DNA from: Candidatus Forterrea multitransposorum CG_2015-17_Forterrea_25_41 | GTDB taxonomy: Archaea; Iainarchaeota; Iainarchaeia; Iainarchaeales; CSSED10-239 | Assembly (NCBI GenBank): GCA_009392915.1 | Contig: CP045477.1 | Span: 224,001-288,000 of the forward strand | Length of the DNA stretch: 64,000 bases | Direction: 5' to 3' | Notes under the pieces: generated by a model | Seen by the model: only the letters and a program-made list of their open reading frames with translations | Database searches by the model: none | What the model was told of the DNA's origin: nothing | Part shown: in pieces, positions 1 to 64,000 of the stretch | Layout of the letters: each line of letters starts with the position of its first letter | Position numbering within the stretch: position 1 is the stretch's first letter | Translations under genes and position numbers: made by a program

Positions 1-806
1 ACTATAATAAAATAAAAGATAAAAAAGTAAAAGAAGAAATAGATAAGTTAACAATAGGGTATAGTAATAAAGTAGATTATTTTGTAGATAAATTATCTCA
101 AGGTATTGCAAGAATAGCTGCTGCTTTTTATCCTAAAAAAGTTATCTTAAGAACTTCTGATTTTAAGACAGATGAGTATGCAAATTTAATTGGTGGAAAA
201 GAATATGAACCAATTGAATCTAATCCAATGCTTGGATGGAGAGGTGCTTCAAGATATTATCAAGGAAACTATAGAGAAGGTTTTGCTTTAGAGTGTAAGG
301 CTATTAAAAGAGTTAGAGAAGATATGGGTCTTACAAATTTAGAAGTAATGATACCTTTTTGTAGAACACTTGATGAAGCTAAAAAAGTAATTGCTGAACT
401 TAAGAAAAATGGTTTAGAACAAGGTAAAAATGGTCTTAAAGTTATTGGTATGTGTGAGATTCCTTCAAATGTAATTTTAGCTGAAGAATTTTTAAATATC
501 TTTGATGGTTTTTCAATAGGTTCAAATGACTTAACACAATTAACTTTAGGTCTTGATAGAAATTCAGAAATTGTTGCAAGTATTTATGATGAAAGAAATC
601 CTGCAGTAAAGGAACTTATTACAAATGTTGTAAAGATTGCAAAAAAGAAAAAGAAATACATAGGTATCTGTGGACAAGCACCTTCTGATTATCCTGACTT
701 TGCTGAGTTTTTAGTATCTATTGGTATTGATTCTATGAGTTTAAATCCAGATACTTTAATTAAGACAAAAATATTAGTTGCAAACAAAGAAAAATCTAAA
801 AAATAG
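1..806 (+). CDS. ppsA: Phosphoenolpyruvate synthase / PEP-utilising enzyme, C-terminal TIM-barrel domain (5' end lies outside the window)
   Basis: Frame 3 is open from nt 3 with no upstream Met. The translation ...[40 protein letters not shown]...[17 protein letters not shown]...[30 protein letters not shown] carries the hallmark motifs of the PEP-utilising enzyme C-terminal domain (PpsA/PPDK family). The ORF track shows only the Met-started part (228..806). Confidence 0.75.
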
Positions 807-807
807 A

Positions 808-833
808 TTTTTTTCTTTTTTTCTTTTTTTTTT
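808..833 (+). terminator. Oligo-T tract after ppsA (archaeal-type intrinsic terminator candidate)
   Basis: tttttttctttttttcttttttttttt lies immediately after the stop codon. Archaeal RNA polymerase terminates at oligo-dT. Confidence 0.4.
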
Positions 834-1121
834 ATAATATAAAATTATTTTTTAAAAATAAAAATAACTACTTAATTTTCAATAATTTATCTTTACATAA
901 TTATTTTTTGATTTGTAAACCATTATTAGAATATGGTTTGAAATACAAAAACATTCTTTTTAAATTATATTTGATTTACTCTATAATTCCTAAAAAAGAC
1001 TTTTTTTAGAAAACCAAATTAGATTGTAAAAGTAACTGTCAAACAGTCATTTTTTTTCTTTACAATTTAATAAAAACAAGTACTTTCAAACTAGTAAGAT
1101 TCATACAGTGGAGGAATAACT

Positions 1122-1367
1122 ATGCCTAGTAAAAGACAGAAAGGAATGGTTTTAATATCCGTAATTGCAACAGCTTTGTTTGTTTTATCAAATATTTTCT
1201 TTATTACTTTAAGTAGTAATGATTTAAAACAAACAGATATAAGCTATCAAGATAGAATTTCACAATATAAGATGCCTTTTTCAACAGCTCCTTATTGTGG
1301 AGATTTAACTTGTAATTATTCTTACGGAGAAAATCCATTAAATTGTCCTCAAGATTGTTATATGTAG
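1122..1367 (+). CDS. Small Cys-rich membrane/secreted protein, candidate archaeal type IV pilin-like protein (class III signal peptide)
   Basis: The N-terminus MPSKRQKG-MVLISVIATALFVLSNIFFI has a basic n-region, then K-G, then a hydrophobic stretch of about 22 aa. This is the pattern recognised by archaeal prepilin peptidases. The C-terminal part has 5 Cys (CGDLTCNYSYGENPLNCPQDC). Confidence 0.35.
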   Translation: MPSKRQKGMVLISVIATALFVLSNIFFITLSSNDLKQTDISYQDRISQYKMPFSTAPYCGDLTCNYSYGENPLNCPQDCYM

Positions 1368-1372
1368 GATGA

Positions 1373-1395
1373 TTTTTCTTTTTCTTTTTTTTTTA
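1373..1395 (+). terminator. Oligo-T tract
   Basis: tttttctttttctttttttttt directly follows the stop of the 81-aa ORF. Confidence 0.35.
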
Positions 1396-1474
1396 TTAAA
1401 AACATTTGTTTTTATTCTTTTTTATTCATAATATAATATACTATTTATTTTAATATTAAATAGATTTCACAAAA

Positions 1475-1483
1475 AAGGGGGAA
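1475..1483 (+). promoter_or_regulatory. Strong Shine-Dalgarno-like RBS (AAGGGGGAA) 8 nt upstream of the lemA start
   Basis: acaaaaaagggggaattaattATG. An almost identical motif precedes the HU gene at 52493..52501. Confidence 0.5.
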
Positions 1484-1489
1484 TTAATT

Positions 1490-2041
1490 ATGGCAGTTTG
1501 GTTAATTATTTTGATCATAGTTGGTGTACTTCTTTTAATTGTGTTTGGTATCTATAATAGTTTAATAAGATTAAGAAACAGAGTTAAAAATTCTTGGAGT
1601 CAAATCGATGTTCAATTAAAGAAAAGATTTGATTTAGTTCCAAACTTAATTGAAACTGTTAAAGGATATATGACACATGAAAAAGAGACTTTAACTAAGA
1701 TTACTCAACTAAGATCTCAAGCAATGAGTGCAACTGATATGAGTATGAAAGCAAAAGCTAATAATCAACTTTCAAAAGCTTTATCAGGTTTAAATATTGC
1801 TGTTGAAAGTTATCCTGATTTAAAAGCAAGTCAGAATTTTTTAATGCTTCAAGAAGAACTTTCAGGTATTGAAAATAAAATTGCATATGCAAGACAATTC
1901 TATAATGATTCAGTAATGATTTATAACAATAAAATAGAAATGTTTCCATCAAACATCTTTGCAAGCATGTTTAATTTTAAGAAAGAACAATTTTTCGAAG
2001 CACCAGAAGAAGAAAGAAAGAATGTTAAGGTTTCTTTCTAA
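1490..2041 (+). CDS. lemA: LemA family membrane protein
   Basis: An N-terminal TM helix is followed by NSLIRLRNRVKNSWSQIDVQLKKRFDLVPNLIETVKGYMTHEKETLTKITQLRSQA... and ...AYARQFYNDSVMIYNNKIEMFPSNIFASMFNF, which is a typical LemA (PF04011) sequence. Confidence 0.8.
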   Translation: MAVWLIILIIVGVLLLIVFGIYNSLIRLRNRVKNSWSQIDVQLKKRFDLVPNLIETVKGYMTHEKETLTKITQLRSQAMSATDMSMKAKANNQLSKALSGLNIAVESYPDLKASQNFLMLQEELSGIENKIAYARQFYNDSVMIYNNKIEMFPSNIFASMFNFKKEQFFEAPEEERKNVKVSF

Positions 2042-2062
2042 TTCTTTTTTTTCTTTTTTTTT
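2042..2062 (+). terminator. Oligo-T tract after lemA
   Basis: ttctttttttttcttttttttt. Confidence 0.4.
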
Positions 2063-2108
2063 ACAAACATATAAATACTTTATTGTGTATATTTATTTAT
2101 AAGATAAA

Positions 2109-2301
2109 GGGGACATGGGGTAGCCAGGTTAACCTTACAGGCTCCAGATATTTTTTAAATTAGAAAGTAATCTGGAACGCAGGATGTTTTTTTTTAAAAA
2201 AAACAGATGATTGATATTATACAGGTTTGTTTAATTTTATATTTATATAAAATTGAAATAGGAGAAACCTGTAGACCCGGGTTCGAATCCCGGTGTCCCC
2301 A
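2109..2301 (+). tRNA. tRNA-Trp(CCA) interrupted by an intron of about 119 nt at the canonical 37/38 position
   Basis: The 5' half GGGGACA-TG-GGGTAGCCAGGTTAACCT-T-ACAGG-CTCCAGA gives an anticodon CCA at 2144..2146. The 3' half (2267..2301) A-CCTGT-AGAC-CCGGG-TTCGAAT-CCCGG-TGTCCCC-A follows. The acceptor (GGGGACA/TGTCCCC), anticodon stem (ACAGG/CCTGT) and T stem (CCGGG/CCCGG) all pair. CCA is not encoded. Archaeal tRNA-Trp genes classically carry an intron. Confidence 0.7.
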
Positions 2302-2340
2302 TATCTTTCTTTTTTTATAAATTTTAAATTTTGATTATAA

Positions 2341-3324
2341 ATGATTTTTAGCTATTCTTCTTTTTTTAGTATTAAGCATGAAGATTTAAAAATAAATTTT
2401 GATCAAAATAAAGCTTGTTCTTTAGATGAATATCTTTTTTTAACACATGCACATACAGATCATGTTTGTAATACTTCTCAAAAGACTTTTGCAACTAAAG
2501 AAACTATTTCTCTTTTAGAGAATAGATATGATAATAATAAATTTAATTTTATAGAACTTGAATATAATAAACCATATTTTCTTAAAGCCGATTTTAAAGT
2601 TACTGCTTTAAATGCTGGACATATTTTAGGCAGTTCAATGTTTTTATTTGAAACTAATGATACATCTTTACTTTACACTGGAGATTTTAACACTAAAGAT
2701 TCTATTCTTTTAAAAGGTGCAAAACCAGTTATTGCAGATTATTTAGTTATTGATTCAACTTTTGGAAGAGAAGAGTTTTATTTTAAAGAAAGAAGTTTAG
2801 TTTATGATGATTTATTAAAAAAAATAAAACAAGATCTTTTTGAAAATAAATTTATAATTCTTGCAGGATATTCTTTAGGTAAAAATCAAGAAATAATTGC
2901 TTTTTTAAATAAATATCTAAATATAACTCCTTTAGTTGATAAAGAAACATATAGGTATTCTAAAATATATAACACCCATAATAATAATTTAAATTTTATT
3001 CTTTTAGATCATAATATTTATTCTTCAAATGTTTTAGTTATGCCTTTATCTTTAATGAATAGAAATTTAATTAAAAGTTTAGAACATCAAATCTATAAAA
3101 AAATATCTCCTTATGTTCTAACAGGTTGGAAATATTCAAGAGGAGCAAATCTTGTAAATGTTTCTGATCATTGTGATTTTAATTCTTTATTAGATTTTAT
3201 AAATGTTGTAAATCCTAAAAAAGTATTTACAATTCATGGTTTTACTAAAGATTTTGCAGATAGTATTAATTATAAGTTAGGAATTGAGGCTCAATGTGTT
3301 TCTTCCTTAAATAAAAAACTTTAA
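2341..3324 (+). CDS. Metallo-beta-lactamase fold hydrolase, beta-CASP-like (putative nuclease)
   Basis: It has the HxHxDH motif (LTHAHTDH) near the N-terminus, then GHILGSSMF, TGDF and a C-terminal ...DHCDFNSLLDFINVVNPKKVFTIHG that resembles beta-CASP motifs B/C. At 327 aa it is shorter than aCPSF/RNase J. Confidence 0.55.
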   Translation: MIFSYSSFFSIKHEDLKINFDQNKACSLDEYLFLTHAHTDHVCNTSQKTFATKETISLLENRYDNNKFNFIELEYNKPYFLKADFKVTALNAGHILGSSMFLFETNDTSLLYTGDFNTKDSILLKGAKPVIADYLVIDSTFGREEFYFKERSLVYDDLLKKIKQDLFENKFIILAGYSLGKNQEIIAFLNKYLNITPLVDKETYRYSKIYNTHNNNLNFILLDHNIYSSNVLVMPLSLMNRNLIKSLEHQIYKKISPYVLTGWKYSRGANLVNVSDHCDFNSLLDFINVVNPKKVFTIHGFTKDFADSINYKLGIEAQCVSSLNKKL

Positions 3325-3370
3325 ATAAATCTTTTTATATTTCTTTAGATATATATTTATATTAGGTGAA

Positions 3371-4285
3371 ATGATTATGGATTCTTATAAAACAGATTTT
3401 TATAGAGAAGTTAGAGTTAATAATTTGAAGACATATATGTTATTTTTCTTTTTTTTTATATTTATAGGGCTTATAGGTGTTGCTTTATATTTTATATTTT
3501 CTGACTTAGGTGTTGGTATTTTATTTTTTGCAGGGCTATTTGCTATAATATATGCTTTAGTTGGATATTTTGCAGGAGATAAAATTGTACTTTCAACCTC
3601 AAGAGCAAAACCAATAGATCCAAATAATAATCCAAAACATAAGCAATTAGATAATTTAGTTGAAGGTCTTTCTATGGCTGCAGGAATTCCAAAACCAAAA
3701 GTATATATTATTCAAGATAAATCTCCAAATGCTTTTGCAACTGGAAGAAATCCTGAAAATTCATCAGTTGCAGTAACCTCTGGGCTTTTAGAAGTTTTAA
3801 ATAGAGAAGAGCTTGAGGGTGTAATTGCTCATGAACTTTCTCATATTAAAAACAGAGATATAAAAGTTATGACAATGGCAACTGTTCTTTTTGGTCTTGT
3901 TATGATGGTTTCAGATATTGCTTTAAGAGGAATTATTTTTGGAGGTGCTTCTGGAGGAGGAAATGATAATAAAAGTCCTGTTCTTTTAATTATTGCTATA
4001 ATTTTTGTAATTCTTTCTCCTATTATTGCTGCAATGATACAAATGTCAATTTCAAGAAAAAGAGAATATTTAGCAGATGCATCAGGTGCACAAATTACAA
4101 GATATCCTAAAGGACTTTCAAATGCTTTAAGAAAAATTTCTGGAGTTAATATTCCTGTTTCAGGTGCTTCAAGAGGGAGTGCTCATCTTTATATTGCAAA
4201 TCCTTTTAGAGGTAAAAGTTTTTCTGGAATGTTTGCAACACATCCTCCTATTGAAGAAAGAATAAAAAGACTTGATGCAATGTAA
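3371..4285 (+). CDS. htpX: HtpX-like M48 zinc metalloprotease (membrane)
   Basis: It has N-terminal TM helices, the HExxH motif (IAHELSHIKNRD), further TM helices, and the C-terminal ...FATHPPIEERIKRL that is typical of HtpX. Confidence 0.85.
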   Translation: MIMDSYKTDFYREVRVNNLKTYMLFFFFFIFIGLIGVALYFIFSDLGVGILFFAGLFAIIYALVGYFAGDKIVLSTSRAKPIDPNNNPKHKQLDNLVEGLSMAAGIPKPKVYIIQDKSPNAFATGRNPENSSVAVTSGLLEVLNREELEGVIAHELSHIKNRDIKVMTMATVLFGLVMMVSDIALRGIIFGGASGGGNDNKSPVLLIIAIIFVILSPIIAAMIQMSISRKREYLADASGAQITRYPKGLSNALRKISGVNIPVSGASRGSAHLYIANPFRGKSFSGMFATHPPIEERIKRLDAM

Positions 4286-4384
4286 TTTTTTTAAAGGAAA
4301 TATATTTTCTTAAATTATGTGTGGGCATATACTCCACATTACTTTTTAAATTATTCTTAACTAAATATATTTGGTGATTATTAA

Positions 4385-4606
4385 ATGGCTAATATGACTT
4401 TAAGTATACCTGATGATCTTTTAAAAGAATTAAAAAAACACTCTTATATTAAATGGAGTGAAGTTGCAAGAATTGCTTTTGAAGAAAAGGTAAGTGCTTT
4501 AGAAAGAATAGATGTTTTTAAAGAATTTCAAGAAGCTGAAAGAGATTTTAAAGATGGAAAAAGTATTTCTTTAGAACAATTAAAAAAGGAACTTGGTAAA
4601 AAATGA
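4385..4606 (+). CDS. Small RHH/CopG-like protein (possible antitoxin-like DNA-binding protein)
   Basis: MANMTLSIPDDLLKELKK... resembles ribbon-helix-helix N-termini. The stop overlaps the start of the next gene (ATGA), which suggests translational coupling. Confidence 0.35.
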   Translation: MANMTLSIPDDLLKELKKHSYIKWSEVARIAFEEKVSALERIDVFKEFQEAERDFKDGKSISLEQLKKELGKK

Positions 4607-5673
4607 TTGAAGAAGAAATTGTAAATTTAATTTCAAAGATTTATGAAAAAAACCAAAGTGTTGTATCTATTTTTAAAGAAAATAATTTTTCTTTACAAAA
4701 GTCATTTTATAATCCTGAAGAAAATATAATTAATCCTATTGTTATTGAAAAAAATCAAAATTTATCATTTTTAGGAGTTGATTCTGGTTTTGTAAATAAA
4801 CAATTTAATTTTGCAAATTTAATTATTATTAAAGAAGCAGGAGCTTTATTTAATTATAAAGATTCAAAACTTTCTTCTGTTAAATATTTTCCAAAAATAT
4901 ATAATATTGCAAAACCATATCTTACAACTTCTTCTTTAGAAATTGAAGAAATTATTTGGAATACTTCTATTCTAAGGCTTAAAAAAGAACTTTCTCTTTC
5001 AAAAAAAATTATGGAATCTGAAAAAGTAAATTTTTCTTTAATAGATGGTTCTATTATTCCTCAATATTTATCTAAACCTTCAAAAGATTCAAAATATTAT
5101 AAAGATTATTCTTTTCTTTTATCCTTATTTTTTTCACTTTATGAAATTTCTAAAAATAAAAAAATATTTTTAGTAGGGTGTGTTGAAGATTCTAGAGCTG
5201 ATAGATTTTTTAATATTTTAAAAAATAATTATTTTAAAGATAAAATAAATTTTGATCTTTCAGATTCTTTTTTAGTATTTTCTCTTCTTTCAAAAAATCA
5301 AAGAACTTGTGTTTTTAGATATACTGATGATTTAAGAGAGCATCCTATCTTAAAAGATTTTCCAAAAGAAATTGTTGATAATTTATATGTTTGTTATTTA
5401 AAGCTTTCAGAAGAGGATTATCCTTTAAGAATAGAATTTATTTATTTTAAAGAATTTGGAATGTCTTTAAAAGAATATACAGATTATATAATTTCAAATA
5501 TTGCGTCTATCTCTTCTTTTAATAAAAGATATATATATCCTGCACCATTAATTGAAGCTGATTTACAGAGTAGACTAAAAATACAAGAAATTGATTTATT
5601 GGTTAGAAATTTTCTTGAAAAAACTAAAAAGTTTGGTCTTAAAGTGCCAAGAAGAGAAGCAAGGTCTTTTTGA
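4603..5673 (+). CDS. NurA-like 5'-3' nuclease domain protein (tentative)
   Basis: The motifs FLGVDSGF (about aa 55), FSLIDGSIIP (about aa 145), LVGCVEDSRADRF (GxxKDS-like) and the C-terminal YIYPAPLIEADL (a YPxPL-like motif) are arranged as in the NurA family (PF09376). I could not verify this against an HMM. Confidence 0.4.
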   Translation: MIEEEIVNLISKIYEKNQSVVSIFKENNFSLQKSFYNPEENIINPIVIEKNQNLSFLGVDSGFVNKQFNFANLIIIKEAGALFNYKDSKLSSVKYFPKIYNIAKPYLTTSSLEIEEIIWNTSILRLKKELSLSKKIMESEKVNFSLIDGSIIPQYLSKPSKDSKYYKDYSFLLSLFFSLYEISKNKKIFLVGCVEDSRADRFFNILKNNYFKDKINFDLSDSFLVFSLLSKNQRTCVFRYTDDLREHPILKDFPKEIVDNLYVCYLKLSEEDYPLRIEFIYFKEFGMSLKEYTDYIISNIASISSFNKRYIYPAPLIEADLQSRLKIQEIDLLVRNFLEKTKKFGLKVPRREARSF

Positions 5674-5754
5674 TTAATATATTTTAAATTTTCTAAACAT
5701 TTATAAACTTAATGTGTTACTATTTTATTATATTTTAATAATTATTAAAAATAG

Positions 5755-6174
5755 GTGATTAAATTGAAATTAAAAAAATTAAGTTTTATATTTATTTTAT
5801 TTGCTTTTTTAGTTTTTTCTGCAATTAATGTTTCTGCAGATATAACTACTAGAAGTCTTCCAACAATATATAAAGTTACAGGAGATATTGATATTCCTTC
5901 TCCAGGAACTAATTATTATTTTTTAGTAACATCTGTTAAAAACGGAACTACTTTATATCCTGTTTCAAAAACTCAATGTGCACAATATACTGTTTTGAAA
6001 GATCAATTAACTCAAGGTATGTTTATTGGTCCAATATCTTCAGAAGTTACAGGTTATAATAATAAAAGTTTTACTTTAAGATTAATGATACAAAAGTATA
6101 GTAGTCAAAGTTTATGTCAAACTGGAAATAATTCTATTAGTATGACAGGCAATTTAGGAGAACTTTATAGTTAG
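5755..6174 (+). CDS. Small secreted protein (Sec signal peptide)
   Basis: MIKLKLKKLSFIFILFAFLVFSAINVSA|DIT has a positive n-region, an h-region and an AxA-like cleavage site. The mature part is rich in N-glyc sequons. Confidence 0.45.
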   Translation: MIKLKLKKLSFIFILFAFLVFSAINVSADITTRSLPTIYKVTGDIDIPSPGTNYYFLVTSVKNGTTLYPVSKTQCAQYTVLKDQLTQGMFIGPISSEVTGYNNKSFTLRLMIQKYSSQSLCQTGNNSISMTGNLGELYS

Positions 6175-6191
6175 AGGGGGTTAGTTTATTT

Positions 6192-7550
6192 ATGAAGTCA
6201 AAATTTATATTTTTAATATTTTCTTTAGTTTTATTATCTGGATTTATTTTTTCTGCAACTCCTGCAGATCCACCAGTAAGCAATACAGTTTTTAGTGTTG
6301 ATATCGTGCTTCCAAATCCATATTATGGATTAATTGTTGCAGATGCATCTAATCTTGCAAATCCAGATTCTGTTTCAACTCAATCAATACTTAATAATGC
6401 TGTTGTATTAAGTAAGATTGGGGCTAGTAATCCTGGTGCAAACAAATTTTTAAAAATTAATTCTACTGGAAATTCTCTTGAATGGGCAACTGTTGAAGGT
6501 GGTTCTAGTTCAGGAGATGGTGTAGTTTATACTGCAACAAACCCTATAAGTATTTCAAATAATGTTATAAGTTTAAATGATTCTGGAATAACTACTTTAA
6601 AATTAGCAAATAGTGCTGTTACTTCTGATAAATTATCAGAAAATTCAGTTACAACTACTAAATTAAATAATTCTGCAGTAACTAATACTAAAATTGCAGA
6701 TGGTGCAGTTAATAAAGATAAAATTGCAGTTAAATCTGTAGATCATGCAAGACTTGAAGTTTATCCTTTAGATAAATGTCCTGCTAATAATGCAACTATA
6801 ATTTATAGAAATAATAGATTAGAATGGTCAAATTCTATTGAATGTGGATCTGACATGTTTATTACAGGGGATATTTCTTCTACAAGAACACAAACTTATT
6901 ATCCAGCTCCATTTAATCAATGTGTAAAAGATGTAACTCACACTGTATCAGGAACTTCTTGTACAGGTGCATCTTGTCTTGAAGAATGGAGTCTTTTTAG
7001 AAGTGGAGGAAGTAATGCTGTTAATAATACTGTAAACAATATTAATGGTACAAGATCTGTTACTTTTAATGCTTCTGAAAATAATTTATATGCTTCAAGT
7101 TATGATATAAGATATAATTTATCTCAACCATCAACAGGGAAATCTGCAACTAGAATTAGAAATAGTAGTTATAATGGTTTTAATGCAATTTCTAATGAAG
7201 AAAATACTTGTGCTCCAGTAGTTCCAAGTTCTTTAAATGTTTTAAGATTTCCATCTGATGGATGTATTGATTATTTTGAAGTTAAAGCATTAGTTAGTTG
7301 TGTTGGTTCTTGTAATTATGTAATGTATGTAGATAATCTTCCTCATTCAGAAGGTTCATTTACTGGTACTCAAACAATTACTGAGAATGTATATGTTTCA
7401 GACATAATACATAATAATCCTAAAGTGAAATTTAAGATTACAAATACAGGCCCTGCTGGACTTGTAGGTCTTGAAAGAATTACACCTGAGGGTACACTTC
7501 AAATTACACTTCCACAAATGGTTGATGGACTTCTTTGTTCACAAAATTAA
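6192..7550 (+). CDS. Secreted repeat protein with tandem 11-residue NSAVTxxKL repeats and a Cys-rich C-terminal domain
   Basis: The signal peptide is MKSKFIFLIFSLVLLSGFIFSA. The repeats are ITTLKLANSAVTSDKLSENSVTTTKLNNSAVTNTKIADGAVNKDKIAVKSV. There are more than 12 Cys in the C-terminal half. Confidence 0.5.
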   Translation: MKSKFIFLIFSLVLLSGFIFSATPADPPVSNTVFSVDIVLPNPYYGLIVADASNLANPDSVSTQSILNNAVVLSKIGASNPGANKFLKINSTGNSLEWATVEGGSSSGDGVVYTATNPISISNNVISLNDSGITTLKLANSAVTSDKLSENSVTTTKLNNSAVTNTKIADGAVNKDKIAVKSVDHARLEVYPLDKCPANNATIIYRNNRLEWSNSIECGSDMFITGDISSTRTQTYYPAPFNQCVKDVTHTVSGTSCTGASCLEEWSLFRSGGSNAVNNTVNNINGTRSVTFNASENNLYASSYDIRYNLSQPSTGKSATRIRNSSYNGFNAISNEENTCAPVVPSSLNVLRFPSDGCIDYFEVKALVSCVGSCNYVMYVDNLPHSEGSFTGTQTITENVYVSDIIHNNPKVKFKITNTGPAGLVGLERITPEGTLQITLPQMVDGLLCSQN

Positions 7551-7565
7551 GATTAATTTCTTAAT

Positions 7566-7603
7566 TTCTTTTTCTTTTTTTTATTTTTTTTTCTTAATTA
7601 AAT
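7566..7603 (+). terminator. Oligo-T tract
   Basis: tctttttcttttttttatttttttttctt lies after the 452-aa ORF. Confidence 0.4.
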
Positions 7604-7852
7604 ACCTTTTTAAATAGTTAGGTGTATATTATATCTAAATAATATATTTATTTTTAAGGTTATTAAGATATAAAAAGATCTAATCTCTTTAATAACAAAT
7701 TTTTATATCTTTTTTAAAAAAATATATTACTTTCATGTAGTTGTTTAAAAACTACATAACTTGGTTTGATTTTCAAACCAAAAAAACTATTTCTTATGGG
7801 AAATTTAAACCGAAGCTCTTTTAATACTTTCATGACATTATCATGATATATT

Positions 7853-8317
7853 ATGACACAAAATGACAATATCACAAAACAGATATTTTTAGAAAAGTTA
7901 TTAAAACAAGATACCAAAGAGCTGGGTTTGAATGATCTTATTCAGATCCAAGAGAAGTTTAACGATCCGTTGATACTTTCTGTAATATTACATCAACTTT
8001 TAGAAGAAAGAAAAAGAACAAACGAGATATTAAAAGATCTTTATGAAAAGTATGACTCTTTACAATTTTCTATTAAGAATAGTAAAGAATCTAGTAATTT
8101 AAATCAAGATCAAGATACAATTAATATCTTACCAGAAATAGATGATAAGATAATTTCTTTTATAAGAGCAAATCAAAAAGTTGATGCAGAACAAGTACAG
8201 GAAGCATTTAATTATAAAGGATCAAATGCAGCTTCTCAAAGACTTAATAGACTAGTAAAAGAAGGATACTTACGAAAAGTTCAAGCAGGAAGAAAGGTAT
8301 ACTTTATTGTAAAATGA
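7853..8317 (+). CDS. Winged-helix DNA-binding protein (putative transcriptional regulator)
   Basis: The C-terminus ...SNAASQRLNRLVKEGYLRKVQAGRKVYFIVK is a typical archaeal wHTH recognition helix plus wing. Confidence 0.45.
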   Translation: MTQNDNITKQIFLEKLLKQDTKELGLNDLIQIQEKFNDPLILSVILHQLLEERKRTNEILKDLYEKYDSLQFSIKNSKESSNLNQDQDTINILPEIDDKIISFIRANQKVDAEQVQEAFNYKGSNAASQRLNRLVKEGYLRKVQAGRKVYFIVK

Positions 8318-8481
8318 TTTTTCCCCTTAAAAATCATTTCCTTTAAAAAACCCCTTTAATATAGAAAAACTGTAAAAAACCCCTTTTTTACATTTTTTCA
8401 AAATTTATACCTTTTTTCCTTCTTTTAAAAATAAGTTTTTGTCTTTTATTTTAGTCATTTAATTTCCCTCTAAAAAACTTT

Positions 8482-8700
8482 AAAAAAGATTGTAAGGAAA
8501 ACTTTTTTGTTTCTTTCCTTCTTCTTTTCTGCCCTTTAATTATAAAAATACTTATTAAAAAAAAGATTGTAAGGAAAACTTTTTTGTTTCTTTCCTTCTT
8601 CTTTTCTGCCCTTTATTAAAAAATACTTATTAAAAAAAAGATTGTAAGGAAAACTTTTTTGTTTCTTTCCTTCTTCTTTTCTGCCCTTTATTTTTAACTT
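8482..8700. repeat. Three near-perfect tandem direct repeats of about 76 bp in an intergenic region
   Basis: The unit (a)aaaaagattgtaaggaaaacttttttgtttctttccttcttcttttctgcccttta plus about 20 nt recurs with gattgt at 8488, 8565 and 8640 (periods 77 and 75). Shorter aaaaaacccctttt motifs lie just upstream (8341..8400). Confidence 0.85.
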
Positions 8701-8857
8701 AAAAAACTAAAAAAACTATTTTTTTTAATTTTACAACTCTTTTTAAATATTTTGTATATATAGATTTAATACTAATGAAATTGCTTTTTAACCTATTAAG
8801 CAATCAATTTAGCTACATTATAATTTTATATTAAAAAGAAGGAGTTGACTTAAAAAT

Positions 8858-9193
8858 ATGAAACTAGAAAAAATTGGTGCATTTGCTTTTCTTGGTGGTA
8901 TCTTAATTTCAATTATTTTTGGACTTATTTACAATATTAACCATCCAGTATGGCTTTCAACTGTTTTAATTATTTTAGGATTAGTTGTTGGTCTTTTAAA
9001 CATTGAAGATAAAAACATATCTCTTTTCTTAATTGCATCCATTACATTTATTGCAACTAGTAACTCAATAAATGCAATACCTGTTATAGGAGATGTATTA
9101 AGAGGAGTTTTAGTTAATTTAGTATACTTTGTAGCTCCAGCTGCATTAGTAGTTTCAATTGTTGCAATTATTAGAGTTTCAAACTCTAAATAA
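8858..9193 (+). CDS. Small polytopic membrane protein (3-4 TM helices)
   Basis: Hydrophobic segments are present throughout. An RBS-like aaggag precedes the ATG. Confidence 0.45.
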   Translation: MKLEKIGAFAFLGGILISIIFGLIYNINHPVWLSTVLIILGLVVGLLNIEDKNISLFLIASITFIATSNSINAIPVIGDVLRGVLVNLVYFVAPAALVVSIVAIIRVSNSK

Positions 9194-9194
9194 T

Positions 9195-9214
9195 TCTTTT
9201 TTTTTCTTTTTTTT
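9195..9214 (+). terminator. Oligo-T tract
   Basis: tctttttttttcttttttttt. Confidence 0.4.
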
Positions 9215-9362
9215 AAATAAAAATACATTTTTTATCTATAAATAATGAATATTTAAATATTTCTATTTATAGTATATTTAAAGTATATATAAAAAACTTT
9301 ATATAGTAATAAATATATAATATTTATATAATATTTATAAATTTATAAATAAAGAAATAAAT

Positions 9363-12300
9363 ATGGTTAAAGATAAAAATAATTTAGGCTCAAATGAAAA
9401 CAATGAAAATAAACAAAATATTTTTTCAAGATTTTATAATTATCTTGAAGATAAATATTCTTCTTTATCAAACTGGCTTACAGAAAAAGGAATACCATTA
9501 AATAATTTAAATAATTATTTAGAGGAAAAAGGACTTCCTGCTTTTGCAATAGTTGCATCTATTTTATTATTATTAATCTTTATAATTGTTTTCTTAATTA
9601 TCTTTTCTTTTTCCAGTCAATCAACATTAATTTTTTCTGTTAAAGATTATTCTGGACTTTCAATCAATGATGCTTTTTTAAAAATTACAAATAGTTCAGG
9701 TAAGGAAATCTTTTCAGGAACTGTAAATGATACTGATGTTAAAAAATTAAAATTAAAATTAGGAGAATTATATTCTTTTAAATCAACTAAAGATGGATAT
9801 CCTGATTTTTCAAAATCAATAACTATTACTGATAAAGATCAAAAAGTACAAATTACTTTTTCAGAATCAATTGAGTATGGTATATTAAGAATAAAATTAA
9901 TAGATAGAGATAATAAAGGAATAATTACTTCAGGAACTGCGATCGCAAGATATTCAATTAATAATGCTCCTGAGTCTACAGAAAACATTGTAAATATTGC
10001 AAATGAACATTTTATTACTTTAGAAGTTCCAATGAATAAAGATATTGAACTTTTAGTTAGTGCAGATGGTTATGAAGATTTTAAAGAAACAAATTTTAGA
10101 ATAACTTTAGAAAATCAAGAAAAAGTAATTGAAATGGATATTTCTTCTTTATCTTTTGAAGGTAAAAGTCAAGTTACTTTTGTTGTTTTAGATACAGAAC
10201 AAAATCCAATTGATGGTGCTTTAGTAAGCATATATAATCTTGGAGATGAATTATTAGATTCAAAAAATACAATTGATGGAAGAGCTTTATCTTTTATTGA
10301 TAGTGGTTCTACAATATCTTATAAAGTTGAAAAAGAAGGTTATAGAACATTTGTAAGTGATCCTGAAGTTTCTTTTAGAATTACAAAATCTGAAATAACT
10401 TATAATGTTACTTTAGAAGAGGGTGGAAATTTTTTAGATGTGTTTGTAAAATCTGGTTCTAATTTTTTAGCTCTTGGAGATGTTGCAATTACTGTTTATG
10501 ATTTAAATAATAATATTATTAATTCTGGAAATACAGATGATTTAGGAAATTTAAAATTAACTGGTCTTTCTGATAAAGCACCAATTGTTGTAACTGCTTG
10601 TAAAGAAGATTTCCTTTGTGAAAATTTAACAGTAGATCTTTTAGAAAAAAGTTCAGTTGAGTTTACTTTAGAAAGAATAGATGTAACAAATAGTGCTATT
10701 CTGTCTGTTTTTGTTGTTGATGAAAAAAATTTACCGATCTCAAAAGCTTTTATAAAAATCTATCAATTACTTGAAGATGATAAAGAAGTTCCATACAACA
10801 CATCTCTTCAAACTGATCTTACAGGTTCTCTTTCAATACCTCTAAGAGTTGGAGATTCTTTTATAGTTTATTCATTAGTTGGAGAAGTTCAATATTTTGA
10901 AGAAATTACAATTGATGCTTTAAGAGAAAATAAAATAATTTTTGTAATGGATAATGCTTCTAAAATAATTAAATTAGATCTTTATGATGAAAATGGTTTT
11001 AAACTTACTTCAGGTTCTTTACTTGTAAAAACAAAAGATGGAACTGTTCTTTTTGATGGTAATTTATCTGAAACTGATCAAATAAGTTTTATTTCAGAAG
11101 GCTATAAAGATTTATATGCTGAATACACAGATGTTAATGGTAATAAATCTTCAATTAATTTTAATGCTGATGAATCTGAGTCAGATGGATATATAAGACT
11201 TGATTTTAATAAAGAAGTTAATTTAACAGATTATCCTGTAATTGAGTTTTCAGGAATTGTAGATTCTAAAGGAGTTAAATCAAATTTTGTAACAATAGGT
11301 AAAGAATATTATTTAATTTTTGATGTTTTATTCCCAGAAAATACTTATAAAGGACAAGTACATATTAGAGCTGGTGATGATACTCAAGTTGATGTTGAAG
11401 AAATGAGTTATGGTATAACTGGTTTTTCTGCAATGGATATTTATGATTTTAAATATGGTACAACATATAATAGTTCTCCTCTTCCAGGTTTAATGAATAT
11501 TGATCTTTTAAATGAAGGTTCTTCTCAAGTTTTAAATAAATGGCTTGAACTTAAATGGAATAGTGATCTTCCTTTAGGTAATAAACAAATCAAAGTAAAA
11601 ATAAATGTTATAGATGATTCTTATTCAAAATTAACTTTTAAATATAGAACTTTATTTGAAGAAAATAAATTATACTATAGAGATCCAGTTGACTCTTTAT
11701 TAAACCAAAGTTATTCTTCATCTCAAAAAGGTGCTTTATATGCAGATACAAAAGAAGTAAATATTGATGTTTATAATGTTCCTTTAGATTGTGAAGGTTC
11801 TCAATGTTTGTCATATACTTTTATTGATTCAAAAGGAAATGAATTTTCAAAAAATGATTTCTATGCTGTAAGAGATGAAACTTATTTTTTAAAAGTTAGT
11901 CTTTATTCTTTAGATAATAAACAATTAGATCTTTTAGCAGAAACTTCAAAAAGTTTCCCTTTAATTTCATTTGGTTCTTTTTCAGATAATCTTTATCAAA
12001 ATGAAATAATAAATGATAATTCTTTATTTGAAATTTCAAGAGATGGTTTTTTACTTTCTGAAAATTCTTTAAAAAATATTTATCTTTCATTTATCTCAAA
12101 AGATATTGGTGCTGCATATATTGATCTTAAAGCAACAGATGTTATTTTAGGAAATGAAATTTTAAACAATAGATTAAGTTTTAATGTTTATGATAAAAAA
12201 GAAATGAATGTTTTAGTTTCTCCAAGTAATTATGTTGATTATGGATCAAATTTTACTGTTGATGTTTTAGATTCAGTTTCTCTTGAACCTATTACAGATG

Positions 12301-15300
12301 CTTTTATTTCTTTTTATGATGTTAGAGATACTTTTATTTCTTCTTTAAAACCAAGTAATTCAAATGGAAGGAATGGAAAATATACTATTACAAATAATTT
12401 TAATACTTCAACTGTTAAAATGGTAGTTGAAAGATATGGTTATCTTCCTTATGAAACTGAAATTTATATTATTGATAATACTTTATTAAATGCAATTCCT
12501 TCAGAAATAATTTTTAATTTAGGTCTTGACCAAACAGCATCAACTTCAAATTTTAGTTTAGAAAACTTAGGTAATTATCAAGCAACAAATGTAAGGTTTG
12601 GAGAACCTATTTGGATTGAAGGTAGTGCTGGTATTTATCTTGAAGGAAGAGGTAATCCAATAATTAATAAAAACTCAACTCAAAATTATCAATTGTTACT
12701 TACAACAGAAAATGATGTTGAACTTAAAACAGCATATGCACATCTTCCAGTATATGCATCTGTAGGTCCTAGAGAAGTTACAAAAATATTAAATGTTAGA
12801 ATAAATAAAGGTTTAATGTTAAATGAATGTGTTGAAATTACTCCTTCTGAAGTTTCTTCTTTTGTTGGACTAAATGTTTCTTCAAATTATGCAGATCCTT
12901 TTAATACTCCTTTTGCAGATTATGATTATACTTCAAATACTTCAAATAATCCTATGCTTGCACCTTCTCAAAGTTATTCTAATTATGAAGAATATTTAAA
13001 TTCAAGTGGATATAACATTACTGATTCAACAGATAATGGTTATACTTACACAGATTCTAAAAATTATACTTATCATGCAACTTCTCCTGCTCTTAATTCT
13101 CAAATTACTGAAAACACAACTTATTTTACAATTAAAAATAATTGTTCTCAAGCTATAACTTTTAATCCTCAAGCAGTTTTAACTTCTTCATCATCAAATA
13201 ATAATTTAGAAGTTTCTCTTGCAAACATAACTGTTCTTCCAGGAGAAGAAAAAGTTTATGATGTTATTTTAAAAAATTCATCTGAACTTAAAAGAAAAAC
13301 AACATATACCTATAATGTTTTATGGCATAATAATTATTATTCAATAGCTCCTTCAGTTTTAAATGTTGATCTTTTAGATTTAAGTAGAGCTTTATGGGTT
13401 ATGCCACAACAAATAAATATTCCAATCTCTCAAGTACATCCTCAACAAGCTGCTGAAAATTATACTAGATTTTTTATTAAAAATATAGGTGCTGTTCCAA
13501 TAACTGATATACAAATAAGTCAGTATCCAAAAATGGTGTCTTCTAATATTAAAATAACTGAATATCCAAGACAAGTATCTGTTTTAGAACCAGGAAAAAC
13601 AATTCCTGTTGATTTAAAATTTTCAGTAAATATTAATAAATCTACATTAGATAATGCCTTTATACAAGTAACTGGTAAAGCTGTTGGTATTAGTGAACCA
13701 ATTACTTCAACAACACAATTAGTGTTTTCAATTTCTTCTCCAAATTGCTTAAAAGTAAGTAATAAAAATATTAATTTTGATTTAGAAGTTGGGGAAACAA
13801 GAGCAAGAAATATTACAATTACAAATCAATGTTCTGAACCTGTTACAATAGTTGGAATTGATAAAAAACAACAAGGATATTATCAAGCATATGGGGATAA
13901 TTCTTTTAGAATAACTCCTGCTTCTGGTAATCCAATAATTCCTGTTAACATGTCAAATTCTTATAGAATAGAGTTTACTGCAAATTCTTTAGGTGGTTCT
14001 CCAAAAACACCAATGATACTTCAAGGTAGATTAATGAATTCAGGTAATCCTGTAACTTCAGAAGAGGTTTTAGTTTCAATAACTATAGATGATATAATGG
14101 TTGGAGAAGAAGCTGAAAGAAATATTTCTATTTTATCTTCTCTTCCTTCTTGTGAAGATCCACAAAATATTAATTCATATAATAGACCATTAATTTCAAT
14201 TAAAGATTGTTCTGAAACTTCAGGATATTGTGATGGAGAATCTTCAGCTGAATTAATTTTAAAAAAAGTAAATGAACTTCAAAATGAAATTAAACAATTT
14301 TCTGCACAAACACAATCAAAAGTAATTGATACTGGTTGTACTCTTCAAGATGCATATAGTGGTTTTTGTAAAATATCTGAACTTGGTGGAGGAATTGATC
14401 CTGTTGAGTTTTCTTTCTTTATGCAAAATGATAATGTTACACCTGATTTAATTAAATCTATTTTAACAAAATCAAATTATTCTTTTAAAAATTATTTTGT
14501 TGAAACAAATATTTTTAATAAAGAAATTAAAACTATAAATCAATATTCTTCTTATGGGGTATATGCTGGTGGAAATAAAATATTTGTATCTCCTCACCTA
14601 TCAGGTTGTGGAAAATATACAGTAGAGATTGATGGTTATGTTGCTGCAAGTCCAGATTATATTTATCCTGAAAGAGCATATTATTATATTAATGTTGTAG
14701 AAAAAGATACTAACACTATTCATTGTGAGAAAAATATTGTAAATTATTTAAATTATCTTCCATGGGATCTTTCTTTTAATAAAAACCAAAGAGCAGGAAC
14801 TTGGCTTACTTTATTTACTGGTGATGAAAATTTATCAAAAGCTTTAATTAAAAGTGTGGGTAAGTTTAAGTCAGATGAAATTGATTTAAGATATGTTTAT
14901 AATAAAGATGTTTTATCTACAAGAAATAGTACTTTAAATGTTTCAACTGGAGAGATTTCTGAAAATAAAGAAGCTCTTGCAAAAATTTCTTTTAATGATA
15001 CTTCTTTAAGAAAAAGCTCTTCTCCAGAACAAATAGATATTACTTTAAATTCTCTTTATAATTCTCCTGAAGGTAAAACTTCTGAGTATGCTGTTAAAGA
15101 TTTTTCAAAAGTAATTTCTTCAATGATTTCAGATAATGATTATTCTGCAAAAGTTTGTATTTCTGAAGATAAAACATATATGCTTGTTTTAGATGTTATT
15201 TCAGCAGGAGATTTAACTTTTGTTGATAAAGAAGTAAGTCTTCCTTTAAAGGATGGAGCTTCATGTTCTTTATTAAAAGTTAAATCATCAGTTCCTGAAA

Positions 15301-17378
15301 CTTTAAAGATTACTTCTGATTCTTTAGAGTTTGCAAATATTGGTTTTAAGAAAAATAAAGATGATACTCTTCAAGAGTCATTAGATATTAGTGTTATTGC
15401 AAATAAAGATTCTAACTTTTATATGTGTGTAACTCCAAATTCAGAGACTGCTATCTCAAGTCTTGTTGATAAAAAAATAACTGTAACAGCAACAAGTATT
15501 TATTCTGCAAGTGGTAGTATTGGAAATAGAAGCACAACTTCAGAAGTAGCTTTCTCTTCATGTGCAATCACACCTGAAGATTATCTTTTAGGTATTTATT
15601 CAAATATTTTAACTGAAAATAATAAAGCTGAAGATGATAGAATCTTACCTCAAAATTATACAGCTATTGTAGATTGGGATAAACAATATAATCCTGAAGA
15701 AAAAGAAAAATTATGTTCAACTTTACAAAAGATTGTAAATAGTAAAAAGTATAATGGAGAACTTTTCTTTGATTATGAAGTTTTAGGTTGTGAGATTGAA
15801 GATTCTTCACAAGAAAGAGATTCAAGAATAAGTAAAGGATTACATAATGCTGGACAATATTTCTTTTCTTGTTCAGGAGCTTGTGGACTTTGTTATGGTC
15901 TTTCAGGACTTATAATGCCTACACAATTTGTAGGTGCAATTGTTGATTGTTTAGGTTTCTCTTGTTTATTACCTTCATTAAATATATTTGCATCAAATCT
16001 ATCTAATGGAGAAGGTGGAATATCTTGGCTTTTAGATGAATTTTTTGGATTATTATTAAATGATGATGTTAGTTTCTTTTCAAATATTACAAGTGAGATT
16101 GAAACATGGGTAAGTGGTGTTTTAGGTGTTGGAGGAGCTGCAACAAGTGGAGCTTTAAAAGCTAATGCTGCTTCTGCTGCTGTACCTTTAGATCAAGTTA
16201 CTCAAGACTTAGTTTCACAATCTAGTTATGATCCTACAACACAACAAATATTAGATGATTTAGCAAATCCATCAACAACACCTGCTCCTGTAAATCCATC
16301 AACAACTTCTGGTGTAATTAATGGTTCTACTGAATTAAAAAATTTAAATAGTCAATTAAATAATTTAAATAGATATTTAAGTGGTAATGACAATATTAAA
16401 TTACAAACATTTTCAAACCCACAAGAAGCAGGTAGATTTAGTGATATCCTTAGAAAAATGAATCAAACATCTGGATCTAACTTTGATAAATTGAGATCTT
16501 TATCTACTCAAGAGTTTGATGATTTTGTAAATATTCTTGAAAAACAAAATTTTACAGGTAAAAATAGTCATTTATTCAAAAAAGACTTACTTATTAAAAG
16601 ATTAAAAGATGCTAAAGTAAATGATTTCAAATCAGTTTCAGCTGCAACTTCTTCAAGTGCAGCAGCTACATCTAGTAGTGCAGCTTCAGTTGCTGATGAT
16701 TTCTATGATTACCCTAAAGCAGATTATGATCAAGCAATTAAAAATTTTGATAATGATATTAAAATGCTTGATGATTCAATAAGTAATCTTGAAAATCAAA
16801 AAGCAGCAATTGAAACTAATGCAAAAAGATCATCTGCAAATCCTAAAAAAGCACTTCGTTATAAATCAAAAGTTGATGCTCAAATAAAAGCAATAGATAG
16901 TCAACTTGATGAACTTAAAAAAAGTAAAGATGCTCTTTCAAGTGTTAAATCTAAATTTGCTTCAGCTAAAAATGTAAATGGTACTTATAAAGTTCCAACT
17001 TCTGCAATTGATGATTTATCAAATAATATTCCAAAACAAGCAAAACTTAGCAAATTATCTAAATTTGCAAAAATTAAAGGTGTTGCAAAAAGCTTTGGAA
17101 GAGGCCTTCTTTGTGGTGCTACAGGAAATGCTGCAGGAATATATTCTTTAAAAGAAGAAGGTAAAACAGGACTTAATAAATCAATAGAGTTTTTAAGTAA
17201 AAATGATTTTGAGAAAAATATATTCTATGTTTCAGAAGTTGATATGTTATCTCCAGAAAATGATCAAGAATACGAAACAAGATATACAATTAATATAAAA
17301 CCTTATATCTCTCAAGATCAAAGTATTATTTCTTCAATTCCTACAAAAAGAATTGATTCTTGTACTATAGAAGAATAA
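9363..17378 (+). CDS. Giant (2671 aa) signal-anchored surface protein: conserved cytoplasmic N-motif, one TM helix, at least 8 CarboxypepD_reg/Ig-like beta-sandwich repeats, Cys-containing modules, and a C-terminal hydrophobic/Ala-Ser-Thr-Pro-rich/coiled-coil tail
   Basis: The N-terminus is ...FYNYLEDKYSSLSNWLTEKGIPLNNLNNYLEEKGLPAFAIVASILLLLIFIIVFLIIF. Repeated about 80-aa modules follow (e.g. VTFVVLDTEQNPIDGALVSIYNLGDELLDSKNTIDGRALSFIDSGSTISYKVEKEGYRTF). There are dozens of NxS/T sequons. The tail carries the PSTTPAPVNPSTTSG linker, SAATSSSAAATSSSAAS and heptad-like segments. Confidence 0.8.
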   Translation: MVKDKNNLGSNENNENKQNIFSRFYNYLEDKYSSLSNWLTEKGIPLNNLNNYLEEKGLPAFAIVASILLLLIFIIVFLIIFSFSSQSTLIFSVKDYSGLSINDAFLKITNSSGKEIFSGTVNDTDVKKLKLKLGELYSFKSTKDGYPDFSKSITITDKDQKVQITFSESIEYGILRIKLIDRDNKGIITSGTAIARYSINNAPESTENIVNIANEHFITLEVPMNKDIELLVSADGYEDFKETNFRITLENQEKVIEMDISSLSFEGKSQVTFVVLDTEQNPIDGALVSIYNLGDELLDSKNTIDGRALSFIDSGSTISYKVEKEGYRTFVSDPEVSFRITKSEITYNVTLEEGGNFLDVFVKSGSNFLALGDVAITVYDLNNNIINSGNTDDLGNLKLTGLSDKAPIVVTACKEDFLCENLTVDLLEKSSVEFTLERIDVTNSAILSVFVVDEKNLPISKAFIKIYQLLEDDKEVPYNTSLQTDLTGSLSIPLRVGDSFIVYSLVGEVQYFEEITIDALRENKIIFVMDNASKIIKLDLYDENGFKLTSGSLLVKTKDGTVLFDGNLSETDQISFISEGYKDLYAEYTDVNGNKSSINFNADESESDGYIRLDFNKEVNLTDYPVIEFSGIVDSKGVKSNFVTIGKEYYLIFDVLFPENTYKGQVHIRAGDDTQVDVEEMSYGITGFSAMDIYDFKYGTTYNSSPLPGLMNIDLLNEGSSQVLNKWLELKWNSDLPLGNKQIKVKINVIDDSYSKLTFKYRTLFEENKLYYRDPVDSLLNQSYSSSQKGALYADTKEVNIDVYNVPLDCEGSQCLSYTFIDSKGNEFSKNDFYAVRDETYFLKVSLYSLDNKQLDLLAETSKSFPLISFGSFSDNLYQNEIINDNSLFEISRDGFLLSENSLKNIYLSFISKDIGAAYIDLKATDVILGNEILNNRLSFNVYDKKEMNVLVSPSNYVDYGSNFTVDVLDSVSLEPITDAFISFYDVRDTFISSLKPSNSNGRNGKYTITNNFNTSTVKMVVERYGYLPYETEIYIIDNTLLNAIPSEIIFNLGLDQTASTSNFSLENLGNYQATNVRFGEPIWIEGSAGIYLEGRGNPIINKNSTQNYQLLLTTENDVELKTAYAHLPVYASVGPREVTKILNVRINKGLMLNECVEITPSEVSSFVGLNVSSNYADPFNTPFADYDYTSNTSNNPMLAPSQSYSNYEEYLNSSGYNITDSTDNGYTYTDSKNYTYHATSPALNSQITENTTYFTIKNNCSQAITFNPQAVLTSSSSNNNLEVSLANITVLPGEEKVYDVILKNSSELKRKTTYTYNVLWHNNYYSIAPSVLNVDLLDLSRALWVMPQQINIPISQVHPQQAAENYTRFFIKNIGAVPITDIQISQYPKMVSSNIKITEYPRQVSVLEPGKTIPVDLKFSVNINKSTLDNAFIQVTGKAVGISEPITSTTQLVFSISSPNCLKVSNKNINFDLEVGETRARNITITNQCSEPVTIVGIDKKQQGYYQAYGDNSFRITPASGNPIIPVNMSNSYRIEFTANSLGGSPKTPMILQGRLMNSGNPVTSEEVLVSITIDDIMVGEEAERNISILSSLPSCEDPQNINSYNRPLISIKDCSETSGYCDGESSAELILKKVNELQNEIKQFSAQTQSKVIDTGCTLQDAYSGFCKISELGGGIDPVEFSFFMQNDNVTPDLIKSILTKSNYSFKNYFVETNIFNKEIKTINQYSSYGVYAGGNKIFVSPHLSGCGKYTVEIDGYVAASPDYIYPERAYYYINVVEKDTNTIHCEKNIVNYLNYLPWDLSFNKNQRAGTWLTLFTGDENLSKALIKSVGKFKSDEIDLRYVYNKDVLSTRNSTLNVSTGEISENKEALAKISFNDTSLRKSSSPEQIDITLNSLYNSPEGKTSEYAVKDFSKVISSMISDNDYSAKVCISEDKTYMLVLDVISAGDLTFVDKEVSLPLKDGASCSLLKVKSSVPETLKITSDSLEFANIGFKKNKDDTLQESLDISVIANKDSNFYMCVTPNSETAISSLVDKKITVTATSIYSASGSIGNRSTTSEVAFSSCAITPEDYLLGIYSNILTENNKAEDDRILPQNYTAIVDWDKQYNPEEKEKLCSTLQKIVNSKKYNGELFFDYEVLGCEIEDSSQERDSRISKGLHNAGQYFFSCSGACGLCYGLSGLIMPTQFVGAIVDCLGFSCLLPSLNIFASNLSNGEGGISWLLDEFFGLLLNDDVSFFSNITSEIETWVSGVLGVGGAATSGALKANAASAAVPLDQVTQDLVSQSSYDPTTQQILDDLANPSTTPAPVNPSTTSGVINGSTELKNLNSQLNNLNRYLSGNDNIKLQTFSNPQEAGRFSDILRKMNQTSGSNFDKLRSLSTQEFDDFVNILEKQNFTGKNSHLFKKDLLIKRLKDAKVNDFKSVSAATSSSAAATSSSAASVADDFYDYPKADYDQAIKNFDNDIKMLDDSISNLENQKAAIETNAKRSSANPKKALRYKSKVDAQIKAIDSQLDELKKSKDALSSVKSKFASAKNVNGTYKVPTSAIDDLSNNIPKQAKLSKLSKFAKIKGVAKSFGRGLLCGATGNAAGIYSLKEEGKTGLNKSIEFLSKNDFEKNIFYVSEVDMLSPENDQEYETRYTINIKPYISQDQSIISSIPTKRIDSCTIEE

Positions 17379-17401
17379 TTCTTTTCTTTTTTTATTTTTT
17401 T
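17379..17401 (+). terminator. Oligo-T tract
   Basis: ttcttttctttttttatttttttag. Confidence 0.35.
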
Positions 17402-17487
17402 AGTAAAAAGAAATATATAAAAATATAAACATCTTATTTATATTAGTTAATATAATATATTAAAGATATAATTGGTGTTATCTAATC

Positions 17488-19167
17488 ATGTTAAGAAATA
17501 AAAAAGGATTTAATTTATTTACTGCTTTAATCTCATTGATGCTTTTATCAATAACTCTAGTTTTTATTTTTAATATGGTTCAAACTGAAGAAAATTATTT
17601 AGAATTAATAAATAATCAATCTCAAGCTTCTGACCTCTTAACAATTGCAGATATTTCAAGAGCTGATGCTTTTAATAATTTTGTTGTTTCTTTTAGAGAA
17701 CAATGGATGTCTTTTAGAAGTGATCCTCGTTCTGAAATCATACTTAAAAGAAAAGATATTATGCTTGATTGGGATGGTTTTGTAGATTATTTTGCAGATT
17801 ATATTTTCTTTGATAATAGTTTTGAAAATTATTTTGCAGATAATATGGTTAGATCTTTAAATTATACAAATCCACCAACAGGTTATGCAATAAATGTTCC
17901 TAATTATTCTCGTGATGATTTATCTAGTATTATTAAAACAGCTTTTCTTGAAGCTGGAGATGATAAAATAAAAGTTGTAAGTTGTGAAAGAGAAGATGAG
18001 GTTTGTTTAGGTACACTTTATTTTACAATTGATACTAGAAAACTTTCTGCACAAGAATATGAAAAACTTCCAATGATAACTGTTAAAAGAAATGTTGATG
18101 ATGAAGTTATTCAAAGACCAGTTTTTGCAAAAAGAGCATACAGGATATATATTCCCTGGAGAGGTTTTCAAGCTTTAAGGACTGTTAGAAATTTTGCACT
18201 TGATGCTGATCTTGAAAAAGGAGAAACAACAGCTCAAATTATTGAATATTCAAAAGATTCAAGAGGTTTTTTAAACCCCTATATTCATTATACTCTCAAT
18301 AGTGCAAAACTTGGTGTTTGTGATATTGATAGTTGTGCTCTAAGAAAAGATTTATTTAAAACTGTTGAGTTTAATGGGTTTACTGGAGATGCATGTTCTA
18401 ATCCGCCTGGAGTTAGTAATGTTTCTGACAATGGAGGAATTACTGGATCTTTTACTGGAGAAGTTTCTCTTTCTAATAATCATAGTTACAATATTCAAGA
18501 TATAGATGGAACTGTAAAACCTATATATAATGATTTAGTTAAAACAACTATAGAAAACAATTTAGAATATAGAACTGATATAATACATGCAGGAAATAAT
18601 TTGCCATCAATCTCTTCTTCTTCAATTTTAGATGATGAATGTCAAATGTCTTTAACAACTGGAAATTTTTCAATATGTGATATACGTGTAAGACTTCCTT
18701 CTCCAAAAGTTACAAAAGAAGTTATTTCTGTAGGAACTGTTTCAGAATCTTTAAGTAGTTTATCTCAAGTTTCATTCAATCCTTCTGGTAGTTTTAATAA
18801 AGCTTCAAACTTAAGTCTCTCTATTGATGATGATTTAAATATTAATGTTTTTGATCAAGAAAGTACTATTCCTAATGAAACTGATAATCAATATCTATCA
18901 TGTACAACAATTGACTATATTGATTTATTATTTAAATTTGAAGAACAAGATGAAAAGTATATTTTTTCTCAAGATTCTAAAAATATTTATATTTTAATTC
19001 AAGATAGATTTTCAGATTATACTTTCTTTAATTCATTTGGAAGCGTTCCTAACTTTAGTGGAGGATATTTTCAAAAAAGAGAACTTCCTTCATTTACAGG
19101 AGGACAAGGTTGGACTTGTAAAAGTTATGAAGCAAATGAAGATGATGCAGCATGTGTTGCAGGTTAA
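17488..19167 (+). CDS. Large type IV pilin-like protein (archaeal class III signal peptide)
   Basis: MLRNKKG-FNLFTALISLMLLSITLVFIFNMV has a basic n-region, G at -1 and F at +1, then a hydrophobic stretch of about 24 aa. This resembles the bacterial GFTLIE pilin N-terminus but lacks E+5, as in archaeal pilins. The C-terminal region has paired Cys (WTCKSYEANEDDAACVAG). Confidence 0.6.
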   Translation: MLRNKKGFNLFTALISLMLLSITLVFIFNMVQTEENYLELINNQSQASDLLTIADISRADAFNNFVVSFREQWMSFRSDPRSEIILKRKDIMLDWDGFVDYFADYIFFDNSFENYFADNMVRSLNYTNPPTGYAINVPNYSRDDLSSIIKTAFLEAGDDKIKVVSCEREDEVCLGTLYFTIDTRKLSAQEYEKLPMITVKRNVDDEVIQRPVFAKRAYRIYIPWRGFQALRTVRNFALDADLEKGETTAQIIEYSKDSRGFLNPYIHYTLNSAKLGVCDIDSCALRKDLFKTVEFNGFTGDACSNPPGVSNVSDNGGITGSFTGEVSLSNNHSYNIQDIDGTVKPIYNDLVKTTIENNLEYRTDIIHAGNNLPSISSSSILDDECQMSLTTGNFSICDIRVRLPSPKVTKEVISVGTVSESLSSLSQVSFNPSGSFNKASNLSLSIDDDLNINVFDQESTIPNETDNQYLSCTTIDYIDLLFKFEEQDEKYIFSQDSKNIYILIQDRFSDYTFFNSFGSVPNFSGGYFQKRELPSFTGGQGWTCKSYEANEDDAACVAG

Positions 19168-19297
19168 ATTCACTTTTTAATGTTAATAAAAAGGTATTTA
19201 AATGTATAAGCACTATAATTATATAACAAATAACATAGTTTTTAAAAGATTATGTTATAAAAATATAATATATTATAATATATACGAGAGATGATTT

Positions 19298-22200
19298 ATG
19301 GGTCTTAGATCTTTTTACTTTAAACAAGAAGAAAAATATTTTAATTTTCTAGACAGGATGGAGAAAAAAGGAATTAATCTATACAAAATAATAGATCCTT
19401 TAGAAAAGAATGGTATACCTACTTTTTTAGTATTTAATATATTTATTCTACTTTTAATTTTATTTTTAGTTTATTTATTTGTTGGACAAACTCCATTAAC
19501 TGATGAAAACTACACTTTAACTTTTGTAAATTCTCAAGACCAGCCAATCTCAAATCAAGCAATTGAAATTCTTCTTAATAACAATAGAAAGATTTTAACA
19601 ACTAATGAATTTGGAATTTCAGAAATTACTGATGTTGAAATTAAATCTTATGATTTAGAAATAAGTAGTGAAAAGTATACTCTTGAAAATCCATTAACTT
19701 TAGATTTTAAAGAAAACACTTCTCATAAAATATTTTTAAAATCAAAAACTTCTGTTTTATCAAAAACTATATATTTTAAAACAAATAATGAATTATATAA
19801 TTCTCCATTAACAATTTCAAATATTTCTTGTTCAAATAATTCTCTTTATACAAAAAATAATCTTCAAACAAATGATGGTTCTTTAACTTTAGATGATATT
19901 CCTACAGATTGTGGATATTTAGAAGTTGCTATTGAATCTTCAACAATTAATGCTGTTGGTTCTTTAGAAGTTTCAGAAGACTCTCCTTCTGGAGATATTG
20001 ATTTAAGTTTTGAAGGTGTTGAAACTGGAAGTGCAAAAATAATTATTCTTGATAAAGATTTAAAAGTGCCTATTCAAAACATAAGTATTTCTATTCTTAA
20101 TAATCAAAGTCAAATTGTAACTTCTTCAATAACAAATGCAAATGGTATAGCATCTTTTGAAGAAATAAATGTTGGAACATATAATCTTTTAATCTATGAT
20201 GAAGAAGAAAGATACAAGCCAGTAACTGAAAATGAAAGTTTAGAACTTGTAGTATATGATTCTGTTTTAGAAGAAAAAGAAGTTCTTTTAGAAAAAGCAT
20301 TCATTGGTAAATTAAATTATAAAATTATTGATACTCAAAGTAAAGAAGCTATTGAAAATGTAGCTGTAACAATATACAAAGGAAATGATATTTTAAAAAC
20401 AATTAATTCAAATAAAGAAGGCGATGTTTCTTTTGGTGTTGAAGAAAATATTTCTTATAAAGTTTTATTTAATCATCCTAATTATATAATAAGAACTGAA
20501 AATAATCAAAGAATAAGTGAATCTATTAAACAAATTGCCTTAACTCCAATAACAAATGAAAATTTAAGAAGTTTAGTTATTACTGTTGTTGATGATTTTG
20601 CAAAACCTGTTGATTTTGCAACCATAAGATTATGGGATGATACTGAAGATATTATTCTTAGAACAATAACAGCTGATATTTATGGTAAAGCTGTTTTTAC
20701 AAATTTAGATTTAGGTAAAGAATATAGACTTGATGCAACTAAAGATCAATTTACTTCAAATCCTACAAATCCTTTTAGAATCTCAGAACAAGAAATAACT
20801 GAAGAAACTATAAAGATGAGTATAGGTGAAGGAACTTTTAATATTAATTTAGTTTCTGAGTATGGAGAGTTCTATCAAGGAAATGTATATGTTTATGATG
20901 CAACAAATGATACTTTAATGCAAGATAAAACCACAACAACAAACCAAGATGGTTTTACAATAATAAAGATTAGAGCTGATAAACAAATTTATTTTGTTAT
21001 TGATAATTTAGATTCTAAATTTATAACTCCAAAGTATTCAACAAATGCAAATGAAATAAATACTTTAAATTTTACAATTCCAGGAACTGTTGGGCAAACA
21101 TCTGGTATTGAATTTTTAGGTTTTTATAATGCTGAAGGAGAAAAAATAAATTCAGTGGCTGCAGGTATGCAAGTTACTGCTAAATATTTATTAAATGTTA
21201 CAAAAGAATATTCTAAAGCAGTTGCACATATAAGAACTGGAGAAGTTCCAAGTCCTTTATGTTCTTCAAACACATATAATGTTTTAGAAGATTTAATTTT
21301 TATAAAAGATGTACGTTATGCAAAATCTGATAAGATCGGTTCATTAACTTTTACTCCATGTAATGGAGAAGGTATTGATTTTTCAAATAAAACTTTAAGA
21401 AATGCAAAATGGTTTAATTTAACTTTAAATAATCCAATGCAAGGAAGTTATTTAATTGAAGCAGATGTTGTTGTTTTAGATACAGCTTTTGCAAATCAAG
21501 CTTTAAACTATAGAGCAGAGTTTTATCAAGGTTCAAGTATTATAAGATCACCTGTTGATTCTTCTTATAGTTCTTCAACAAGTAAACAAAATTTATATGC
21601 TCAAGCAAAACAAGTTCAATTATTTTTAGGAACTCAAAATCAATGTACTTCACTTATGTGTTATGCATTTATTATGACAAATACACAAAATAATTTATCT
21701 AGAAATATAATTGATAGTTATAAAGCTAAATTAAATAATGATTATAGACTTTCATTTAGTTTAAATGTTTTAGATGGAAAAATTGCACCAAACTCAATGC
21801 TTGTAATCTCTTCAGGTAGTTCTGTTGATTTAGATGGTTATTCTATTACTTCAGGAACTGGTTCTCTTTTAGTTGGAGAGGATTATGATGGAATTGATTT
21901 AGGTTCTTTAGTTTCAAATGATTTAATAACTGGAGAGCTTGCTTTTAAAGTAATAGATGATGTTTCTGATGTTTTAGACTTTTCAATAGTTTCTAATGGA
22001 GAAGTTGTATTCTCTAAAAAAATATATCTTGAAATTGATCCTGCAAAAGAAATGTTTGTAGAGTTTGTTCCAAGAAAAATTGTTCCTTTTGTTTCAAATG
22101 ATTTACTTGTTGTTGTAACTGATGATTCTAATAATTTTATTTCAAATGCAATTGTTGAACTTTCAATTAATGATAGAAGTTTAACTGTAGGTTCAACTAA

Positions 22201-25200
22201 TCAAGAAGGATTATTTGGTCATGTAATTCCAGCAACTGATCTTGGAGATGTTTTAAAGATTGTTGTAAAGAAAGATGATTATAAAACAGTTAAAACAGAA
22301 ATTGTAATTGATGATAAATTAATCACAACAATTCCTGAAAAAATTGATTTAACAATTGATTCTTCAAAATCAATAAGAGAAGTTTATAATTTTAGTTTAT
22401 ATAATGAATCTTATGTTCCTTTAACAATTGTTTCTGCATCAGCATTTACTGATAATGAATTTGTTGATCTTGATTTAGGTATTGAAGAAAATATCATAAA
22501 TGGTGTTTCTCAAAATGATATTTCTCTAACAGCAACATTAACAGATAAAGGTATTAATCTTTATAATCAACAAACAATTAATACAGAAGTTGCAATTAAA
22601 ATTAAAAGTGAAGAAATGAATAAAACTTGGGTTATTACAGTTCCATTAACTGTTAGAATAGTTTTAGGAAATTCTCTTGATTCTCTTGAATGTTTAAAAG
22701 TTCTACCTCTTGAAGGAACAATTAGAGCTAAATCTCAAGAAACAAAAACTTTAGATTTTACTTTAGAAAACACTTGTACTTCAAAGAATGTTTCTGTTGA
22801 TTTAGGAACTATTAATGCAATGGTTGATTGGGGTAATGAATCTGAAACTGGACTTTTATCAATTGTTGTTTCTGGTAAAGAATATATTTTAGAAAACTTA
22901 ACTGAAACTGAAATATTATCAACTCTTTTAAAGAAATCAAAAACAACTTTACAATTAAAGTTTAAAGCGCATAAAATAGTTTCAGATGTTAAAATACCAA
23001 TTATTTATTTTACTTCAAAGAAAGGAAATATTAATGGTGTTGATGAAGTTAAAACAAGACTTCCCTTAAAAACAATTATTAATGATTATTCAGAATGTAT
23101 TGAGATCCCAAGAGAGACAATTCCTGCTCTTGCATGTAATTGGTATTCTGGACTTAATAACTATGGTAATTATTATGGTGGAGTAAACCAAGGAGGAGCT
23201 TTCAATAATCCTTATTATGGTGGAAATAATTTTAATGCAACATATAATCCTAATAACCAATTTAATTCTAGAAATTACTATCAACAAGGTTCTGGTTATG
23301 TTACACAACAACAAGGTGTTTTTAATCCAAATTATAATTTAGTGGGACAAACAAATTATACAGGAAATCAAAATTCTGTGTTTAACCCTTATAATTTCCC
23401 TTCCTCACAATATCAAAATACTTTTGGAAATTATGATAGTTATAATTTTACATCAGGTTATCCTCAAGGTAACTATGGAAACATGGGTTTTACAAATAAC
23501 ATGAATTGTCCAACAAGACCATTTTATATTAAAAATAATTGTTCTGAAGCTGTTGATATTAAACTTGATTCAATATATGGTTTAACAATTGCAACAGATA
23601 AAGAATTTACAATAGAACCTGGAGATACAGAAGAGATTAGTGTTTTAGGTGGAGAGTCTATGGGTACTTTTAAAATACCTGTAAATGCAAAAGCATCTCT
23701 TGCATCTAATGAAAATTATTCAACAATTGGAGATGTTTTATTTTCTTTAACATTACCAATTAGTTTTATGTCTTCAAATTGTATACAAGTAACTCCTCAA
23801 AAATTAGATTTTTCAAATATTATTGATCCTAACTATCAACTTGTAAAAGTAATTAATACTTGCTTTGCACAAGGATACAGAATAGTTGAAGTTAATTATC
23901 TTGATTTAATTTCACTTGACTTTGATGGTGTATCTTTCTTAAATGTAGGAGATATGCAAGGAAGAATTCAACCAATTAAAGTTGATACTTTAACAAATAC
24001 AACTACAAATGAACCAATGGAAGTTTGGGAAATTGCATTAAGAAGAAATCCTGAAATTGAAAATACTAAGTCTGTAAAAGAGTATATGAATAAATATTCT
24101 GATTATTCTTTAGCTGCTGGTGTTATTTCTTCATTTAGAAAAATATTAATTGATGTTGAAGACGCAGTTAACTTAAAGTTTTCTTTACAAGTTGGACTTC
24201 AACCACCAACAGGACAAGCTTCACTTATCTATAATAATATAGGTATGGAACTTAAGGATAATTTCCAATGGTTAATTTTAGATAATCCTGATAATATAGG
24301 TCTTTTAAAAGATTTATTTGGTGATGAAGCTATTAGTGATGAAGAAATTTCATTTATTGATACTTCTGTAAAATTAACATATACCCTTGATCCTAATAAC
24401 AATGCAGTTATTATTAATGTTCCTGAAGGAGAACTTGCTGCAGATAAATTCACACAAATTGATCAAGACCCTACAAGTAAAAGATGTTTCTATGGATATG
24501 TTAAAGATTTCCCTATAACTGGTATTGTAGATACTTCATATATACAAAACTCTGGTAAATATTATTTAAATAATAAATATGATCCATTAGATGTAAGTCT
24601 TGAATTTATTACTAGAAATAAAAATATCTTTAAATTATGTTTTGAAAGACCAGTTGAATCATTTGATAATATTTTAGCTACAAATGATAATTACAATATC
24701 TTAGATTTATTTAAAACAAGTAAAGATTCTCTTACAAACCAAAACTTTGAGATTTGGAGAATTTTAGATACTACAAATAAAGGTAAATACCAAGGTAGTA
24801 CTTTAATTGGTGTAAAAGCTGATGTTTCAACAAAAGAAGTTGGCTCTAAAGAAGAGGGTGACTCTGGAAAAACTGATCCTTCTCAAACAACAGATGATTC
24901 TTTAGTTTGTCTTGCTCCTGACCTTTCAACAAATCTTGGACATACAGGTTCTAATGTTTATTCTCAATATGGATTTGATAAAATATTACTTGATTACTTA
25001 CCAGAAGATATTACAGATTCTTCTTGTGAAGATTATTTCTGTGATCAAGAACAATTCTATAATTTCTTAACAAAGAAAGCAGATAAATTAAAAGAAGTTA
25101 CTTCAAATAGTAATTATATAAATATTAATGGTATTTATTTTGAAAAAGAAAATAATACTATTAAAGAATCAAAAGTAAAAGTAGATCTTTGTGCAAACGG

Positions 25201-26269
25201 CGTTTGTGATGGCTTTGATGTTTCTGGTAAAGAAACTTTAAATGATTATATAAATCAAGCAAATAAAGTTTTAAATGCTGTTCCAGCAGACTTAAAGAAA
25301 ATAACAATCATTAAGACTAAAGGTTTAACTACTAATGGAAATAAAATTGTAACAATTGGTGATTATCAATATACAACTGTTGATTATTTCTTAGAAAATT
25401 ATGATTCTTTTGAGAACAAAGCAATAGTTTATGCAAACATGGATGTATACTTTGGATCTTCTCCTCAAGTATTCAGTTCTAACCTTAAGAAATTTTCTGG
25501 TAGTTCTGAAGATTTAAATAAAAAAATCTTAGCAAACTTTAATAATACTTTAACAAGTAACTATACAATTGAGTATGCTGAGGCTGTAAATATTTCAAAA
25601 CCAGGAACTTATACAACAGTTATTTCTCTTGAAAATATAGATTCTCAAAATAAAAGAAAAATAAATTTAACAATAGGTTCTAAAGTTTCTGAGATTAGTG
25701 AAGAATATAGTAAAAATATTTTATTTACATATCCAATTAATCCTGAATATACAATGAAAGAAAAGAGTGATAAATATAATGCTCCTTTCATTAAGAATAA
25801 AAATTATACTTTAATTGATTATCCTTCAGAAATTATACAAGATGGATATATCTTTAAGTTTGAGGATATGGCAAATTATGATTTTATTGATTCAAGACCA
25901 TTTTATTTCAATAAACCATATAGTTTTAAGATTATTGAAACTAATGAAAATAATACAGAGCTTGATTTAATAGAAAATAAAGCAAGTTTATTCTTACTTA
26001 AAGATAGAACAAATAAAAAGATTAGTTTGTATTCAAAACCACAAATTACAAGTCAAGATACAAAGAATAACACTGTCTTTTTAAAAACAACTACTAATAA
26101 TAATTATATGATATATAATTTACAAATGAATAATGTTTTACCAAAATTAACATATTCATCAATGAAAGATGTATTTAATGAAATTAAAAACGAGAATGTA
26201 TGTTTCAATATAACTGAAGGAACAACTCCTGAACTTATGTTGTGGCATAATCCTGAAAAATTTAAATGA
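19298..26269 (+). CDS. Giant (2323 aa) signal-anchored surface protein, paralog of 9363..17378, with an N/Q/Y/G-rich low-complexity insert
   Basis: The N-terminus FYFKQEEKYFNFLDRMEKKGINLYKIIDPLEKNGIPTFLVFNIFILLLILFLVYLF is followed by CarboxypepD_reg-like repeats (e.g. KIIILDKDLKVPIQNISISILNNQSQIVTSSITNANGIASFEEINVGTYNL). It has the shared FLGFYNAEGE module and the shared Cys-motif C..YFCDQEQFYNFL. Confidence 0.8.
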   Translation: MGLRSFYFKQEEKYFNFLDRMEKKGINLYKIIDPLEKNGIPTFLVFNIFILLLILFLVYLFVGQTPLTDENYTLTFVNSQDQPISNQAIEILLNNNRKILTTNEFGISEITDVEIKSYDLEISSEKYTLENPLTLDFKENTSHKIFLKSKTSVLSKTIYFKTNNELYNSPLTISNISCSNNSLYTKNNLQTNDGSLTLDDIPTDCGYLEVAIESSTINAVGSLEVSEDSPSGDIDLSFEGVETGSAKIIILDKDLKVPIQNISISILNNQSQIVTSSITNANGIASFEEINVGTYNLLIYDEEERYKPVTENESLELVVYDSVLEEKEVLLEKAFIGKLNYKIIDTQSKEAIENVAVTIYKGNDILKTINSNKEGDVSFGVEENISYKVLFNHPNYIIRTENNQRISESIKQIALTPITNENLRSLVITVVDDFAKPVDFATIRLWDDTEDIILRTITADIYGKAVFTNLDLGKEYRLDATKDQFTSNPTNPFRISEQEITEETIKMSIGEGTFNINLVSEYGEFYQGNVYVYDATNDTLMQDKTTTTNQDGFTIIKIRADKQIYFVIDNLDSKFITPKYSTNANEINTLNFTIPGTVGQTSGIEFLGFYNAEGEKINSVAAGMQVTAKYLLNVTKEYSKAVAHIRTGEVPSPLCSSNTYNVLEDLIFIKDVRYAKSDKIGSLTFTPCNGEGIDFSNKTLRNAKWFNLTLNNPMQGSYLIEADVVVLDTAFANQALNYRAEFYQGSSIIRSPVDSSYSSSTSKQNLYAQAKQVQLFLGTQNQCTSLMCYAFIMTNTQNNLSRNIIDSYKAKLNNDYRLSFSLNVLDGKIAPNSMLVISSGSSVDLDGYSITSGTGSLLVGEDYDGIDLGSLVSNDLITGELAFKVIDDVSDVLDFSIVSNGEVVFSKKIYLEIDPAKEMFVEFVPRKIVPFVSNDLLVVVTDDSNNFISNAIVELSINDRSLTVGSTNQEGLFGHVIPATDLGDVLKIVVKKDDYKTVKTEIVIDDKLITTIPEKIDLTIDSSKSIREVYNFSLYNESYVPLTIVSASAFTDNEFVDLDLGIEENIINGVSQNDISLTATLTDKGINLYNQQTINTEVAIKIKSEEMNKTWVITVPLTVRIVLGNSLDSLECLKVLPLEGTIRAKSQETKTLDFTLENTCTSKNVSVDLGTINAMVDWGNESETGLLSIVVSGKEYILENLTETEILSTLLKKSKTTLQLKFKAHKIVSDVKIPIIYFTSKKGNINGVDEVKTRLPLKTIINDYSECIEIPRETIPALACNWYSGLNNYGNYYGGVNQGGAFNNPYYGGNNFNATYNPNNQFNSRNYYQQGSGYVTQQQGVFNPNYNLVGQTNYTGNQNSVFNPYNFPSSQYQNTFGNYDSYNFTSGYPQGNYGNMGFTNNMNCPTRPFYIKNNCSEAVDIKLDSIYGLTIATDKEFTIEPGDTEEISVLGGESMGTFKIPVNAKASLASNENYSTIGDVLFSLTLPISFMSSNCIQVTPQKLDFSNIIDPNYQLVKVINTCFAQGYRIVEVNYLDLISLDFDGVSFLNVGDMQGRIQPIKVDTLTNTTTNEPMEVWEIALRRNPEIENTKSVKEYMNKYSDYSLAAGVISSFRKILIDVEDAVNLKFSLQVGLQPPTGQASLIYNNIGMELKDNFQWLILDNPDNIGLLKDLFGDEAISDEEISFIDTSVKLTYTLDPNNNAVIINVPEGELAADKFTQIDQDPTSKRCFYGYVKDFPITGIVDTSYIQNSGKYYLNNKYDPLDVSLEFITRNKNIFKLCFERPVESFDNILATNDNYNILDLFKTSKDSLTNQNFEIWRILDTTNKGKYQGSTLIGVKADVSTKEVGSKEEGDSGKTDPSQTTDDSLVCLAPDLSTNLGHTGSNVYSQYGFDKILLDYLPEDITDSSCEDYFCDQEQFYNFLTKKADKLKEVTSNSNYININGIYFEKENNTIKESKVKVDLCANGVCDGFDVSGKETLNDYINQANKVLNAVPADLKKITIIKTKGLTTNGNKIVTIGDYQYTTVDYFLENYDSFENKAIVYANMDVYFGSSPQVFSSNLKKFSGSSEDLNKKILANFNNTLTSNYTIEYAEAVNISKPGTYTTVISLENIDSQNKRKINLTIGSKVSEISEEYSKNILFTYPINPEYTMKEKSDKYNAPFIKNKNYTLIDYPSEIIQDGYIFKFEDMANYDFIDSRPFYFNKPYSFKIIETNENNTELDLIENKASLFLLKDRTNKKISLYSKPQITSQDTKNNTVFLKTTTNNNYMIYNLQMNNVLPKLTYSSMKDVFNEIKNENVCFNITEGTTPELMLWHNPEKFK

Positions 26270-26296
26270 TTTTTATAAACTAAGAGGTTATGAAAT

Positions 26297-29200
26297 ATGG
26301 GACTTAAAAAGTTATACTATAATTTAGAAGATAAATATTACAGTTTTGTTGAAAGAACAGGACTTTATAAGGTTACTGATAAAATAGATAAGGTTATGCC
26401 TTCTTTTATTTTATTTATTCTTTTAATTGTAATATTAATATCTGGACTTGTCTTTTTACTACTTCCTTCTTCTCAAGTAAAAGACGGTGTTGATATTCAG
26501 TTTGAAGTGATTGATGCTGAGTCTGGTGCTCTTCTAGAGGATGTAACTTTAATGCTTACAACAAGTAAAGATATTTCTTCTATAACAACTTCTTCTGAAG
26601 GACTTACAGATTATATTAAAATTCCTAAAAATACCTCTTATCAAATAGATATTGTTGAAGATTCTTATGAAAATTTCAATGATATTTTTTCAACAAAAGA
26701 GTCTTCTGAAACTATAACTATAGCTTTAGAACCTTCTGGTGTTGAACCATTAACTGTTTCATATTCTTTTGATGTTGTTGATTCTAAAACTACTTTAATT
26801 GTAAATTCTACTGGTGCAATTTCTTTTAAATGTATGAACGGATCTTTAGCACCTAATCCAGTTAGAGTTTTAAATGGTAATGTTTCAGTTGAGGCATCTC
26901 CTGAATGTAATCTTGCAATTGATTCAATTTCATTTAATGGTTATTTATCAAAAGATAATATTCCAATAAATGCAATGACTGGAACAATTTCTTTAGAACC
27001 AACAGAAATTAATTTCCAAGATGATACTTATAAAGTTGTAATAAATGTTAAAAATTCATCTAATGAAGCTTTATCAAATATTAAGGTAACTTTTACAAAT
27101 GATTATGGTATAATTGATTCTAAAACAACTTCAAGTAATGGAAATGTAACTTTTGAAGATTTAGATTCTGGAGAATATATTGTAAATTTTTCTGATCAAA
27201 GAGCAACTCCTATATACAGTACTCTTTCAAGAACATATTATATTTCATCTGATATTACAAAATCAGAAACTTTATCTTCTGATGTTTCTGGATATATTTT
27301 TGTAAGAATAATTGGTGAAAATTCAGGTGTTTTAGAAGGAGCTGAAGTAAATTTAAAAACTTCAGAAAATAATACTATTGAAACTAAATTATCTGATGTT
27401 GATGGTGAAGTAATTTTTACAGTTTCTGAAATTAAAGATTATAATGTAGTTGTTGATGCTGAAGGTTATTTAATAACTAGAAAACTTGTTGAAGCAAAAG
27501 AAGTAATGCCAACAAACCCTATTGTTATTCCTTTACCTTTAATAACACCTGCAACTTTAGCTTCTTTAAAGGTACAAGTTACAACTTGGGAAGGAAAGCC
27601 TTTTAAGTTTGCAAAAGTTGTTTTGTATGATGCAGAAACTGGTTTTTTAACAGACTATAAACCAGTTTTAACAAACTATGATGGAAATGCTACAATAAAT
27701 ATTACTTCTGGAAAATATATTGCAAAAGCTATTAAAGGAAGTGTTACTGGTGAGTCATCAGAGTTTGAGTTTAATGTTAAATATCCTGAACTTTCTGGTA
27801 CTGTAACTATTCCAATGGGAATTAGTGAAGGTGTATTGAATGTTTCAGTTGTTGATAATGATGGTAATCCTGTTCCATATGCCATAATAGATTTATATGA
27901 TAGATATAGTTACTATAATTTCACACCAGCAGTTCCTTTAAAAAAGACAACTACAGATTCACAAGGAAATATTGAAATGGTTGTGGATGCTGATATTGAA
28001 TATTATGTTGTTGCAACTGATTTAGATGATGTTTATGGAAAAACACAATCTAGATTTGTTTATGTTGGTGCAGATTCTCAAGAGTCTCTAGAAGTTACTC
28101 TTTATCCAAGAAATAGTTCTACAACAAAACCAAGAATGGTATTTAATGGAATATATAAAGATGACTTAAAAGTTGAAGATAACTTAAAGGCTGGAGAAGA
28201 TTACAAAATCAGATATAATCTTTTAGTTCCTCAAAATAGAACTGGAGATGATGTTTTTGAAGAAATTGGTTTAATGTTAAGAACTGGTTCAACTTCAATG
28301 ATTGAAAATGATTCTTTATTTATTAAATATCTAGATGTTCCATATTTAGATAGTATACAAAAATATACACAATTTAATCTTAATGCACCTCATGAAAATG
28401 AAGGTTATTATGATGAAGATAGTTTAACTGAAGGAAACTTTAAATGGGCAAAAGCAACATTAAAAGAAGGTCCTATTAATTATAATGGTTCTTTTGGTTT
28501 CTATAATGCTTATGAAATTGAAGCAATAATTTCTGTTAAAGACACAGCTGTCTTTGGAGAAGAACTTAAAATATTTAGTTTAGGTTATGGTCTTAATGAA
28601 GATGATGAATATGAAACATATAATTCATATTTAGGACCTAATGAAGAAATTGAATATTATGATGTTTATGATCAAATAACATTTGGTGTTGGAAATGAAC
28701 TTTTCTGTTCTGATGAGTTTTGTTTCTCTTCAACAATTGTTGATGTTTCAGAAGACTTAAGATATGATGTTACAAATAATTTTGCAGCTATGCCAAATAA
28801 AGATTATAAGTATAGTTTTACATTAATTAATAATTCTCTTGAAACTAAATATTTATCTTCTAGATTTATTTTAGAAAATATTGATGAAGGTTTAGATTTT
28901 AAAAATATAAAAATCTATAAACCAGATGGAGAAGTATACACCCAAACAAATACTAATGAAAATGAATTTGATATACCAATAACTTCTTTAGTTTCAAAAC
29001 AAAAAGTAACTGGAGAAATTATTTTTATGCCTAAACTTAAAGGTACAAGAGAGTTATCTATTAAATTTATTTCTGATCAAAAAATAAAATTCATTAATCA
29101 ATTATTCATAGATGTTCTTTCAGATAAAACATTTGAAGTAGAGATTGAACCTTCAATAATTCCTTCTGCAAAGAGTTTCTCACTTGTGATTAATGCTGTT

Positions 29201-31900
29201 GATTCTAAAACAAAAATACCTGTTGAAAATAGAACAATAACAATTAAAGATAAATTTAAAGATACTATTAAAGGACCAATTTCAGTATCTGATTCAGTTG
29301 ATGAAATTGAAATAGGTAATATTCCTGCTCAAGGACCTGGAGATACAATCTATGTTTATATAACAGCTCCTGAGTATGAAACTGTTGTTGAAGAATTAAA
29401 AGCAACTGATAAATTATATAATATTATTCCAAGAAATTTAGCATATTCATTAAATATATTTGATGAAAAACAAAAAACTGAAAACTTTACAATTAATAAT
29501 TTATCTCCAATTGATTTAACTATTGATGAAATGGTTGTAAAAGGAAATGGTCTTGAAGTTGTTGATCTTCACAGAATAAATAATACTTTACTTAATAGTG
29601 TTGGTGTTATTATAAAAGGATTTGATTCAGTTTCAGATCTGCCAGATAACACAGACGCTTCAAAAGAGATTCCATTAACTATTAGTTTAAATCCAAGAGC
29701 TGAAACAATTAGAGAAGTTGTAGATTTATCTTCAACACTTCATATTGTTCTTTCAAATGGAGAAAATCAATGGAAGAGTGAGATTCCAATTAAAATAAAT
29801 ATTGGCTTTGATGGTATGATTGATAATTCTAATTGTTTAACTTTATCTCAAGATCAATGGAATGCTGTTGCTTTAAATAAAGCTGTTGATACAACATTTA
29901 TGGTTTCAAATAAATGTTCTGTAAATGGAACAAATATGCCTCTTTCAAATGGTCTTGAAGCAAGAGTATTATTTGAATCTAATCCTCAAGGTAAATTTAT
30001 TATAAGTCTTGATAATAGATCAATTGAACTTACTCATGGTAACTATAGAAGATTACTTGATACTTTTGATAGAGATAGATCACTTCCAGTAATTTTAAAA
30101 TATGAACCTGCTGGAAGAATGAAAGGAACTGTTAAAGGTACAATTGAGTTTAGATCTGTAAATAACACTGGAAGTGGAGAACAAGAATTAGTTTCATCAA
30201 TTGCATTTGAAATTGATGTTACAAATTTAAAAGATTGTGTTGTGTTTTCAAAGAGTTCTTTAAATGTTGGACAAGTTGATGACGAATTCACAATTGAAAA
30301 TGTTGCTTGTCCTGCAGACATGACTTACAGACTTTCATGTGACAATTGTCAAGGTTTAGTTGTTGAACCAAGAAATAATATTGATGTTCCTGCAAGTGGA
30401 AGTAGTGAAAATATTGTTGTAAGAAACATGGGAGCTACACCTGGTGCTTATGTTTTAAATGTATTTTCAAGTATGAAAGAATTTAGAGGTTCTGAAGAAC
30501 TTATAAAAAGAATAAAAGTATATGTAAGACCAACAGATTATTGTGTTGATCTTGAAAGATATGAGTTTGATCTTTATAGATCTGAATATTCTGAAAGTAC
30601 TGGTCTTGAACTTAATGCAACTTCATATGATACAACAAATTTAATTAATCTTTGTTATGGTCAAGAAGTTGAAGGTACTTTTAGTGTTAAAGAAGATGCT
30701 AAATGGAAGATGGCTTTAACTTCATTTTTAAGAGAAGGTTTGTATACTGGTGGTATTTCTGCTATCTTGCAAGGAAAGTTATTTGCATCAGCTGAAGATA
30801 AGGCAAATAAATTACTTGAAAGTGATGCTATAAAGAATAGCACTGATGAAAATGTAAAATCAGCTGCTGCTGCATTAGCTGCTGCTGTTGCTACTGGTAA
30901 TAAGAAAGATATTAAAGAGAAGACAACTGCTCTTGAGAATGCTGTGAATGATTCTGTTAATCCAACTTCTTCAGAAGCTACACCTGGGGAAACTTCTACT
31001 GGAAATCAAACTTCTTTGATTGATAAATCTAACCAATTAGTTACTGATGTTGAAAAATATTTAGAAGATTACAAGGTTTCTGGAAAAAATATTTATCAAG
31101 AAGTTGGTGACACAAATATAAAAAAATTAATCAATGATTTAAAAGATGCAATAAAAACTAATAAAATTGAAAAAATAGAACCTGCTTATAATGAGCTAAA
31201 ATATGTTTTTGAAGAATTTAAAAATACAAATTCTCCTGTTACTACTCCATCTGCTGGAAGTACTCCACCCGCTCAAACTACTTCCCCCGCTCAAACTTCT
31301 GATACTGATAGTTTAACTGTAAATGATGATGTTGATAATACTTGGAAAAATAGTGTTAATTTAGATATATATAGAGAGTTTGTTTTAGATAATCCTAATA
31401 AACTTGATTTTGAATCTAAATCCTATAAAGCAGAAGATTATTCTAATTGGGATACTTTCAGAGAAAAATACGATAAAAGTGTTATTACACTTAATAAAAA
31501 AATAGAAGATGAATTATTAGTGTCTGCAACAAGTCAAAATGATTTTTCTGAAAAAATAAGAACTGCAAAAGATGAATGGAAAAAAAATGTTAGAATTTTA
31601 ATTGAAGATTTAAAAGCAAAGGAGGAGACATTAACTCCTAATTTAGATGTTCAACAACAAAGACTTCAAATTGCAAGTCAAGCACAAACAGGTGCTAGTT
31701 GTAGTAAAGACGAATTAATCCCTGGAACACAAGAAAATTTATTTAATATTATTGAACCTAATGATAATGGATTTGTATATGTTTGTACAGGAAATGGTCA
31801 TTATAGAGCTTGTGATTTAAATACAAATAAATGGACTCCAATAGCAACTAATTACCCAATTTATGATCATGCAGTAGATACATGTATTGAAATAAATTAA
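26297..31900 (+). CDS. Giant (1867 aa) signal-anchored surface protein, paralog; its C-terminal tail is homologous to that of the 2671-aa protein
   Basis: The N-terminus is LYYNLEDKYYSFVERTGLYKVTDKIDKVMPSFILFILLIVILISGLVFLLL. It has beta-sandwich repeats, the shared CSDEFCFSSTIVDVSEDLRYD module, and an Ala-rich/PT-rich tail (SAAAALAAAVATG...SPVTTPSAGSTPPAQTTSPAQTS). Confidence 0.8.
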   Translation: MGLKKLYYNLEDKYYSFVERTGLYKVTDKIDKVMPSFILFILLIVILISGLVFLLLPSSQVKDGVDIQFEVIDAESGALLEDVTLMLTTSKDISSITTSSEGLTDYIKIPKNTSYQIDIVEDSYENFNDIFSTKESSETITIALEPSGVEPLTVSYSFDVVDSKTTLIVNSTGAISFKCMNGSLAPNPVRVLNGNVSVEASPECNLAIDSISFNGYLSKDNIPINAMTGTISLEPTEINFQDDTYKVVINVKNSSNEALSNIKVTFTNDYGIIDSKTTSSNGNVTFEDLDSGEYIVNFSDQRATPIYSTLSRTYYISSDITKSETLSSDVSGYIFVRIIGENSGVLEGAEVNLKTSENNTIETKLSDVDGEVIFTVSEIKDYNVVVDAEGYLITRKLVEAKEVMPTNPIVIPLPLITPATLASLKVQVTTWEGKPFKFAKVVLYDAETGFLTDYKPVLTNYDGNATINITSGKYIAKAIKGSVTGESSEFEFNVKYPELSGTVTIPMGISEGVLNVSVVDNDGNPVPYAIIDLYDRYSYYNFTPAVPLKKTTTDSQGNIEMVVDADIEYYVVATDLDDVYGKTQSRFVYVGADSQESLEVTLYPRNSSTTKPRMVFNGIYKDDLKVEDNLKAGEDYKIRYNLLVPQNRTGDDVFEEIGLMLRTGSTSMIENDSLFIKYLDVPYLDSIQKYTQFNLNAPHENEGYYDEDSLTEGNFKWAKATLKEGPINYNGSFGFYNAYEIEAIISVKDTAVFGEELKIFSLGYGLNEDDEYETYNSYLGPNEEIEYYDVYDQITFGVGNELFCSDEFCFSSTIVDVSEDLRYDVTNNFAAMPNKDYKYSFTLINNSLETKYLSSRFILENIDEGLDFKNIKIYKPDGEVYTQTNTNENEFDIPITSLVSKQKVTGEIIFMPKLKGTRELSIKFISDQKIKFINQLFIDVLSDKTFEVEIEPSIIPSAKSFSLVINAVDSKTKIPVENRTITIKDKFKDTIKGPISVSDSVDEIEIGNIPAQGPGDTIYVYITAPEYETVVEELKATDKLYNIIPRNLAYSLNIFDEKQKTENFTINNLSPIDLTIDEMVVKGNGLEVVDLHRINNTLLNSVGVIIKGFDSVSDLPDNTDASKEIPLTISLNPRAETIREVVDLSSTLHIVLSNGENQWKSEIPIKINIGFDGMIDNSNCLTLSQDQWNAVALNKAVDTTFMVSNKCSVNGTNMPLSNGLEARVLFESNPQGKFIISLDNRSIELTHGNYRRLLDTFDRDRSLPVILKYEPAGRMKGTVKGTIEFRSVNNTGSGEQELVSSIAFEIDVTNLKDCVVFSKSSLNVGQVDDEFTIENVACPADMTYRLSCDNCQGLVVEPRNNIDVPASGSSENIVVRNMGATPGAYVLNVFSSMKEFRGSEELIKRIKVYVRPTDYCVDLERYEFDLYRSEYSESTGLELNATSYDTTNLINLCYGQEVEGTFSVKEDAKWKMALTSFLREGLYTGGISAILQGKLFASAEDKANKLLESDAIKNSTDENVKSAAAALAAAVATGNKKDIKEKTTALENAVNDSVNPTSSEATPGETSTGNQTSLIDKSNQLVTDVEKYLEDYKVSGKNIYQEVGDTNIKKLINDLKDAIKTNKIEKIEPAYNELKYVFEEFKNTNSPVTTPSAGSTPPAQTTSPAQTSDTDSLTVNDDVDNTWKNSVNLDIYREFVLDNPNKLDFESKSYKAEDYSNWDTFREKYDKSVITLNKKIEDELLVSATSQNDFSEKIRTAKDEWKKNVRILIEDLKAKEETLTPNLDVQQQRLQIASQAQTGASCSKDELIPGTQENLFNIIEPNDNGFVYVCTGNGHYRACDLNTNKWTPIATNYPIYDHAVDTCIEIN

Positions 31901-31937
31901 TTAATTTTTATATTAAAAATAAAAGGTGTAAAAAAAT

Positions 31938-34832
31938 ATGGAAAAAATAAAAAAAAATATTAAATTTTTAGGAATTTTTTTAATAATGGCGCTTATGCTT
32001 TCATTTGTAAGCATACCTGTTTCAGCTGAGTTAGGTGATGAAGCAAAAAGCCAAGTAGGAAATGTTTTAATTGAACAAGTATTTTTAGGTGGTGGAAAAC
32101 TTCTAAATAAAGTCTTTGGACTAAACCCAATAGTTCACGGTGTCTTAGCAGGTGGTTTTTCTGCAATAAATACTTTTTCTCAACTTTCAAAAGTAGAAAT
32201 TGATTTTTCCTTAGATAGAGATCAAGTAAACCTTTCTGAAGATAAAGAAGATTATTTTGAACCATATGATAATTACCTTTTAGATAATAAAATAGAACAA
32301 GATGTAACTTTAAAAGACAACATGCTTTTAACTGATAAAAATATCTTAGATGCACAATTTATTGAAACAAAAAATTTATCTGAAATTGATAATGGAAGTA
32401 ATTCTCCAAATTTTAGACTTGCAGATAAAACAAAACTTGTAAAAGTTTTAGATTCAAATAATCAAGCAGTATCTTTACAAAAAAGAGAAATATTATTTGA
32501 AGATACAAATAAAACAATTGAAAACGAATATGAATATAGAACCTTTGTAGTTAAATATCCTAAATCAACATATACAGGAAAAGTAGATTATGATCTTGGT
32601 TTTTCTGATCTTTTAGGATCATGGGCAAATCTTTTAGTTCCATTCTATAATGGTGCAAGTAATATTAAAATAAGTAAATTTTTAGATGGTTCTAATACAA
32701 AACTTATAGAAAAAATAAATGAAGAAAAAAAAGAAGAAATACTTTTAGAACCTTTCAAATTAATATTTAATTCTTATGTTAGAGATTCACTTGAAAATGT
32801 TGAAACAGACCAAGTTAACTGTGTTACTGAAGGTGGATTACTTTTAGGTCAAACAGGAACAGAAGCTCTTCCAAATATAGCTTTAGATTGGACTTATAAT
32901 TCTTCAAATGCACAAACAATTTCAGGTATGAATGTTTCAAGACTTGATTGGTGTGATGCTGATTTAACTGGTGAAGAAAACAAAAACTCAATCTTTTGTG
33001 ATTCAACACAATTCTCAATTGAACTTTTAAATAAACTTGAAAAAATTCAAAACTTTGTAAAAGATAATAAAGCTTCATTTACATGTCCAACACCAGGTGT
33101 TACTCAAAGCTTAATTTCAGAAAATAACAATATAGGAATAACACAATTAAATTCAAGTTATGATTCTTCAATAATTTCTGTTGAATATCTACTTGAAGGA
33201 ACAATGAATTTAGATGATTTTAATATTGTTCCAGAAACATTAGGAAGTTTAGCTCTTACTCTTCTTAAAGACGGAGTAGAGGAAGATAGTAAAATAATAG
33301 AGTTTACTTTAGAAGACTTTATTGAAAATAAATTCTCAGGAACAGAAGAATTTGATGTTGGTTTTATTTTTGATGATGAAACTAATTTTAAAATAACTGC
33401 AATTTTAACTTTATCAGATCCATATAGTTCAGTTGATTCAAAATTAGATAATCTTTTAGAAAATGAATTTACTCCAAATTCAGAAACTTGTGATTTAGAA
33501 AAAACATCTCAAAATATAAATCTTTTCTCTAAGAATAAGAAAATAGATACTTCATTAGTAGAGTTTAGATCTTATTTAATGAAAGATGGATATTCTAATG
33601 ACTTTAAATCAGACTTTGATAGATATTATAGACATACAATAACAGCAGCTCCAGATATCTATAAAGATTATTATTATAAATATTTTACAACAGATAATTT
33701 TACTTTCCAATCATCCTTTGATTCAGAACCTGGAAGATTAATGCTTCAAGGTCCTGGAAGATACAATGTTTTATTAAAAGTAACATTTGATGATGAATGG
33801 AATTTATTTGATAAAACAACAGATGAAGTTACAGGAAAAGTTGAAGTTATTTTAACAAGAGAAATTGCACCTGAAAGAGATTCTCCTCTTTACTATATGC
33901 CATTTAATGGTCTTGTTGGAATTGATTCTGAAAATGCAAGACAAGGTTATGGTGTTGACTTTACAGGAGATGTTGTAACAGTTTCAAAACTTCAAACTAA
34001 TGAATATTTAAGAACAGAGCCTTTTACACAATCTAATACAGTTAACACAGTTTCTGTAAAAGAGTATGGTAAAAATCCAACTGACTTTTCTTTCTTAAAT
34101 AATGGACAAACAAGAGGAATGCTTCTTAATATTAATTTATCAAGTACAAAAACAAATCCAGAGCTTGTCTTTGTTCCATCAAGAGCAACTCCTGTTGCTT
34201 TAAAAGTTTCAAATCAAAATAATGATGCTTATGCTTTCTATAAGCTTGATATAGGAGCTCCTCAAGCTCAAGGTGGAGAACCTGCATTAACTCCTGGTAG
34301 TTTAGTTCCATGGACAGGTGTTGGAAATTGTCTTGACTTTACAGGAATTTCAATTTTAGAAACTTATAAAGGTAGACCAGACATACATGCAATTTCTTCA
34401 AAACTTGCACCTTCAACAACAAGTGACACTGTTTCATATGGTGTTGAATGGGAAGGAAGAAATATTACTAGAAGAGGAGATGTATTCTTAAGAACAGTCT
34501 TTTACACACCAAGTAATTTTAAAACAGGTGATGGTTTAAGTGTACTTACTTTAGATTCATATGATGATGCAGCAGCTTTCTATACATTAGGTCAAGAGAA
34601 TGCAAGTTCTGTTGAGCTTAGAAATGTTTTAGGAAACAATGCAGATATTAAATATATTAGTGAAATCTTTTCACTTGTAAACGAAAAGAAAGCATGTATT
34701 GATTATACAGCTAATAATTTAAAAATTTCATATAATCCAATAGCCGTATCAGAACCATTATTTGGTGGAGATTTATCTTCAGATTCTCAAAATGCTTGGG
34801 TTGAAAGTAAAGGCGGATGTATAATAAATTAA
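31938..34832 (+). CDS. Secreted 964-aa protein; a stand-alone copy of the C-terminal module B found in the 2466- and 2147-aa giants
   Basis: It has a classical Sec signal peptide (MEKIKKNIKFLGIFLIMALMLSFVSIPVSA|ELG). It is collinear with the giants' C-termini: TGTEALPNIALDW, DWCDADLTGEENKNSIFCDSTQF, YYMPFNGLVG..RQGYGVDFTGD, WTGVGNCLDFTG, VFLRTVFYTP, ISEIFSLVNEKKACI. Confidence 0.75.
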   Translation: MEKIKKNIKFLGIFLIMALMLSFVSIPVSAELGDEAKSQVGNVLIEQVFLGGGKLLNKVFGLNPIVHGVLAGGFSAINTFSQLSKVEIDFSLDRDQVNLSEDKEDYFEPYDNYLLDNKIEQDVTLKDNMLLTDKNILDAQFIETKNLSEIDNGSNSPNFRLADKTKLVKVLDSNNQAVSLQKREILFEDTNKTIENEYEYRTFVVKYPKSTYTGKVDYDLGFSDLLGSWANLLVPFYNGASNIKISKFLDGSNTKLIEKINEEKKEEILLEPFKLIFNSYVRDSLENVETDQVNCVTEGGLLLGQTGTEALPNIALDWTYNSSNAQTISGMNVSRLDWCDADLTGEENKNSIFCDSTQFSIELLNKLEKIQNFVKDNKASFTCPTPGVTQSLISENNNIGITQLNSSYDSSIISVEYLLEGTMNLDDFNIVPETLGSLALTLLKDGVEEDSKIIEFTLEDFIENKFSGTEEFDVGFIFDDETNFKITAILTLSDPYSSVDSKLDNLLENEFTPNSETCDLEKTSQNINLFSKNKKIDTSLVEFRSYLMKDGYSNDFKSDFDRYYRHTITAAPDIYKDYYYKYFTTDNFTFQSSFDSEPGRLMLQGPGRYNVLLKVTFDDEWNLFDKTTDEVTGKVEVILTREIAPERDSPLYYMPFNGLVGIDSENARQGYGVDFTGDVVTVSKLQTNEYLRTEPFTQSNTVNTVSVKEYGKNPTDFSFLNNGQTRGMLLNINLSSTKTNPELVFVPSRATPVALKVSNQNNDAYAFYKLDIGAPQAQGGEPALTPGSLVPWTGVGNCLDFTGISILETYKGRPDIHAISSKLAPSTTSDTVSYGVEWEGRNITRRGDVFLRTVFYTPSNFKTGDGLSVLTLDSYDDAAAFYTLGQENASSVELRNVLGNNADIKYISEIFSLVNEKKACIDYTANNLKISYNPIAVSEPLFGGDLSSDSQNAWVESKGGCIIN

Positions 34833-34847
34833 AAGAGGGATTAATTA

Positions 34848-37800
34848 ATGTCATTTAAAGATGCTTGGCAAAATTTTCTAACAAAGATAGACAACAGAAT
34901 ACCAATTAAAAAGATAACAGGCCCACTTGATAAAAAAAATCCCTTAACTTCTTTTTTTATTTTTCTTTTAATAATTTTAGTTGTTTTATACTTAATCTTT
35001 GGATCAAGTATAACACTAAATAATCAAAAACTAACTGAAGTTACAATAAGACTTGCAGATTCAGATAATAATATTTTAGATAATTTTGATTTTAAGATTA
35101 GAAATATATCTGATGGAATAACAAATAGTTATGTTACAAACTCATCAGGTTCTTTAACTTTAGAACTAGATTTAAATAAAAAATATTTATTAATTATTGA
35201 TTCTCCTAATTATGAACTTTTAGAAGAAGAAATTAATTTATCTTTAGATTCTTTAAATTTTATAGTTACTGTTTTAGATACTCCAATTAATTATTTAAAA
35301 ACAGTTTACTTTGAAGATGCATTAACTAATAGCTTAATTGAAGATTCTTTAAATGTTACAATTAGATGTGATAATGGAGAAATAATTACTCCAAATACTA
35401 TTGATACTCAATCTGGAAGTGTAGAAATTAATGTTCCTTTAGAATGTGAAAATATTTATGCATCTGTAAGAGGAGATAGGTATATTGAAGAAAATCTAGA
35501 GATGCCTATTACAGAAAGTACTTTCAAGCTTGAATCTATAACTGAAATATTAGAGAGTGGAAGAGTTTCTATTTCAGTATTTTCTGGAGAAGATATTATT
35601 CAAGATTCAATAACTATTAAAATATTTTCAGTTGATGATTCAATAACTCCAATTAATACTACACAAACAACAAATGGAATTGGTTTTTTTAATTCAATAC
35701 CAGTTGGTGAATATATTGTTAAAGCAAGTGATGTTTCAAATAGATATCTTCAAAAACAAGAACAAGTTACAATAATTAAAAACTCACTTTCTGAAATTAC
35801 ATTTGATTTAATAGATACAGATACAGACTCTCCTATAATAATTGATCCTGATACAAATCAAGAAATTGTTATAAGAGAAGTTACTGTTTTTGTAAAAGAT
35901 AAGGATTCAGGAGAAATTATAGATTCTTCTTTTGATCCTAGTGTTACTTTACTTTTAGATGGTAATGAAAATATTGAACAAAGAAACCTTAATGAAGGTT
36001 TTATTTTTAATATTTCAGAGGATAAATCATATTCTCTTAAAGCAACAGCAGAAGGTTATATTCCTGGAGAAATTATTCCAATAATTTCTGGTAAAAATAC
36101 ATATATTTTTAATTTAGAAAAAATAACAATAAGTAATGTTTCAAACCTTAATATTACTGTTCAAGATGAAGACTTAAAACCAATTGTTGGTTTAAAATCT
36201 TGGATATATGATAAAGATGGACAATATATAGATCCTAGATTTGATTTTTCAACATCTGATGAAAATGGAAATATTGTTTTTGAAAATATTCCTGATCTTA
36301 ATTTTACAATAAAAGTTAAAAATAGTTTTATTGAAGAGACTTCTTCAATGTATCATAATTCTCCACCAGAAGATACTAACATAACATTACCTGTAGAGAT
36401 TGGTACTGGTACAGTTAATTTAACTGTTAAAAATAAATTAAATGATATTGTTTCAAATGCACAAGTTACTTTTTATTCTGAAAGTTTAGAAGTTTTAGGT
36501 AGTTCTTTTGCATCTTCAAATGGAACTTTAGAAAATGATCTTAAAGCTGATAAAAGAATTTTTATAAAAATAGAAGCTGATGGTTATCTTCCTTACTTTA
36601 CAGAGCTTTTTAGAATTTATAAAAATAAAACAGTTACAAAAGAAATTATTCTTGAAAGAGAAAATTTATCAGATGATGTTTCTGTTGAGTTTTTAGGACT
36701 TTATAATTCTTTAGATACTGAAGTTGAATCTTTAAAAAACAATGAAGTATTTTATTTTAAGTTTAAAGCAATCATGCCTGTTTCAAGTCAACATTTTAAT
36801 TTTGTATTTAGAGCAGGTTCTTTTACTTCAGTAACAGAAGATATTGTTTTTATAATGCCACAAAATACTTCTTTAGGTATTCCTGTTTATTATGAAAATG
36901 AGCCATTTAATGAATCAGGGAATTATTTAGAATCTAAGTTAGTTGATATTGAATTCTTAGGATATCCTGCTTCAGTTCATGAAATTACAATTCCTATAAG
37001 AATTAAAAATGCAGCTATTAATGAAAGAGTTTCTTTCTTTTATGATTCTTCAATAAATAATATTGACTTTATGTCAAATAATTTTAATCAATTACAATAT
37101 TTTATAGAAGCTACAAGTCTTTGTGGAGAAGATTTTTGTTTTTCAGGACAATATGTTGATGTTTCTCAAGACTTAAGATATGATATTTCTTCAAATAATT
37201 TAATTTCAACAAATATTCATTCAGATTATATTTTAGAATATCAAATTACAAATTCTTCTTCAAATAGTTTTGAAGATGTAAGACTTTCTACAAGAAATTT
37301 AAATAATGATGATAATCCAGTAGCTATGATTAACATTAATAGTTATTCAATTTCTGGAGAAGCAACTTCTGTTGGTCAAACAATTGAAGGAGAAAATAAT
37401 TTTAATATTCCTTTTACTGGTGATGAAATTAATTTAGAAAAAATTAATCCTTTTTCAAGTATTAATTATACTTTAAATGTAACTCCTTTAAATCTTGGAC
37501 AATCTAAACTTACAAATAGAATTATTTCTCTTCAAGAAGAAATCTATTCTCTTCCTATAAACTTTTCAGTTTCAGAACTTGAAACTATGGAAATTGATTA
37601 TGAACCTAAAAATATTGTTCCTGGACTTCCTTTTGATTTATTAGTAACTGTAAAAGATACTCAAGGAGAATATTTAGAAGGAGTAAATATTAATATTTTA
37701 CAAAAAGTTAGAAATGAGTATATTACTGTTTCAACAGGAAAAACAACTGATCCTCAAGGAAATGTAATAATAACTTTACCATCTTTAAGACCAGGAGAGA

Positions 37801-40800
37801 CTTTTGAAATACAAGCTATAAAGTCAAAATATTTTTCTCAGAATGTTTCTTTTACAATCGGAACTGATATTTTAGATGTTTATTCTCAAGAGCAAATATT
37901 ATCTTCTGAAAGTCCACTTGAAGTATTTATTCATAAAACAAATATTAATGGTGAAACTTATTCTTTAACTTTAAAAAACAAAACAAACTATGCTTTAAAA
38001 ATTAATCAATTTAATACTGAAGATTTTTCTTTTAATAAATCTTATTTACTTAATTTAGAGCAAACTGTTAATTATCTTAATAATCAAATAACTTCTCAAG
38101 CAGAAGGTTTTGTAATTCCTGCAAATGAATCTAAAGAAATTGTAATTAAGTTTGCCCCTTCAGATTCTGCAAGAACTCATCCTGTTTCAGAAGATATTTT
38201 AGGTGCAATTACAGGAAATTATTCTTTAAATAATTATGATTATCGTTTTACAATTCCTGTTAAAGCAAAATTTTCTGTTGGAAGTGGTGTTTTATTTGAT
38301 GATTGTTTAGTTGTAACTCAAAGTCCAGGAGAATGGAATACTGTTGTTTCTACAAGTACTCAAACAACTTCTTTTACAATAAAGAATACTTGTCTTTCAA
38401 AAGAAGGAGAAGTCCCAATACCTATTAAAAATGTACAAGCAAAGATATCTTCTCAAGCAGATAGATATGGTGTTTATTTCTTAAACCTTATAGGCCCATC
38501 TTCTTCAAATCAAATACAGTTGTCTGAAAATTACTATAGAGTTGTAATTGATCAAATGGCTCCTGAAGAAGAATATAGAGTTGATTTAACATTTAATACT
38601 AATGGTACAAGATTTGCAGATGTTAAAACAAATATACATCTTAATGCTCAAGTAGAAACTGAAGATGGTTTATCTTTTGTAAATAAAGAACCTAAAGATA
38701 TTTTCTTAAAAACAAATATTTCAATAATGAATCTTAATGATTGTTTTTCATATATTGATCAAAATGGAAAAGTAATTAATTCAGGTGGTCTTTATACTTT
38801 AGAAGGTATTGAAGAAAATGAATTAACTATTAGAAACAATTGTCAAGGAAAAGCTACTTTTAAAATGAATCTTTGTGATGCTTATGATTTAGGTTGTAAT
38901 GATTTAATTATTACAAATACAGATGAAGAAAATAATATTTTAAGATTTTCACTTAACGATTCTGAAAAAACAGTATATATTAAAAAAGATTCAACAAAAG
39001 CACCTGGTGCTTATATTCTTAATAACAGAGTCTCTGTTATAAATAATTTTGAAAGAGAACTTGCATCTTCTTTTGCTCTTTTAAAAATAAATGCAAAAGA
39101 TCCTAATGGTTTATGGATGGAAGATCCTTTTATAGAGATTAATGAAGATAAAGTTTCTGAGATTAAAAGATTATATAATAATAATTTAGAAAAGACTCCT
39201 TGGGATTATGCAAGTTATTATCAAGGAGAAGAAGGTTTTGGAAAATTTATAACAAATATTTATTATACAGGAAATACTTGGAAAAAATCTTTTAATCAAC
39301 ATTGGAGTAGATGTATAGCTGGAGATGATACTTGTTTATTTAACGGGGATAATTCTTTACTTTCAATGAGATTTTTACCAGAAAATCAATTAAGTAATGT
39401 TGGTGCAGAAGGATTAAGTGCAGGTGGTGCAATTGGGATAGGAATTGGTACTGCTGCAATTGTTTCATTAGTTTTAATTATGGCAAAAGTTGCTGTATTA
39501 GGAAGTCTTTTAGGACCTGTCGGTTGGATAGTTGCTGGACTTTCAATTGTTGTTGCATCAATAGCACCATCTTTCTTTTCAGATTATGATGTAGATGTGC
39601 AACCAAGGTTTTTGGATGTTTCTGAAAATAATACTATTGATAATTTAGTTGCTTTAAAAGAAATATCTGTAGATGATTTAAGTGATCAAAAAGAATTAAT
39701 TAATGTATTTGATATTACTGGTGCAAGATATTTTAAATATTTTAATAATGTTATTTTTGCACATGGAAAACTTGCTTCTAAAAAAGAAATTAAAAGTGTA
39801 CTTCCAAAATGTAATGGTATAAATAATTTAGTGCCTGTTGATCAATTTTTAAAAGTATATAATAAACCTCCATTTTGTGATGAAATAACTATAGAAGAAA
39901 CTGAAGATTCTTATATTTATAAAACAAGTTGTAATGGACAAAAATTAAATAGACTTGAATTAAATTTATTCTATAGTGCTTATTCAATATGTAAAAGTGA
40001 TGAAACATATTGGCCAGAACAAGCAGGTATAAAACCTTTACAGTTTAATTTAACTGATGAAATATATAATTTATTAGATAATGATTCTAAAAAATATTAT
40101 TTTAAAAAATATGAATTTAATCCAACTTTAGATGATTCAAATAGCACACAAGATTTAGCTTTTGTAGATTCAGATAGTGTAGGAAATTATAGATTTGGTT
40201 TCTTTTTAACAAAACCTGAAGAAACACCAAATTATGATCTTTCATTACAAGAATGTGTAACTGATACTGGAAGAACTGGAAAAACAGGAGAAGGTGCAGT
40301 TCCAAATATTTCTCTAAATTGGAATTGGGCTGAAACTGATTGTGCACAAACATATTGTGATGCAACTCAATTAACTCAAGATGTTTTAGATAGAATTAAT
40401 GATGCTGAAAAATTAATTTCATCAAATGTTGTTCAATGTCCTATAAGTAATCAAGAACTTTATGACCAAGCATTAAATGGTTCTTATAAAGTAACTGCAG
40501 AACCATCTGATGTTATTAATGAAATACCTGTTGGAAAAGTAGGTATTAATTCTGTAAAATTAGATTCTCAAAATAATAAATTAGCAATAAAAGTAGTTTT
40601 AGAAAACAGATCTGATACACCATCTTCAGGAACTATTGTTATTAGTCTTGATGATAAACAATTAGAATCTATAAAATACAGAGATGTAGCTTCAGGAGAA
40701 TATATTGAAGAAAATATAGATTATCCTGGATCTTATTCAAAAAGTATAACTGTTCCTTCTGGTATTGATAATACTAATGAAATAATTTTTGTTTATAAAG

Positions 40801-42248
40801 AAGGAATTTATGGTGAAGACTTACCTTTAACTATTGATTATTTAGCAACAAATTCACATAGTAATATGTTTGCTTCAAGTGTTGATTTATCAAGTTATCA
40901 AGCAGAAGAAATCAATGAGTGTCAAGTTCCAGCAACAACTGCAAGATTTGATGGAACAAGTTATTTAGATATGTGGCTTAATAAAGAAATGTATCCTGAT
41001 AATGTTGTAGGTTCTGGTTGGTCTCAAACTGATATTACAAAACTTAAAGAACTTTTAGAGTTTGATGCATACTTAATAACAGATAATTATAATAGTAATT
41101 TTAAAAATGACTTTGATATGGCCTTCGGTGGTCTTGCTTCAAAAGAAGATGGAGCTGGAGCTGGAAATTATGCTATAATGTCTTCTCCAACTGTGTTTTC
41201 AAATGGTTATCTTTCTAAATTATTTAAAAACAATTTAATATTTACAAAAGAATATTCAAGTGAAGAAAATGTAAATATTAATGTTCCAGGAAAATATAAA
41301 ATTAAAATTGATTTATTATTTGAAAATGGTTCTTGGAATTTTTATGAAGGTGATGATCTAGATGTAAATGCATTTGTAACTTTTAGATTTATTTCTTCTC
41401 CAGAAACAGATAGTGTTTTCTATAGAATGCCATTTAATGGATTTGTTGGAAAAACAACTTCTGGATATGATAGACAAGGTTATGGTGTTTCTTACTTAGG
41501 AGATTCTATAAGAGTTGATAATGAAAATGTAATTACAGAAGAAGATTATGGTTCAAATTCATTAAGAACAATAACTGTTACAAAATCAAATGATCTTTCA
41601 AGAATTAATTCAAATATTGAAACAAGAGGTAATCTATTAAGTATTAAATATAATCAAACAGACAATGTAGATTTAATATTTACTCCAAGCACACCAATTC
41701 CTTTACTTATGAGTATTGATAAGAGTAATAATAGCCCTCTTAATGTGATTTATAGACTTAAAGATAAGAGTGGTAATGCTATTAGTTCAACTTCTTTATT
41801 AAGATGGACAGGTGTTGGTTCTGGTTGTGACTTTTCTGGTAATTCTATATATAATATGACTTATTATGATAGATATGCTGGAGATGAAGGTGCAGTTTCT
41901 GCATATGTAGTTGATTGGCCACAAGTCTTAAGAACAGGAAAAATATATTTAAGAACTGTTTTCTATAGTCCTGAAAGAGAGTCTTATTCTTTAGAGAATA
42001 GATCTGATCAAGGTGTTATGGTTAAGTTTTCAAAGAATGGAACTAATTATTCTTCTTCAGTTTCTTTAGGTGAAGATGATTTAACAGGCATTAAATCTAT
42101 TTCAGATGTATTTAATTTAATTAAAGATAATAAAGTATGTGTTGTAAATTCATATGATGGAAAAACTTCTGATTTCTTTTATAATCCTTCAGAAATTTTT
42201 ACAGAGAAGTTTACAAAACAACCTTCTGATTCTTTAGAATGTAGTTAA
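34848..42248 (+). CDS. Giant (2466 aa) signal-anchored surface protein, paralog; it has an internal hydrophobic hairpin and C-terminal module B
   Basis: The N-terminus WQNFLTKIDNRIPIKKITGPLDKKNPLTSFFIFLLIILVVLYLIF is followed by beta-sandwich repeats and the shared CGEDFCFSGQYVDVSQDLRYD module. An internal segment reads GGAIGIGIGTAAIVSLVLIMAKVAVLGSLLGPVGWIVAGLSIVVASIAP. The C-terminus (FYRMPFNGFVG..RQGYGVSYLGD, WTGVGSGCDFSG, IYLRTVFYSP) is homologous to 31938..34832. Confidence 0.8.
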   Translation: MSFKDAWQNFLTKIDNRIPIKKITGPLDKKNPLTSFFIFLLIILVVLYLIFGSSITLNNQKLTEVTIRLADSDNNILDNFDFKIRNISDGITNSYVTNSSGSLTLELDLNKKYLLIIDSPNYELLEEEINLSLDSLNFIVTVLDTPINYLKTVYFEDALTNSLIEDSLNVTIRCDNGEIITPNTIDTQSGSVEINVPLECENIYASVRGDRYIEENLEMPITESTFKLESITEILESGRVSISVFSGEDIIQDSITIKIFSVDDSITPINTTQTTNGIGFFNSIPVGEYIVKASDVSNRYLQKQEQVTIIKNSLSEITFDLIDTDTDSPIIIDPDTNQEIVIREVTVFVKDKDSGEIIDSSFDPSVTLLLDGNENIEQRNLNEGFIFNISEDKSYSLKATAEGYIPGEIIPIISGKNTYIFNLEKITISNVSNLNITVQDEDLKPIVGLKSWIYDKDGQYIDPRFDFSTSDENGNIVFENIPDLNFTIKVKNSFIEETSSMYHNSPPEDTNITLPVEIGTGTVNLTVKNKLNDIVSNAQVTFYSESLEVLGSSFASSNGTLENDLKADKRIFIKIEADGYLPYFTELFRIYKNKTVTKEIILERENLSDDVSVEFLGLYNSLDTEVESLKNNEVFYFKFKAIMPVSSQHFNFVFRAGSFTSVTEDIVFIMPQNTSLGIPVYYENEPFNESGNYLESKLVDIEFLGYPASVHEITIPIRIKNAAINERVSFFYDSSINNIDFMSNNFNQLQYFIEATSLCGEDFCFSGQYVDVSQDLRYDISSNNLISTNIHSDYILEYQITNSSSNSFEDVRLSTRNLNNDDNPVAMININSYSISGEATSVGQTIEGENNFNIPFTGDEINLEKINPFSSINYTLNVTPLNLGQSKLTNRIISLQEEIYSLPINFSVSELETMEIDYEPKNIVPGLPFDLLVTVKDTQGEYLEGVNINILQKVRNEYITVSTGKTTDPQGNVIITLPSLRPGETFEIQAIKSKYFSQNVSFTIGTDILDVYSQEQILSSESPLEVFIHKTNINGETYSLTLKNKTNYALKINQFNTEDFSFNKSYLLNLEQTVNYLNNQITSQAEGFVIPANESKEIVIKFAPSDSARTHPVSEDILGAITGNYSLNNYDYRFTIPVKAKFSVGSGVLFDDCLVVTQSPGEWNTVVSTSTQTTSFTIKNTCLSKEGEVPIPIKNVQAKISSQADRYGVYFLNLIGPSSSNQIQLSENYYRVVIDQMAPEEEYRVDLTFNTNGTRFADVKTNIHLNAQVETEDGLSFVNKEPKDIFLKTNISIMNLNDCFSYIDQNGKVINSGGLYTLEGIEENELTIRNNCQGKATFKMNLCDAYDLGCNDLIITNTDEENNILRFSLNDSEKTVYIKKDSTKAPGAYILNNRVSVINNFERELASSFALLKINAKDPNGLWMEDPFIEINEDKVSEIKRLYNNNLEKTPWDYASYYQGEEGFGKFITNIYYTGNTWKKSFNQHWSRCIAGDDTCLFNGDNSLLSMRFLPENQLSNVGAEGLSAGGAIGIGIGTAAIVSLVLIMAKVAVLGSLLGPVGWIVAGLSIVVASIAPSFFSDYDVDVQPRFLDVSENNTIDNLVALKEISVDDLSDQKELINVFDITGARYFKYFNNVIFAHGKLASKKEIKSVLPKCNGINNLVPVDQFLKVYNKPPFCDEITIEETEDSYIYKTSCNGQKLNRLELNLFYSAYSICKSDETYWPEQAGIKPLQFNLTDEIYNLLDNDSKKYYFKKYEFNPTLDDSNSTQDLAFVDSDSVGNYRFGFFLTKPEETPNYDLSLQECVTDTGRTGKTGEGAVPNISLNWNWAETDCAQTYCDATQLTQDVLDRINDAEKLISSNVVQCPISNQELYDQALNGSYKVTAEPSDVINEIPVGKVGINSVKLDSQNNKLAIKVVLENRSDTPSSGTIVISLDDKQLESIKYRDVASGEYIEENIDYPGSYSKSITVPSGIDNTNEIIFVYKEGIYGEDLPLTIDYLATNSHSNMFASSVDLSSYQAEEINECQVPATTARFDGTSYLDMWLNKEMYPDNVVGSGWSQTDITKLKELLEFDAYLITDNYNSNFKNDFDMAFGGLASKEDGAGAGNYAIMSSPTVFSNGYLSKLFKNNLIFTKEYSSEENVNINVPGKYKIKIDLLFENGSWNFYEGDDLDVNAFVTFRFISSPETDSVFYRMPFNGFVGKTTSGYDRQGYGVSYLGDSIRVDNENVITEEDYGSNSLRTITVTKSNDLSRINSNIETRGNLLSIKYNQTDNVDLIFTPSTPIPLLMSIDKSNNSPLNVIYRLKDKSGNAISSTSLLRWTGVGSGCDFSGNSIYNMTYYDRYAGDEGAVSAYVVDWPQVLRTGKIYLRTVFYSPERESYSLENRSDQGVMVKFSKNGTNYSSSVSLGEDDLTGIKSISDVFNLIKDNKVCVVNSYDGKTSDFFYNPSEIFTEKFTKQPSDSLECS

Positions 42249-42321
42249 AAGTAATATATATAAATATATTGCTTAACTATATTTTATAGGTTTAATATAT
42301 ATATATTAGGTTAGTATAATT

Positions 42322-42684
42322 ATGAGAAGATACATTTATTTATTTTTAATCGTTTTCTTAGTTTTTCCATTTATTTCTGCACTTAGTTATGATAATGAAA
42401 TCTATGTAAACCCTTTTGTTTTTGGTGTAATTAGAGGGGATGATGGGGAAGTTATTTCAAATATTTCTGATGATGAAATAATAGATCCTGAAATGCAAGT
42501 TTCAAGTGCAAATGGGTTTACTAAAAAATCAGATCTTGATTTAACCATAAGAGAGAATCTTTTGATTTTTAAACTTCCTTCTTATCAAAAAACAAATAAT
42601 AATTCTTTAAATAAATATACTTTTATTTATAATACCTTTGATTATCCTTCAAAGAATGTAAATATTTTATTTAAATTAAATTGA
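42322..42684 (+). CDS. Small secreted protein (signal peptide)
   Basis: MRRYIYLFLIVFLVFPFISALS is a signal peptide. The stop overlaps the next gene's start (ATGA). Confidence 0.4.
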   Translation: MRRYIYLFLIVFLVFPFISALSYDNEIYVNPFVFGVIRGDDGEVISNISDDEIIDPEMQVSSANGFTKKSDLDLTIRENLLIFKLPSYQKTNNNSLNKYTFIYNTFDYPSKNVNILFKLN

Positions 42685-45110
42685 GAAAATATATGAGATA
42701 TTTAAAAAAAATTATTTTAACAGTAATATTAATTACTTTTATTTTACTAGTTCAATCATATGTGTTTTCAGCAAGTTGTAATTTAACTCCAAATCAAACT
42801 TCTCTTAGAACTCTTTCTTTAGGTTGTAGTGGTGATGCTTGTGATTTTGTTTTAATTAAAAGTGAAGATGTATCTTCTCAATATAATTCTTGTATTGATT
42901 CTTGTGATCCTGATAATTATCCTGAAAATTACAAAACTTGTATGACTGATTGTTATGATTCTTCAATTAATTCTACAACTGATATTTCATTAAACAGTTC
43001 TTTAAGTTTTTCAAAATCTTCTGAATGCTCTGATAAAGAAATAAATGTTTCTTTAGCAGCAGATATTAATTTTGAAATGTTAAATGAAACAACTTCTCTT
43101 TCAATTTCAGGTATTGATTCTTTAAATACTAATGGAAAAGATATTATAATTTTTGTAAACAATAATGATAAACTTGGAGATGCAACTTTTAGGTTTGATT
43201 TTAGTGATTTAATAATTTCTGATACTTCTAAAATAATTATGACAACAAAAGAAAGAACTTCAATTACAGATTCTATTAATGGTGGGTGGGATGATTGGAA
43301 AAGAGATGGTATTAAACTTTATTTTAATAATTTAGAAATATTAGAAAATGCATCACTTGATTTAAATATGTATATTCCTAAAAATATTTTTAATGTAATT
43401 GATGAAATAGATATGCCTAGAACTTCACTTGCAGGTGGTGAATTAACTTTTGATGGAAACTTAATAGTTAATAATGGTAATTTAAATATTTATCTAAAAG
43501 CACAAGATAGTCAAGATGGTAGAAATTATATAGATTCTGGAAATTGTTTTGATGATCCAGCTTCACAAGGTGGAACTGTTAAAGAGGCAGGGCACATATT
43601 TTTTAACTTAAATTATTTAGAGAATAATGGTTTACTTTTTTCTAAAATGTTATCTGGAAATGGTGGTATTGGAGGTAATGGATCAAAAGCTCAGGATGGA
43701 TGTCGTGGAGATCCTCCAGGTCATGGTGGTAGAGGGGGAAATGCAGGAGATATTTTTTTATATATTAATAATATAGATAATACTAGTAATATTGATTTTA
43801 ATTTAATTGCAGGAAATGCTGGTCCTGGTGGAGATACAGGTTTTGATGGTGGAAATTCTCGTGAAAATTTTGCTATTGGAGGTTCTGGTGGTAATGGAGG
43901 AAATATTTATTTTTGTAAACCAATTTGGAATTCTGGCTTTAGTTGTTTGATAAATAATTATAATTCATTAATAAATAAAGGTAATTTTAATTTAGTTGCA
44001 AATACTGGTTTTGGAAATAATGGTGGAAATAAGAATAATCATCCTGATGAAGGTAGAGCAGGAGATGGAGGAGATGGTGGTTCTTATTTATCAAGTTTAA
44101 CGTTTGATTTTATAAGAAACTCTGGAAATTTAAATATTGCTCTTGAAACAGGTTATGGTGGTTTTAAAGGAACTACTGATGGTGGTGAAGATGGTGTTGG
44201 TGGAAGAACTCCTAATTTTTTTATTAATTTCTTAGAAAATTCTTCTGAAAATTTAAATATATTTTTAAACAGTAAACATGAAATTGGTAATCTTGAATCA
44301 GATGTTATTATTGATAAATTACAAAATGGTAGTTATCTACCAAGTATGATATATACTGTTTTTACTGATTGGACTTTTACACCTAGTGAAGAGTGTGCAA
44401 TTAGTTGTCAATCTAAATTTGATTCTTGTTATCATTTGCCTTCAGCTTGTAATAGATTTTTAGATATGTGTTTATATACTTGTGATAAAACTACAGAAGA
44501 TCTTGAAACTGTTACACAAAATAGAAAAATAAAAATTAATGATGCATGTTATGTTAAACAACCATCAAGTGCTTTAGATTATATGACTGGATTTATATAT
44601 GTTAATTCTGCAAATAAAGATGTTTTTGAAAATCTTCTTCCAGAAAATGTTTCTTCTAATCTTACTAATAACTCAGAATGTGTAATCTGTGATTATTATG
44701 ATTTTGAAAATTTAAATGAAATATTTCCAACAGGTTCTGGAAATAAATTCTTTAAAAACTATACTTTATATTCTACAGTTCAAGGAAAAATTAATGCAGG
44801 AGATTTAGAAATACATTATGCTAAAAATGATCTATCTTTTACAAAAATAAATAAGCTTTATAATCCTTTTACAAAAGAAAATAATCTCCCACTTTATTCT
44901 AATAAACAAGATATAACAAGTAGTCAAGAACCTAATTCTCTAGGTTTGTATGAATATAATATAGATGCAAGTAATCTTGAATGGTATTATGATAAAGAAA
45001 TGGACTTATCAGAAAAAGATTTATATTGTTATAATCAAAATTATAGAATTGAAGGAAAAATAGGAACTAAGATTTTTAACTTCCCATTTACTCCATTATT
45101 TAAAAATTAA
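42681..45110 (+). CDS. Secreted Cys-rich / Gly-rich repeat protein (beta-solenoid-like GGxGG repeats)
   Basis: A signal peptide is followed by a Cys-rich N-domain (CNLTPNQTSLRTLSLGCSGDACDF...CIDSCDPDNYPENYKTCMTDC). The central region has periodic Gly-rich repeats (GNGGIGGNGSKAQDGCRGDPPGHGGRGGNAGDIFLY...IAGNAGPGGDTGFDGGNSRENFAIGGSGGNGGNIYF...GFGNNGGNKNN...GDGGDGGSYL...GGEDGVGGRTPNFF) separated by N-rich strands (NLNIAL, NLNIFL). The C-domain is Cys-rich. Confidence 0.6.
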   Translation: MRKYMRYLKKIILTVILITFILLVQSYVFSASCNLTPNQTSLRTLSLGCSGDACDFVLIKSEDVSSQYNSCIDSCDPDNYPENYKTCMTDCYDSSINSTTDISLNSSLSFSKSSECSDKEINVSLAADINFEMLNETTSLSISGIDSLNTNGKDIIIFVNNNDKLGDATFRFDFSDLIISDTSKIIMTTKERTSITDSINGGWDDWKRDGIKLYFNNLEILENASLDLNMYIPKNIFNVIDEIDMPRTSLAGGELTFDGNLIVNNGNLNIYLKAQDSQDGRNYIDSGNCFDDPASQGGTVKEAGHIFFNLNYLENNGLLFSKMLSGNGGIGGNGSKAQDGCRGDPPGHGGRGGNAGDIFLYINNIDNTSNIDFNLIAGNAGPGGDTGFDGGNSRENFAIGGSGGNGGNIYFCKPIWNSGFSCLINNYNSLINKGNFNLVANTGFGNNGGNKNNHPDEGRAGDGGDGGSYLSSLTFDFIRNSGNLNIALETGYGGFKGTTDGGEDGVGGRTPNFFINFLENSSENLNIFLNSKHEIGNLESDVIIDKLQNGSYLPSMIYTVFTDWTFTPSEECAISCQSKFDSCYHLPSACNRFLDMCLYTCDKTTEDLETVTQNRKIKINDACYVKQPSSALDYMTGFIYVNSANKDVFENLLPENVSSNLTNNSECVICDYYDFENLNEIFPTGSGNKFFKNYTLYSTVQGKINAGDLEIHYAKNDLSFTKINKLYNPFTKENNLPLYSNKQDITSSQEPNSLGLYEYNIDASNLEWYYDKEMDLSEKDLYCYNQNYRIEGKIGTKIFNFPFTPLFKN

Positions 45111-45133
45111 TTTAAAAAAAGAGAAGAAAGAAT

Positions 45134-48100
45134 ATGTCAATATTTAAAAAATCAAGAGACAAAATAGAAGCAGAAAAGCTATATGCTCTTTTATCAGACA
45201 AAACTACAAACTATACTCTAGAGGATATTAAAGAGACTATTAAAAAACAAGGTTATTCTGATAAAGTTTCTTCAATTGTTGTAAAGATGATTACAGATAA
45301 TAAACTTCCTTTAAAAGATTCAGTTAATAAAACAAAAACAAAAGAAGAAGTCTTAAAAGAATTATCAGCTTCTGTTGATAAAAACTTCTCTAAACAAAAT
45401 CCAAAAGATTCTTCAAAAGATTCAAAAAAAGAAGATAAAAATAATCAAAAAGAAAATACAAAAAAACAAGAAGATATTAAAAAAGAAGATTCTAAAAAAC
45501 AAAAAGAAGATCTTAAAAAAACAAAAGAAACAAATTTAAAAAATATTAATAAAGTTCCTTTCTTTACAAAAGTAAAAACTTTCTTTAAAAGAATATATTT
45601 CTTTTTTGAAGATAATTACTATAAGATGGTTGATGGTGTAAGTAAAGTTATACCTCTAAACAAATTAACAGACAAAATAGATAAAGTTTTCCCAAGTTTC
45701 ATATTATTCTTATTAATCTTAGCTTTATTGATATATTTAATACTTTCAGGAAGTTTATCTTTCTCTAAAACTTGGACAGTTGCTGTAGAGGTTTATGACC
45801 CATCTTCTGTACCCTTAAAAGATGTTTCTGTAACTTTAATGCTTAAAGATGAAAATTTTTCAACTTTAAAAACAGATATTTTTGGTGAAGTTATTTTTAG
45901 TGATTTTAAATCTAGAAAACAAAATATTAATTTAATAGCTTCTAAAGATAATTATGATACAGTTGAACATTCCTTTAAATTAAGTAAAAGTAATTTAAGA
46001 CAAAAGTTATATCTTCCAACAGATGTAAATTCTAAGATTGATCCTTCAGAAGAAGAAGTAAGAGAAATTTCTTTTGTTGAAAATAATACTGTTTTAATAA
46101 CAGATTCTGTATTAACTACAAATTTTTCTTGTACTAATGCAGATGTAGAACCTAATCCTACAAGAAAAGTTATTTCTTCAGGAAAGGTAACAGTTACAAC
46201 TTATTCTGGTTGTGGTGCTTTAAGAGTTTCTGTAACTTCAGATGATTTTTCTTCAATTACAAATCAAGTTATAAATTCTTCAAATAAAGTAAATCTTACA
46301 AGAATTAATCTTGATAGAGGTAATTTAGGTTTCTCTGTTAAAAACATATCTGGAAGTTCAATTCCTGGAACAGAAGTTAAAGTTTATAGTTCTTCAAACA
46401 CTACTTTTCCTCATGATACAACCACAACTGATCTTTATGGTTTAGGTGAGTTTAGTTTAGAACCTAAAAGTTATTTTTTAACTTTCTCAAAAGAAGGTTA
46501 TCTAACAAATCCTTTAAAAGGTCCTTTAACTGTTATTAAAAATGATTCTGTAAACACAGATGTAGTTTTATTTACTTTAGATGATCTTTTAGAATTTGAT
46601 TGTTCTGATGATAAATATTCACAATTTTGTATTGCTGATGAAATTGATTGTTTTAATCCAAACTTAAAACCATTTTTAATAAATAATGCTGATGGTTCTT
46701 GTACAATTGGAAGACCAGGTTATATTTCTGTAACTTTAAAAGATGTTAATTCTGGAGAACCTGTATATGCAGATATAACTTTAGATTCAAAATTAAAAGA
46801 ATCTGATCAAAACTTTTCTCTTGGTGAACATATTGCAAGGGATACTAATTTCTATACTTTTAATGTTATTGATTTCTATAATTATAGAGTAAGAGTTTTA
46901 AATACAGAAGAGAGTGGTTATCTTCAACCAGATCCAGTCACTGTAAACGGTATTGATCAAAATATAACAGTTAATTTAGAATATTCTTCTTCCCTTAACT
47001 CAGGAGATATTTCAGTAAATGTTAAGAGTGCAGATATGCCTATCTCAAATGCAAGAGTTTATTTATATAAAGAGTTTGAAGATGATTTTGTTTTAGTAAA
47101 TTCTGATCCATTATTTACAAATCAAAATGGAGATGTTAATTTTTATTCTCAAAGAGCAAATAGAGATTATTATGCTTATGCTTTACATAATGTTTTAGAT
47201 AAACAAGGAACTTCACAAACAGATGATTTAGATGTTAACTCAATACTTGATTTATCAATAGATCTTGAAGATATTCCAAAGATATTAAATCTAAAGGTAA
47301 GTCCAAGTATTTCTTATGATATTAATTTTTATAATTCTTCAGATAATCTTGTAACTGAATATGTAAGAACAGATCTTGAAGATGGAAATTCTCTTTATTA
47401 TTTTACAGGTTCTATAAATAAAGTTTATGCAGTTGTTTCTTCTTCAGGTTATACTACCTATCAAACAGATTATATTACTTTAATACCTGATCAAGAAGTT
47501 TATAAAACAGTTAATCTTTCTACACTTTCTTCTTGTGAAGACTCTAAGTTAGAAATTTTAGGTCTTTATGATGGTTCTGGAGTTTTAGAAATTGATAATA
47601 TTGATTTTGTTGAAAATGATTTAGATAAAGAATACAGATTAAAGTTTAAATATATTTCATGTACAGAAGATGAAGAATACAATCAAGCTACTTTAAGACT
47701 TGGAAGACAAGGTTTAATAGATGATGAATATTTATTCTTTGTTTCAGATCAATTTACTTCTCAAGATATAGATGTTACAAGAGGTTATAAATTTTCACAA
47801 GAACATATACCTGACTTTAATTTTGATCTTTTCAATCTTAATTATTCTCAAGATAGATCTTATGATTATTCTGGTGAAGGTTATAAATGGATTGAAATTG
47901 ATTTTGAAAAATTAAATTCTGATATCTTAGAGTTTTCAACTAACTTTAAGTTCAGAGAAGATTCAATTGTTCCTTTTGAAAACTATGTTTTAAATTATAA
48001 ATCATTTGCAAGTATTTATGATGAACTTTATTCTTTTGATCCTGTTTTAAATGAATCTTGGACAGAGATACCAATCTATCCTAATGGTTATTTTTATGCA

Positions 48101-51100
48101 GAAACAAACAAATATTTAATACCTTTTGAAAATACAGATTATATTTATTCTGTAAAATTAAAAGACTGGAATCAAAATCTTTTAGAAGAATATGCTGGTG
48201 GTTATCCTGTATCTATTAATAATTTTTATAAATATGATCTAAGTTATTTATATTTAAATCAAACAGAAAGAAACGGTAGTGTTTTACAATCTTCTCAATA
48301 TACAAATAATAATTTAGATTATTTAAGTTATGGTTATACTTCATCTTTAGGTAACTCAAGTTCAGGAGATACTCAAAATGCTACAAATAACATGACTTCA
48401 TTTTTAATACTTCCAGATTATAATACTCTTCCAGGTTCAACAGATACTACTATAAATCAAGAAATCTATTATCATATTAATGTTGATGATTATAATTATT
48501 CTTTAGATGATATTAATGCAGAGATTGGTTATTATTTAAATACTTATACTCTTTTAGAGCCAAAAGGTTTTTTTGAAAATACTAATTTTTCAGATTCAAG
48601 TATTATTTCTGATGTTTTAGATGAGTACCCTTTAGTTAATACAAGTATTTATTCTTATTTATCTGATGAAAATTTTATATTTAATATTTCAACTAACTTT
48701 TCAGGAAACAGAATAATTATTGGTGAAAATAATTTAGGTTTTAAAGTTTTAGATAATTATGGTTCTCCAGTTTCAAATGTTTTAATAAAGTATAAAGTTG
48801 ATGGTGATGAGCTTATAACTTTAGGGTCTACAAATGAACAAGGTATGCTTAGTGATCAAAATATTTTTATAAATCTTTCAGATATTGGAAAAAATATTAA
48901 TTTTGTATTTTTGTTTTCTCCAGAGTTTGGTTTCCTTGCAAACACAGTTGTAAGAAACAAAGAAATCTATTCTGGATTTTCAATAGTTCCAGAAGATATT
49001 AATTTATCTGCAAGTTATTATATTTTAAATGATCAAGTTATAATTGATCAAGTTTCTACAAATAATTATAATCTTTTAAAAGAAACAAATTATTCAAGCA
49101 CTTTAGAAGAAATTGATTTTGTTGGAGAATCAAGTTTGTTTAATCTTGATTCTATTAAAAATAAAATGATTGAAGATAATAATCTTGTAAAAGATTTATT
49201 AGAAGGAGAAAATGAAATTATTACAAGTCTTTTCTTAAACAATAATATTTCTCAATCAACAAATCTTTTAGGTTATTATAGAAATGAAATTGATATTAAT
49301 AATTCTTTAACACAATTATTAGATATTAATTCAAATGTTGAAATTATTAATCTAGGTTCAATTAACTATGATTTTAATCTTGAAAAACATTTTATGAAAG
49401 GACTATTAATTGAAAACAATAATGTTTCTCTTGAGCTTATAAAAGAAATAAACGAATTAATTACTTTAGATTTAAATCTTTTATCAGATAACTCTCAAGC
49501 AACATTTGATAGTATTTCTGTAGAGCTTCCTGAATTTTTAGATCTTGAAGAATTTAATGAAGGTTATTCTTCTTTAGTTGGAGAGTCTTTAACTTCTGAT
49601 GGTTTAATAATTCCTCTTAACTTTAAGATTAATAACTCCTATTCAGGTTCTCTTCCAACTCCAAAGGAAGATATTAATTTAACTTTTAATGTTTATCTTG
49701 ATGATAAATTAGTTTCTTTTAATAAAATAATTTCAATAAAAGTATATTCTAAAGATGACATCTTTTTAATAGAGTCTGAAGGAGACTTACAGATCTATTG
49801 TACTGTTGAAAATTGTTCTCAAAAAAAATCTTTTACTTTTAAAAAATTAGTTAATAATTATATATTAAATCTAAATAAAGAAATTGAAATCAATGAGATG
49901 GATTTAATTGAAGTTTCAAATCTTTTAAGTAATATTAATTTTATTGACCTTTCTGAAAAGAACAGAGCTTTATCTTTTAGTGCCCTATATAATTCTGTTA
50001 ACGAAGAAAATAAACAAGGTAATTTTGATTTAATTTTTAATATTAATATTTTAAATGATTCTTTTAATATAGAAATACCTATTGATTATTTAATTATAAA
50101 ATATTTAGAAGAAGAAACCATAAGTGAAATTACTTTTAATTCCTGTATTGGTGTTGGTGGTCAAGAAAGCAGTAGTGATTTATTTATTTTAGGTTATTGT
50201 CAAGATACCCAAGATACTTGTAAAACAGGAGAATCTGCTGTTCCAAAAGTATTTTTTAATTGGGCAGAATCTGACCTTTCAACAGATTATGACGGAAAAA
50301 CCTGGAATAATGTCTGTATTGGTAATAGCCAAGATACAATGTCAAGTAAATATGCTTGTGATTCCTTACAAATGTTAATTTCAATTTTTAATAAAATTGA
50401 TAATGGTGTAGAAGAATCATTCTATATTAAACTTTTAAATGATGGAATTTCTGATGCTCTTTTAAAAGATTTTATAAATTATAATACACTTTACTTAGGT
50501 TATGATAAACCTAGTGAAGAGATCTTTTCAGAAGATGCAGTTGATGATGGTTTATTTAAAATAACAATTAATAATTCTCCAGAAATTAAAATTTTCCAAC
50601 CTGGTATCTATAAAGTTTTAGTATATGGTGATGATTCAGGAAATGCATATATGGGAAGAGAAGAAGATCAAATGATAGATATACGTCTAGAAAAGGTAAG
50701 TGATCTTCCTGCATCAGAGATAAGTGTATTCCACTATATGCCATTTAATGGTAATTTAGGTTTAGATGGTACAAGAGAGGGTTACGGTATTAAAAATCAA
50801 GATAGTGATGTTGCTCAATTAACTCAAGATGTTGATATTAATTATATTGATGTTATAGATGAAATAATTCAACTATCTTTAACTAATAATAATCTAGAAA
50901 CTTCTCACTTAACACAAACATTAAAGTCTGAAGGAAAAATACTTGAATTAAATAAATATGATAGTGTTGTTGAAATGATTTATTCTCCTTCATATCCAGT
51001 ACCAATATATTCTCATGTAGCATGTATTGATAAAGATGATTTTAGTTATAATCTTTATGAAAATAATAATGCTTTAGATAATATTATAGGTGGATCATTT

Positions 51101-51577
51101 ATTGATTGGAATTTTAATAATACCATAAGATCAGATGTTAAAACAACAGTAACAGGAGATGTTACTAGATACGTATTTAACAATAATAATTTAGAAGGTT
51201 CTTTAAACCTTAATTCAATGTTATATCTTCCTGTAAAATTAAATATTGATTCTTTAAAACTTAAAACCACAGAGTTTGCAAATAATAAAAATACAACTTT
51301 ATTTACAAAGAATAATTTTACAGGTGTAAATCAAGCAGATTTAGTTTTCTCTGAAGATGATTATGTTCTTGGAAATGATTTAATAAACCTTAATACTATT
51401 AAAGGTTTATTTAATTTTATAAGTCAAGAAAAAGCATGTATTGAAAAATCTATTGATAACACAACTATTAAATGGATTGATGAAAAAGTTAATTTTACAG
51501 AACAAGAATTACTTGATATAAATAGTAATATTCCTTCTGATTATTCTTGTCTTGAAGGAGAGGTAATCATAGATTAA
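45134..51577 (+). CDS. Giant (2147 aa) signal-anchored surface protein, paralog, with an extended K/E/D-rich cytoplasmic N-terminal region and C-terminal module B
   Basis: A charged, low-complexity leader of about 150 aa (KKEDKNNQKENTKKQEDIKKEDSKKQKEDLKK) precedes the conserved IYFFFEDNYYKMVDGVSKVIPLNKLTDKIDKVFPSFILFLLILALLIYLIL TM anchor. Beta-sandwich repeats follow. The C-terminal region (CKTGESAVPKVFFNW, HYMPFNGNLGLDGTREGYGI, GLFNFISQEKACI) is homologous to 31938..34832. Confidence 0.8.
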   Translation: MSIFKKSRDKIEAEKLYALLSDKTTNYTLEDIKETIKKQGYSDKVSSIVVKMITDNKLPLKDSVNKTKTKEEVLKELSASVDKNFSKQNPKDSSKDSKKEDKNNQKENTKKQEDIKKEDSKKQKEDLKKTKETNLKNINKVPFFTKVKTFFKRIYFFFEDNYYKMVDGVSKVIPLNKLTDKIDKVFPSFILFLLILALLIYLILSGSLSFSKTWTVAVEVYDPSSVPLKDVSVTLMLKDENFSTLKTDIFGEVIFSDFKSRKQNINLIASKDNYDTVEHSFKLSKSNLRQKLYLPTDVNSKIDPSEEEVREISFVENNTVLITDSVLTTNFSCTNADVEPNPTRKVISSGKVTVTTYSGCGALRVSVTSDDFSSITNQVINSSNKVNLTRINLDRGNLGFSVKNISGSSIPGTEVKVYSSSNTTFPHDTTTTDLYGLGEFSLEPKSYFLTFSKEGYLTNPLKGPLTVIKNDSVNTDVVLFTLDDLLEFDCSDDKYSQFCIADEIDCFNPNLKPFLINNADGSCTIGRPGYISVTLKDVNSGEPVYADITLDSKLKESDQNFSLGEHIARDTNFYTFNVIDFYNYRVRVLNTEESGYLQPDPVTVNGIDQNITVNLEYSSSLNSGDISVNVKSADMPISNARVYLYKEFEDDFVLVNSDPLFTNQNGDVNFYSQRANRDYYAYALHNVLDKQGTSQTDDLDVNSILDLSIDLEDIPKILNLKVSPSISYDINFYNSSDNLVTEYVRTDLEDGNSLYYFTGSINKVYAVVSSSGYTTYQTDYITLIPDQEVYKTVNLSTLSSCEDSKLEILGLYDGSGVLEIDNIDFVENDLDKEYRLKFKYISCTEDEEYNQATLRLGRQGLIDDEYLFFVSDQFTSQDIDVTRGYKFSQEHIPDFNFDLFNLNYSQDRSYDYSGEGYKWIEIDFEKLNSDILEFSTNFKFREDSIVPFENYVLNYKSFASIYDELYSFDPVLNESWTEIPIYPNGYFYAETNKYLIPFENTDYIYSVKLKDWNQNLLEEYAGGYPVSINNFYKYDLSYLYLNQTERNGSVLQSSQYTNNNLDYLSYGYTSSLGNSSSGDTQNATNNMTSFLILPDYNTLPGSTDTTINQEIYYHINVDDYNYSLDDINAEIGYYLNTYTLLEPKGFFENTNFSDSSIISDVLDEYPLVNTSIYSYLSDENFIFNISTNFSGNRIIIGENNLGFKVLDNYGSPVSNVLIKYKVDGDELITLGSTNEQGMLSDQNIFINLSDIGKNINFVFLFSPEFGFLANTVVRNKEIYSGFSIVPEDINLSASYYILNDQVIIDQVSTNNYNLLKETNYSSTLEEIDFVGESSLFNLDSIKNKMIEDNNLVKDLLEGENEIITSLFLNNNISQSTNLLGYYRNEIDINNSLTQLLDINSNVEIINLGSINYDFNLEKHFMKGLLIENNNVSLELIKEINELITLDLNLLSDNSQATFDSISVELPEFLDLEEFNEGYSSLVGESLTSDGLIIPLNFKINNSYSGSLPTPKEDINLTFNVYLDDKLVSFNKIISIKVYSKDDIFLIESEGDLQIYCTVENCSQKKSFTFKKLVNNYILNLNKEIEINEMDLIEVSNLLSNINFIDLSEKNRALSFSALYNSVNEENKQGNFDLIFNINILNDSFNIEIPIDYLIIKYLEEETISEITFNSCIGVGGQESSSDLFILGYCQDTQDTCKTGESAVPKVFFNWAESDLSTDYDGKTWNNVCIGNSQDTMSSKYACDSLQMLISIFNKIDNGVEESFYIKLLNDGISDALLKDFINYNTLYLGYDKPSEEIFSEDAVDDGLFKITINNSPEIKIFQPGIYKVLVYGDDSGNAYMGREEDQMIDIRLEKVSDLPASEISVFHYMPFNGNLGLDGTREGYGIKNQDSDVAQLTQDVDINYIDVIDEIIQLSLTNNNLETSHLTQTLKSEGKILELNKYDSVVEMIYSPSYPVPIYSHVACIDKDDFSYNLYENNNALDNIIGGSFIDWNFNNTIRSDVKTTVTGDVTRYVFNNNNLEGSLNLNSMLYLPVKLNIDSLKLKTTEFANNKNTTLFTKNNFTGVNQADLVFSEDDYVLGNDLINLNTIKGLFNFISQEKACIEKSIDNTTIKWIDEKVNFTEQELLDINSNIPSDYSCLEGEVIID

Positions 51578-51579
51578 AT

Positions 51580-51951
51580 ATGAGTAATATTTTTTTAAAT
51601 TTTTTAAATGATTTTGATTTAATCTTACAGTTATTTTTAATTCTTACAATCATTGCATTTATCAGAAGAAGAGTAACTCACAATACATTAGCTCTTTTTT
51701 TAATAAGTGTAACAGTTATTGCTATGATCTTTTTATTCTGGCCTGTCTTTAAAATTGGATATATTTTCTATATTCTTTTGTCAGTTGGAGTTGCAGGAAT
51801 ATTTGTTGATTTCTTCTTTATTAGTGCTGGTGGTTCTGCAGAAGAGATGATGGGTAAAAAAATGGAGACTCATGGAACTCCTGGAGCAACTGAACATGCT
51901 GCAAGAAATCAATTAGTTAAAAAAATGGGTGGAAGACCTCCTGGAAGATGA
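51580..51951 (+). CDS. Small membrane protein (3 TM helices), possibly the N-terminal half of a split gene
   Basis: It starts 3 nt after the giant gene's stop. Hydrophobic helices are followed by the basic tail MGGRPPGR. Confidence 0.4.
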   Translation: MSNIFLNFLNDFDLILQLFLILTIIAFIRRRVTHNTLALFLISVTVIAMIFLFWPVFKIGYIFYILLSVGVAGIFVDFFFISAGGSAEEMMGKKMETHGTPGATEHAARNQLVKKMGGRPPGR

Positions 51952-52306
51952 ATTAAAAATGAATAGTAATAAAGGTTTTTTTGGTGGTATTCCTTTAATT
52001 GCAAAGATATTAGTAGTGTCTGTTATTGCAATTTTGATTGTTCCTGGGGCAATGGCAATTTTTCCTTGGGTTAAGTATGTTATAATGGGTTTAATTGTTT
52101 TTTTTATTTATGAAAACGCAGCACAGGCTTTTGGTGAAAAAAATATTCTTACCTTTATTGTGACTGGTATTTTAGCTTATTTTTTAGTTTATAAATATTT
52201 ATTTCTTACAAGTGCTATAATGATGGCATATTTATTTTTAGGCTTTGGTTTAGTTTCTGTTTTCTTTTGGGGAACTTCTACTCTTTCCAGAAAAGGCAAA
52301 AAATAA
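51929..52306 (+). CDS. Small membrane protein (3-4 TM helices)
   Basis: It overlaps the previous ORF by 23 nt in another frame and is hydrophobic throughout. Confidence 0.4.
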   Translation: MEDLLEDELKMNSNKGFFGGIPLIAKILVVSVIAILIVPGAMAIFPWVKYVIMGLIVFFIYENAAQAFGEKNILTFIVTGILAYFLVYKYLFLTSAIMMAYLFLGFGLVSVFFWGTSTLSRKGKK

Positions 52307-52314
52307 TTTTAATA

Positions 52315-52388
52315 GGATCTATGGTGTAGCCTGGATAGCACGTAGGCTTGCGGAGCCTAAAACTTGGGTTCAAATCCCAATAGATCCG
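52315..52388 (+). tRNA. tRNA-Arg(GCG)
   Basis: GGATCTA-TG-GTGT-AGCCTGGATA-GCAC-G-TAGGC-TTGCGGA-GCCTA-AAAC-TTGGG-TTCAAAT-CCCAA-TAGATCC-G folds as a cloverleaf with all stems complementary. The anticodon is GCG. Confidence 0.7.
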
Positions 52389-52492
52389 TCTTTATTCTTC
52401 TCTAAATGCCCATAAAATAAGGTTTTTAACACATCTATTTAAAAAGCTTTGGTATTATTAATTAATTAAAACATATAACTTTTATTACATAA

Positions 52493-52501
52493 AAGGGGGA
52501 A
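52493..52501 (+). promoter_or_regulatory. Strong Shine-Dalgarno-like RBS (AAGGGGGAA) upstream of the HU gene
   Basis: cataaaagggggaattaaaaATG. This is the same motif as at 1475..1483. Confidence 0.5.
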
Positions 52502-52507
52502 TTAAAA

Positions 52508-52777
52508 ATGAATAAAAGTACTTTAATAGAAGCTGTTGTTAAGAAAACAGATTTATCAAAAGCAAAAGCTGAAGAGTTTATTAATACAACTTTAGAAGCT
52601 ATGAAAGTAATTGTAAAAAAAGAAGGTAAATTACAATTAGTTGGTTTTGGTACATTCAAAGTTAAAAAAAGAGCTGCTAGAATGGGTAGAAATCCACAAA
52701 CAGGAAAATCTATGAAAATAGCTGCTAGTAAAACAGTTTCATTCAAAGTTGGTAAAGAATTTAAAGAGAGATTATAA
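52508..52777 (+). CDS. hup: HU-family (bacterial-type) histone-like DNA-binding protein
   Basis: MNKSTLIEAVVKKTDLSKAKAEEFINTTLEAMKVIVKKEGKLQLVGFGTFKVKKRAARMGRNPQTGKSMKIAASKTVSFKVGKEFKE contains the canonical HU/IHF arm (GFGTF..RAAR.GRNP.TG). Confidence 0.85.
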   Translation: MNKSTLIEAVVKKTDLSKAKAEEFINTTLEAMKVIVKKEGKLQLVGFGTFKVKKRAARMGRNPQTGKSMKIAASKTVSFKVGKEFKERL

Positions 52778-52780
52778 ATC

Positions 52781-52806
52781 TCTTTTTTTTTCTTTTTCTT
52801 TTTTTT
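52781..52806 (+). terminator. Oligo-T tract after the HU gene
   Basis: tctttttttttctttttcttttttttt. Confidence 0.4.
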
Positions 52807-52912
52807 ATAATTTTTTAAAAAATCTATTTTTTAATAATCCCACTACTTCTTTTAAAACCTTTGTATCATAATTATGTTATACAATTAATATAAAAAAGGA
52901 GCAAAGATATAT

Positions 52913-53168
52913 ATGTTATCAAAAATAGATGATAGACAAAGATTTACAATTTCAAAAAATCTTTTAAAAGAAAATAAATATTTCTTAGATTTCAATTTAG
53001 AAAACTCAACTGTACTTTTAAGTCCATTCTCTACTGCTCCCCATCATCACTAATTCTAAAATAATTGTTTCTTCTGACAAGAAAAACAGATTTCTAATAC
53101 CTACAAGTATAAGAAAGTCTTTTGGCGTCTATAGTTTTGTAGAGGTCACTTTAAAGGAAGATTCTAAA
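52913..53168 (+). pseudogene. Possible frameshifted tandem AbrB/MraZ-like (swapped-hairpin) regulator gene
   Basis: ORF 52913..53053 (MLSKIDDRQRFTISKNLLKENKYFLDFNLENSTVLL...) has one AbrB-like half. A second half (KNRFLIPTSIRKSFGVYSFVEVTLKEGF) is open in a different frame (53019..53168) with no Met start. Confidence 0.25.
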
Positions 53169-53199
53169 CTTTTATTGAAGTTTATTTAAACTTATAATG

Positions 53200-53271
53200 G
53201 TCATAATAGTGTAGTGGTTAGCATAGGAGTCTGTGGAGCTTCTGGCCCGGGTTCAAATCCCGGTTATGACC
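53200..53271 (+). tRNA. tRNA-His(GTG) with a genome-encoded G-1
   Basis: G(-1)-GTCATAA-TA-GTGT-AGTGGTTA-GCAT-A-GGAGT-CTGTGGA-GCTTC-TGGC-CCGGG-TTCAAAT-CCCGG-TTATGAC-C. The anticodon is GTG. The anticodon stem has two G.U pairs. The extra 5' G pairs with discriminator C73, which is the hallmark of tRNA-His. It lies directly upstream of hisS. Confidence 0.65.
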
Positions 53272-53453
53272 CTTTTTAACCTTCCTTTTAAGAAAAGAAA
53301 CGTTAACGAAAGAAAAGTAAACTTTCTTTTAGGTAAAGAAACGGTATAACAAAAGAAAAGTAAAAAGAGATGTTAAAATGAAAAAAAAAATAAAAACATT
53401 TACTTTTTATATGTTTTTGTAATTAAAATATAATATAGAAAAAAAGATTAAAT

Positions 53454-54770
53454 ATGAATGATAAAATAATACTTGAAACCGCAAAAGGTTTTAGAGACTT
53501 TTCTCCTGAAGAAAAGATATTAAGAGATAAAGTTATTTTTAAAATAAAAAACATTTTTGAAAATTATGGTTTTTCTCCTCTAGAGACCCCAACTGTTGAA
53601 AAATTAGAAATTTTAGAAGCAAAGTTTGGAGCTGGAGAAGCTTCAGATGCAGTTTCTGAAATCTATAGGTTTAAAGATCAAGGTGATAGAGACTTAGGTC
53701 TAAGATATGAGTTTACTTTTGCCTTAGCAAGATACATTGGAATGAATCCTCAAACAAGACTTCCTTTTAAAAGATACCAAATAGGTCCAGTTTTTAGAGA
53801 TGGTCCTATTAAAGCAGGAAGATATAGAGAGTTTTATCAATGTGATGTTGATATTATAGGTGTTAATTCTCAAGAAGCTGATGCTGAAATAATTTCTTTA
53901 CTTGATTATGTTTTTAAAGAACTTAATCTAGAGGTTAACATAGAAATTAACGATAGACGTCTTTTAGAAGAAATCTTAGATTTTCTAAAAGTTACAAAAG
54001 AAAAACAAACTTCAGTAATTATAACTATTGATAAGCTTAAGAAAACAGGTAAGGAAGGGGTTAAAAATGAGCTTTTATCTAAAGGTTTAGATGAAAATAC
54101 CTGTGATTCACTGTTAAATATACTTCTTATCTCTAAAACAAACCAAGAAGCTTTAGAAGACCTATCTAAAACAATAGGAGAAACAGAAGGTATTGTTTCT
54201 TTAAGAAATTTATTTAGTTTTTTAGAGTATTATAATGTTAATTATATTTTCCTACCTTCTCTTGCAAGAGGGCTTGGTTACTATACAGGTCCAATCTTTG
54301 AAGTTTTTTTAAAAGATGAAACTATAATGTCTTCTTCAATTGCTGGTGGAGGAAGATGGGATAAAATGATAGGAAAATACTTGCAAGATGAAAATAGAAA
54401 TTATCCTGCTGTGGGTGTTGCTTTTGGTCTTGAACCAATCATGGAAATTATAAAAAAAAGAGATGGTATGGATAAAAAAACAACTGCTGATCTTTTTATA
54501 ATACCAATTGGTGATAAAAATATAAAAAAAGCTATTAGAATAACTCAAGAGATTAGAAAACAAAAAGTTAATACTTCAATTGATCTTTTAAAAAGAAATA
54601 TTGGAAAAAATATAGATTATGCAGATAAACTTGGTATAACATATGTTGGTTTTTTAGGAGAAAATGAAATTTTAGAAAATAAAATAAAAATTAAAAATAT
54701 AAAAACTGGAGAAGAATCTTTAATTGATGTTAAAGATGTTAAAAAACATTTAGTTGTAGAAGGTAATTAG
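53454..54770 (+). CDS. hisS: Histidyl-tRNA synthetase
   Basis: It has class II aaRS motifs and HisRS signatures: KGFRDFSPEE, LRYEFTFALARY, AGRYREFYQCDVDIIG and a C-terminal anticodon-binding domain. Confidence 0.9.
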   Translation: MNDKIILETAKGFRDFSPEEKILRDKVIFKIKNIFENYGFSPLETPTVEKLEILEAKFGAGEASDAVSEIYRFKDQGDRDLGLRYEFTFALARYIGMNPQTRLPFKRYQIGPVFRDGPIKAGRYREFYQCDVDIIGVNSQEADAEIISLLDYVFKELNLEVNIEINDRRLLEEILDFLKVTKEKQTSVIITIDKLKKTGKEGVKNELLSKGLDENTCDSLLNILLISKTNQEALEDLSKTIGETEGIVSLRNLFSFLEYYNVNYIFLPSLARGLGYYTGPIFEVFLKDETIMSSSIAGGGRWDKMIGKYLQDENRNYPAVGVAFGLEPIMEIIKKRDGMDKKTTADLFIIPIGDKNIKKAIRITQEIRKQKVNTSIDLLKRNIGKNIDYADKLGITYVGFLGENEILENKIKIKNIKTGEESLIDVKDVKKHLVVEGN

Positions 54771-54772
54771 AT

Positions 54773-55399
54773 ATGGTTAAAGGCGCTATAAAACCAATTA
54801 AATTAGAAAATATAACTTACTCTACAGGCAAGGGTTTAAAAAAATATGTTCCTAAAAATATTAGAAGTACTTTAAAGATAGAATACTTAGAAAAAAATAC
54901 AACTATTAGTAGAGCTTTTAAAAATAAATTAGAAAAAAATGTATCTGAATTCTATACTAAAAAAGCAACTACTAAAGAAGAATATTTTTCAAAAAAACAT
55001 TCTCAAATCTTAAAAGAATTTAATAGTCTTAGTTTGAAAACTGACCTTCTATCTTTAAATGAAAAACTAAAAGATATTAATGTTTCTTTTAATTATTTAA
55101 TTTCAAGATTACAACAATCAAAATCAAAAGAAACTACTTATCAAAGAAGGGTTTTTACTGCCTTTTTTAAAAAAGAAAAAGAAACAGTAAAAAGTCTTGT
55201 AGATAATTTAAATCAAATAAATAAAATTGATCTTAAAATATTTAAGCTTAGCTCTGATCCTGCTTTTAAAGAAAATATATCTTCTTTAGGACATGAAAGA
55301 ACATTGTTAACTGAAAAAACATTAGAAAAGTATACTGAACTAAAAATGAATTTAGATCTTTTTACTTCAAGTAATATGCTTGAAGCATTTAGTCTTTAA
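54773..55399 (+). CDS. Hypothetical protein (K/E-rich, predicted helical)
   Basis: The ORF starts 3 nt after the hisS stop. I recognise no motifs. Confidence 0.35.
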   Translation: MVKGAIKPIKLENITYSTGKGLKKYVPKNIRSTLKIEYLEKNTTISRAFKNKLEKNVSEFYTKKATTKEEYFSKKHSQILKEFNSLSLKTDLLSLNEKLKDINVSFNYLISRLQQSKSKETTYQRRVFTAFFKKEKETVKSLVDNLNQINKIDLKIFKLSSDPAFKENISSLGHERTLLTEKTLEKYTELKMNLDLFTSSNMLEAFSL

Positions 55400-55436
55400 A
55401 ATAATTTAACAAAAGCAATACAAATAATGATCAAAA

Positions 55437-56375
55437 ATGGCAATAAACAATTTAATATTTAATGAAATTATAAAAAGAGGATATTCCCTTGAAGGAAACA
55501 CAAGAGTATGGGATTTATCAGATTCTAAACTTTGGTATATTACTCCTAAACAGTCTCAAGGTTTTTTAAATGTTGAAGAAGATGCAGAATATAAAAAATC
55601 TTTAACTGAAGTTGAAATTAGTTTAATTAAAAATAATCTTAACTTTATTCTCTCACAATTAAAAGCAAAATCATATAATATAGTTGATATTGGTTGTGGA
55701 AATGGTAAAAAAGCTTCTTTATTTATTGGACAACTTTCAAAACATCTCTCTATTAGATATTGCCCAATTGATATTAGTTCTTACATGGTAAATACAGCTT
55801 CTGAAACTATTAGAAGATTAAACATAGGTGATGTTTTAGAGTTTAGTTGGAATATTTCTGATTTTGAAAATCTAGATAATGTTACAGCTCTTTTTAGAAA
55901 TCAAAGTTATAAACATCATTTTATGTTATTTCTAGGAAACACTATGGGTAATTTTAGCCAAAATAACATCTTAGCAACTATTAAGAAAAGTATGAAGAAA
56001 GGAGATTATCTTTTAATTGGAAATGGTATTATTGATAAAGTTACTCCTGAACTTATTAAAAGTTATTATAATAAAGCAATGATTGATTTTTTAGTTCAAC
56101 CATTAAAGCTTATAGGCTTTAAAAAAAATGAACTAAATTATAGTTCTAGGTTTGTAAATTCAAGAATGGAAATGTATTTTACTGTTTTAAAAGATAAAAC
56201 AATTAAAAGTATGGATAAAGTTATTAATTTCAAGAAAGGAGATCAGATAACAGTTGGTATATCTTATAAATATAAAAAGACAGATTTTAAAAAGATTTTA
56301 GGTAAATTTTTTAGAAAAGTTAAAATTATAACAAATAAAGAAGAAACTTATGCTCTTGCTTTTTGTAATGTTTAG
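55437..56375 (+). CDS. SAM-dependent methyltransferase, EgtD-like (Methyltransf_33 family) (tentative)
   Basis: It has motif I IVDIGCGNGKKASLF. The motifs YCPIDISSYMV and FLGNTMGNFS resemble the EgtD-type histidine N-methyltransferase motifs (ELGSGS / Y.P.DIS / FLGSTIGNF). Confidence 0.45.
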   Translation: MAINNLIFNEIIKRGYSLEGNTRVWDLSDSKLWYITPKQSQGFLNVEEDAEYKKSLTEVEISLIKNNLNFILSQLKAKSYNIVDIGCGNGKKASLFIGQLSKHLSIRYCPIDISSYMVNTASETIRRLNIGDVLEFSWNISDFENLDNVTALFRNQSYKHHFMLFLGNTMGNFSQNNILATIKKSMKKGDYLLIGNGIIDKVTPELIKSYYNKAMIDFLVQPLKLIGFKKNELNYSSRFVNSRMEMYFTVLKDKTIKSMDKVINFKKGDQITVGISYKYKKTDFKKILGKFFRKVKIITNKEETYALAFCNV

Positions 56376-56497
56376 TTTTTTAATTAATTAAAAGAATTAT
56401 TCTGAAATAAACTAGTTTTAAAATAAAAAATAACTTTTAAAAACAATGCATACAATAATATATAAGTTATTTATAGATATATTTATGTGATTTTTGT

Positions 56498-59167
56498 ATG
56501 GCTGAAACAGAACTTAAAAAACAAGTAAGACCAATGTTTGAAAAAAACTGGAAAGAACATTATCAAGTAGATGCTCTTGAAAAACTTGGTTATGAAAGAA
56601 AAGTTTGCAGGAAATGTAATAAACCTTTCTGGACAAACACAAACAGAGATACTTGTGCTGAATCTACTTGTGAAGAAAGAAGTTTTATTGGAAAAAAAAC
56701 AAAAGAATTTTCATATACACAGACCTGGAAAGAAATTGAAAAATTCTTTGAAAGTAAAGGACATACTTCAATACCAAGATACCCTGTTATACCAAGATGG
56801 AGAAATGATCTTTATTTTACAAATGCATCAATCATTGATTTTCAACCATATGTTGTTAATGGAGAAGTTAAACCTCCAGCAGACCCTTTAATAGTTCCAC
56901 AAACTTCAATAAGGTTTGGAGATATTACAAATGTTGGTGTTACTGGAACACATTATACAACTTTTGTAATGTTTGGTCAACATGCTTTTAATACAGATCC
57001 TAAAAAACCATACTGGAAAAACGAAGCTTTATCTCTAGATTTTGAATATTTAACAAAAGTTATTGGTGTTAAAGAAAAAGATTTAGTCTTCTTTGAAGAT
57101 GTTTGGGAAGGTGGAGGTTATTTTGGACCTTCAATGGAATATTATGCACATGGTGTTGAACTTGGTAATTGTGTTTTTATGCAATTTCAAGATCTTGGAA
57201 ATAAACAATATGATCAATTAAAAAGACCAATTATAGATATGGGTGCTGGTTTTGAAAGACTTGCATGGTATACAAATGGTACACCTACAAGTTATGATGT
57301 AACTTTTAAAGATTTATTAGATTATTTAAAAAAATATACAAAAGTTAAATTTGACGGAAAACTTTTAGAAAGATTTTATAAACTTTCAGGAGAATTAAAT
57401 ATTGATGAAATTTCAGATGTTGATAAAAAATATAATGAGATTTCAGAAAAACTAGGTTTTGATAAAAAAGAACTTCTAGAAAAACTTTCTCCTGTTCATG
57501 CTCTTTATGCTATATGTGATCATACTAAAACATTACTTTATACTTCAACTGATGGTTTATTACCTTCAAATTCAGGAGGAGGATATAATTTAAGGATATT
57601 AGCAAGAAGAGTTTTAGATTTAAATAAAGAATTTAATTTTAATTTAGATTTTGAAAAAATATTTGAAATACATGTAACTTCTTTAAAAGATTTTGATCCA
57701 ACTTTAAGAAATGGTTTAAAGACTGTTATTGATGTTTTTAGAGAAGAAGAAAAAAAATATATTGCAAGTAAAGAAAAAGCTGTTCAAAAAATAAATGCTT
57801 TTTCATCTTCTAAAAAACAATTAACAACAGAAGATCTTGTAACTTTATATAAAAGTGATGGAATTACAGCTGAACAAATAAAAGAAGTTTACAAAGATAT
57901 TGAAATTCCAACAGATTATTTTACAAAAATAACTTTAGATAATGCTCAAGAAAAAGCAAAACAAGAAAACTTCTTAGATAAGCTTTTAGAAAATGAAAAT
58001 AAAGAAATTATTAAAGCTTTAAAAAATACAGAAAAATTATACTATCAAGGAATTACAGAAGTTACTGCAAAAGTAATTTTTTCTTCTAAAAAATTTGTTA
58101 TTCTTGACAAAAGTGTTTTCTATCCTCAAGGTGGAGGACAAAACTATGATCATGGAACCATAAATGGTCTTTATGATGTTTCTGAAGTTTATAATTATGA
58201 AGGAAAAATATTAGTTGTTTTAGATAATTCTCAAAAAGAGTTAAATATTGGACAAAATGTAATCTGTTTAGTTGACAGAGAAAGACAAATACAACTTAGA
58301 TCTCAACATTCTTCAACACATCTTCTAAATGCTGCTGCAAGAAAAGTTTTAGGGAATCATATCTGGCAAGCAGGTGCTTTTAAAGACGTTTCTCAAGCTC
58401 ATTTAGATGTAACTCATTATAGAGCAATTACTGATGAAGAGATAAATGAAATTGAAAATCAAGTTAATGAATGGATTCTTGAAGGAATACCAATAAATAA
58501 TTATGAACTTTCAAAAGATGAAGCTGAGAAAAAATATGGCTTTAGACTTTACCAAGGTGGTGCAATTCCTGGGAATGTTTTAAGAATATTAGAGATTCAA
58601 GGAATAGATGTACAAGCATGTGCAGGTCTTCATTTAACAAACACATCTCAAGCTGGTATCTTTAAGATTATTAAAAGAACTTCTGTTCAAGATGGTGTTG
58701 AGAGAATAATTTTTACAACTTATAAATCTGCTTTAAAATATATTAAAGAAAATGAAAATATTTTAAATAACTCTTCTCAAGTTCTTTCAGTTTCAAGAGT
58801 TGAACTTGAAAAAACCATTAAAAATTTCTTTAAGGAATGGAAAGAACAAAGAAAAGAAATTGATTCTTTAAGAGAAAGAATTGCTGAATATGAAACCAAT
58901 AATGTTATTGAAACTTCTGAAAAGAAAGTAATTGCAAAGTTTAATTTAGATTCTATTGAAATTTTAAAAATCTTTAAAAAAGTTGGAAATGTTGAAAAAG
59001 CAAAAGATAAAACAATTGCTATATATAATAATAATGGTAATGTTTTTATCTATAAAGGACCAGATTCAAAAATTTCAATTGAAGAAGTAAAAACTGAACT
59101 TGAAGAAAAAATGAAAAGAAAAATAAAAGGAGGAGGAAATATCCTCTTCCAAGGTAAATTTATATAA
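56498..59167 (+). CDS. alaS: Alanyl-tRNA synthetase, archaeal type
   Basis: It has the archaeal N-terminal Cys cluster (RKCNKPFWTNTNRDTCAESTCEE), a class II core, an editing-domain HxxxH (QHSSTHLLNAAARKVLGNHIWQAGA) and a C-terminal domain. It is 889 aa. Confidence 0.9.
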   Translation: MAETELKKQVRPMFEKNWKEHYQVDALEKLGYERKVCRKCNKPFWTNTNRDTCAESTCEERSFIGKKTKEFSYTQTWKEIEKFFESKGHTSIPRYPVIPRWRNDLYFTNASIIDFQPYVVNGEVKPPADPLIVPQTSIRFGDITNVGVTGTHYTTFVMFGQHAFNTDPKKPYWKNEALSLDFEYLTKVIGVKEKDLVFFEDVWEGGGYFGPSMEYYAHGVELGNCVFMQFQDLGNKQYDQLKRPIIDMGAGFERLAWYTNGTPTSYDVTFKDLLDYLKKYTKVKFDGKLLERFYKLSGELNIDEISDVDKKYNEISEKLGFDKKELLEKLSPVHALYAICDHTKTLLYTSTDGLLPSNSGGGYNLRILARRVLDLNKEFNFNLDFEKIFEIHVTSLKDFDPTLRNGLKTVIDVFREEEKKYIASKEKAVQKINAFSSSKKQLTTEDLVTLYKSDGITAEQIKEVYKDIEIPTDYFTKITLDNAQEKAKQENFLDKLLENENKEIIKALKNTEKLYYQGITEVTAKVIFSSKKFVILDKSVFYPQGGGQNYDHGTINGLYDVSEVYNYEGKILVVLDNSQKELNIGQNVICLVDRERQIQLRSQHSSTHLLNAAARKVLGNHIWQAGAFKDVSQAHLDVTHYRAITDEEINEIENQVNEWILEGIPINNYELSKDEAEKKYGFRLYQGGAIPGNVLRILEIQGIDVQACAGLHLTNTSQAGIFKIIKRTSVQDGVERIIFTTYKSALKYIKENENILNNSSQVLSVSRVELEKTIKNFFKEWKEQRKEIDSLRERIAEYETNNVIETSEKKVIAKFNLDSIEILKIFKKVGNVEKAKDKTIAIYNNNGNVFIYKGPDSKISIEEVKTELEEKMKRKIKGGGNILFQGKFI

Positions 59168-59179
59168 AGTGAATAAAAA

Positions 59180-60307
59180 ATGAATTTTTTAAAAATAATC
59201 TCTTTTGTCTTAATTGGTTTAGTTGTTTTTTTAGTGGCATCTTCATATCTTGCAAATGATTCTTTTCAAGATGTAAAATCAGATACTTCTGATAAAATAG
59301 ATTCAACTATTGAAGATGTTAAAGATAATAATCTTTTTTCAAAACCAAAAGATGCATATGATTCTATAAAAAATAAAATTACCTTTGGTTCTTTTGATAG
59401 AAATATTTCAACTGAAGTATTTTTTTGTCCTGAAGAAGATTGTTTAACAGAACTTTTAGAGTTGATTTCTTCTTCTAAAAAAACAATTGATTGTGCGGTA
59501 TATGATGTTTCTCTTGAAACTGTAACTGATGCTTTAATTGAAAAATCAAATCAAGGTCTAGAAATAAGGTTTATTTCAGATTATGGAACTTCTCAAAATA
59601 AATCTTCAAATTTAGGATTATTAAAAGATTCAAATGTTACAGTTCTTACAAACTCTTCAGAATCTTCTTACATGCATAATAAATTTTGTGTTTTTGATGA
59701 AAAAATTGTTTTTGTAGGTTCAATGAATTTTACATTAAATGGAAATTATAAAAATAATAATAATGTTTTAATAATTGAAGATAAAGAAATTGCAAAAGAA
59801 TATACTAACAAAATAGATTCTTTTTTTAAAGGAGAATTTTCTCCAAAACCTAAAGAAGTTTATAATGTTAATAATTATGGTAATCTAGAAAATTATTTTT
59901 GTCCTGAAGATGATTGTTTATATCATCTTTTAAGATTTGCAAATGATGCTAATTATTCTATTGAATGTATGCTTTTTAGTTATACTTTAGATGATTTCTT
60001 TCAAGAAGTTGTTGATAAAAATATAGATCAGAGATATATTTTAGAGTCAAGAGGAATTAGTCAATATTCTAAATATAATGATCTTAAGAATAATTCCATT
60101 CCTGTTATTTTAGATCAAAACCCAAATAGTATGCATAATAAATTTTGTATTATTGATGATTATATTGTTTTAACTGGTTCTATGAACTATTCAAATAATG
60201 GTACTAAAAATAATGATGAAAGTTTTTTAGTAATACATGATTTTGAGATTGCTCAAGAATATAAAGATTATTTTAATGACTATTGGACATCTTGGAGTAA
60301 TAATTAA
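59180..60307 (+). CDS. Phospholipase D / HKD-superfamily protein with an N-terminal membrane anchor (two HxKx4D motifs)
   Basis: HNKFCVFDEKIVFVGSMNFTLNG and HNKFCIIDDYIVLTGSMNYSNNG are duplicated HKD motifs. The N-terminal TM is MNFLKIISFVLIGLVVFLVASSYL. Confidence 0.7.
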   Translation: MNFLKIISFVLIGLVVFLVASSYLANDSFQDVKSDTSDKIDSTIEDVKDNNLFSKPKDAYDSIKNKITFGSFDRNISTEVFFCPEEDCLTELLELISSSKKTIDCAVYDVSLETVTDALIEKSNQGLEIRFISDYGTSQNKSSNLGLLKDSNVTVLTNSSESSYMHNKFCVFDEKIVFVGSMNFTLNGNYKNNNNVLIIEDKEIAKEYTNKIDSFFKGEFSPKPKEVYNVNNYGNLENYFCPEDDCLYHLLRFANDANYSIECMLFSYTLDDFFQEVVDKNIDQRYILESRGISQYSKYNDLKNNSIPVILDQNPNSMHNKFCIIDDYIVLTGSMNYSNNGTKNNDESFLVIHDFEIAQEYKDYFNDYWTSWSNN

Positions 60308-60379
60308 AAATTTCTTTAAATTAATAATAAAAGAAATTTGTTTATAAACTTATTGCTTCTATATATATATTGTAGTAAA

Positions 60380-60453
60380 GGGGCTGTGGTGTAGCCTGGT
60401 TAGCATTTAAGCTTTGGGAGCTTACGACCCCCGTTCAAATCGGGGCAGTCCCA
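60380..60453 (+). tRNA. tRNA-Pro(TGG)
   Basis: GGGGCTG-TG-GTGT-AGCCTGGTTA-GCAT-T-TAAGC-TTTGGGA-GCTTA-CGAC-CCCCG-TTCAAAT-CGGGG-CAGTCCC-A. All stems are complementary (one G.U in the acceptor). The anticodon is TGG. Confidence 0.7.
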
Positions 60454-60484
60454 CTCTTTTACTAAACTTCTTTAATAGATTATT

Positions 60485-61447
60485 ATGGCTAAATCAAATT
60501 CTTTATCTAAAAATTTTTTAGTTGAAAATTTTAATCCAAGGTATAAAGAAAAGAAACCTACTTTTTCTTCAAGAACAATAAGCATATTATCTGAAGTTAA
60601 ATCTGAACAATTATTTTTAAGAAACTTTAAGCAAGCTAAAGAAGAATATTCAAAAATTAAAAAAGAATTAAATCCTGTTTTTGAAAAAAGAAAAAAAGAA
60701 AATCTTGCAAAATTTAATGATTATTTATCTCTTGAAAGAACTTCTGTAAAAAATCTTTTAGATTTTTTAAGTAATAATGATCAAAAGATTAGAAGAATAA
60801 AAAATATGATTGAAAGTAGAACTAAATATTCTTCTGATATTAAATTAAATAAAGCTCAACAATTTTATTTAAAATATTTAAATCTAATGTTAAGAAAAAG
60901 CGATCAATTACTTTATTATTTAAAAGAAATGAAAGCAATTCACAATCTTCCAAAAAGTAAAGAACTTCCTAAAAGATATTCTGATAAAATAGATGAACTT
61001 AAACTAAGATTAAAAAAAATGTCTCATAGAAAAAGATATTTATTAGAAGAAAAAGATTATTCTTTAAATTTTTTAAGTAATAATTTACCAAATCTTAAAT
61101 CTGATTATAAACTTAAAGCAGCTGGTGAAGGGAAAGAAATTATTAATGCTGAAAATCATCATGAATCACAAATTAAAAATATTGATTCACAATTAAGTGA
61201 TATTGAAACTAATACTTTAAGACTAAAAAAAAGAATTGAAGAATTAACAAAGCAAGGCCATGAAGAAAATCTTAGATCTTTTATTTCTCAAGAAAAAAAG
61301 AAGATTCCAGTTCTTAAAAAAAAATTTAAAGAAAAATTTCCTGATTTTATAACTCTTTATCAAATTTTCATGGAAGAAAGAAATAGTATTGAAGAAAAAT
61401 TTTATATTGACCTTTATCTTAATGGTAAGTTAAGTAATATTAAATAA
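60485..61447 (+). CDS. Hypothetical K-rich coiled-coil protein
   Basis: It is helical and charged throughout. I recognise no catalytic motifs. Confidence 0.35.
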   Translation: MAKSNSLSKNFLVENFNPRYKEKKPTFSSRTISILSEVKSEQLFLRNFKQAKEEYSKIKKELNPVFEKRKKENLAKFNDYLSLERTSVKNLLDFLSNNDQKIRRIKNMIESRTKYSSDIKLNKAQQFYLKYLNLMLRKSDQLLYYLKEMKAIHNLPKSKELPKRYSDKIDELKLRLKKMSHRKRYLLEEKDYSLNFLSNNLPNLKSDYKLKAAGEGKEIINAENHHESQIKNIDSQLSDIETNTLRLKKRIEELTKQGHEENLRSFISQEKKKIPVLKKKFKEKFPDFITLYQIFMEERNSIEEKFYIDLYLNGKLSNIK

Positions 61448-61526
61448 ATTTTAATTTTATATTATATAGTTTCTTTTTTAAATATATTGCCTTATATAAT
61501 ATATTACTTAAAATATGTGATTATAT

Positions 61527-62990
61527 ATGCCTTCAGATGAAAAATATAAAATAAAAGATTTAAACGAATGGTTTAATGATATTATCTTTAAAGCAGAACT
61601 TATTGATGTAAGATATAACTTAAAAGGTTTTACTGTATTTAGACCAAGATCTGTTTTTTCAATAAGTAAAATGTTTAGAATATATGAAGATAAGTTTAAT
61701 GAAACTGGTCATCAACAAGTAATGATGCCTGCATTAATACCTGAAGAAAATTTTTTAAAAGAATCAGATCATATTGAAGGCTTTACTCCTGAAGTTTTCT
61801 GGGTAACTAAACATGGAGATGAAGATTTTGAACAAAAGTATGCATTAAGACCAACTTCTGAAACTGCATTTTATTATATGTTTAAATATTGGGTACAAAG
61901 TTATAGAGACTTACCTTTAAAAACATATCAAAGAGCAAATGTTTTTAGATTTGATTCAAAAGCTACAAAACCATTTATTAGAGGTAGAGAATTTTACTGG
62001 TATGAATCTCATAATATTTTTGAAACTTTACAAGAAGCAGTAAATCAAGTTTATGAAGATATGCAAATAACAGAAGATATGCTTCATGAAGAATTTGGTA
62101 TACCATTTATTTTCTTTAAAAGACCACAATGGGATAAATTTCCAGGAGCTGTAGATACTTTTGCAGCAGATACTATTTTAGATAATGGAAGAATATTACA
62201 ACTTCCTTCAACACATCTTTTAGGAACTAAGTTTACTGAAACTTTTGATGTTAAGTTTAAAGATAAAGATGATGAAATGAAATATCCTTTTGGTACTTGT
62301 TATGGTCCTGCAATTTCAAGAATATATGGTGGAATGATTTGTGTTCATGGAGATTCTCTTGGTTTAAGAATACCTTTTGATTTAGCTCCTGTTCAAATAA
62401 TTTTAGTTCCTTTATATTTTAGTGATTTTGATAATACTAAATTAGAAGCATTTTGTTTAGATATAGCACAAGATTTAGATAAACTTGGATATAGAGTAAA
62501 AATAGATGATCAGACTTCAAAAACTCCAAAAGAAAGATTTTCAGAATATGAAATGAAAGGAATCCCTATAAGAATAGAAATTGGTCCAAAAGATATTTTT
62601 TCAGGAACAGTTGTAATCTTTAGAAGAGATTTAAATGAAAAGAAAAAAGTTGATGTTGCAGATATTTTTGATGAAATAAAACTTATTGAATCTGAGTTTA
62701 TAAATAATTTAAGATCTCAAGCAGATGAAGTTTTTGAAGAAAAAATTATAACTGTTAACAACATGGATGATTTAAAAGAAGTTATAGATGATAACCTTGT
62801 TGCAAGAGTACCATTTTGTTCAATAGATATGGATGGTAAAAATTGTTTTGAAGAACTTAAAGCAGAAACAAAAGGTGGAGACATTAGAGGAGTAAGGATG
62901 GATGTTAAAGAAGTTCCTGAAGAAAATGATGTTTGTGTTGTTTGTAAAAAGAAAGCTCAATCTATTGTGTATGTAGGTAAAAGTTATTAA
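61527..62990 (+). CDS. proS: Prolyl-tRNA synthetase, archaeal/eukaryotic type
   Basis: It has class II motifs (FRPRSVF, ALRPTSETAFYYMF, RGREFYWYESH), a C-terminal anticodon-binding domain and a Zn-binding domain (CVVCKKKA), and it ends in the conserved Tyr. Confidence 0.9.
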   Translation: MPSDEKYKIKDLNEWFNDIIFKAELIDVRYNLKGFTVFRPRSVFSISKMFRIYEDKFNETGHQQVMMPALIPEENFLKESDHIEGFTPEVFWVTKHGDEDFEQKYALRPTSETAFYYMFKYWVQSYRDLPLKTYQRANVFRFDSKATKPFIRGREFYWYESHNIFETLQEAVNQVYEDMQITEDMLHEEFGIPFIFFKRPQWDKFPGAVDTFAADTILDNGRILQLPSTHLLGTKFTETFDVKFKDKDDEMKYPFGTCYGPAISRIYGGMICVHGDSLGLRIPFDLAPVQIILVPLYFSDFDNTKLEAFCLDIAQDLDKLGYRVKIDDQTSKTPKERFSEYEMKGIPIRIEIGPKDIFSGTVVIFRRDLNEKKKVDVADIFDEIKLIESEFINNLRSQADEVFEEKIITVNNMDDLKEVIDDNLVARVPFCSIDMDGKNCFEELKAETKGGDIRGVRMDVKEVPEENDVCVVCKKKAQSIVYVGKSY

Positions 62991-63031
62991 TTTCTTTTAA
63001 AAAAGCTTTAATAATTAAAAGGTAAAATAAA

Positions 63032-64000
63032 ATGGAATTTAGTTTAGTATCTAAATATTTTCAAAGACTTGAAAAAACTTCAAGTCGTCTTGAAATGAGA
63101 AATATATTGTCAGAATTATTTTCTATTTGTTCTCTTGATCAAATATCTAAACTAATTTATTTTTGTCAAGGAAAGATTGGTCCAAAATATAAAGGTAAAG
63201 AAATAAATATTGGACAATCTACACTTATTGTAATTTTATCAAGATATCTTGGACATACTGTAAGCACAATTTCAGATAAATTTAAAGAACTTGGAGATTT
63301 AGGTTTAGTTGTTGAGAGCTTATCTTCAGGAAAAAAACAAGAAACTCTTTTTTTAAAAAAACAATCTTTTCTGCAAGTTTACTCTTCTTTTGAAAAAATG
63401 ACAGAGATTGATGGAAAGGGTGCAATTGATACAAAAATAAAAATATTTGAATCTATTCTTTATAATGCAGATAATCTTTCTGCTAAATATATAATAAGGT
63501 TTCCAATTTCCTTAAGATTAGGTTTTTCAGACTCAACAATTATTGATGCTTTATCCTTATTGGAAGAAGATGAAGAAAAACAAAAAGAAGCAAGAGATTT
63601 AATTTTAGAAAAATACAATTTAGTTTCTGATCTAGGACTTATTGCAAAACAATTTAAAGAAAATAAAACTCAAGGTATTAAAGAATTATCTGTTCAACCA
63701 TTAATTCCTTTAAAACCAGCTCTTTGTGAAAGATCAAAAGACTTAAATGAAATTTTTGAAAGACTTGGTAAAGATGGAGATTTTTTAATTGATTCAAAGA
63801 TTGATGGTTTTAGAATGCAAGTACATAAGCTTAATGATACAATTAAAATATATTCTAGAAATGAAGAAGATATAACTTCTATGTTTCCAGATATAACTTC
63901 TAATATTTTAAAAATCAAACATAATTTTATAATTGATTGTGAAGCAATAGGTTATGATCCTATTAATAAAAAATATCATGATTTTCAAGTAACAATGCAA
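63032..64000 (+). CDS. lig: ATP-dependent DNA ligase (5' part; the 3' end lies outside the window)
   Basis: The ORF is open from ATG 63032 to the window end (323 codons). It has an N-terminal DNA-binding domain and the adenylation motif I KIDGFRMQVHK. Confidence 0.8.
   Translation, partial: MEFSLVSKYFQRLEKTSSRLEMRNILSELFSICSLDQISKLIYFCQGKIGPKYKGKEINIGQSTLIVILSRYLGHTVSTISDKFKELGDLGLVVESLSSGKKQETLFLKKQSFLQVYSSFEKMTEIDGKGAIDTKIKIFESILYNADNLSAKYIIRFPISLRLGFSDSTIIDALSLLEEDEEKQKEARDLILEKYNLVSDLGLIAKQFKENKTQGIKELSVQPLIPLKPALCERSKDLNEIFERLGKDGDFLIDSKIDGFRMQVHKLNDTIKIYSRNEEDITSMFPDITSNILKIKHNFIIDCEAIGYDPINKKYHDFQVTMQ

Follow-up and report, generated by a model that had tools for sequence, protein, structure and literature searches.

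The 2466-aa giant encoded in the window (the whole 64 000-nucleotide stretch of DNA analysed here) contains two consecutive apolar helices deep in its interior, which we interpret with moderate confidence as a membrane-embedded double-pass helical hairpin that staples the join of two exported modules onto the cytoplasmic membrane of the producing cell itself. The organism is a tiny DPANN archaeon of symbiotic type, and the gene belongs to a cluster in which eight or nine genes, all in one orientation, encode anchored surface proteins.

An internal hairpin in a giant surface protein

The gene, its N-terminal anchor and the parts of the hairpin are located as follows:

34848..42248, + strand: giant hairpin-bearing gene, 2466 aa (ORF list, translation)
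34848..35000, + strand: cytosolic conserved N-terminal motif (aa 1–32) and I/L/F-rich signal-anchor helix (aa 33–51; KD19 3.03; Hessa-type sum −5.6)
39417..39503, + strand: helix 1 region (aa 1524–1552), Gly/Ala-rich, with one Lys at 1547 (apolar runs, AF2, alignment)
39504..39515, + strand: turn, aa 1553–1556 (S-L-L-G), directly before the conserved Pro of G-P-x-G-W (AF2 helix break at 1553–1556)
39516..39578, + strand: helix 2 (aa 1557–1577), ending in the conserved A-P-x-F and followed by S-D-Y-D (AF2, local HMM)

An assembly or frameshift artefact was ruled out, given that identical copies of the protein occur in 82 blocks of the collection, a 663,621-bp contig among them, and that full-length orthologs of the same size (2426–2525 aa) occur in many lineages. 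Pfam recognized only Ig-like, CarboxypepD_reg, SpaA and Big_1 domains in the giant, all in its N half. The N-terminal motif (aa 1–32) is common to five giants of the gene cluster, and the helix that follows it (aa 33–51) is the sole strong anchor of the protein.

The 61-aa hairpin peptide corresponds to aa 1517–1577 (nt 39396–39578, exact translation of 34848..42248), ~1470 aa past the N-anchor; a preliminary description, which had placed it at 39400–39590, was thus right to within a few bases. Two runs free of D, E, K, R, H, N and Q, of 25 (aa 1522–1546) and 31 residues (aa 1548–1578), have K1547 alone between them. The next longest such run in the giant, anchor excluded, has 15 residues; the two consecutive hydrophobic stretches noted earlier are indeed present and unmatched elsewhere in the protein. 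Runs of at least 31 residues arose in 0/2000 shuffles and runs of at least 25 in 30/2000. Kyte–Doolittle peak height (KD19 of 2.43 at aa 1537–1555 and 2.11 at aa 1554–1572) was dropped as proof, because shuffles of this I/L/F-rich protein are often at 2.1 (mean shuffled maximum 2.0; 642/2000 shuffles at 2.1 or above); run length and conservation were used instead.

Hessa-type sums for the two helices (−0.8 and +2.0; simplified scale) were far from the −5.6 of the N-anchor, with +8.8 as the best value elsewhere in the giant, and lay inside the range (−4.3 to +2.4) spanned by the true multipass helices of an M48 peptidase whose gene is also in the window. Eisenberg <H> values of 0.83 and 0.70, with a moment of 0.03–0.21, place both helices in the transmembrane corner of the plot. 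Glycine and alanine together account for 38% of the hairpin (17% Gly, 21% Ala) vs 6% of the N-anchor and 10% of the remainder of the protein; small-xxx-small density is 0.20 vs 0.02 in the N-anchor, and local GC is 38% vs 26% for the genome. Rfam and tRNA scans gave no match in the hairpin region, and its opposite strand holds no ORF of at least 100 aa.

Conservation of the hairpin

Although sequence identity is low, 18/18 long orthologs that cover the site have kept the hairpin, as have three fragments cut by contig ends, with a total apolar length of 37–94 aa and always at least two spans. Used alone as a word-indexed query, the hairpin region found one fragment, and a profile was needed to recover the orthologs. 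The most conserved hairpin columns are G1556, P1557, G1559 and W1560 (motif G-P-x-G-W). Alignment columns 1526–1577 are uncharged save for an occasional K or E at 1546–1548, where indels also cluster; some orthologs have one K at the turn, some one E and many no charge, and no positive-inside bias was found there. In many orthologs the hydrophobicity of helix 1 is marginal (Hessa-type sums up to +4.9), and in one ortholog, P0006, no KD19 window reaches 1.6.

A local HMM of helix 2 retrieved 24 relatives (E <= 3e-3), in each of which the match lies 279–305 aa upstream of YCDATQ, the motif used as positional landmark for hairpin distance. A KD19 peak of at least 1.6 was present at the equivalent place in 60/105 more distant fused giants (7 have such a peak elsewhere), and 45/105 fused relatives are without a clear hydrophobic peak; the transmembrane hairpin is therefore dispensable for the module junction. 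In distant members helix 2 is clearly transmembrane-like (KD 2.8–3.5), with a Gly/Ala-rich helix 1 before it and an acidic 'DDPC/EDPC' flank after it.

The hairpin lies at the seam of two modules

The hairpin marks the join between two modules, which also occur as a pair of neighbouring genes directly upstream (first 1867 aa, then 964 aa); this seam between evolutionary units had been overlooked in the preliminary description:

26297..31900, + strand: stand-alone N-module paralog gene, 1867 aa, without a C-terminal hydrophobic helix (blastp, hydropathy)
31938..34832, + strand: stand-alone C-module paralog gene, 964 aa, with a signal peptide at aa 1–30 (...VSA/E) (blastp)
35316..39023, + strand: N-module of the giant (aa 157–1392), paralog of the upstream 1867-aa gene (blastp E ~1e-36 vs 162–1388 of 26297..31900)
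39582..42245, + strand: C-module of the giant (aa 1579–2466), predicted to be exported, all-beta, homolog of the stand-alone 964-aa gene (E ~1e-38)
40251..40370, + strand: most conserved family motif, C-x-T-D-x-G-x-x-G-x-T-G-x-x-A-x-P...W-x-W...Y-C-D-A-T-Q (aa 1802–1841; alignment A4)

A profile search with the C-module, which no Pfam model covers, gave 695 cluster representatives, and the invariant columns of alignment A4 are G375, P380, W386, C393, C398 and D399. A strongly hydrophobic, signal-peptide-like N-terminus was found in 13/25 stand-alone C-modules ~1000 aa long, the 964-aa neighbour among them. This neighbour also has, at aa ~39–82 and thus at a position equivalent to the hairpin, an amphipathic Gly-rich helix-turn-helix (hydrophobic moment 0.46 for helix 1', <H> 0.63 for helix 2'). 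Homology of the hairpin to such helices in stand-alone or hairpin-less relatives was unsupported by the helix 2 HMM, which found the close subfamily only, so the link is one of position and visual likeness. By eye, the stretch 'GLYTGGISAIL' in the 1867-aa protein (aa 1482–1492) looks similar to how helix 1 begins in orthologs P0001 and P0010.

Since the modules exist as separate adjacent genes, the 964-aa one with a signal peptide, both flanks of the hairpin are probably extracytoplasmic. The pointers are indirect: the N-terminal signal-anchor, the Ig-like domains, the homologous signal-peptide proteins and the paired cysteines. The sequons and cysteines that had been noted on both flanks are there, with 28 sequons on the N-side and 14 on the C-side, although sequons are weak evidence in an Asn-rich proteome, and with close Cys pairs on either side (e.g. 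1489/1496 and 1655/1677). With both flanks of the exported kind, the number of membrane crossings between them would be even, or zero.

Strain-variable cassettes

Comparison with L005 revealed two cassettes that differ between strains:

39210..40010, + strand: cassette 1, the hairpin and ~150 aa after it (no blastn alignment to L005)
40552..40863, + strand: cassette 2, about aa 1874–2014 (blastn gap vs L005; protein identity 16–40%)

The flanks of cassette 1 are 97.6% and 85.6–96.9% identical to L005 (blastn), and protein identity between strains falls to 16–46% over aa 1451–1723 vs 94–100% elsewhere. The cassette has been replaced between strains within flanks that are ~97% identical, and the hairpin is kept in both alleles.

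Predicted structure

Two AlphaFold runs gave a helix-turn-helix for the hairpin at low confidence (pLDDT 29–58). Helix 1 was modelled at 1520–1527 and 1538–1552 (pLDDT 29–49) and helix 2 at 1557–1576 in one run and 1559–1575 in the other, passing directly, 2 residues on, into a beta strand (1579–1589); coil and beta strand flank the helix pair, and the all-beta C-module reaches pLDDT ~80–90. A buried hydrophobic core of a globular domain was rejected, as both runs leave the segment outside the well-predicted beta domains. The preliminary description had named two outcomes as speaking against its reading, a buried beta/alpha core and absence from orthologs; the models show a helix-turn-helix and the orthologs retain it, so the earlier finding stands.

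A fusogen, colicin or toxin fold was likewise rejected, fold searches having returned generic beta-sandwich matches only (TM <= 0.11 for the top Foldseek-PDB and BFVD matches). No fusogen (class I/II/III or archaeal fusexin) was among the 50 best Foldseek-PDB matches listed (46 with E <= 0.001), and no viral glycoprotein or fusogen fold among the 50 best BFVD matches listed (80 with E <= 0.001). No Pfam glycine-zipper (Gly-zipper_*, Rick_17kDa_Anti) or toxin family was matched in the giant at E <= 0.01, and no immunity-like gene was identified.

Possible roles of the hairpin

The segment has the two apolar stretches of bilayer-spanning length (~18 aa or more) and the short turn of a double-pass hairpin. 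In the membrane-staple reading that we favour, the N-terminal signal-anchor would start Sec export of the ~1470-aa N-module until the Gly/Ala-rich helix 1 (aa ~1524–1552) reached the translocon and acted as a stop-transfer sequence. After a tight, near-uncharged turn, helix 2 (aa 1557–1577) would re-enter as an uncleaved internal signal-anchor and restart export of the ~890-aa C-module, a role equal to that of the cleavable signal peptide in homologs whose C-module has a gene of its own. The helix pair would be stabilized by small-xxx-small packing, and the outcome would be an N-module displayed as a giant extracellular loop pinned at both ends, together with a C-terminal ectodomain that extends freely from its membrane root. 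Cleavage by signal peptidase behind helix 2 was considered by eye and set aside: the candidate site 'A-S-I-A|P' has Pro at +1, and small residues are not kept at −1 of the A-P-x-F motif in orthologs. Several points count against the staple. As the turn carries no consistent positive charge, the positive-inside rule lends no support, which weakens the double-pass case, although tight hairpins can do without such charge. The composition of the hairpin is unlike that of the protein's own anchor and resembles that of membrane-active peptides, and a 1470-aa loop pinned at both ends would be odd for an adhesin-like stalk. The marginal hydrophobicity of helix 1 in many orthologs and the 45/105 fused relatives without a clear peak also speak against it.

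Of the two alternatives offered in the preliminary description, a second anchor or re-entrant dip is the better supported, by the two apolar helices of transmembrane length, the near-uncharged turn, the exported character of both flanks, the conserved position and the AlphaFold models, which do not bury the segment; the fusion- or insertion-peptide-like element is the lesser one. For the latter, the hairpin would pass its own translocon, be displayed ~1470 aa out on an Ig-like stalk and insert from outside into a host or neighbour-cell membrane, where it would tether, perforate or help to merge membranes in the style of a fusion peptide or glycine-zipper toxin. We regard such insertion in trans as unlikely, even if several observations are in its favour: a Gly/Ala-rich and marginally hydrophobic hairpin that differs from the I/L/F anchor of the same protein; its place in a strain-variable cassette, as expected of a partner-contact surface; an uncharged turn, so that insertion from outside needs no charge to be moved across the bilayer; and the amphipathic Gly-rich helix-turn-helix near the mature N-terminus of stand-alone C-modules. 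There is also a precedent in EsxX, in which Gly-zipper segments from one cell depolarize the membrane of another (PMC12744356), and the molecular basis of DPANN–host membrane contact is an open question (PMC11329633). An N-terminus made by cleavage, however, found no support: the 12 residues before it (FLPENQLSNVGAEG) are without Lys or Arg, and no basic cleavage motif was seen in columns 1517–1525 of a 13-sequence alignment (8–38% charged residues, D and E being the commonest and basic residues not counted separately). Neither heptad repeats nor an amphipathic helical sheath were found near it, a beta strand beginning at aa 1579, 2 residues past helix 2; glycine-zipper and toxin families are missing at the Pfam threshold given above; helix 2 of distant relatives is so hydrophobic that escape from the translocon is implausible; and the organism is without a known host. 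The most far-reaching version, which we hold to be improbable, would make the hairpin the active part of a DPANN apparatus for cell contact, in which an N-anchored stalk carries it into the host membrane to tether, perforate or start bilayer merger, the cassette tunes host specificity and the stand-alone C-module homologs are a secreted version of the same device.

The apolar helices might instead be buried in a protein–protein interface between several copies or between giants of the cluster, forming an assembly or oligomerization core outside the membrane. Such a bundle, which seems rather doubtful to us, would agree with a small-xxx-small density typical of tight helix–helix packing, with the low monomer pLDDT expected of an element that folds in the oligomer only, with a gene cluster whose anchored products could make one apparatus, and with the relatives that carry an amphipathic instead of an apolar version. 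Yet at least 50 consecutive residues without a charged or amide side chain, and versions of up to 94 aa, are extreme for a soluble interface; the segment must still cross the Sec channel without integrating; and no coiled-coil periodicity was seen. Very improbable, in our judgement, is an evolutionary scar left when the C-terminus of one gene was fused to the signal peptide of another, with no function beyond keeping the C-module outside. The hairpin does lie exactly where homology to the 1867-aa neighbour gives way to homology to the 964-aa one, stand-alone C-modules bear signal peptides and many fused relatives lack a hydrophobic hairpin. All close orthologs and both versions of the replaced cassette have nevertheless retained it, which, like the conserved G-P-x-G-W and A-P-x-F motifs, argues against a mere scar. 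Gly and Ala need GC-rich codons in a genome of 26% GC, and the higher local GC therefore argues for selection. In the stand-alone modules, moreover, the signal peptide is accompanied by a distinct pair of Gly-rich helices, and helix 2 can therefore not be equated simply with the old signal peptide.

Significance

The molecular details of host attachment by DPANN archaea, and of material exchange with the host, are unresolved, and reviews of cryo-ET work describe the basis of 'cytoplasmic bridge' formation as poorly understood (PMC11329633). Our analysis defines a large unannotated family of two-module giant surface proteins (the 695 cluster representatives above) and singles out, where the modules meet, a short conserved element that is amenable to experiment; literature searches turned up no account of the family, the internal hairpin or the seam. 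If the hairpin is a second anchor only, it shows in what way such giants are threaded and laid out on the envelope, with a pinned N-module loop and a membrane-proximal C-module. Should insertion in trans prove true, DPANN contact proteins would have their first candidate for a membrane-active element. In either case, the occurrence side by side of split forms and of fused forms with and without the hairpin is a natural experiment on the gain and loss of topology signals upon fusion of secreted proteins.

Comparison with known systems

Helical hairpins are inserted by Sec/YidC in, for example, M13 procoat and the stop-transfer plus signal-anchor pairs of polytopic proteins. Like these anchors, the segment described here has two apolar helices of ~20–30 aa, a short turn and both ends on the trans side, and its second helix would be the signal sequence for a downstream exported domain. 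Unlike them, it is preceded by 1500 aa of a 2466-aa surface protein and separates two very large ectodomains; it consists of Gly and Ala to 38%, lacks the usual positive charges at its turn and falls far short of the N-terminal anchor in hydrophobicity.

Class I viral fusion peptides (see also PMC8634857) include those of HIV gp41, paramyxovirus F and influenza HA2. The hairpin has the Gly/Ala-rich apolar character of this type. The likeness extends to the setting, an apolar Gly/Ala-rich stretch with exported flanks in a large surface molecule, and the influenza peptide is also a helical hairpin. The giant, however, is without an activating cleavage site, a heptad-repeat coiled coil and a C-terminal anchor, and its element measures 50–90 aa vs ~20. 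The colicins, Bcl-2 proteins and the diphtheria-toxin T-domain (see also PMC12925061) share with it a charge-free helical hairpin that is in principle able to self-insert from water, but theirs are wrapped in 6–8 amphipathic helices whereas the flanks in the giant are coil and beta strand. Glycine-zipper toxin domains such as that of the T7SS LXG toxin EsxX (PMC12744356) likewise combine small-residue-rich apolar helices with a large secreted or surface protein and with cell–cell encounters; these domains are C-terminal and accompanied by immunity genes, whereas the element in the giant is internal and belongs to no Pfam zipper family. At its small-xxx-small density, the hairpin is therefore like a zipper-type packing motif without membership of the family.

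The SPEARE proteins of Nanohaloarchaeum antarcticus are giant surface proteins of DPANN archaea. Although no sequence relationship to the giant was detected, both these proteins and Giant1–5 of Apilactobacillus (PMC12863079) resemble the system described here in having consecutive genes for multi-thousand-residue surface proteins with Ig-like domains in a small genome.

An apolar hairpin between the two modules of a giant surface protein

The 2466-amino-acid surface protein encoded by ORF 34848..42248 contains a real, conserved and unusual hairpin of two predicted apolar helices (helix 1, amino acids ~1524-1552; helix 2, 1557-1577) with a testable function. The peptide that the preliminary description had picked out as two consecutive hydrophobic helices is exactly amino acids 1517-1577 (nt 39396-39578) of this ORF. 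Apart from the N-terminal anchor (amino acids 33-51, 3.03), the only peaks of the Kyte-Doolittle mean over 19 residues (KD19) lie at amino acids 1537-1555 (2.43) and 1554-1572 (2.11). Peak height alone is unremarkable, as 2.1 was reached in 642 of 2000 shuffles of this I/L/F-rich composition. The hairpin comprises two adjacent runs devoid of D/E/K/R/H/N/Q (25 and 31 residues, with one Lys between them); the next longest outside the anchor counts 15 residues, and no run of at least 31 arose in 2000 shuffles. Neither an ORF of at least 100 amino acids on the opposite strand nor an RNA gene was found at this position. Because 82 indexed blocks of the assembly collection, a 663-kb contig among them, contain the protein in identical form, it is not an assembly artefact.

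Regional composition across 18 orthologs
N-terminal anchor: Gly+Ala 6%; Ile+Leu+Phe 67%
Hairpin: Gly+Ala 38% (17% G, 21% A); Ile+Leu+Phe 26%
Rest of protein: Gly+Ala 10%

The density of small-xxx-small patterns was likewise 0.20 in the hairpin vs 0.02 in the anchor and, since local GC is 38% in a gene of 26% GC, the small-residue composition is maintained against mutational bias. On a simplified Hessa-type scale the two hairpin helices summed to -0.8 and +2.0, compared with -5.6 for the anchor and -4.3 to +2.4 for the transmembrane helices of the window-encoded M48 peptidase; elsewhere in the protein no sum was below +8.8. Eisenberg hydrophobicity and moment were transmembrane-like in both helices (0.83/0.03 and 0.70/0.21), the equivalent helices of the stand-alone modules being amphipathic (moment 0.39-0.46). 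Alignment columns 1526-1577 are free of charge, except that K or E occasionally appears at 1546-1548, a site at which indels concentrate as well.

Genomic context and split paralogs

The window (25.8% GC) encodes the archaeal-type housekeeping proteins NurA, ProRS (with a ProRS-C_1 domain), HisRS and AlaRS. Genes for tRNA-His(GTG) and tRNA-Pro(TGG) each adjoin the cognate synthetase gene (nt 53200-54770 and 60380-62990). The tRNA-His gene precedes that of histidyl-tRNA synthetase by 180 nt; the tRNA-Pro gene precedes that of prolyl-tRNA synthetase by ~1.1 kb, and a single unannotated ORF of 320 amino acids intervenes. Nine co-oriented, tightly packed ORFs of at least 100 amino acids, all with a hydrophobic N-terminal helix, occupy nt 9363-51577 (~42 kb, about two-thirds of the window; the largest contig of the genome is 664 kb), and their order is the same in L005, the DNA of a near-identical strain. 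Five are giants (1867-2671 amino acids), the 2466-amino-acid protein among them, which share a conserved cytosolic motif right before the anchor helix, with the rough consensus (F/Y)Y..(L)EDKYY..(V/L)..(I/V)P(L/I).K(I/L)(T/I)D(K/P)(I/L)(D/E)K..(P)(S/T)F. This motif, preceded in the 2147-amino-acid protein by a Lys-rich extension of ~150 amino acids, may serve in targeting or assembly as a signal specific to the family.

Pre-anchor motif in the five giants
nt 34848-34943
nt 26297-26410
nt 19298-19430
nt 9363-9550
nt 45560-45690

In the 2671-amino-acid giant (ORF 9363..17378), which had no blastp similarity to the other proteins, a weakly hydrophobic internal stretch, VGAIVDCLGFSCLLPSLNIFA (amino acids 2190-2210, nt 15930-15992, KD19 1.64-1.68), lies ~460 amino acids before the C-terminus. 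A conserved 120-amino-acid ORF (42322-42684) with an N-terminal helix precedes an 809-amino-acid ORF (nt 42681-45110; 22 Cys, hydrophobic N-terminal helix, no Pfam match) that is listed with a TTG start and called as 805 amino acids on public contigs, starting 12 nt further downstream.

The seam of the hairpin-bearing giant emerged from blastp among the window's own proteins. Its amino acids 157-1392 match 162-1388 of the 1867-amino-acid ORF 26297..31900 (E ~1e-36), and 1803-2447 match 295-934 of the 964-amino-acid ORF 31938..34832 (E ~1e-38). As these two ORFs are adjacent, in N-part/C-part order and directly upstream, the giant corresponds to this split pair in fused form, with the hairpin between its two paralog-matching parts. 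A signal peptide of classical appearance (...SIPVSA/ELG) opens the 964-amino-acid protein and is followed by a Gly-rich amphipathic helix-turn-helix that aligns with the position of the hairpin. Another paralog, 2147 amino acids long, has both parts and lacks the apolar junction.

Conservation among relatives

Searching with the hairpin region alone recovered one fragment, while a C-half profile recovered 24 proteins, 15 of them full-length orthologs (2426-2525 amino acids) with 34-53% identity across the C half; identity was 67% for P0005, the near-identical strain variant. One cluster member that shares at least 90% identity with a close ortholog bears the NCBI label 'Candidatus [I]ainarchaeum sp.', a genus of the DPANN phylum Iainarchaeota. 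The hairpin of the preliminary description recurs in these orthologs: an apolar stretch of 37-94 residues, bounded by TPWDY and NVFDITGARY, occupies the same place in 18 of 18 long sequences spanning the site, and also occurs in three fragments cut by contig ends. Sequence identity within the stretch is low; nonetheless G-P-x-G-W where helix 2 starts, A-P-x-F where it ends and an acidic/aromatic S-D-Y-D exit are kept, and a local HMM placed helix 2 279-305 amino acids upstream of the family motif YCDATQ in 24/24 matches.

An exhaustive profile search expanded the C-module family to 695 cluster representatives (445 at E <=1e-30), both giants of ~2300-2600 amino acids and stand-alone proteins of ~1000. 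There is no Pfam model for the module, and no description of this protein family was found in the literature searched. A KD19 peak of at least 1.6 lies 188-361 amino acids (median 250) upstream of YCDATQ in 60 of 105 fused giants, and only seven have one anywhere else. Distant, GC-richer relatives display the same design more clearly, with a Gly/Ala-rich helix 1, then a helix 2 whose hydrophobicity is strong (KD as high as 3.5) and an acidic DDPC/EDPC flank, and 13 of 25 stand-alone C-modules have a strongly hydrophobic, signal-peptide-like N-terminus. Across the entire family, the motif at amino acids 1802-1841 (nt 40251-40370; C-x-T-D-x-G-x-x-G-x-T-G-x-x-A-x-P-x5-W-x-W...Y-C-D-A-T-Q, in which Cys, Gly, Pro and Trp are invariant) is the most conserved; it matches no known family and may be a functional site of the C-module.

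Strain-variable cassettes

The locus is 95-98% identical to L005 DNA across 27 kb, and the giant is 94-100% identical to P0005 outside two cassettes, in which protein identity falls to 16-46% and blastn gave no alignment with L005.

Cassettes appearing as DNA gaps vs L005
Cassette 1: amino acids 1451-1723; nt 39210-40010 (L005 14363-15205); contains the hairpin
Cassette 2: amino acids 1874-2014; nt 40552-40863 (L005 15750-16079)

This pattern looks like allelic cassette replacement and suggests that the neighbourhood of the hairpin is a target of it, as partner-contact surfaces often are. An apolar hairpin is present in both cassette types, which argues for function. The C-end of the stand-alone N-module (nt 31231-31890 of ORF 26297..31900) did not align to L005 6187-7017 and is thus also strain-variable, the L005 counterpart of this 1867-amino-acid protein having 1926 amino acids.

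Predicted structure, topology and alternatives

AlphaFold on amino acids 1440-2466 (25 sequences, mean pLDDT 76) gave a confidently all-beta C-module, with pLDDT below 50 for 1520-1572 and a helix only at 1559-1575, running straight into a beta strand. A trimmed, better-anchored alignment of 1451-1850 gave helices at 1520-1527, 1538-1552 and 1557-1576 (pLDDT 29-49), with a break at S-L-L-G ahead of a conserved Pro. The segment is therefore predicted, at low pLDDT, to be helical, as the preliminary description had it, and to pack against no domain, as would be expected if it were embedded in lipid or dependent on a partner.

Both flanks of the hairpin are of the exported kind: Cys residues are paired on either side, and the C side has homologs that bear signal peptides. 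The apolar stretch must therefore make an even number of membrane crossings or none. It is read most economically as a membrane hairpin inserted co-translationally, in which helix 1 would serve as stop-transfer, helix 2 would re-start export of the C-module in place of the split homologs' signal peptide, and Gly/Ala faces would hold the helices packed against each other. Against this, a positive-inside signal is absent, helix 1 is marginally hydrophobic (one ortholog has no KD window of at least 1.6) and 45 of 105 fused relatives have no clear hairpin. Insertion in trans into a partner membrane we consider improbable; burial of the helices in a protein bundle remains a rival, as does a functionless fusion scar, which the retention of the hairpin in both cassette types speaks against.

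Of the two possibilities raised in the preliminary description, a hairpin in the cell's own membrane thus stands as the most economical and an insertion-peptide-like element as improbable. The hairpin falls outside the fusion-peptide, colicin-type and glycine-zipper-toxin families because defining features of each were looked for and not found; closest in working principle are double-spanning helical-hairpin anchors.

Follow-up and report, generated by a model that had tools for sequence, protein, structure and literature searches.

What fold does a polypeptide adopt when glycine-rich blocks alternate with short beta-strands, and what could such a protein do at the surface of an archaeal cell? 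The question is raised by one gene in the window analyzed here, a stretch of 64,000 nucleotides from Candidatus Forterrea multitransposorum. Iainarchaeota and other DPANN archaea are uncultivated. In the reading preferred here, to which a probability of about 0.6 is assigned, the product of this gene is a hybrid solenoid of beta-strands and polyglycine-II helices, exported to act as a surface adhesin and lacking a recognizable catalytic site.

The features of the locus are collected in Table 1; all residues of the solenoid protein are given in the 809-aa numbering, which corresponds to a TTG start at 42681 offered by the ORF caller. This codon overlaps the stop codon of the preceding 120-aa ORF and, judging from the sequences, is probably not the true start: the protein is 100% identical to an NCBI entry of 805 aa ('hypothetical protein GW835_02495 [archaeon]'), and the ATG at 42693 (MRYLKK) is the start in that record as well as in all close homologues. 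With the ATG as start codon the two genes lie 8 nt apart and do not overlap, so that the translational coupling by overlap put forward in a preliminary description of this DNA depends on a start that is probably wrong. A gene of 120–142 aa is found immediately upstream in every homologue examined; Pfam and PHROG searches with the 120-aa protein gave no match. The cluster order (giant, small, solenoid gene, giant, two small membrane proteins) is kept down to 29% identity, and the downstream giant is a paralogue of the upstream one over the C-terminal ~330 aa.

Table 1. Features of the solenoid gene and its neighbors (nucleotides counted from the first letter of the window; residues in the 809-aa numbering of the solenoid protein).
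Feature	Residues	Nucleotides	Strand	Details
Upstream giant surface protein (2466 aa), conserved neighbor		34848..42248	+	Pfam CarboxypepD_reg, SpaA, Big_1
Small 120-aa protein, upstream partner gene		42322..42684	+	ORF; hydrophobic N-terminus
Gly-rich solenoid protein gene		42693..45110	+	805 aa from ATG
Signal peptide	5–32	42693..42776	+	sequence MRYLKKIILTVILITFILLVQSYVFSAS, then invariant Cys33
N-terminal Cys-rich cap	33–99	42777..42977	+	twin-CX3C helix hairpin C71x3C75, C87x3C91
Conventional beta-helix coils	100–250	42978..43430	+	short, mostly three-strand rungs
Inter-strain hypervariable cassette I		43400..44250		coincides with Gly-rich units
Unit 0	252–273	43434..43499	+	strand pair LTFDGNLIVN / GNLNIYL
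Unit 1	274–324	43500..43652	+	degenerate Gly segments, variable loop, strand pair
Unit 2	325–377	43653..43811	+	G1 GNGGIGGNG, loop SKAQDGCRGDPP, G2 GHGGRGGNAGD; strands IFLYINNIDN / NIDFNLI
Unit 3	378–442	43812..44006	+	G1 GNAGPGGDTG, loop, G2 GGSGGNGGN, strand pair
Unit 4	443–490	44007..44150	+	G1 GFGNNGGNK, loop, G2 GDGGDGGS, strand pair
Unit 5	491–531	44151..44273	+	degenerate G1/G2 (GYGGFKGT, GVGGR), strands FFINFLEN / NLNIFL
Gly block GNGGIGGNG	326–334	43656–43682	+	translation
Gly block GHGGRGGNAG	347–356		+	translation
Gly block GNAGPGGDTGFDGGN	378–392		+	translation
Gly block GGSGGNGGN	400–408		+	translation
Gly block GFGNNGGNKNN	443–453		+	translation
Gly block GDGGDGGS	461–468		+	translation
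Gly block GGEDGVGGR	501–509	44181–44207	+	translation
Strand NIDFNLIA	370–377		+	translation
Strand NFNLVA	435–440		+	translation
Strand NLNIAL	483–488		+	translation
Strand NLNIFL	524–529	44250–44267	+	translation
Second twin-CX3C helix hairpin (hypervariable cassette II)	569–602	44385..44486	+	
C-terminal beta-rich domain	603–809	44487..45107	+	highest conservation in the family
Downstream giant surface protein (2147 aa), conserved neighbor		45134..51577	+	synteny

The signal peptide is modeled by AlphaFold2 (AF2) as a helix at residues 2–28, F29 and C33 are invariant among homologues, and the sequence suggests that the protein is exported and possibly lipidated. The Cys-rich caps ascribed to both ends are present (eight Cys in aa 33–116 and six in aa 572–601), each with a modeled helix pair (66–74 and 81–95 in the first, 570–579 and 587–599 in the second). 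The second hairpin shows 25% protein identity among close homologues and is missing in distant ones; between alleles its DNA is 46–58% identical or differs by an indel. The C-terminal domain contains the invariant residues C623, C667xxC670, and C783, ends in the motif FxFPFTPLF, and probably serves to dock the protein, either at the cell envelope or on the neighboring giant proteins.

Between the caps lie the Gly-rich repeats. All seven Gly blocks and four Asn/Ile/Leu strands listed in the preliminary description occur in the translation of 42681..45110 (+), at aa 326–529. Gly repeats do fill the interval 43650–44220 to which they had been assigned, but its limits did not hold: the array extends from ~aa 252 (nt 43434) to aa 531 (nt 44273), and the strand NLNIFL falls just past 44220. 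The repeat period is ~50 aa, with two Gly blocks and two strands per unit, and five or six homologous units read GxGGxGG, variable loop, GGxGGxGG, strand, Asn turn, strand (consensus GxGGxGG-x(10-16)-GGxGGxGGxI..I..IxN....LxIxL). The units are imperfect copies, ~30–45% identical to each other, and are mutually homologous by hhalign (probability 92–98%; E 3e-13 to 7e-7 for units 1–4). The Gly segments of unit 1 read GGxGGxGG in the family consensus, and this unit matches units 2 and 3 at 97–98%; unit 5 matches unit 4 at 95.7% over the second Gly block and strand part, and unit 3 carries a Cys-bracketed insert (aa 409–425) between its second Gly block and the strand pair. At the DNA level only two to three copies of 9-nt GGN GGN motifs were found, which rules out a tandem DNA repeat as the source of the protein periodicity.

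Glycine accounts for 25.5% of aa 321–512, compared with 4.5–6.3% of the six large neighboring ORFs, and reaches 14 residues per 50-aa window (at most 11 in the same ORFs). Among the distances between glycines, lag 3 alone stands out as a strong peak (z = 5.2), and it does so in 39/39 members of the family alignment (z = 3.8–7.6), whereas lag 2 gives no signal. Two-thirds of the residues in the blocks are Gly, following the consensus G.GG.GG.G and GG.GG.GG (GGX/GXG register), and among homologues down to 25% identity Gly positions make up the majority of the columns that are invariant or nearly so. Also conserved are one Asn per unit (N315, N367, N432, N480, and N520; 87–100%), forming an Asn ladder, and inward-facing Ile/Leu residues of a stacked aliphatic core (positions 365, 375, 409, 515, and 518).

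Structure prediction supports the proposed solenoid. The full-length AF2 model is a repetitive solenoid (pLDDT 80, pTM 0.74), and a model of aa 240–545 built on 39 sequences shows six regularly spaced strand pairs (pLDDT 91.8, pTM 0.89); the strands are confident and repetitive, and disordered Gly loops were not seen. In the latter model the Gly blocks have pLDDT >90 and are assigned by DSSP to neither strand nor helix, with single beta-bridges flanking the second block of a unit. The best Foldseek match in the PDB is the antifreeze protein 7jjv (E 1.6e-3, probability 0.98), borderline at a TM of 0.41–0.47 on the target and possibly driven in part by Gly content, as Foldseek scores amino acid identity as well as 3Di. 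The best matches also include the antifreeze proteins 3bog and 2pne, like 7jjv bundles of polyproline II-type (PPII) helices, whereas beta-helices appear only at E > 0.5. A phmmer search of PDB sequences with the protein returned nothing, and in PDB profile searches the sole recurring likeness is to the Obg N-domain (E 0.12–0.9 with the family profile, 0.016 with a single-unit profile). Pfam GTP1_OBG is matched by seven of the 39 members, at best with E 3.9e-4, below the gathering threshold; the alignment to Obg spans both Gly blocks, the loop between them, and a strand, a likeness at the level of the motif.

Taken together, the models suggest a core formed by a right-handed beta-solenoid of roughly 11–12 coils (aa ~100–545), of which the last five or six (aa ~252–531) would be enlarged to ~50 residues each. 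Every enlarged coil would comprise two beta-strands connected via the conserved Asn turn, together with G1 and G2, two (GxG)3 segments that form a hairpin. From the triplet periodicity, the confident non-strand state in the models, and the likenesses to antifreeze proteins and Obg, we infer that the Gly blocks are polyglycine-II (PPII-type) helices. The G1 and G2 helices would stack coil on coil in two layers, as they do in the snow-flea antifreeze protein and in the Obg fold. Such stacking would be geometrically possible because the lattice spacing of polyglycine II (~4.8 Å by fiber diffraction) is near the distance by which a beta-solenoid rises with each coil. A composition of two-thirds Gly has been associated with two-layer PPII assemblies (bioRxiv 10.1101/2023.11.25.568672). 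The outcome would be a rigid flat platform whose far edge would bear a row of 9–16-residue loops, one per coil.

Between closely related strains, this same region is where the protein differs most. Between alleles, cassette I is 73–87% identical in DNA while its flanks are 94–99% identical, and dS rises from 0.04–0.11 in the flanks to 0.43–0.56. Relative to its flanks, the cassette diverges roughly tenfold more from strain to strain. Among close homologues, protein identity is 43–66% in the G1–G2 loops, 71–85% in the strands, and 64–93% in the Gly blocks (≥80% in seven of nine). By a crude Nei-Gojobori estimate per segment, dN/dS is 0.74 for the loops and 0.36 for the strands; with the former below 1, no positive selection on the loops is claimed. 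The raised dS reveals recombination among alleles of old divergence, a pattern that fits diversifying or balancing selection and is no proof of either. Cassette I behaves as a mosaic allelic cassette by which the whole Gly-rich domain is exchanged between strains. The region was rejected as a DGR target because adenine bias is lacking (substitution rates A 0.23–0.25, C 0.32–0.42, G 0.18–0.20, T 0.18–0.25), no second copy of it that could be a template repeat occurs within the window, and no reverse transcriptase is encoded among the ORFs scanned with Pfam. Third codon positions change most in the variable tract, which covers ~850 nt and contains indels.

The Gly-rich stretch is probably a recognition surface. 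As the loops vary most and the Gly-rich domain is swapped between strains, the most likely job of the protein would be recognition of, or adhesion to, a host cell, a partner protein, or a glycan, and ligands may be bound by the G1–G2 loops. The secreted, adhesive role suggested earlier agrees with the signal peptide, the conserved context of giant Ig-domain surface genes, the finding that no catalytic residues are conserved, and the strain-to-strain hypervariability. N-glycosylation sequons, considered as a surface marker, are as frequent as expected from composition and thus uninformative.

Other explanations concern mainly the fold. An ordinary right-handed parallel beta-helix adhesin, in which the Gly blocks are long flexible turns (T-loops) and do not pack as polyglycine II, is unlikely. 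The protein shares with solved right-handed beta-helices a predicted stack of similar parallel beta coils. The rungs of the latter consist of three strands in ~20–25 residues; aa 100–250 have short, mostly three-strand rungs, and aa 252–531 have two strands per ~50 residues. Superposition on beta-helices covers only about half of the Gly-rich domain. Moreover, homologues 25% identical keep Gly at six positions in nine, strictly in GxG register, flexible turns are not expected at pLDDT >90, and the leading structural and the sole recurring sequence matches are PPII-bundle antifreeze proteins and Obg, respectively. Simple beta-helix turns, as the blocks had been viewed, therefore disagree with the (GxG)n register, the non-strand state, and these matches, and a period of ~50 aa is not typical of either a beta-helix or a beta-roll. 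Nor did the anticipated family matches appear: no Pfam family (Beta_helix, NosD, HemolysinCabind, and PE included) is matched at E ≤ 1, even at E ≤ 10 no beta-helix-type family is hit repeatedly by the 39 members, NCBIfam offers none, and PbH1 membership by sequence was rejected, as the PbH1, Beta_helix, NosD, and pectate-lyase profiles all went unmatched. There is a slim chance that the Gly-rich stretch is a disordered or low-complexity linker and the solenoid an artifact, for AlphaFold2 over-predicts beta-solenoids for repeats and can render perfect ones confidently but unrealistically (PMC11795689), Gly-rich segments are commonly disordered, and the G1–G2 loops have lower pLDDT (63–74) in the full-length model. 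Against this, the units are imperfect, unlike perfect repeats; Gly, Asn, and alternating hydrophobic residues are conserved by position over deep divergence; pLDDT rose from 80 to 91.8 with a deeper alignment; and the strands are amphipathic (in/out), while a linker is not expected to keep unit number and register. An RTX-type beta-roll that binds Ca2+, or a glycine repeat like that of the PE_PGRS proteins, is the least probable of all. RTX proteins do have Gly-rich segments of ~9 residues within a solenoid, but as tandem GGxGxDxUx motifs with a conserved Ca2+-binding Asp; here both are lacking, the motif GGxGxD is not found, the x of GGxGG is Asn in 35% and Asp in only 12% of cases with no conserved Asp, and the Gly blocks are split by strands. 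PE_PGRS proteins are mycobacterial and join a PE domain to a long uninterrupted GGA/GGN array, in contrast to blocks of 8–11 aa alternating with strands in an archaeal protein.

As to function, a beta-helix carbohydrate-active enzyme remodeling a glycan of the host or of a matrix (a polysaccharide lyase, glycosidase, or epimerase similar to PL6, GH28, or the tailspike depolymerases) is improbable. No conserved Asp/Glu/Lys/Arg/His cluster exists across the 39 homologues, where aa 100–545 contain just two such positions with at least 70% conservation, D389 (77%) and the basic residue 192 (72%); no enzyme family of Pfam or NCBIfam is matched; and the region of the putative groove is the most variable part. 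An ice-binding protein that lays a flat face of Gly helices on ice, as the springtail proteins do, is very improbable: ice faces are regular arrays of small residues or Thr, whereas the exposed x residues are here variable and mostly Asn or Asp, and both the allelic hypervariability and the adhesin-like cluster argue for a biological partner.

The family itself is confined to Iainarchaeota (Diapherotrites, DPANN), and the protein has no significant NCBIfam or PHROG family and no match to tail-fiber PHROGs. The solenoid unit, on the other hand, is shared with bacterial lipoproteins that carry Listeria-Bacteroides repeats (hmmsearch E 1e-12 to 1e-3 over 200–400 profile positions; 92% and E 5e-7 when the unit is aligned with the bacterial set by hhalign), in which the median Gly lag-3 z is 6.6 and the Gly-rich part has no Pfam or NCBIfam annotation. 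The ~80 weaker matches listed in the profile search are confined to the solenoid part. The bacterial proteins with the module weakly match phage tail-fiber PHROGs (E about 1.5e-3), which hints only faintly at a phage link. A bolder reading, tentative and somewhat short of even odds, is that this is a new fold class, with a beta-strand pair plus a hairpin of two polyglycine-II helices per coil and a beta-sandwich joined along its length to a two-layer PPII sheet, which would form a swappable surface recognition cassette in DPANN archaea and whose module would be reused in bacterial lipoproteins and possibly in phage tail fibers. If true, PPII helices alternating with beta-strands would represent a new repeat-protein architecture and a scaffold for design. 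A Pfam-style family built on the unannotated module, which also occurs in lipoproteins of gut Firmicutes, would annotate proteins well beyond the archaeal family. Because of its conserved giant-gene context, absence of an enzyme signature, rigid predicted platform, and variable cassette, the solenoid gene is a concrete candidate specificity determinant of DPANN cell contact.

Among known systems, the right-handed beta-helix surface adhesins (the two-partner-secretion (TPS) proteins EtpA, HMW1, FHA, and HxuA, autotransporter passengers such as UpaB, the Candida Awp A-domains, and tapirins) have three-strand rungs of ~22 residues, and the archaeal protein differs from them also in its host and in having no TPS or autotransporter secretion domain. 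The curli subunit CsgA, a two-sheet beta-solenoid and an amyloid subunit exported via CsgG, has coils of ~20 residues without a Gly-helix hairpin, and no Pfam curlin repeat was matched in the protein or its family. The bacterial lipoproteins (e.g., MBE6557405.1 of Oscillospiraceae) share the strand pair and the order GGxGGxGG, loop, GGxGGxGG, placed after a Flg_new repeat; they differ in their N- and C-terminal domains and lipoprotein signals and lack the giant-gene cluster. In gp38 of phage S16, conserved glycine-rich motifs are combined with hypervariable segments (bioRxiv 10.1101/2023.11.25.568672). The T-even gp38 proteins thus resemble the present one in framing hypervariable loops with conserved Gly motifs, an analogy of design only, as no gp38 chain was retrieved in PDB profile searches at E ≤ 10. 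Obg provides a solved fold of six PPII helices, to which the solenoid protein has only sub-threshold matches and after which it lacks the GTPase domain. Natural glycine-rich PPII assemblies are rare, the examples being the snow-flea and springtail antifreeze proteins, Obg, acetophenone carboxylase, S16 gp38, and ALK/LTK (bioRxiv 10.1101/2023.11.25.568672). The solenoid protein shares with such bundles (3bog, 2pne, 7jjv, Obg 1lnz, gp38, and ALK/LTK) the (GxG)n/(GGx)n sequence and the two-thirds Gly content; however, the known PPII domains consist of a compact bundle alone, whereas here the helices within one layer would all be parallel, one coil apart, and each helix pair would alternate with a beta-strand pair along the solenoid.

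The window (G+C 25%) carries all of its large genes on the + strand and encodes archaeal-type housekeeping proteins, among them NurA, ProRS with a ProRS-C_1 domain, HisRS and AlaRS. The Gly-rich surface protein considered here, read from a TTG codon as 809 aa (the numbering used below), is 100% identical to an 805-aa hypothetical protein listed at NCBI under "archaeon"; MAGs of "Candidatus Iainarchaeum" and "Diapherotrites" supply its relatives, which places the organism among the DPANN archaea. The family is uncharacterised. All close homologues begin at the downstream ATG, so the 4-nt overlap with the preceding 120-aa ORF probably reflects no more than the choice of the first possible start codon. 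From the ATG the two genes are separated by 8 nt, and the translational coupling proposed in the preliminary description, which depended on the TTG start, probably loses its basis.

The gene belongs to a conserved cell-surface gene cluster (see table). Its order is the same in homologues ranging from 91 to 29% identity: a giant protein of ~2450 aa, a small protein of 120–142 aa, the solenoid gene, a second giant of ~2100 aa and two small membrane proteins, followed by HU and then HisRS in the loci with 10-kb flanks. The giants are membrane-anchored at the N terminus and contain CarboxypepD_reg, SpaA and Big_1 Ig-like domains; they are paralogous to each other over their C-terminal ~330 aa (25% identity, E 1e-10) and have a TGE(G/S)AVP..NW motif region in common. 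The two hydrophobic ORFs, which have no Pfam match, keep their position in three related loci (L001, L003, and L009), where the HU-like ORF is also syntenic; the gene at the latter position in related loci has a precomputed Bac_DNA_binding (HU) Pfam match.

Features of the surface-gene cluster and of the solenoid protein (window coordinates)
Feature	Position (nt)	Strand	Residues (aa)	Remarks
Upstream giant	34848..42248			2466 aa
Divergent stretches in upstream giant gene	39210-40010, 40552-40863			Differ in L009
Small upstream ORF	42322..42684			120 aa
Solenoid gene	42681..45110	+	1-809	TTG start at 42681; ATG start at 42693
Conserved Phe/Cys site	42765-42779		29-33	VFSAS-C; variants VFA-C, IFAC, MFASC
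N-terminal Cys-rich helix hairpin	42876-42965		66-95	C71x3C75 with C87x3C91
Repeat units			~252-531	Five to six units
Hypervariable cassette	43400-44250			Gly-rich units
Gly-rich motifs first described	43656-44267		326-529
Second Cys-rich helix hairpin	44385-44486		569-602	C572x3C576 with C597x3C601
C-terminal end	45075-45107		799-809	FNFPFTPLFKN
Downstream giant	45134..51577			2147 aa
Divergent stretch in downstream giant gene	45492-45741			Differs in L009
Hydrophobic ORFs	51580..51951, 51929..52306	+		123 and 125 aa; apparently multi-pass membrane proteins, 3' of the downstream giant
HU-like ORF	52508..52777	+		89 aa; bacterial HU-like start MNKSTLIEAVVKK...; between the cluster and HisRS in an archaeal (Iainarchaeota) genome

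All the motifs first quoted for the protein are present and lie in the interval assigned to them, apart from the last strand, which is placed slightly beyond its end. Glycine makes up 25.5% of the region as against 4.5–6.3% in the neighbouring giant ORFs and, in family alignments of 15 and later 39 sequences with identities down to 25%, accounts for most of its invariant or near-invariant columns, the other conserved positions being Asn, once in each repeat, and Ile/Leu in alternation. The repeat unit of ~50 aa comprises a first Gly block (G1, GxGGxGG), a variable loop of 10–16 residues, a second Gly block (G2, GGxGGxGG), strand 1 (xIxxxxIxxI), an Asn turn and strand 2 (xLxIxL). In profile–profile comparisons units 1–4 align with one another from end to end (probability 92–98%, E 3e-13 to 7e-7) and unit 5 is degenerate; repetition at the DNA level is limited to 2–3 copies of 9-nt GGN motifs.

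The AlphaFold2 model of the full protein (15 sequences; pLDDT 80, pTM 0.74) shows an N-terminal signal helix, a Cys-stapled cap, regular sets of strands over aa ~100–545, a second Cys-rich helix hairpin (aa 570–599) and a beta-rich C-terminal domain. Modelling of aa 240–545 with 39 sequences (pLDDT 91.8, pTM 0.89) gave six evenly spaced strand pairs of ~10 and ~7 residues per strand. The solenoid put forward in the preliminary description thus stands, as the models contain regular, repeated strands and not disordered Gly loops. Hallucinated solenoids are a known AlphaFold2 artefact with perfect repeats (PMC11795689); the units here are only 30–45% identical, and position-specific conservation is in line with the model. 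On these predictions we put the probability that aa ~100–545 form a solenoid at roughly 0.8.

Membership of the RTX, PE_PGRS or PbH1 families, named for comparison in the preliminary description, finds no support, with no Pfam match to HemolysinCabind, PE, Beta_helix or NosD; RTX repeats are further rejected by the absence of the RTX Asp, the x of GGxGG being mostly Asn. If the blocks were beta-strands a two-residue alternation would be expected, but Gly–Gly spacing has its lone peak at lag 3 (z 5.2 in the window protein, 3.8–7.6 in all 39 members) and none at lag 2 in any of these proteins. In a helix with three residues per turn, the GxG register would give two of the three faces to Gly; as read from the sequence, it is incompatible with beta-strand alternation. 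Such a two-thirds Gly composition has been linked to two-layer polyproline-II (PPII) assemblies, for example that of the snow-flea antifreeze protein (bioRxiv 10.1101/2023.11.25.568672). In the aa 240–545 model the blocks have pLDDT > 90, yet they receive no DSSP strand assignment, although there are single beta-bridges on either side of G2. The top Foldseek match was a PPII-bundle antifreeze protein (7jjv; E 1.6e-3, probability 0.98), with 3bog and 2pne also listed, and every beta-helix had E > 0.5.

Obg GTPases, whose N-domain is a solved fold of six PPII helices, were the sole PDB sequences found by the family profile or by a single-unit profile (E 0.016–0.9), in an alignment spanning G1, loop, G2 and strand; among Pfam families, GTP1_OBG alone had matches in two or more members (7 of 39, best E 3.9e-4). 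Each of these independent lines is weak or indirect but, combined, register, DSSP, Foldseek and Obg suggest that the blocks are more than turns and favour stacked polyglycine-II helices, and layers of this type are a somewhat better than even prediction for the Gly blocks. A beta-solenoid rises per coil by nearly the same distance as the ~4.8 A lattice spacing of polyglycine II, which would allow these helices to stack in step with the strands. Each coil would then be a flattened racetrack, one half a curli-like two-strand sandwich and the other a snow-flea-like two-layer PPII sheet, closed at its far end by the variable loop. The predicted fold joins two known principles, a combination for which no description was found in the literature, and all structural claims rest on prediction.

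The module extends beyond archaea. An exhaustive profile search recovered 41 cluster representatives at E < 1e-30, mostly full length, and ~80 weaker matches covering the solenoid part only. Those inspected were surface proteins of bacteria and included several lipoproteins that carry Listeria-Bacteroides repeats (e.g., from Oscillospiraceae). Their likewise unannotated Gly-rich domain has the same unit as the archaeal solenoid, and some of these proteins weakly match phage tail-fibre PHROGs. Five lipoproteins of ~410–450 aa (P0055, P0058, P0061, P0066, P0072) include one cluster from Oscillospiraceae/Ruminococcaceae. Their N-terminal Listeria-Bacteroides repeat is clear in at most three; in P0061 it stays below threshold, and in P0055 and P0058 it was not detected. 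The remainder consists of the strand pair and double GGxGGxGG unit seen in the archaeal solenoid, and Pfam and NCBIfam do not cover this Gly-rich part. In another protein, P0056, the module is joined to a MACPF/perforin domain.

Alignment of the window with five related strains showed that flanking DNA, including both the N-terminal half and the C-terminal domain of the solenoid gene as well as the genes next to it, is 94–99% identical, whereas in four of the five the Gly-rich cassette has 63–80% identity to the window sequence per 150-nt window. Over the whole stretch the alleles are 73–87% identical to each other, except for one near-identical pair, and dS reaches 0.43–0.56 as against 0.04–0.11 in the flanks. 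The second Cys helix hairpin, the most variable single segment between strains (46–58% identity or indel), is absent in distant members. Mutagenesis by a diversity-generating retroelement (DGR) was ruled out since cassette substitutions lack adenine bias and are most frequent at third codon positions, and no template copy lies in the window. From these comparisons the cassette reads as a mosaic in which recombination has moved old, divergent alleles, a pattern that surface antigens and the receptor-binding proteins of phages also show. Among close homologues the G1–G2 loops are its least conserved part (43–66% protein identity), compared with 64–93% (mostly at least 80%) for Gly blocks and 71–85% for strands; dN/dS is 0.74 in loops and 0.36 in strands, and positive selection is not claimed since the loop value is below 1. 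The giant genes also carry hypervariable or indel hotspots, as strain L009, otherwise 96–97% identical to the window, is unaligned over the two upstream stretches, or only 86% identical between them, and drops to an identity of 0.36–0.71 in the downstream one; it has separate ORFs of 139 and 1949 aa in place of the single 2147-aa ORF.

The Cys-rich caps described earlier were confirmed and are predicted helix hairpins with twin CX3C motifs at both solenoid ends, resembling CHCH-type disulfide staples. F29 and C33, just past the hydrophobic core of the signal peptide, are family-invariant, and C33 may serve for anchoring, in the manner of an archaeal lipobox Cys, or form a disulfide with invariant C116. 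Few motifs of the family are conserved as well as the C-terminal end, in which F803 is invariant and P805 occurs in 97% of members; this end may be a docking strand. At its C terminus the protein lacks both a transmembrane segment and any known sorting signal. In the arrangement we propose, an exported protein, possibly lipid-anchored since the Cys after the signal peptide is invariant, would project a beta-solenoid rod of ~5–6 nm, its distal half stiffened and widened by the two-layer polyglycine-II sheet, which would display the variable loops in a row that forms the binding edge, and the conserved C-terminal domain (four invariant Cys, FxFPFTPLF end) would mount it on the envelope or on its giant neighbours. 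A role in surface recognition or adhesion has about an even chance of being correct, and the hypervariable behaviour of the cassette is of interest for DPANN cell–cell interaction.
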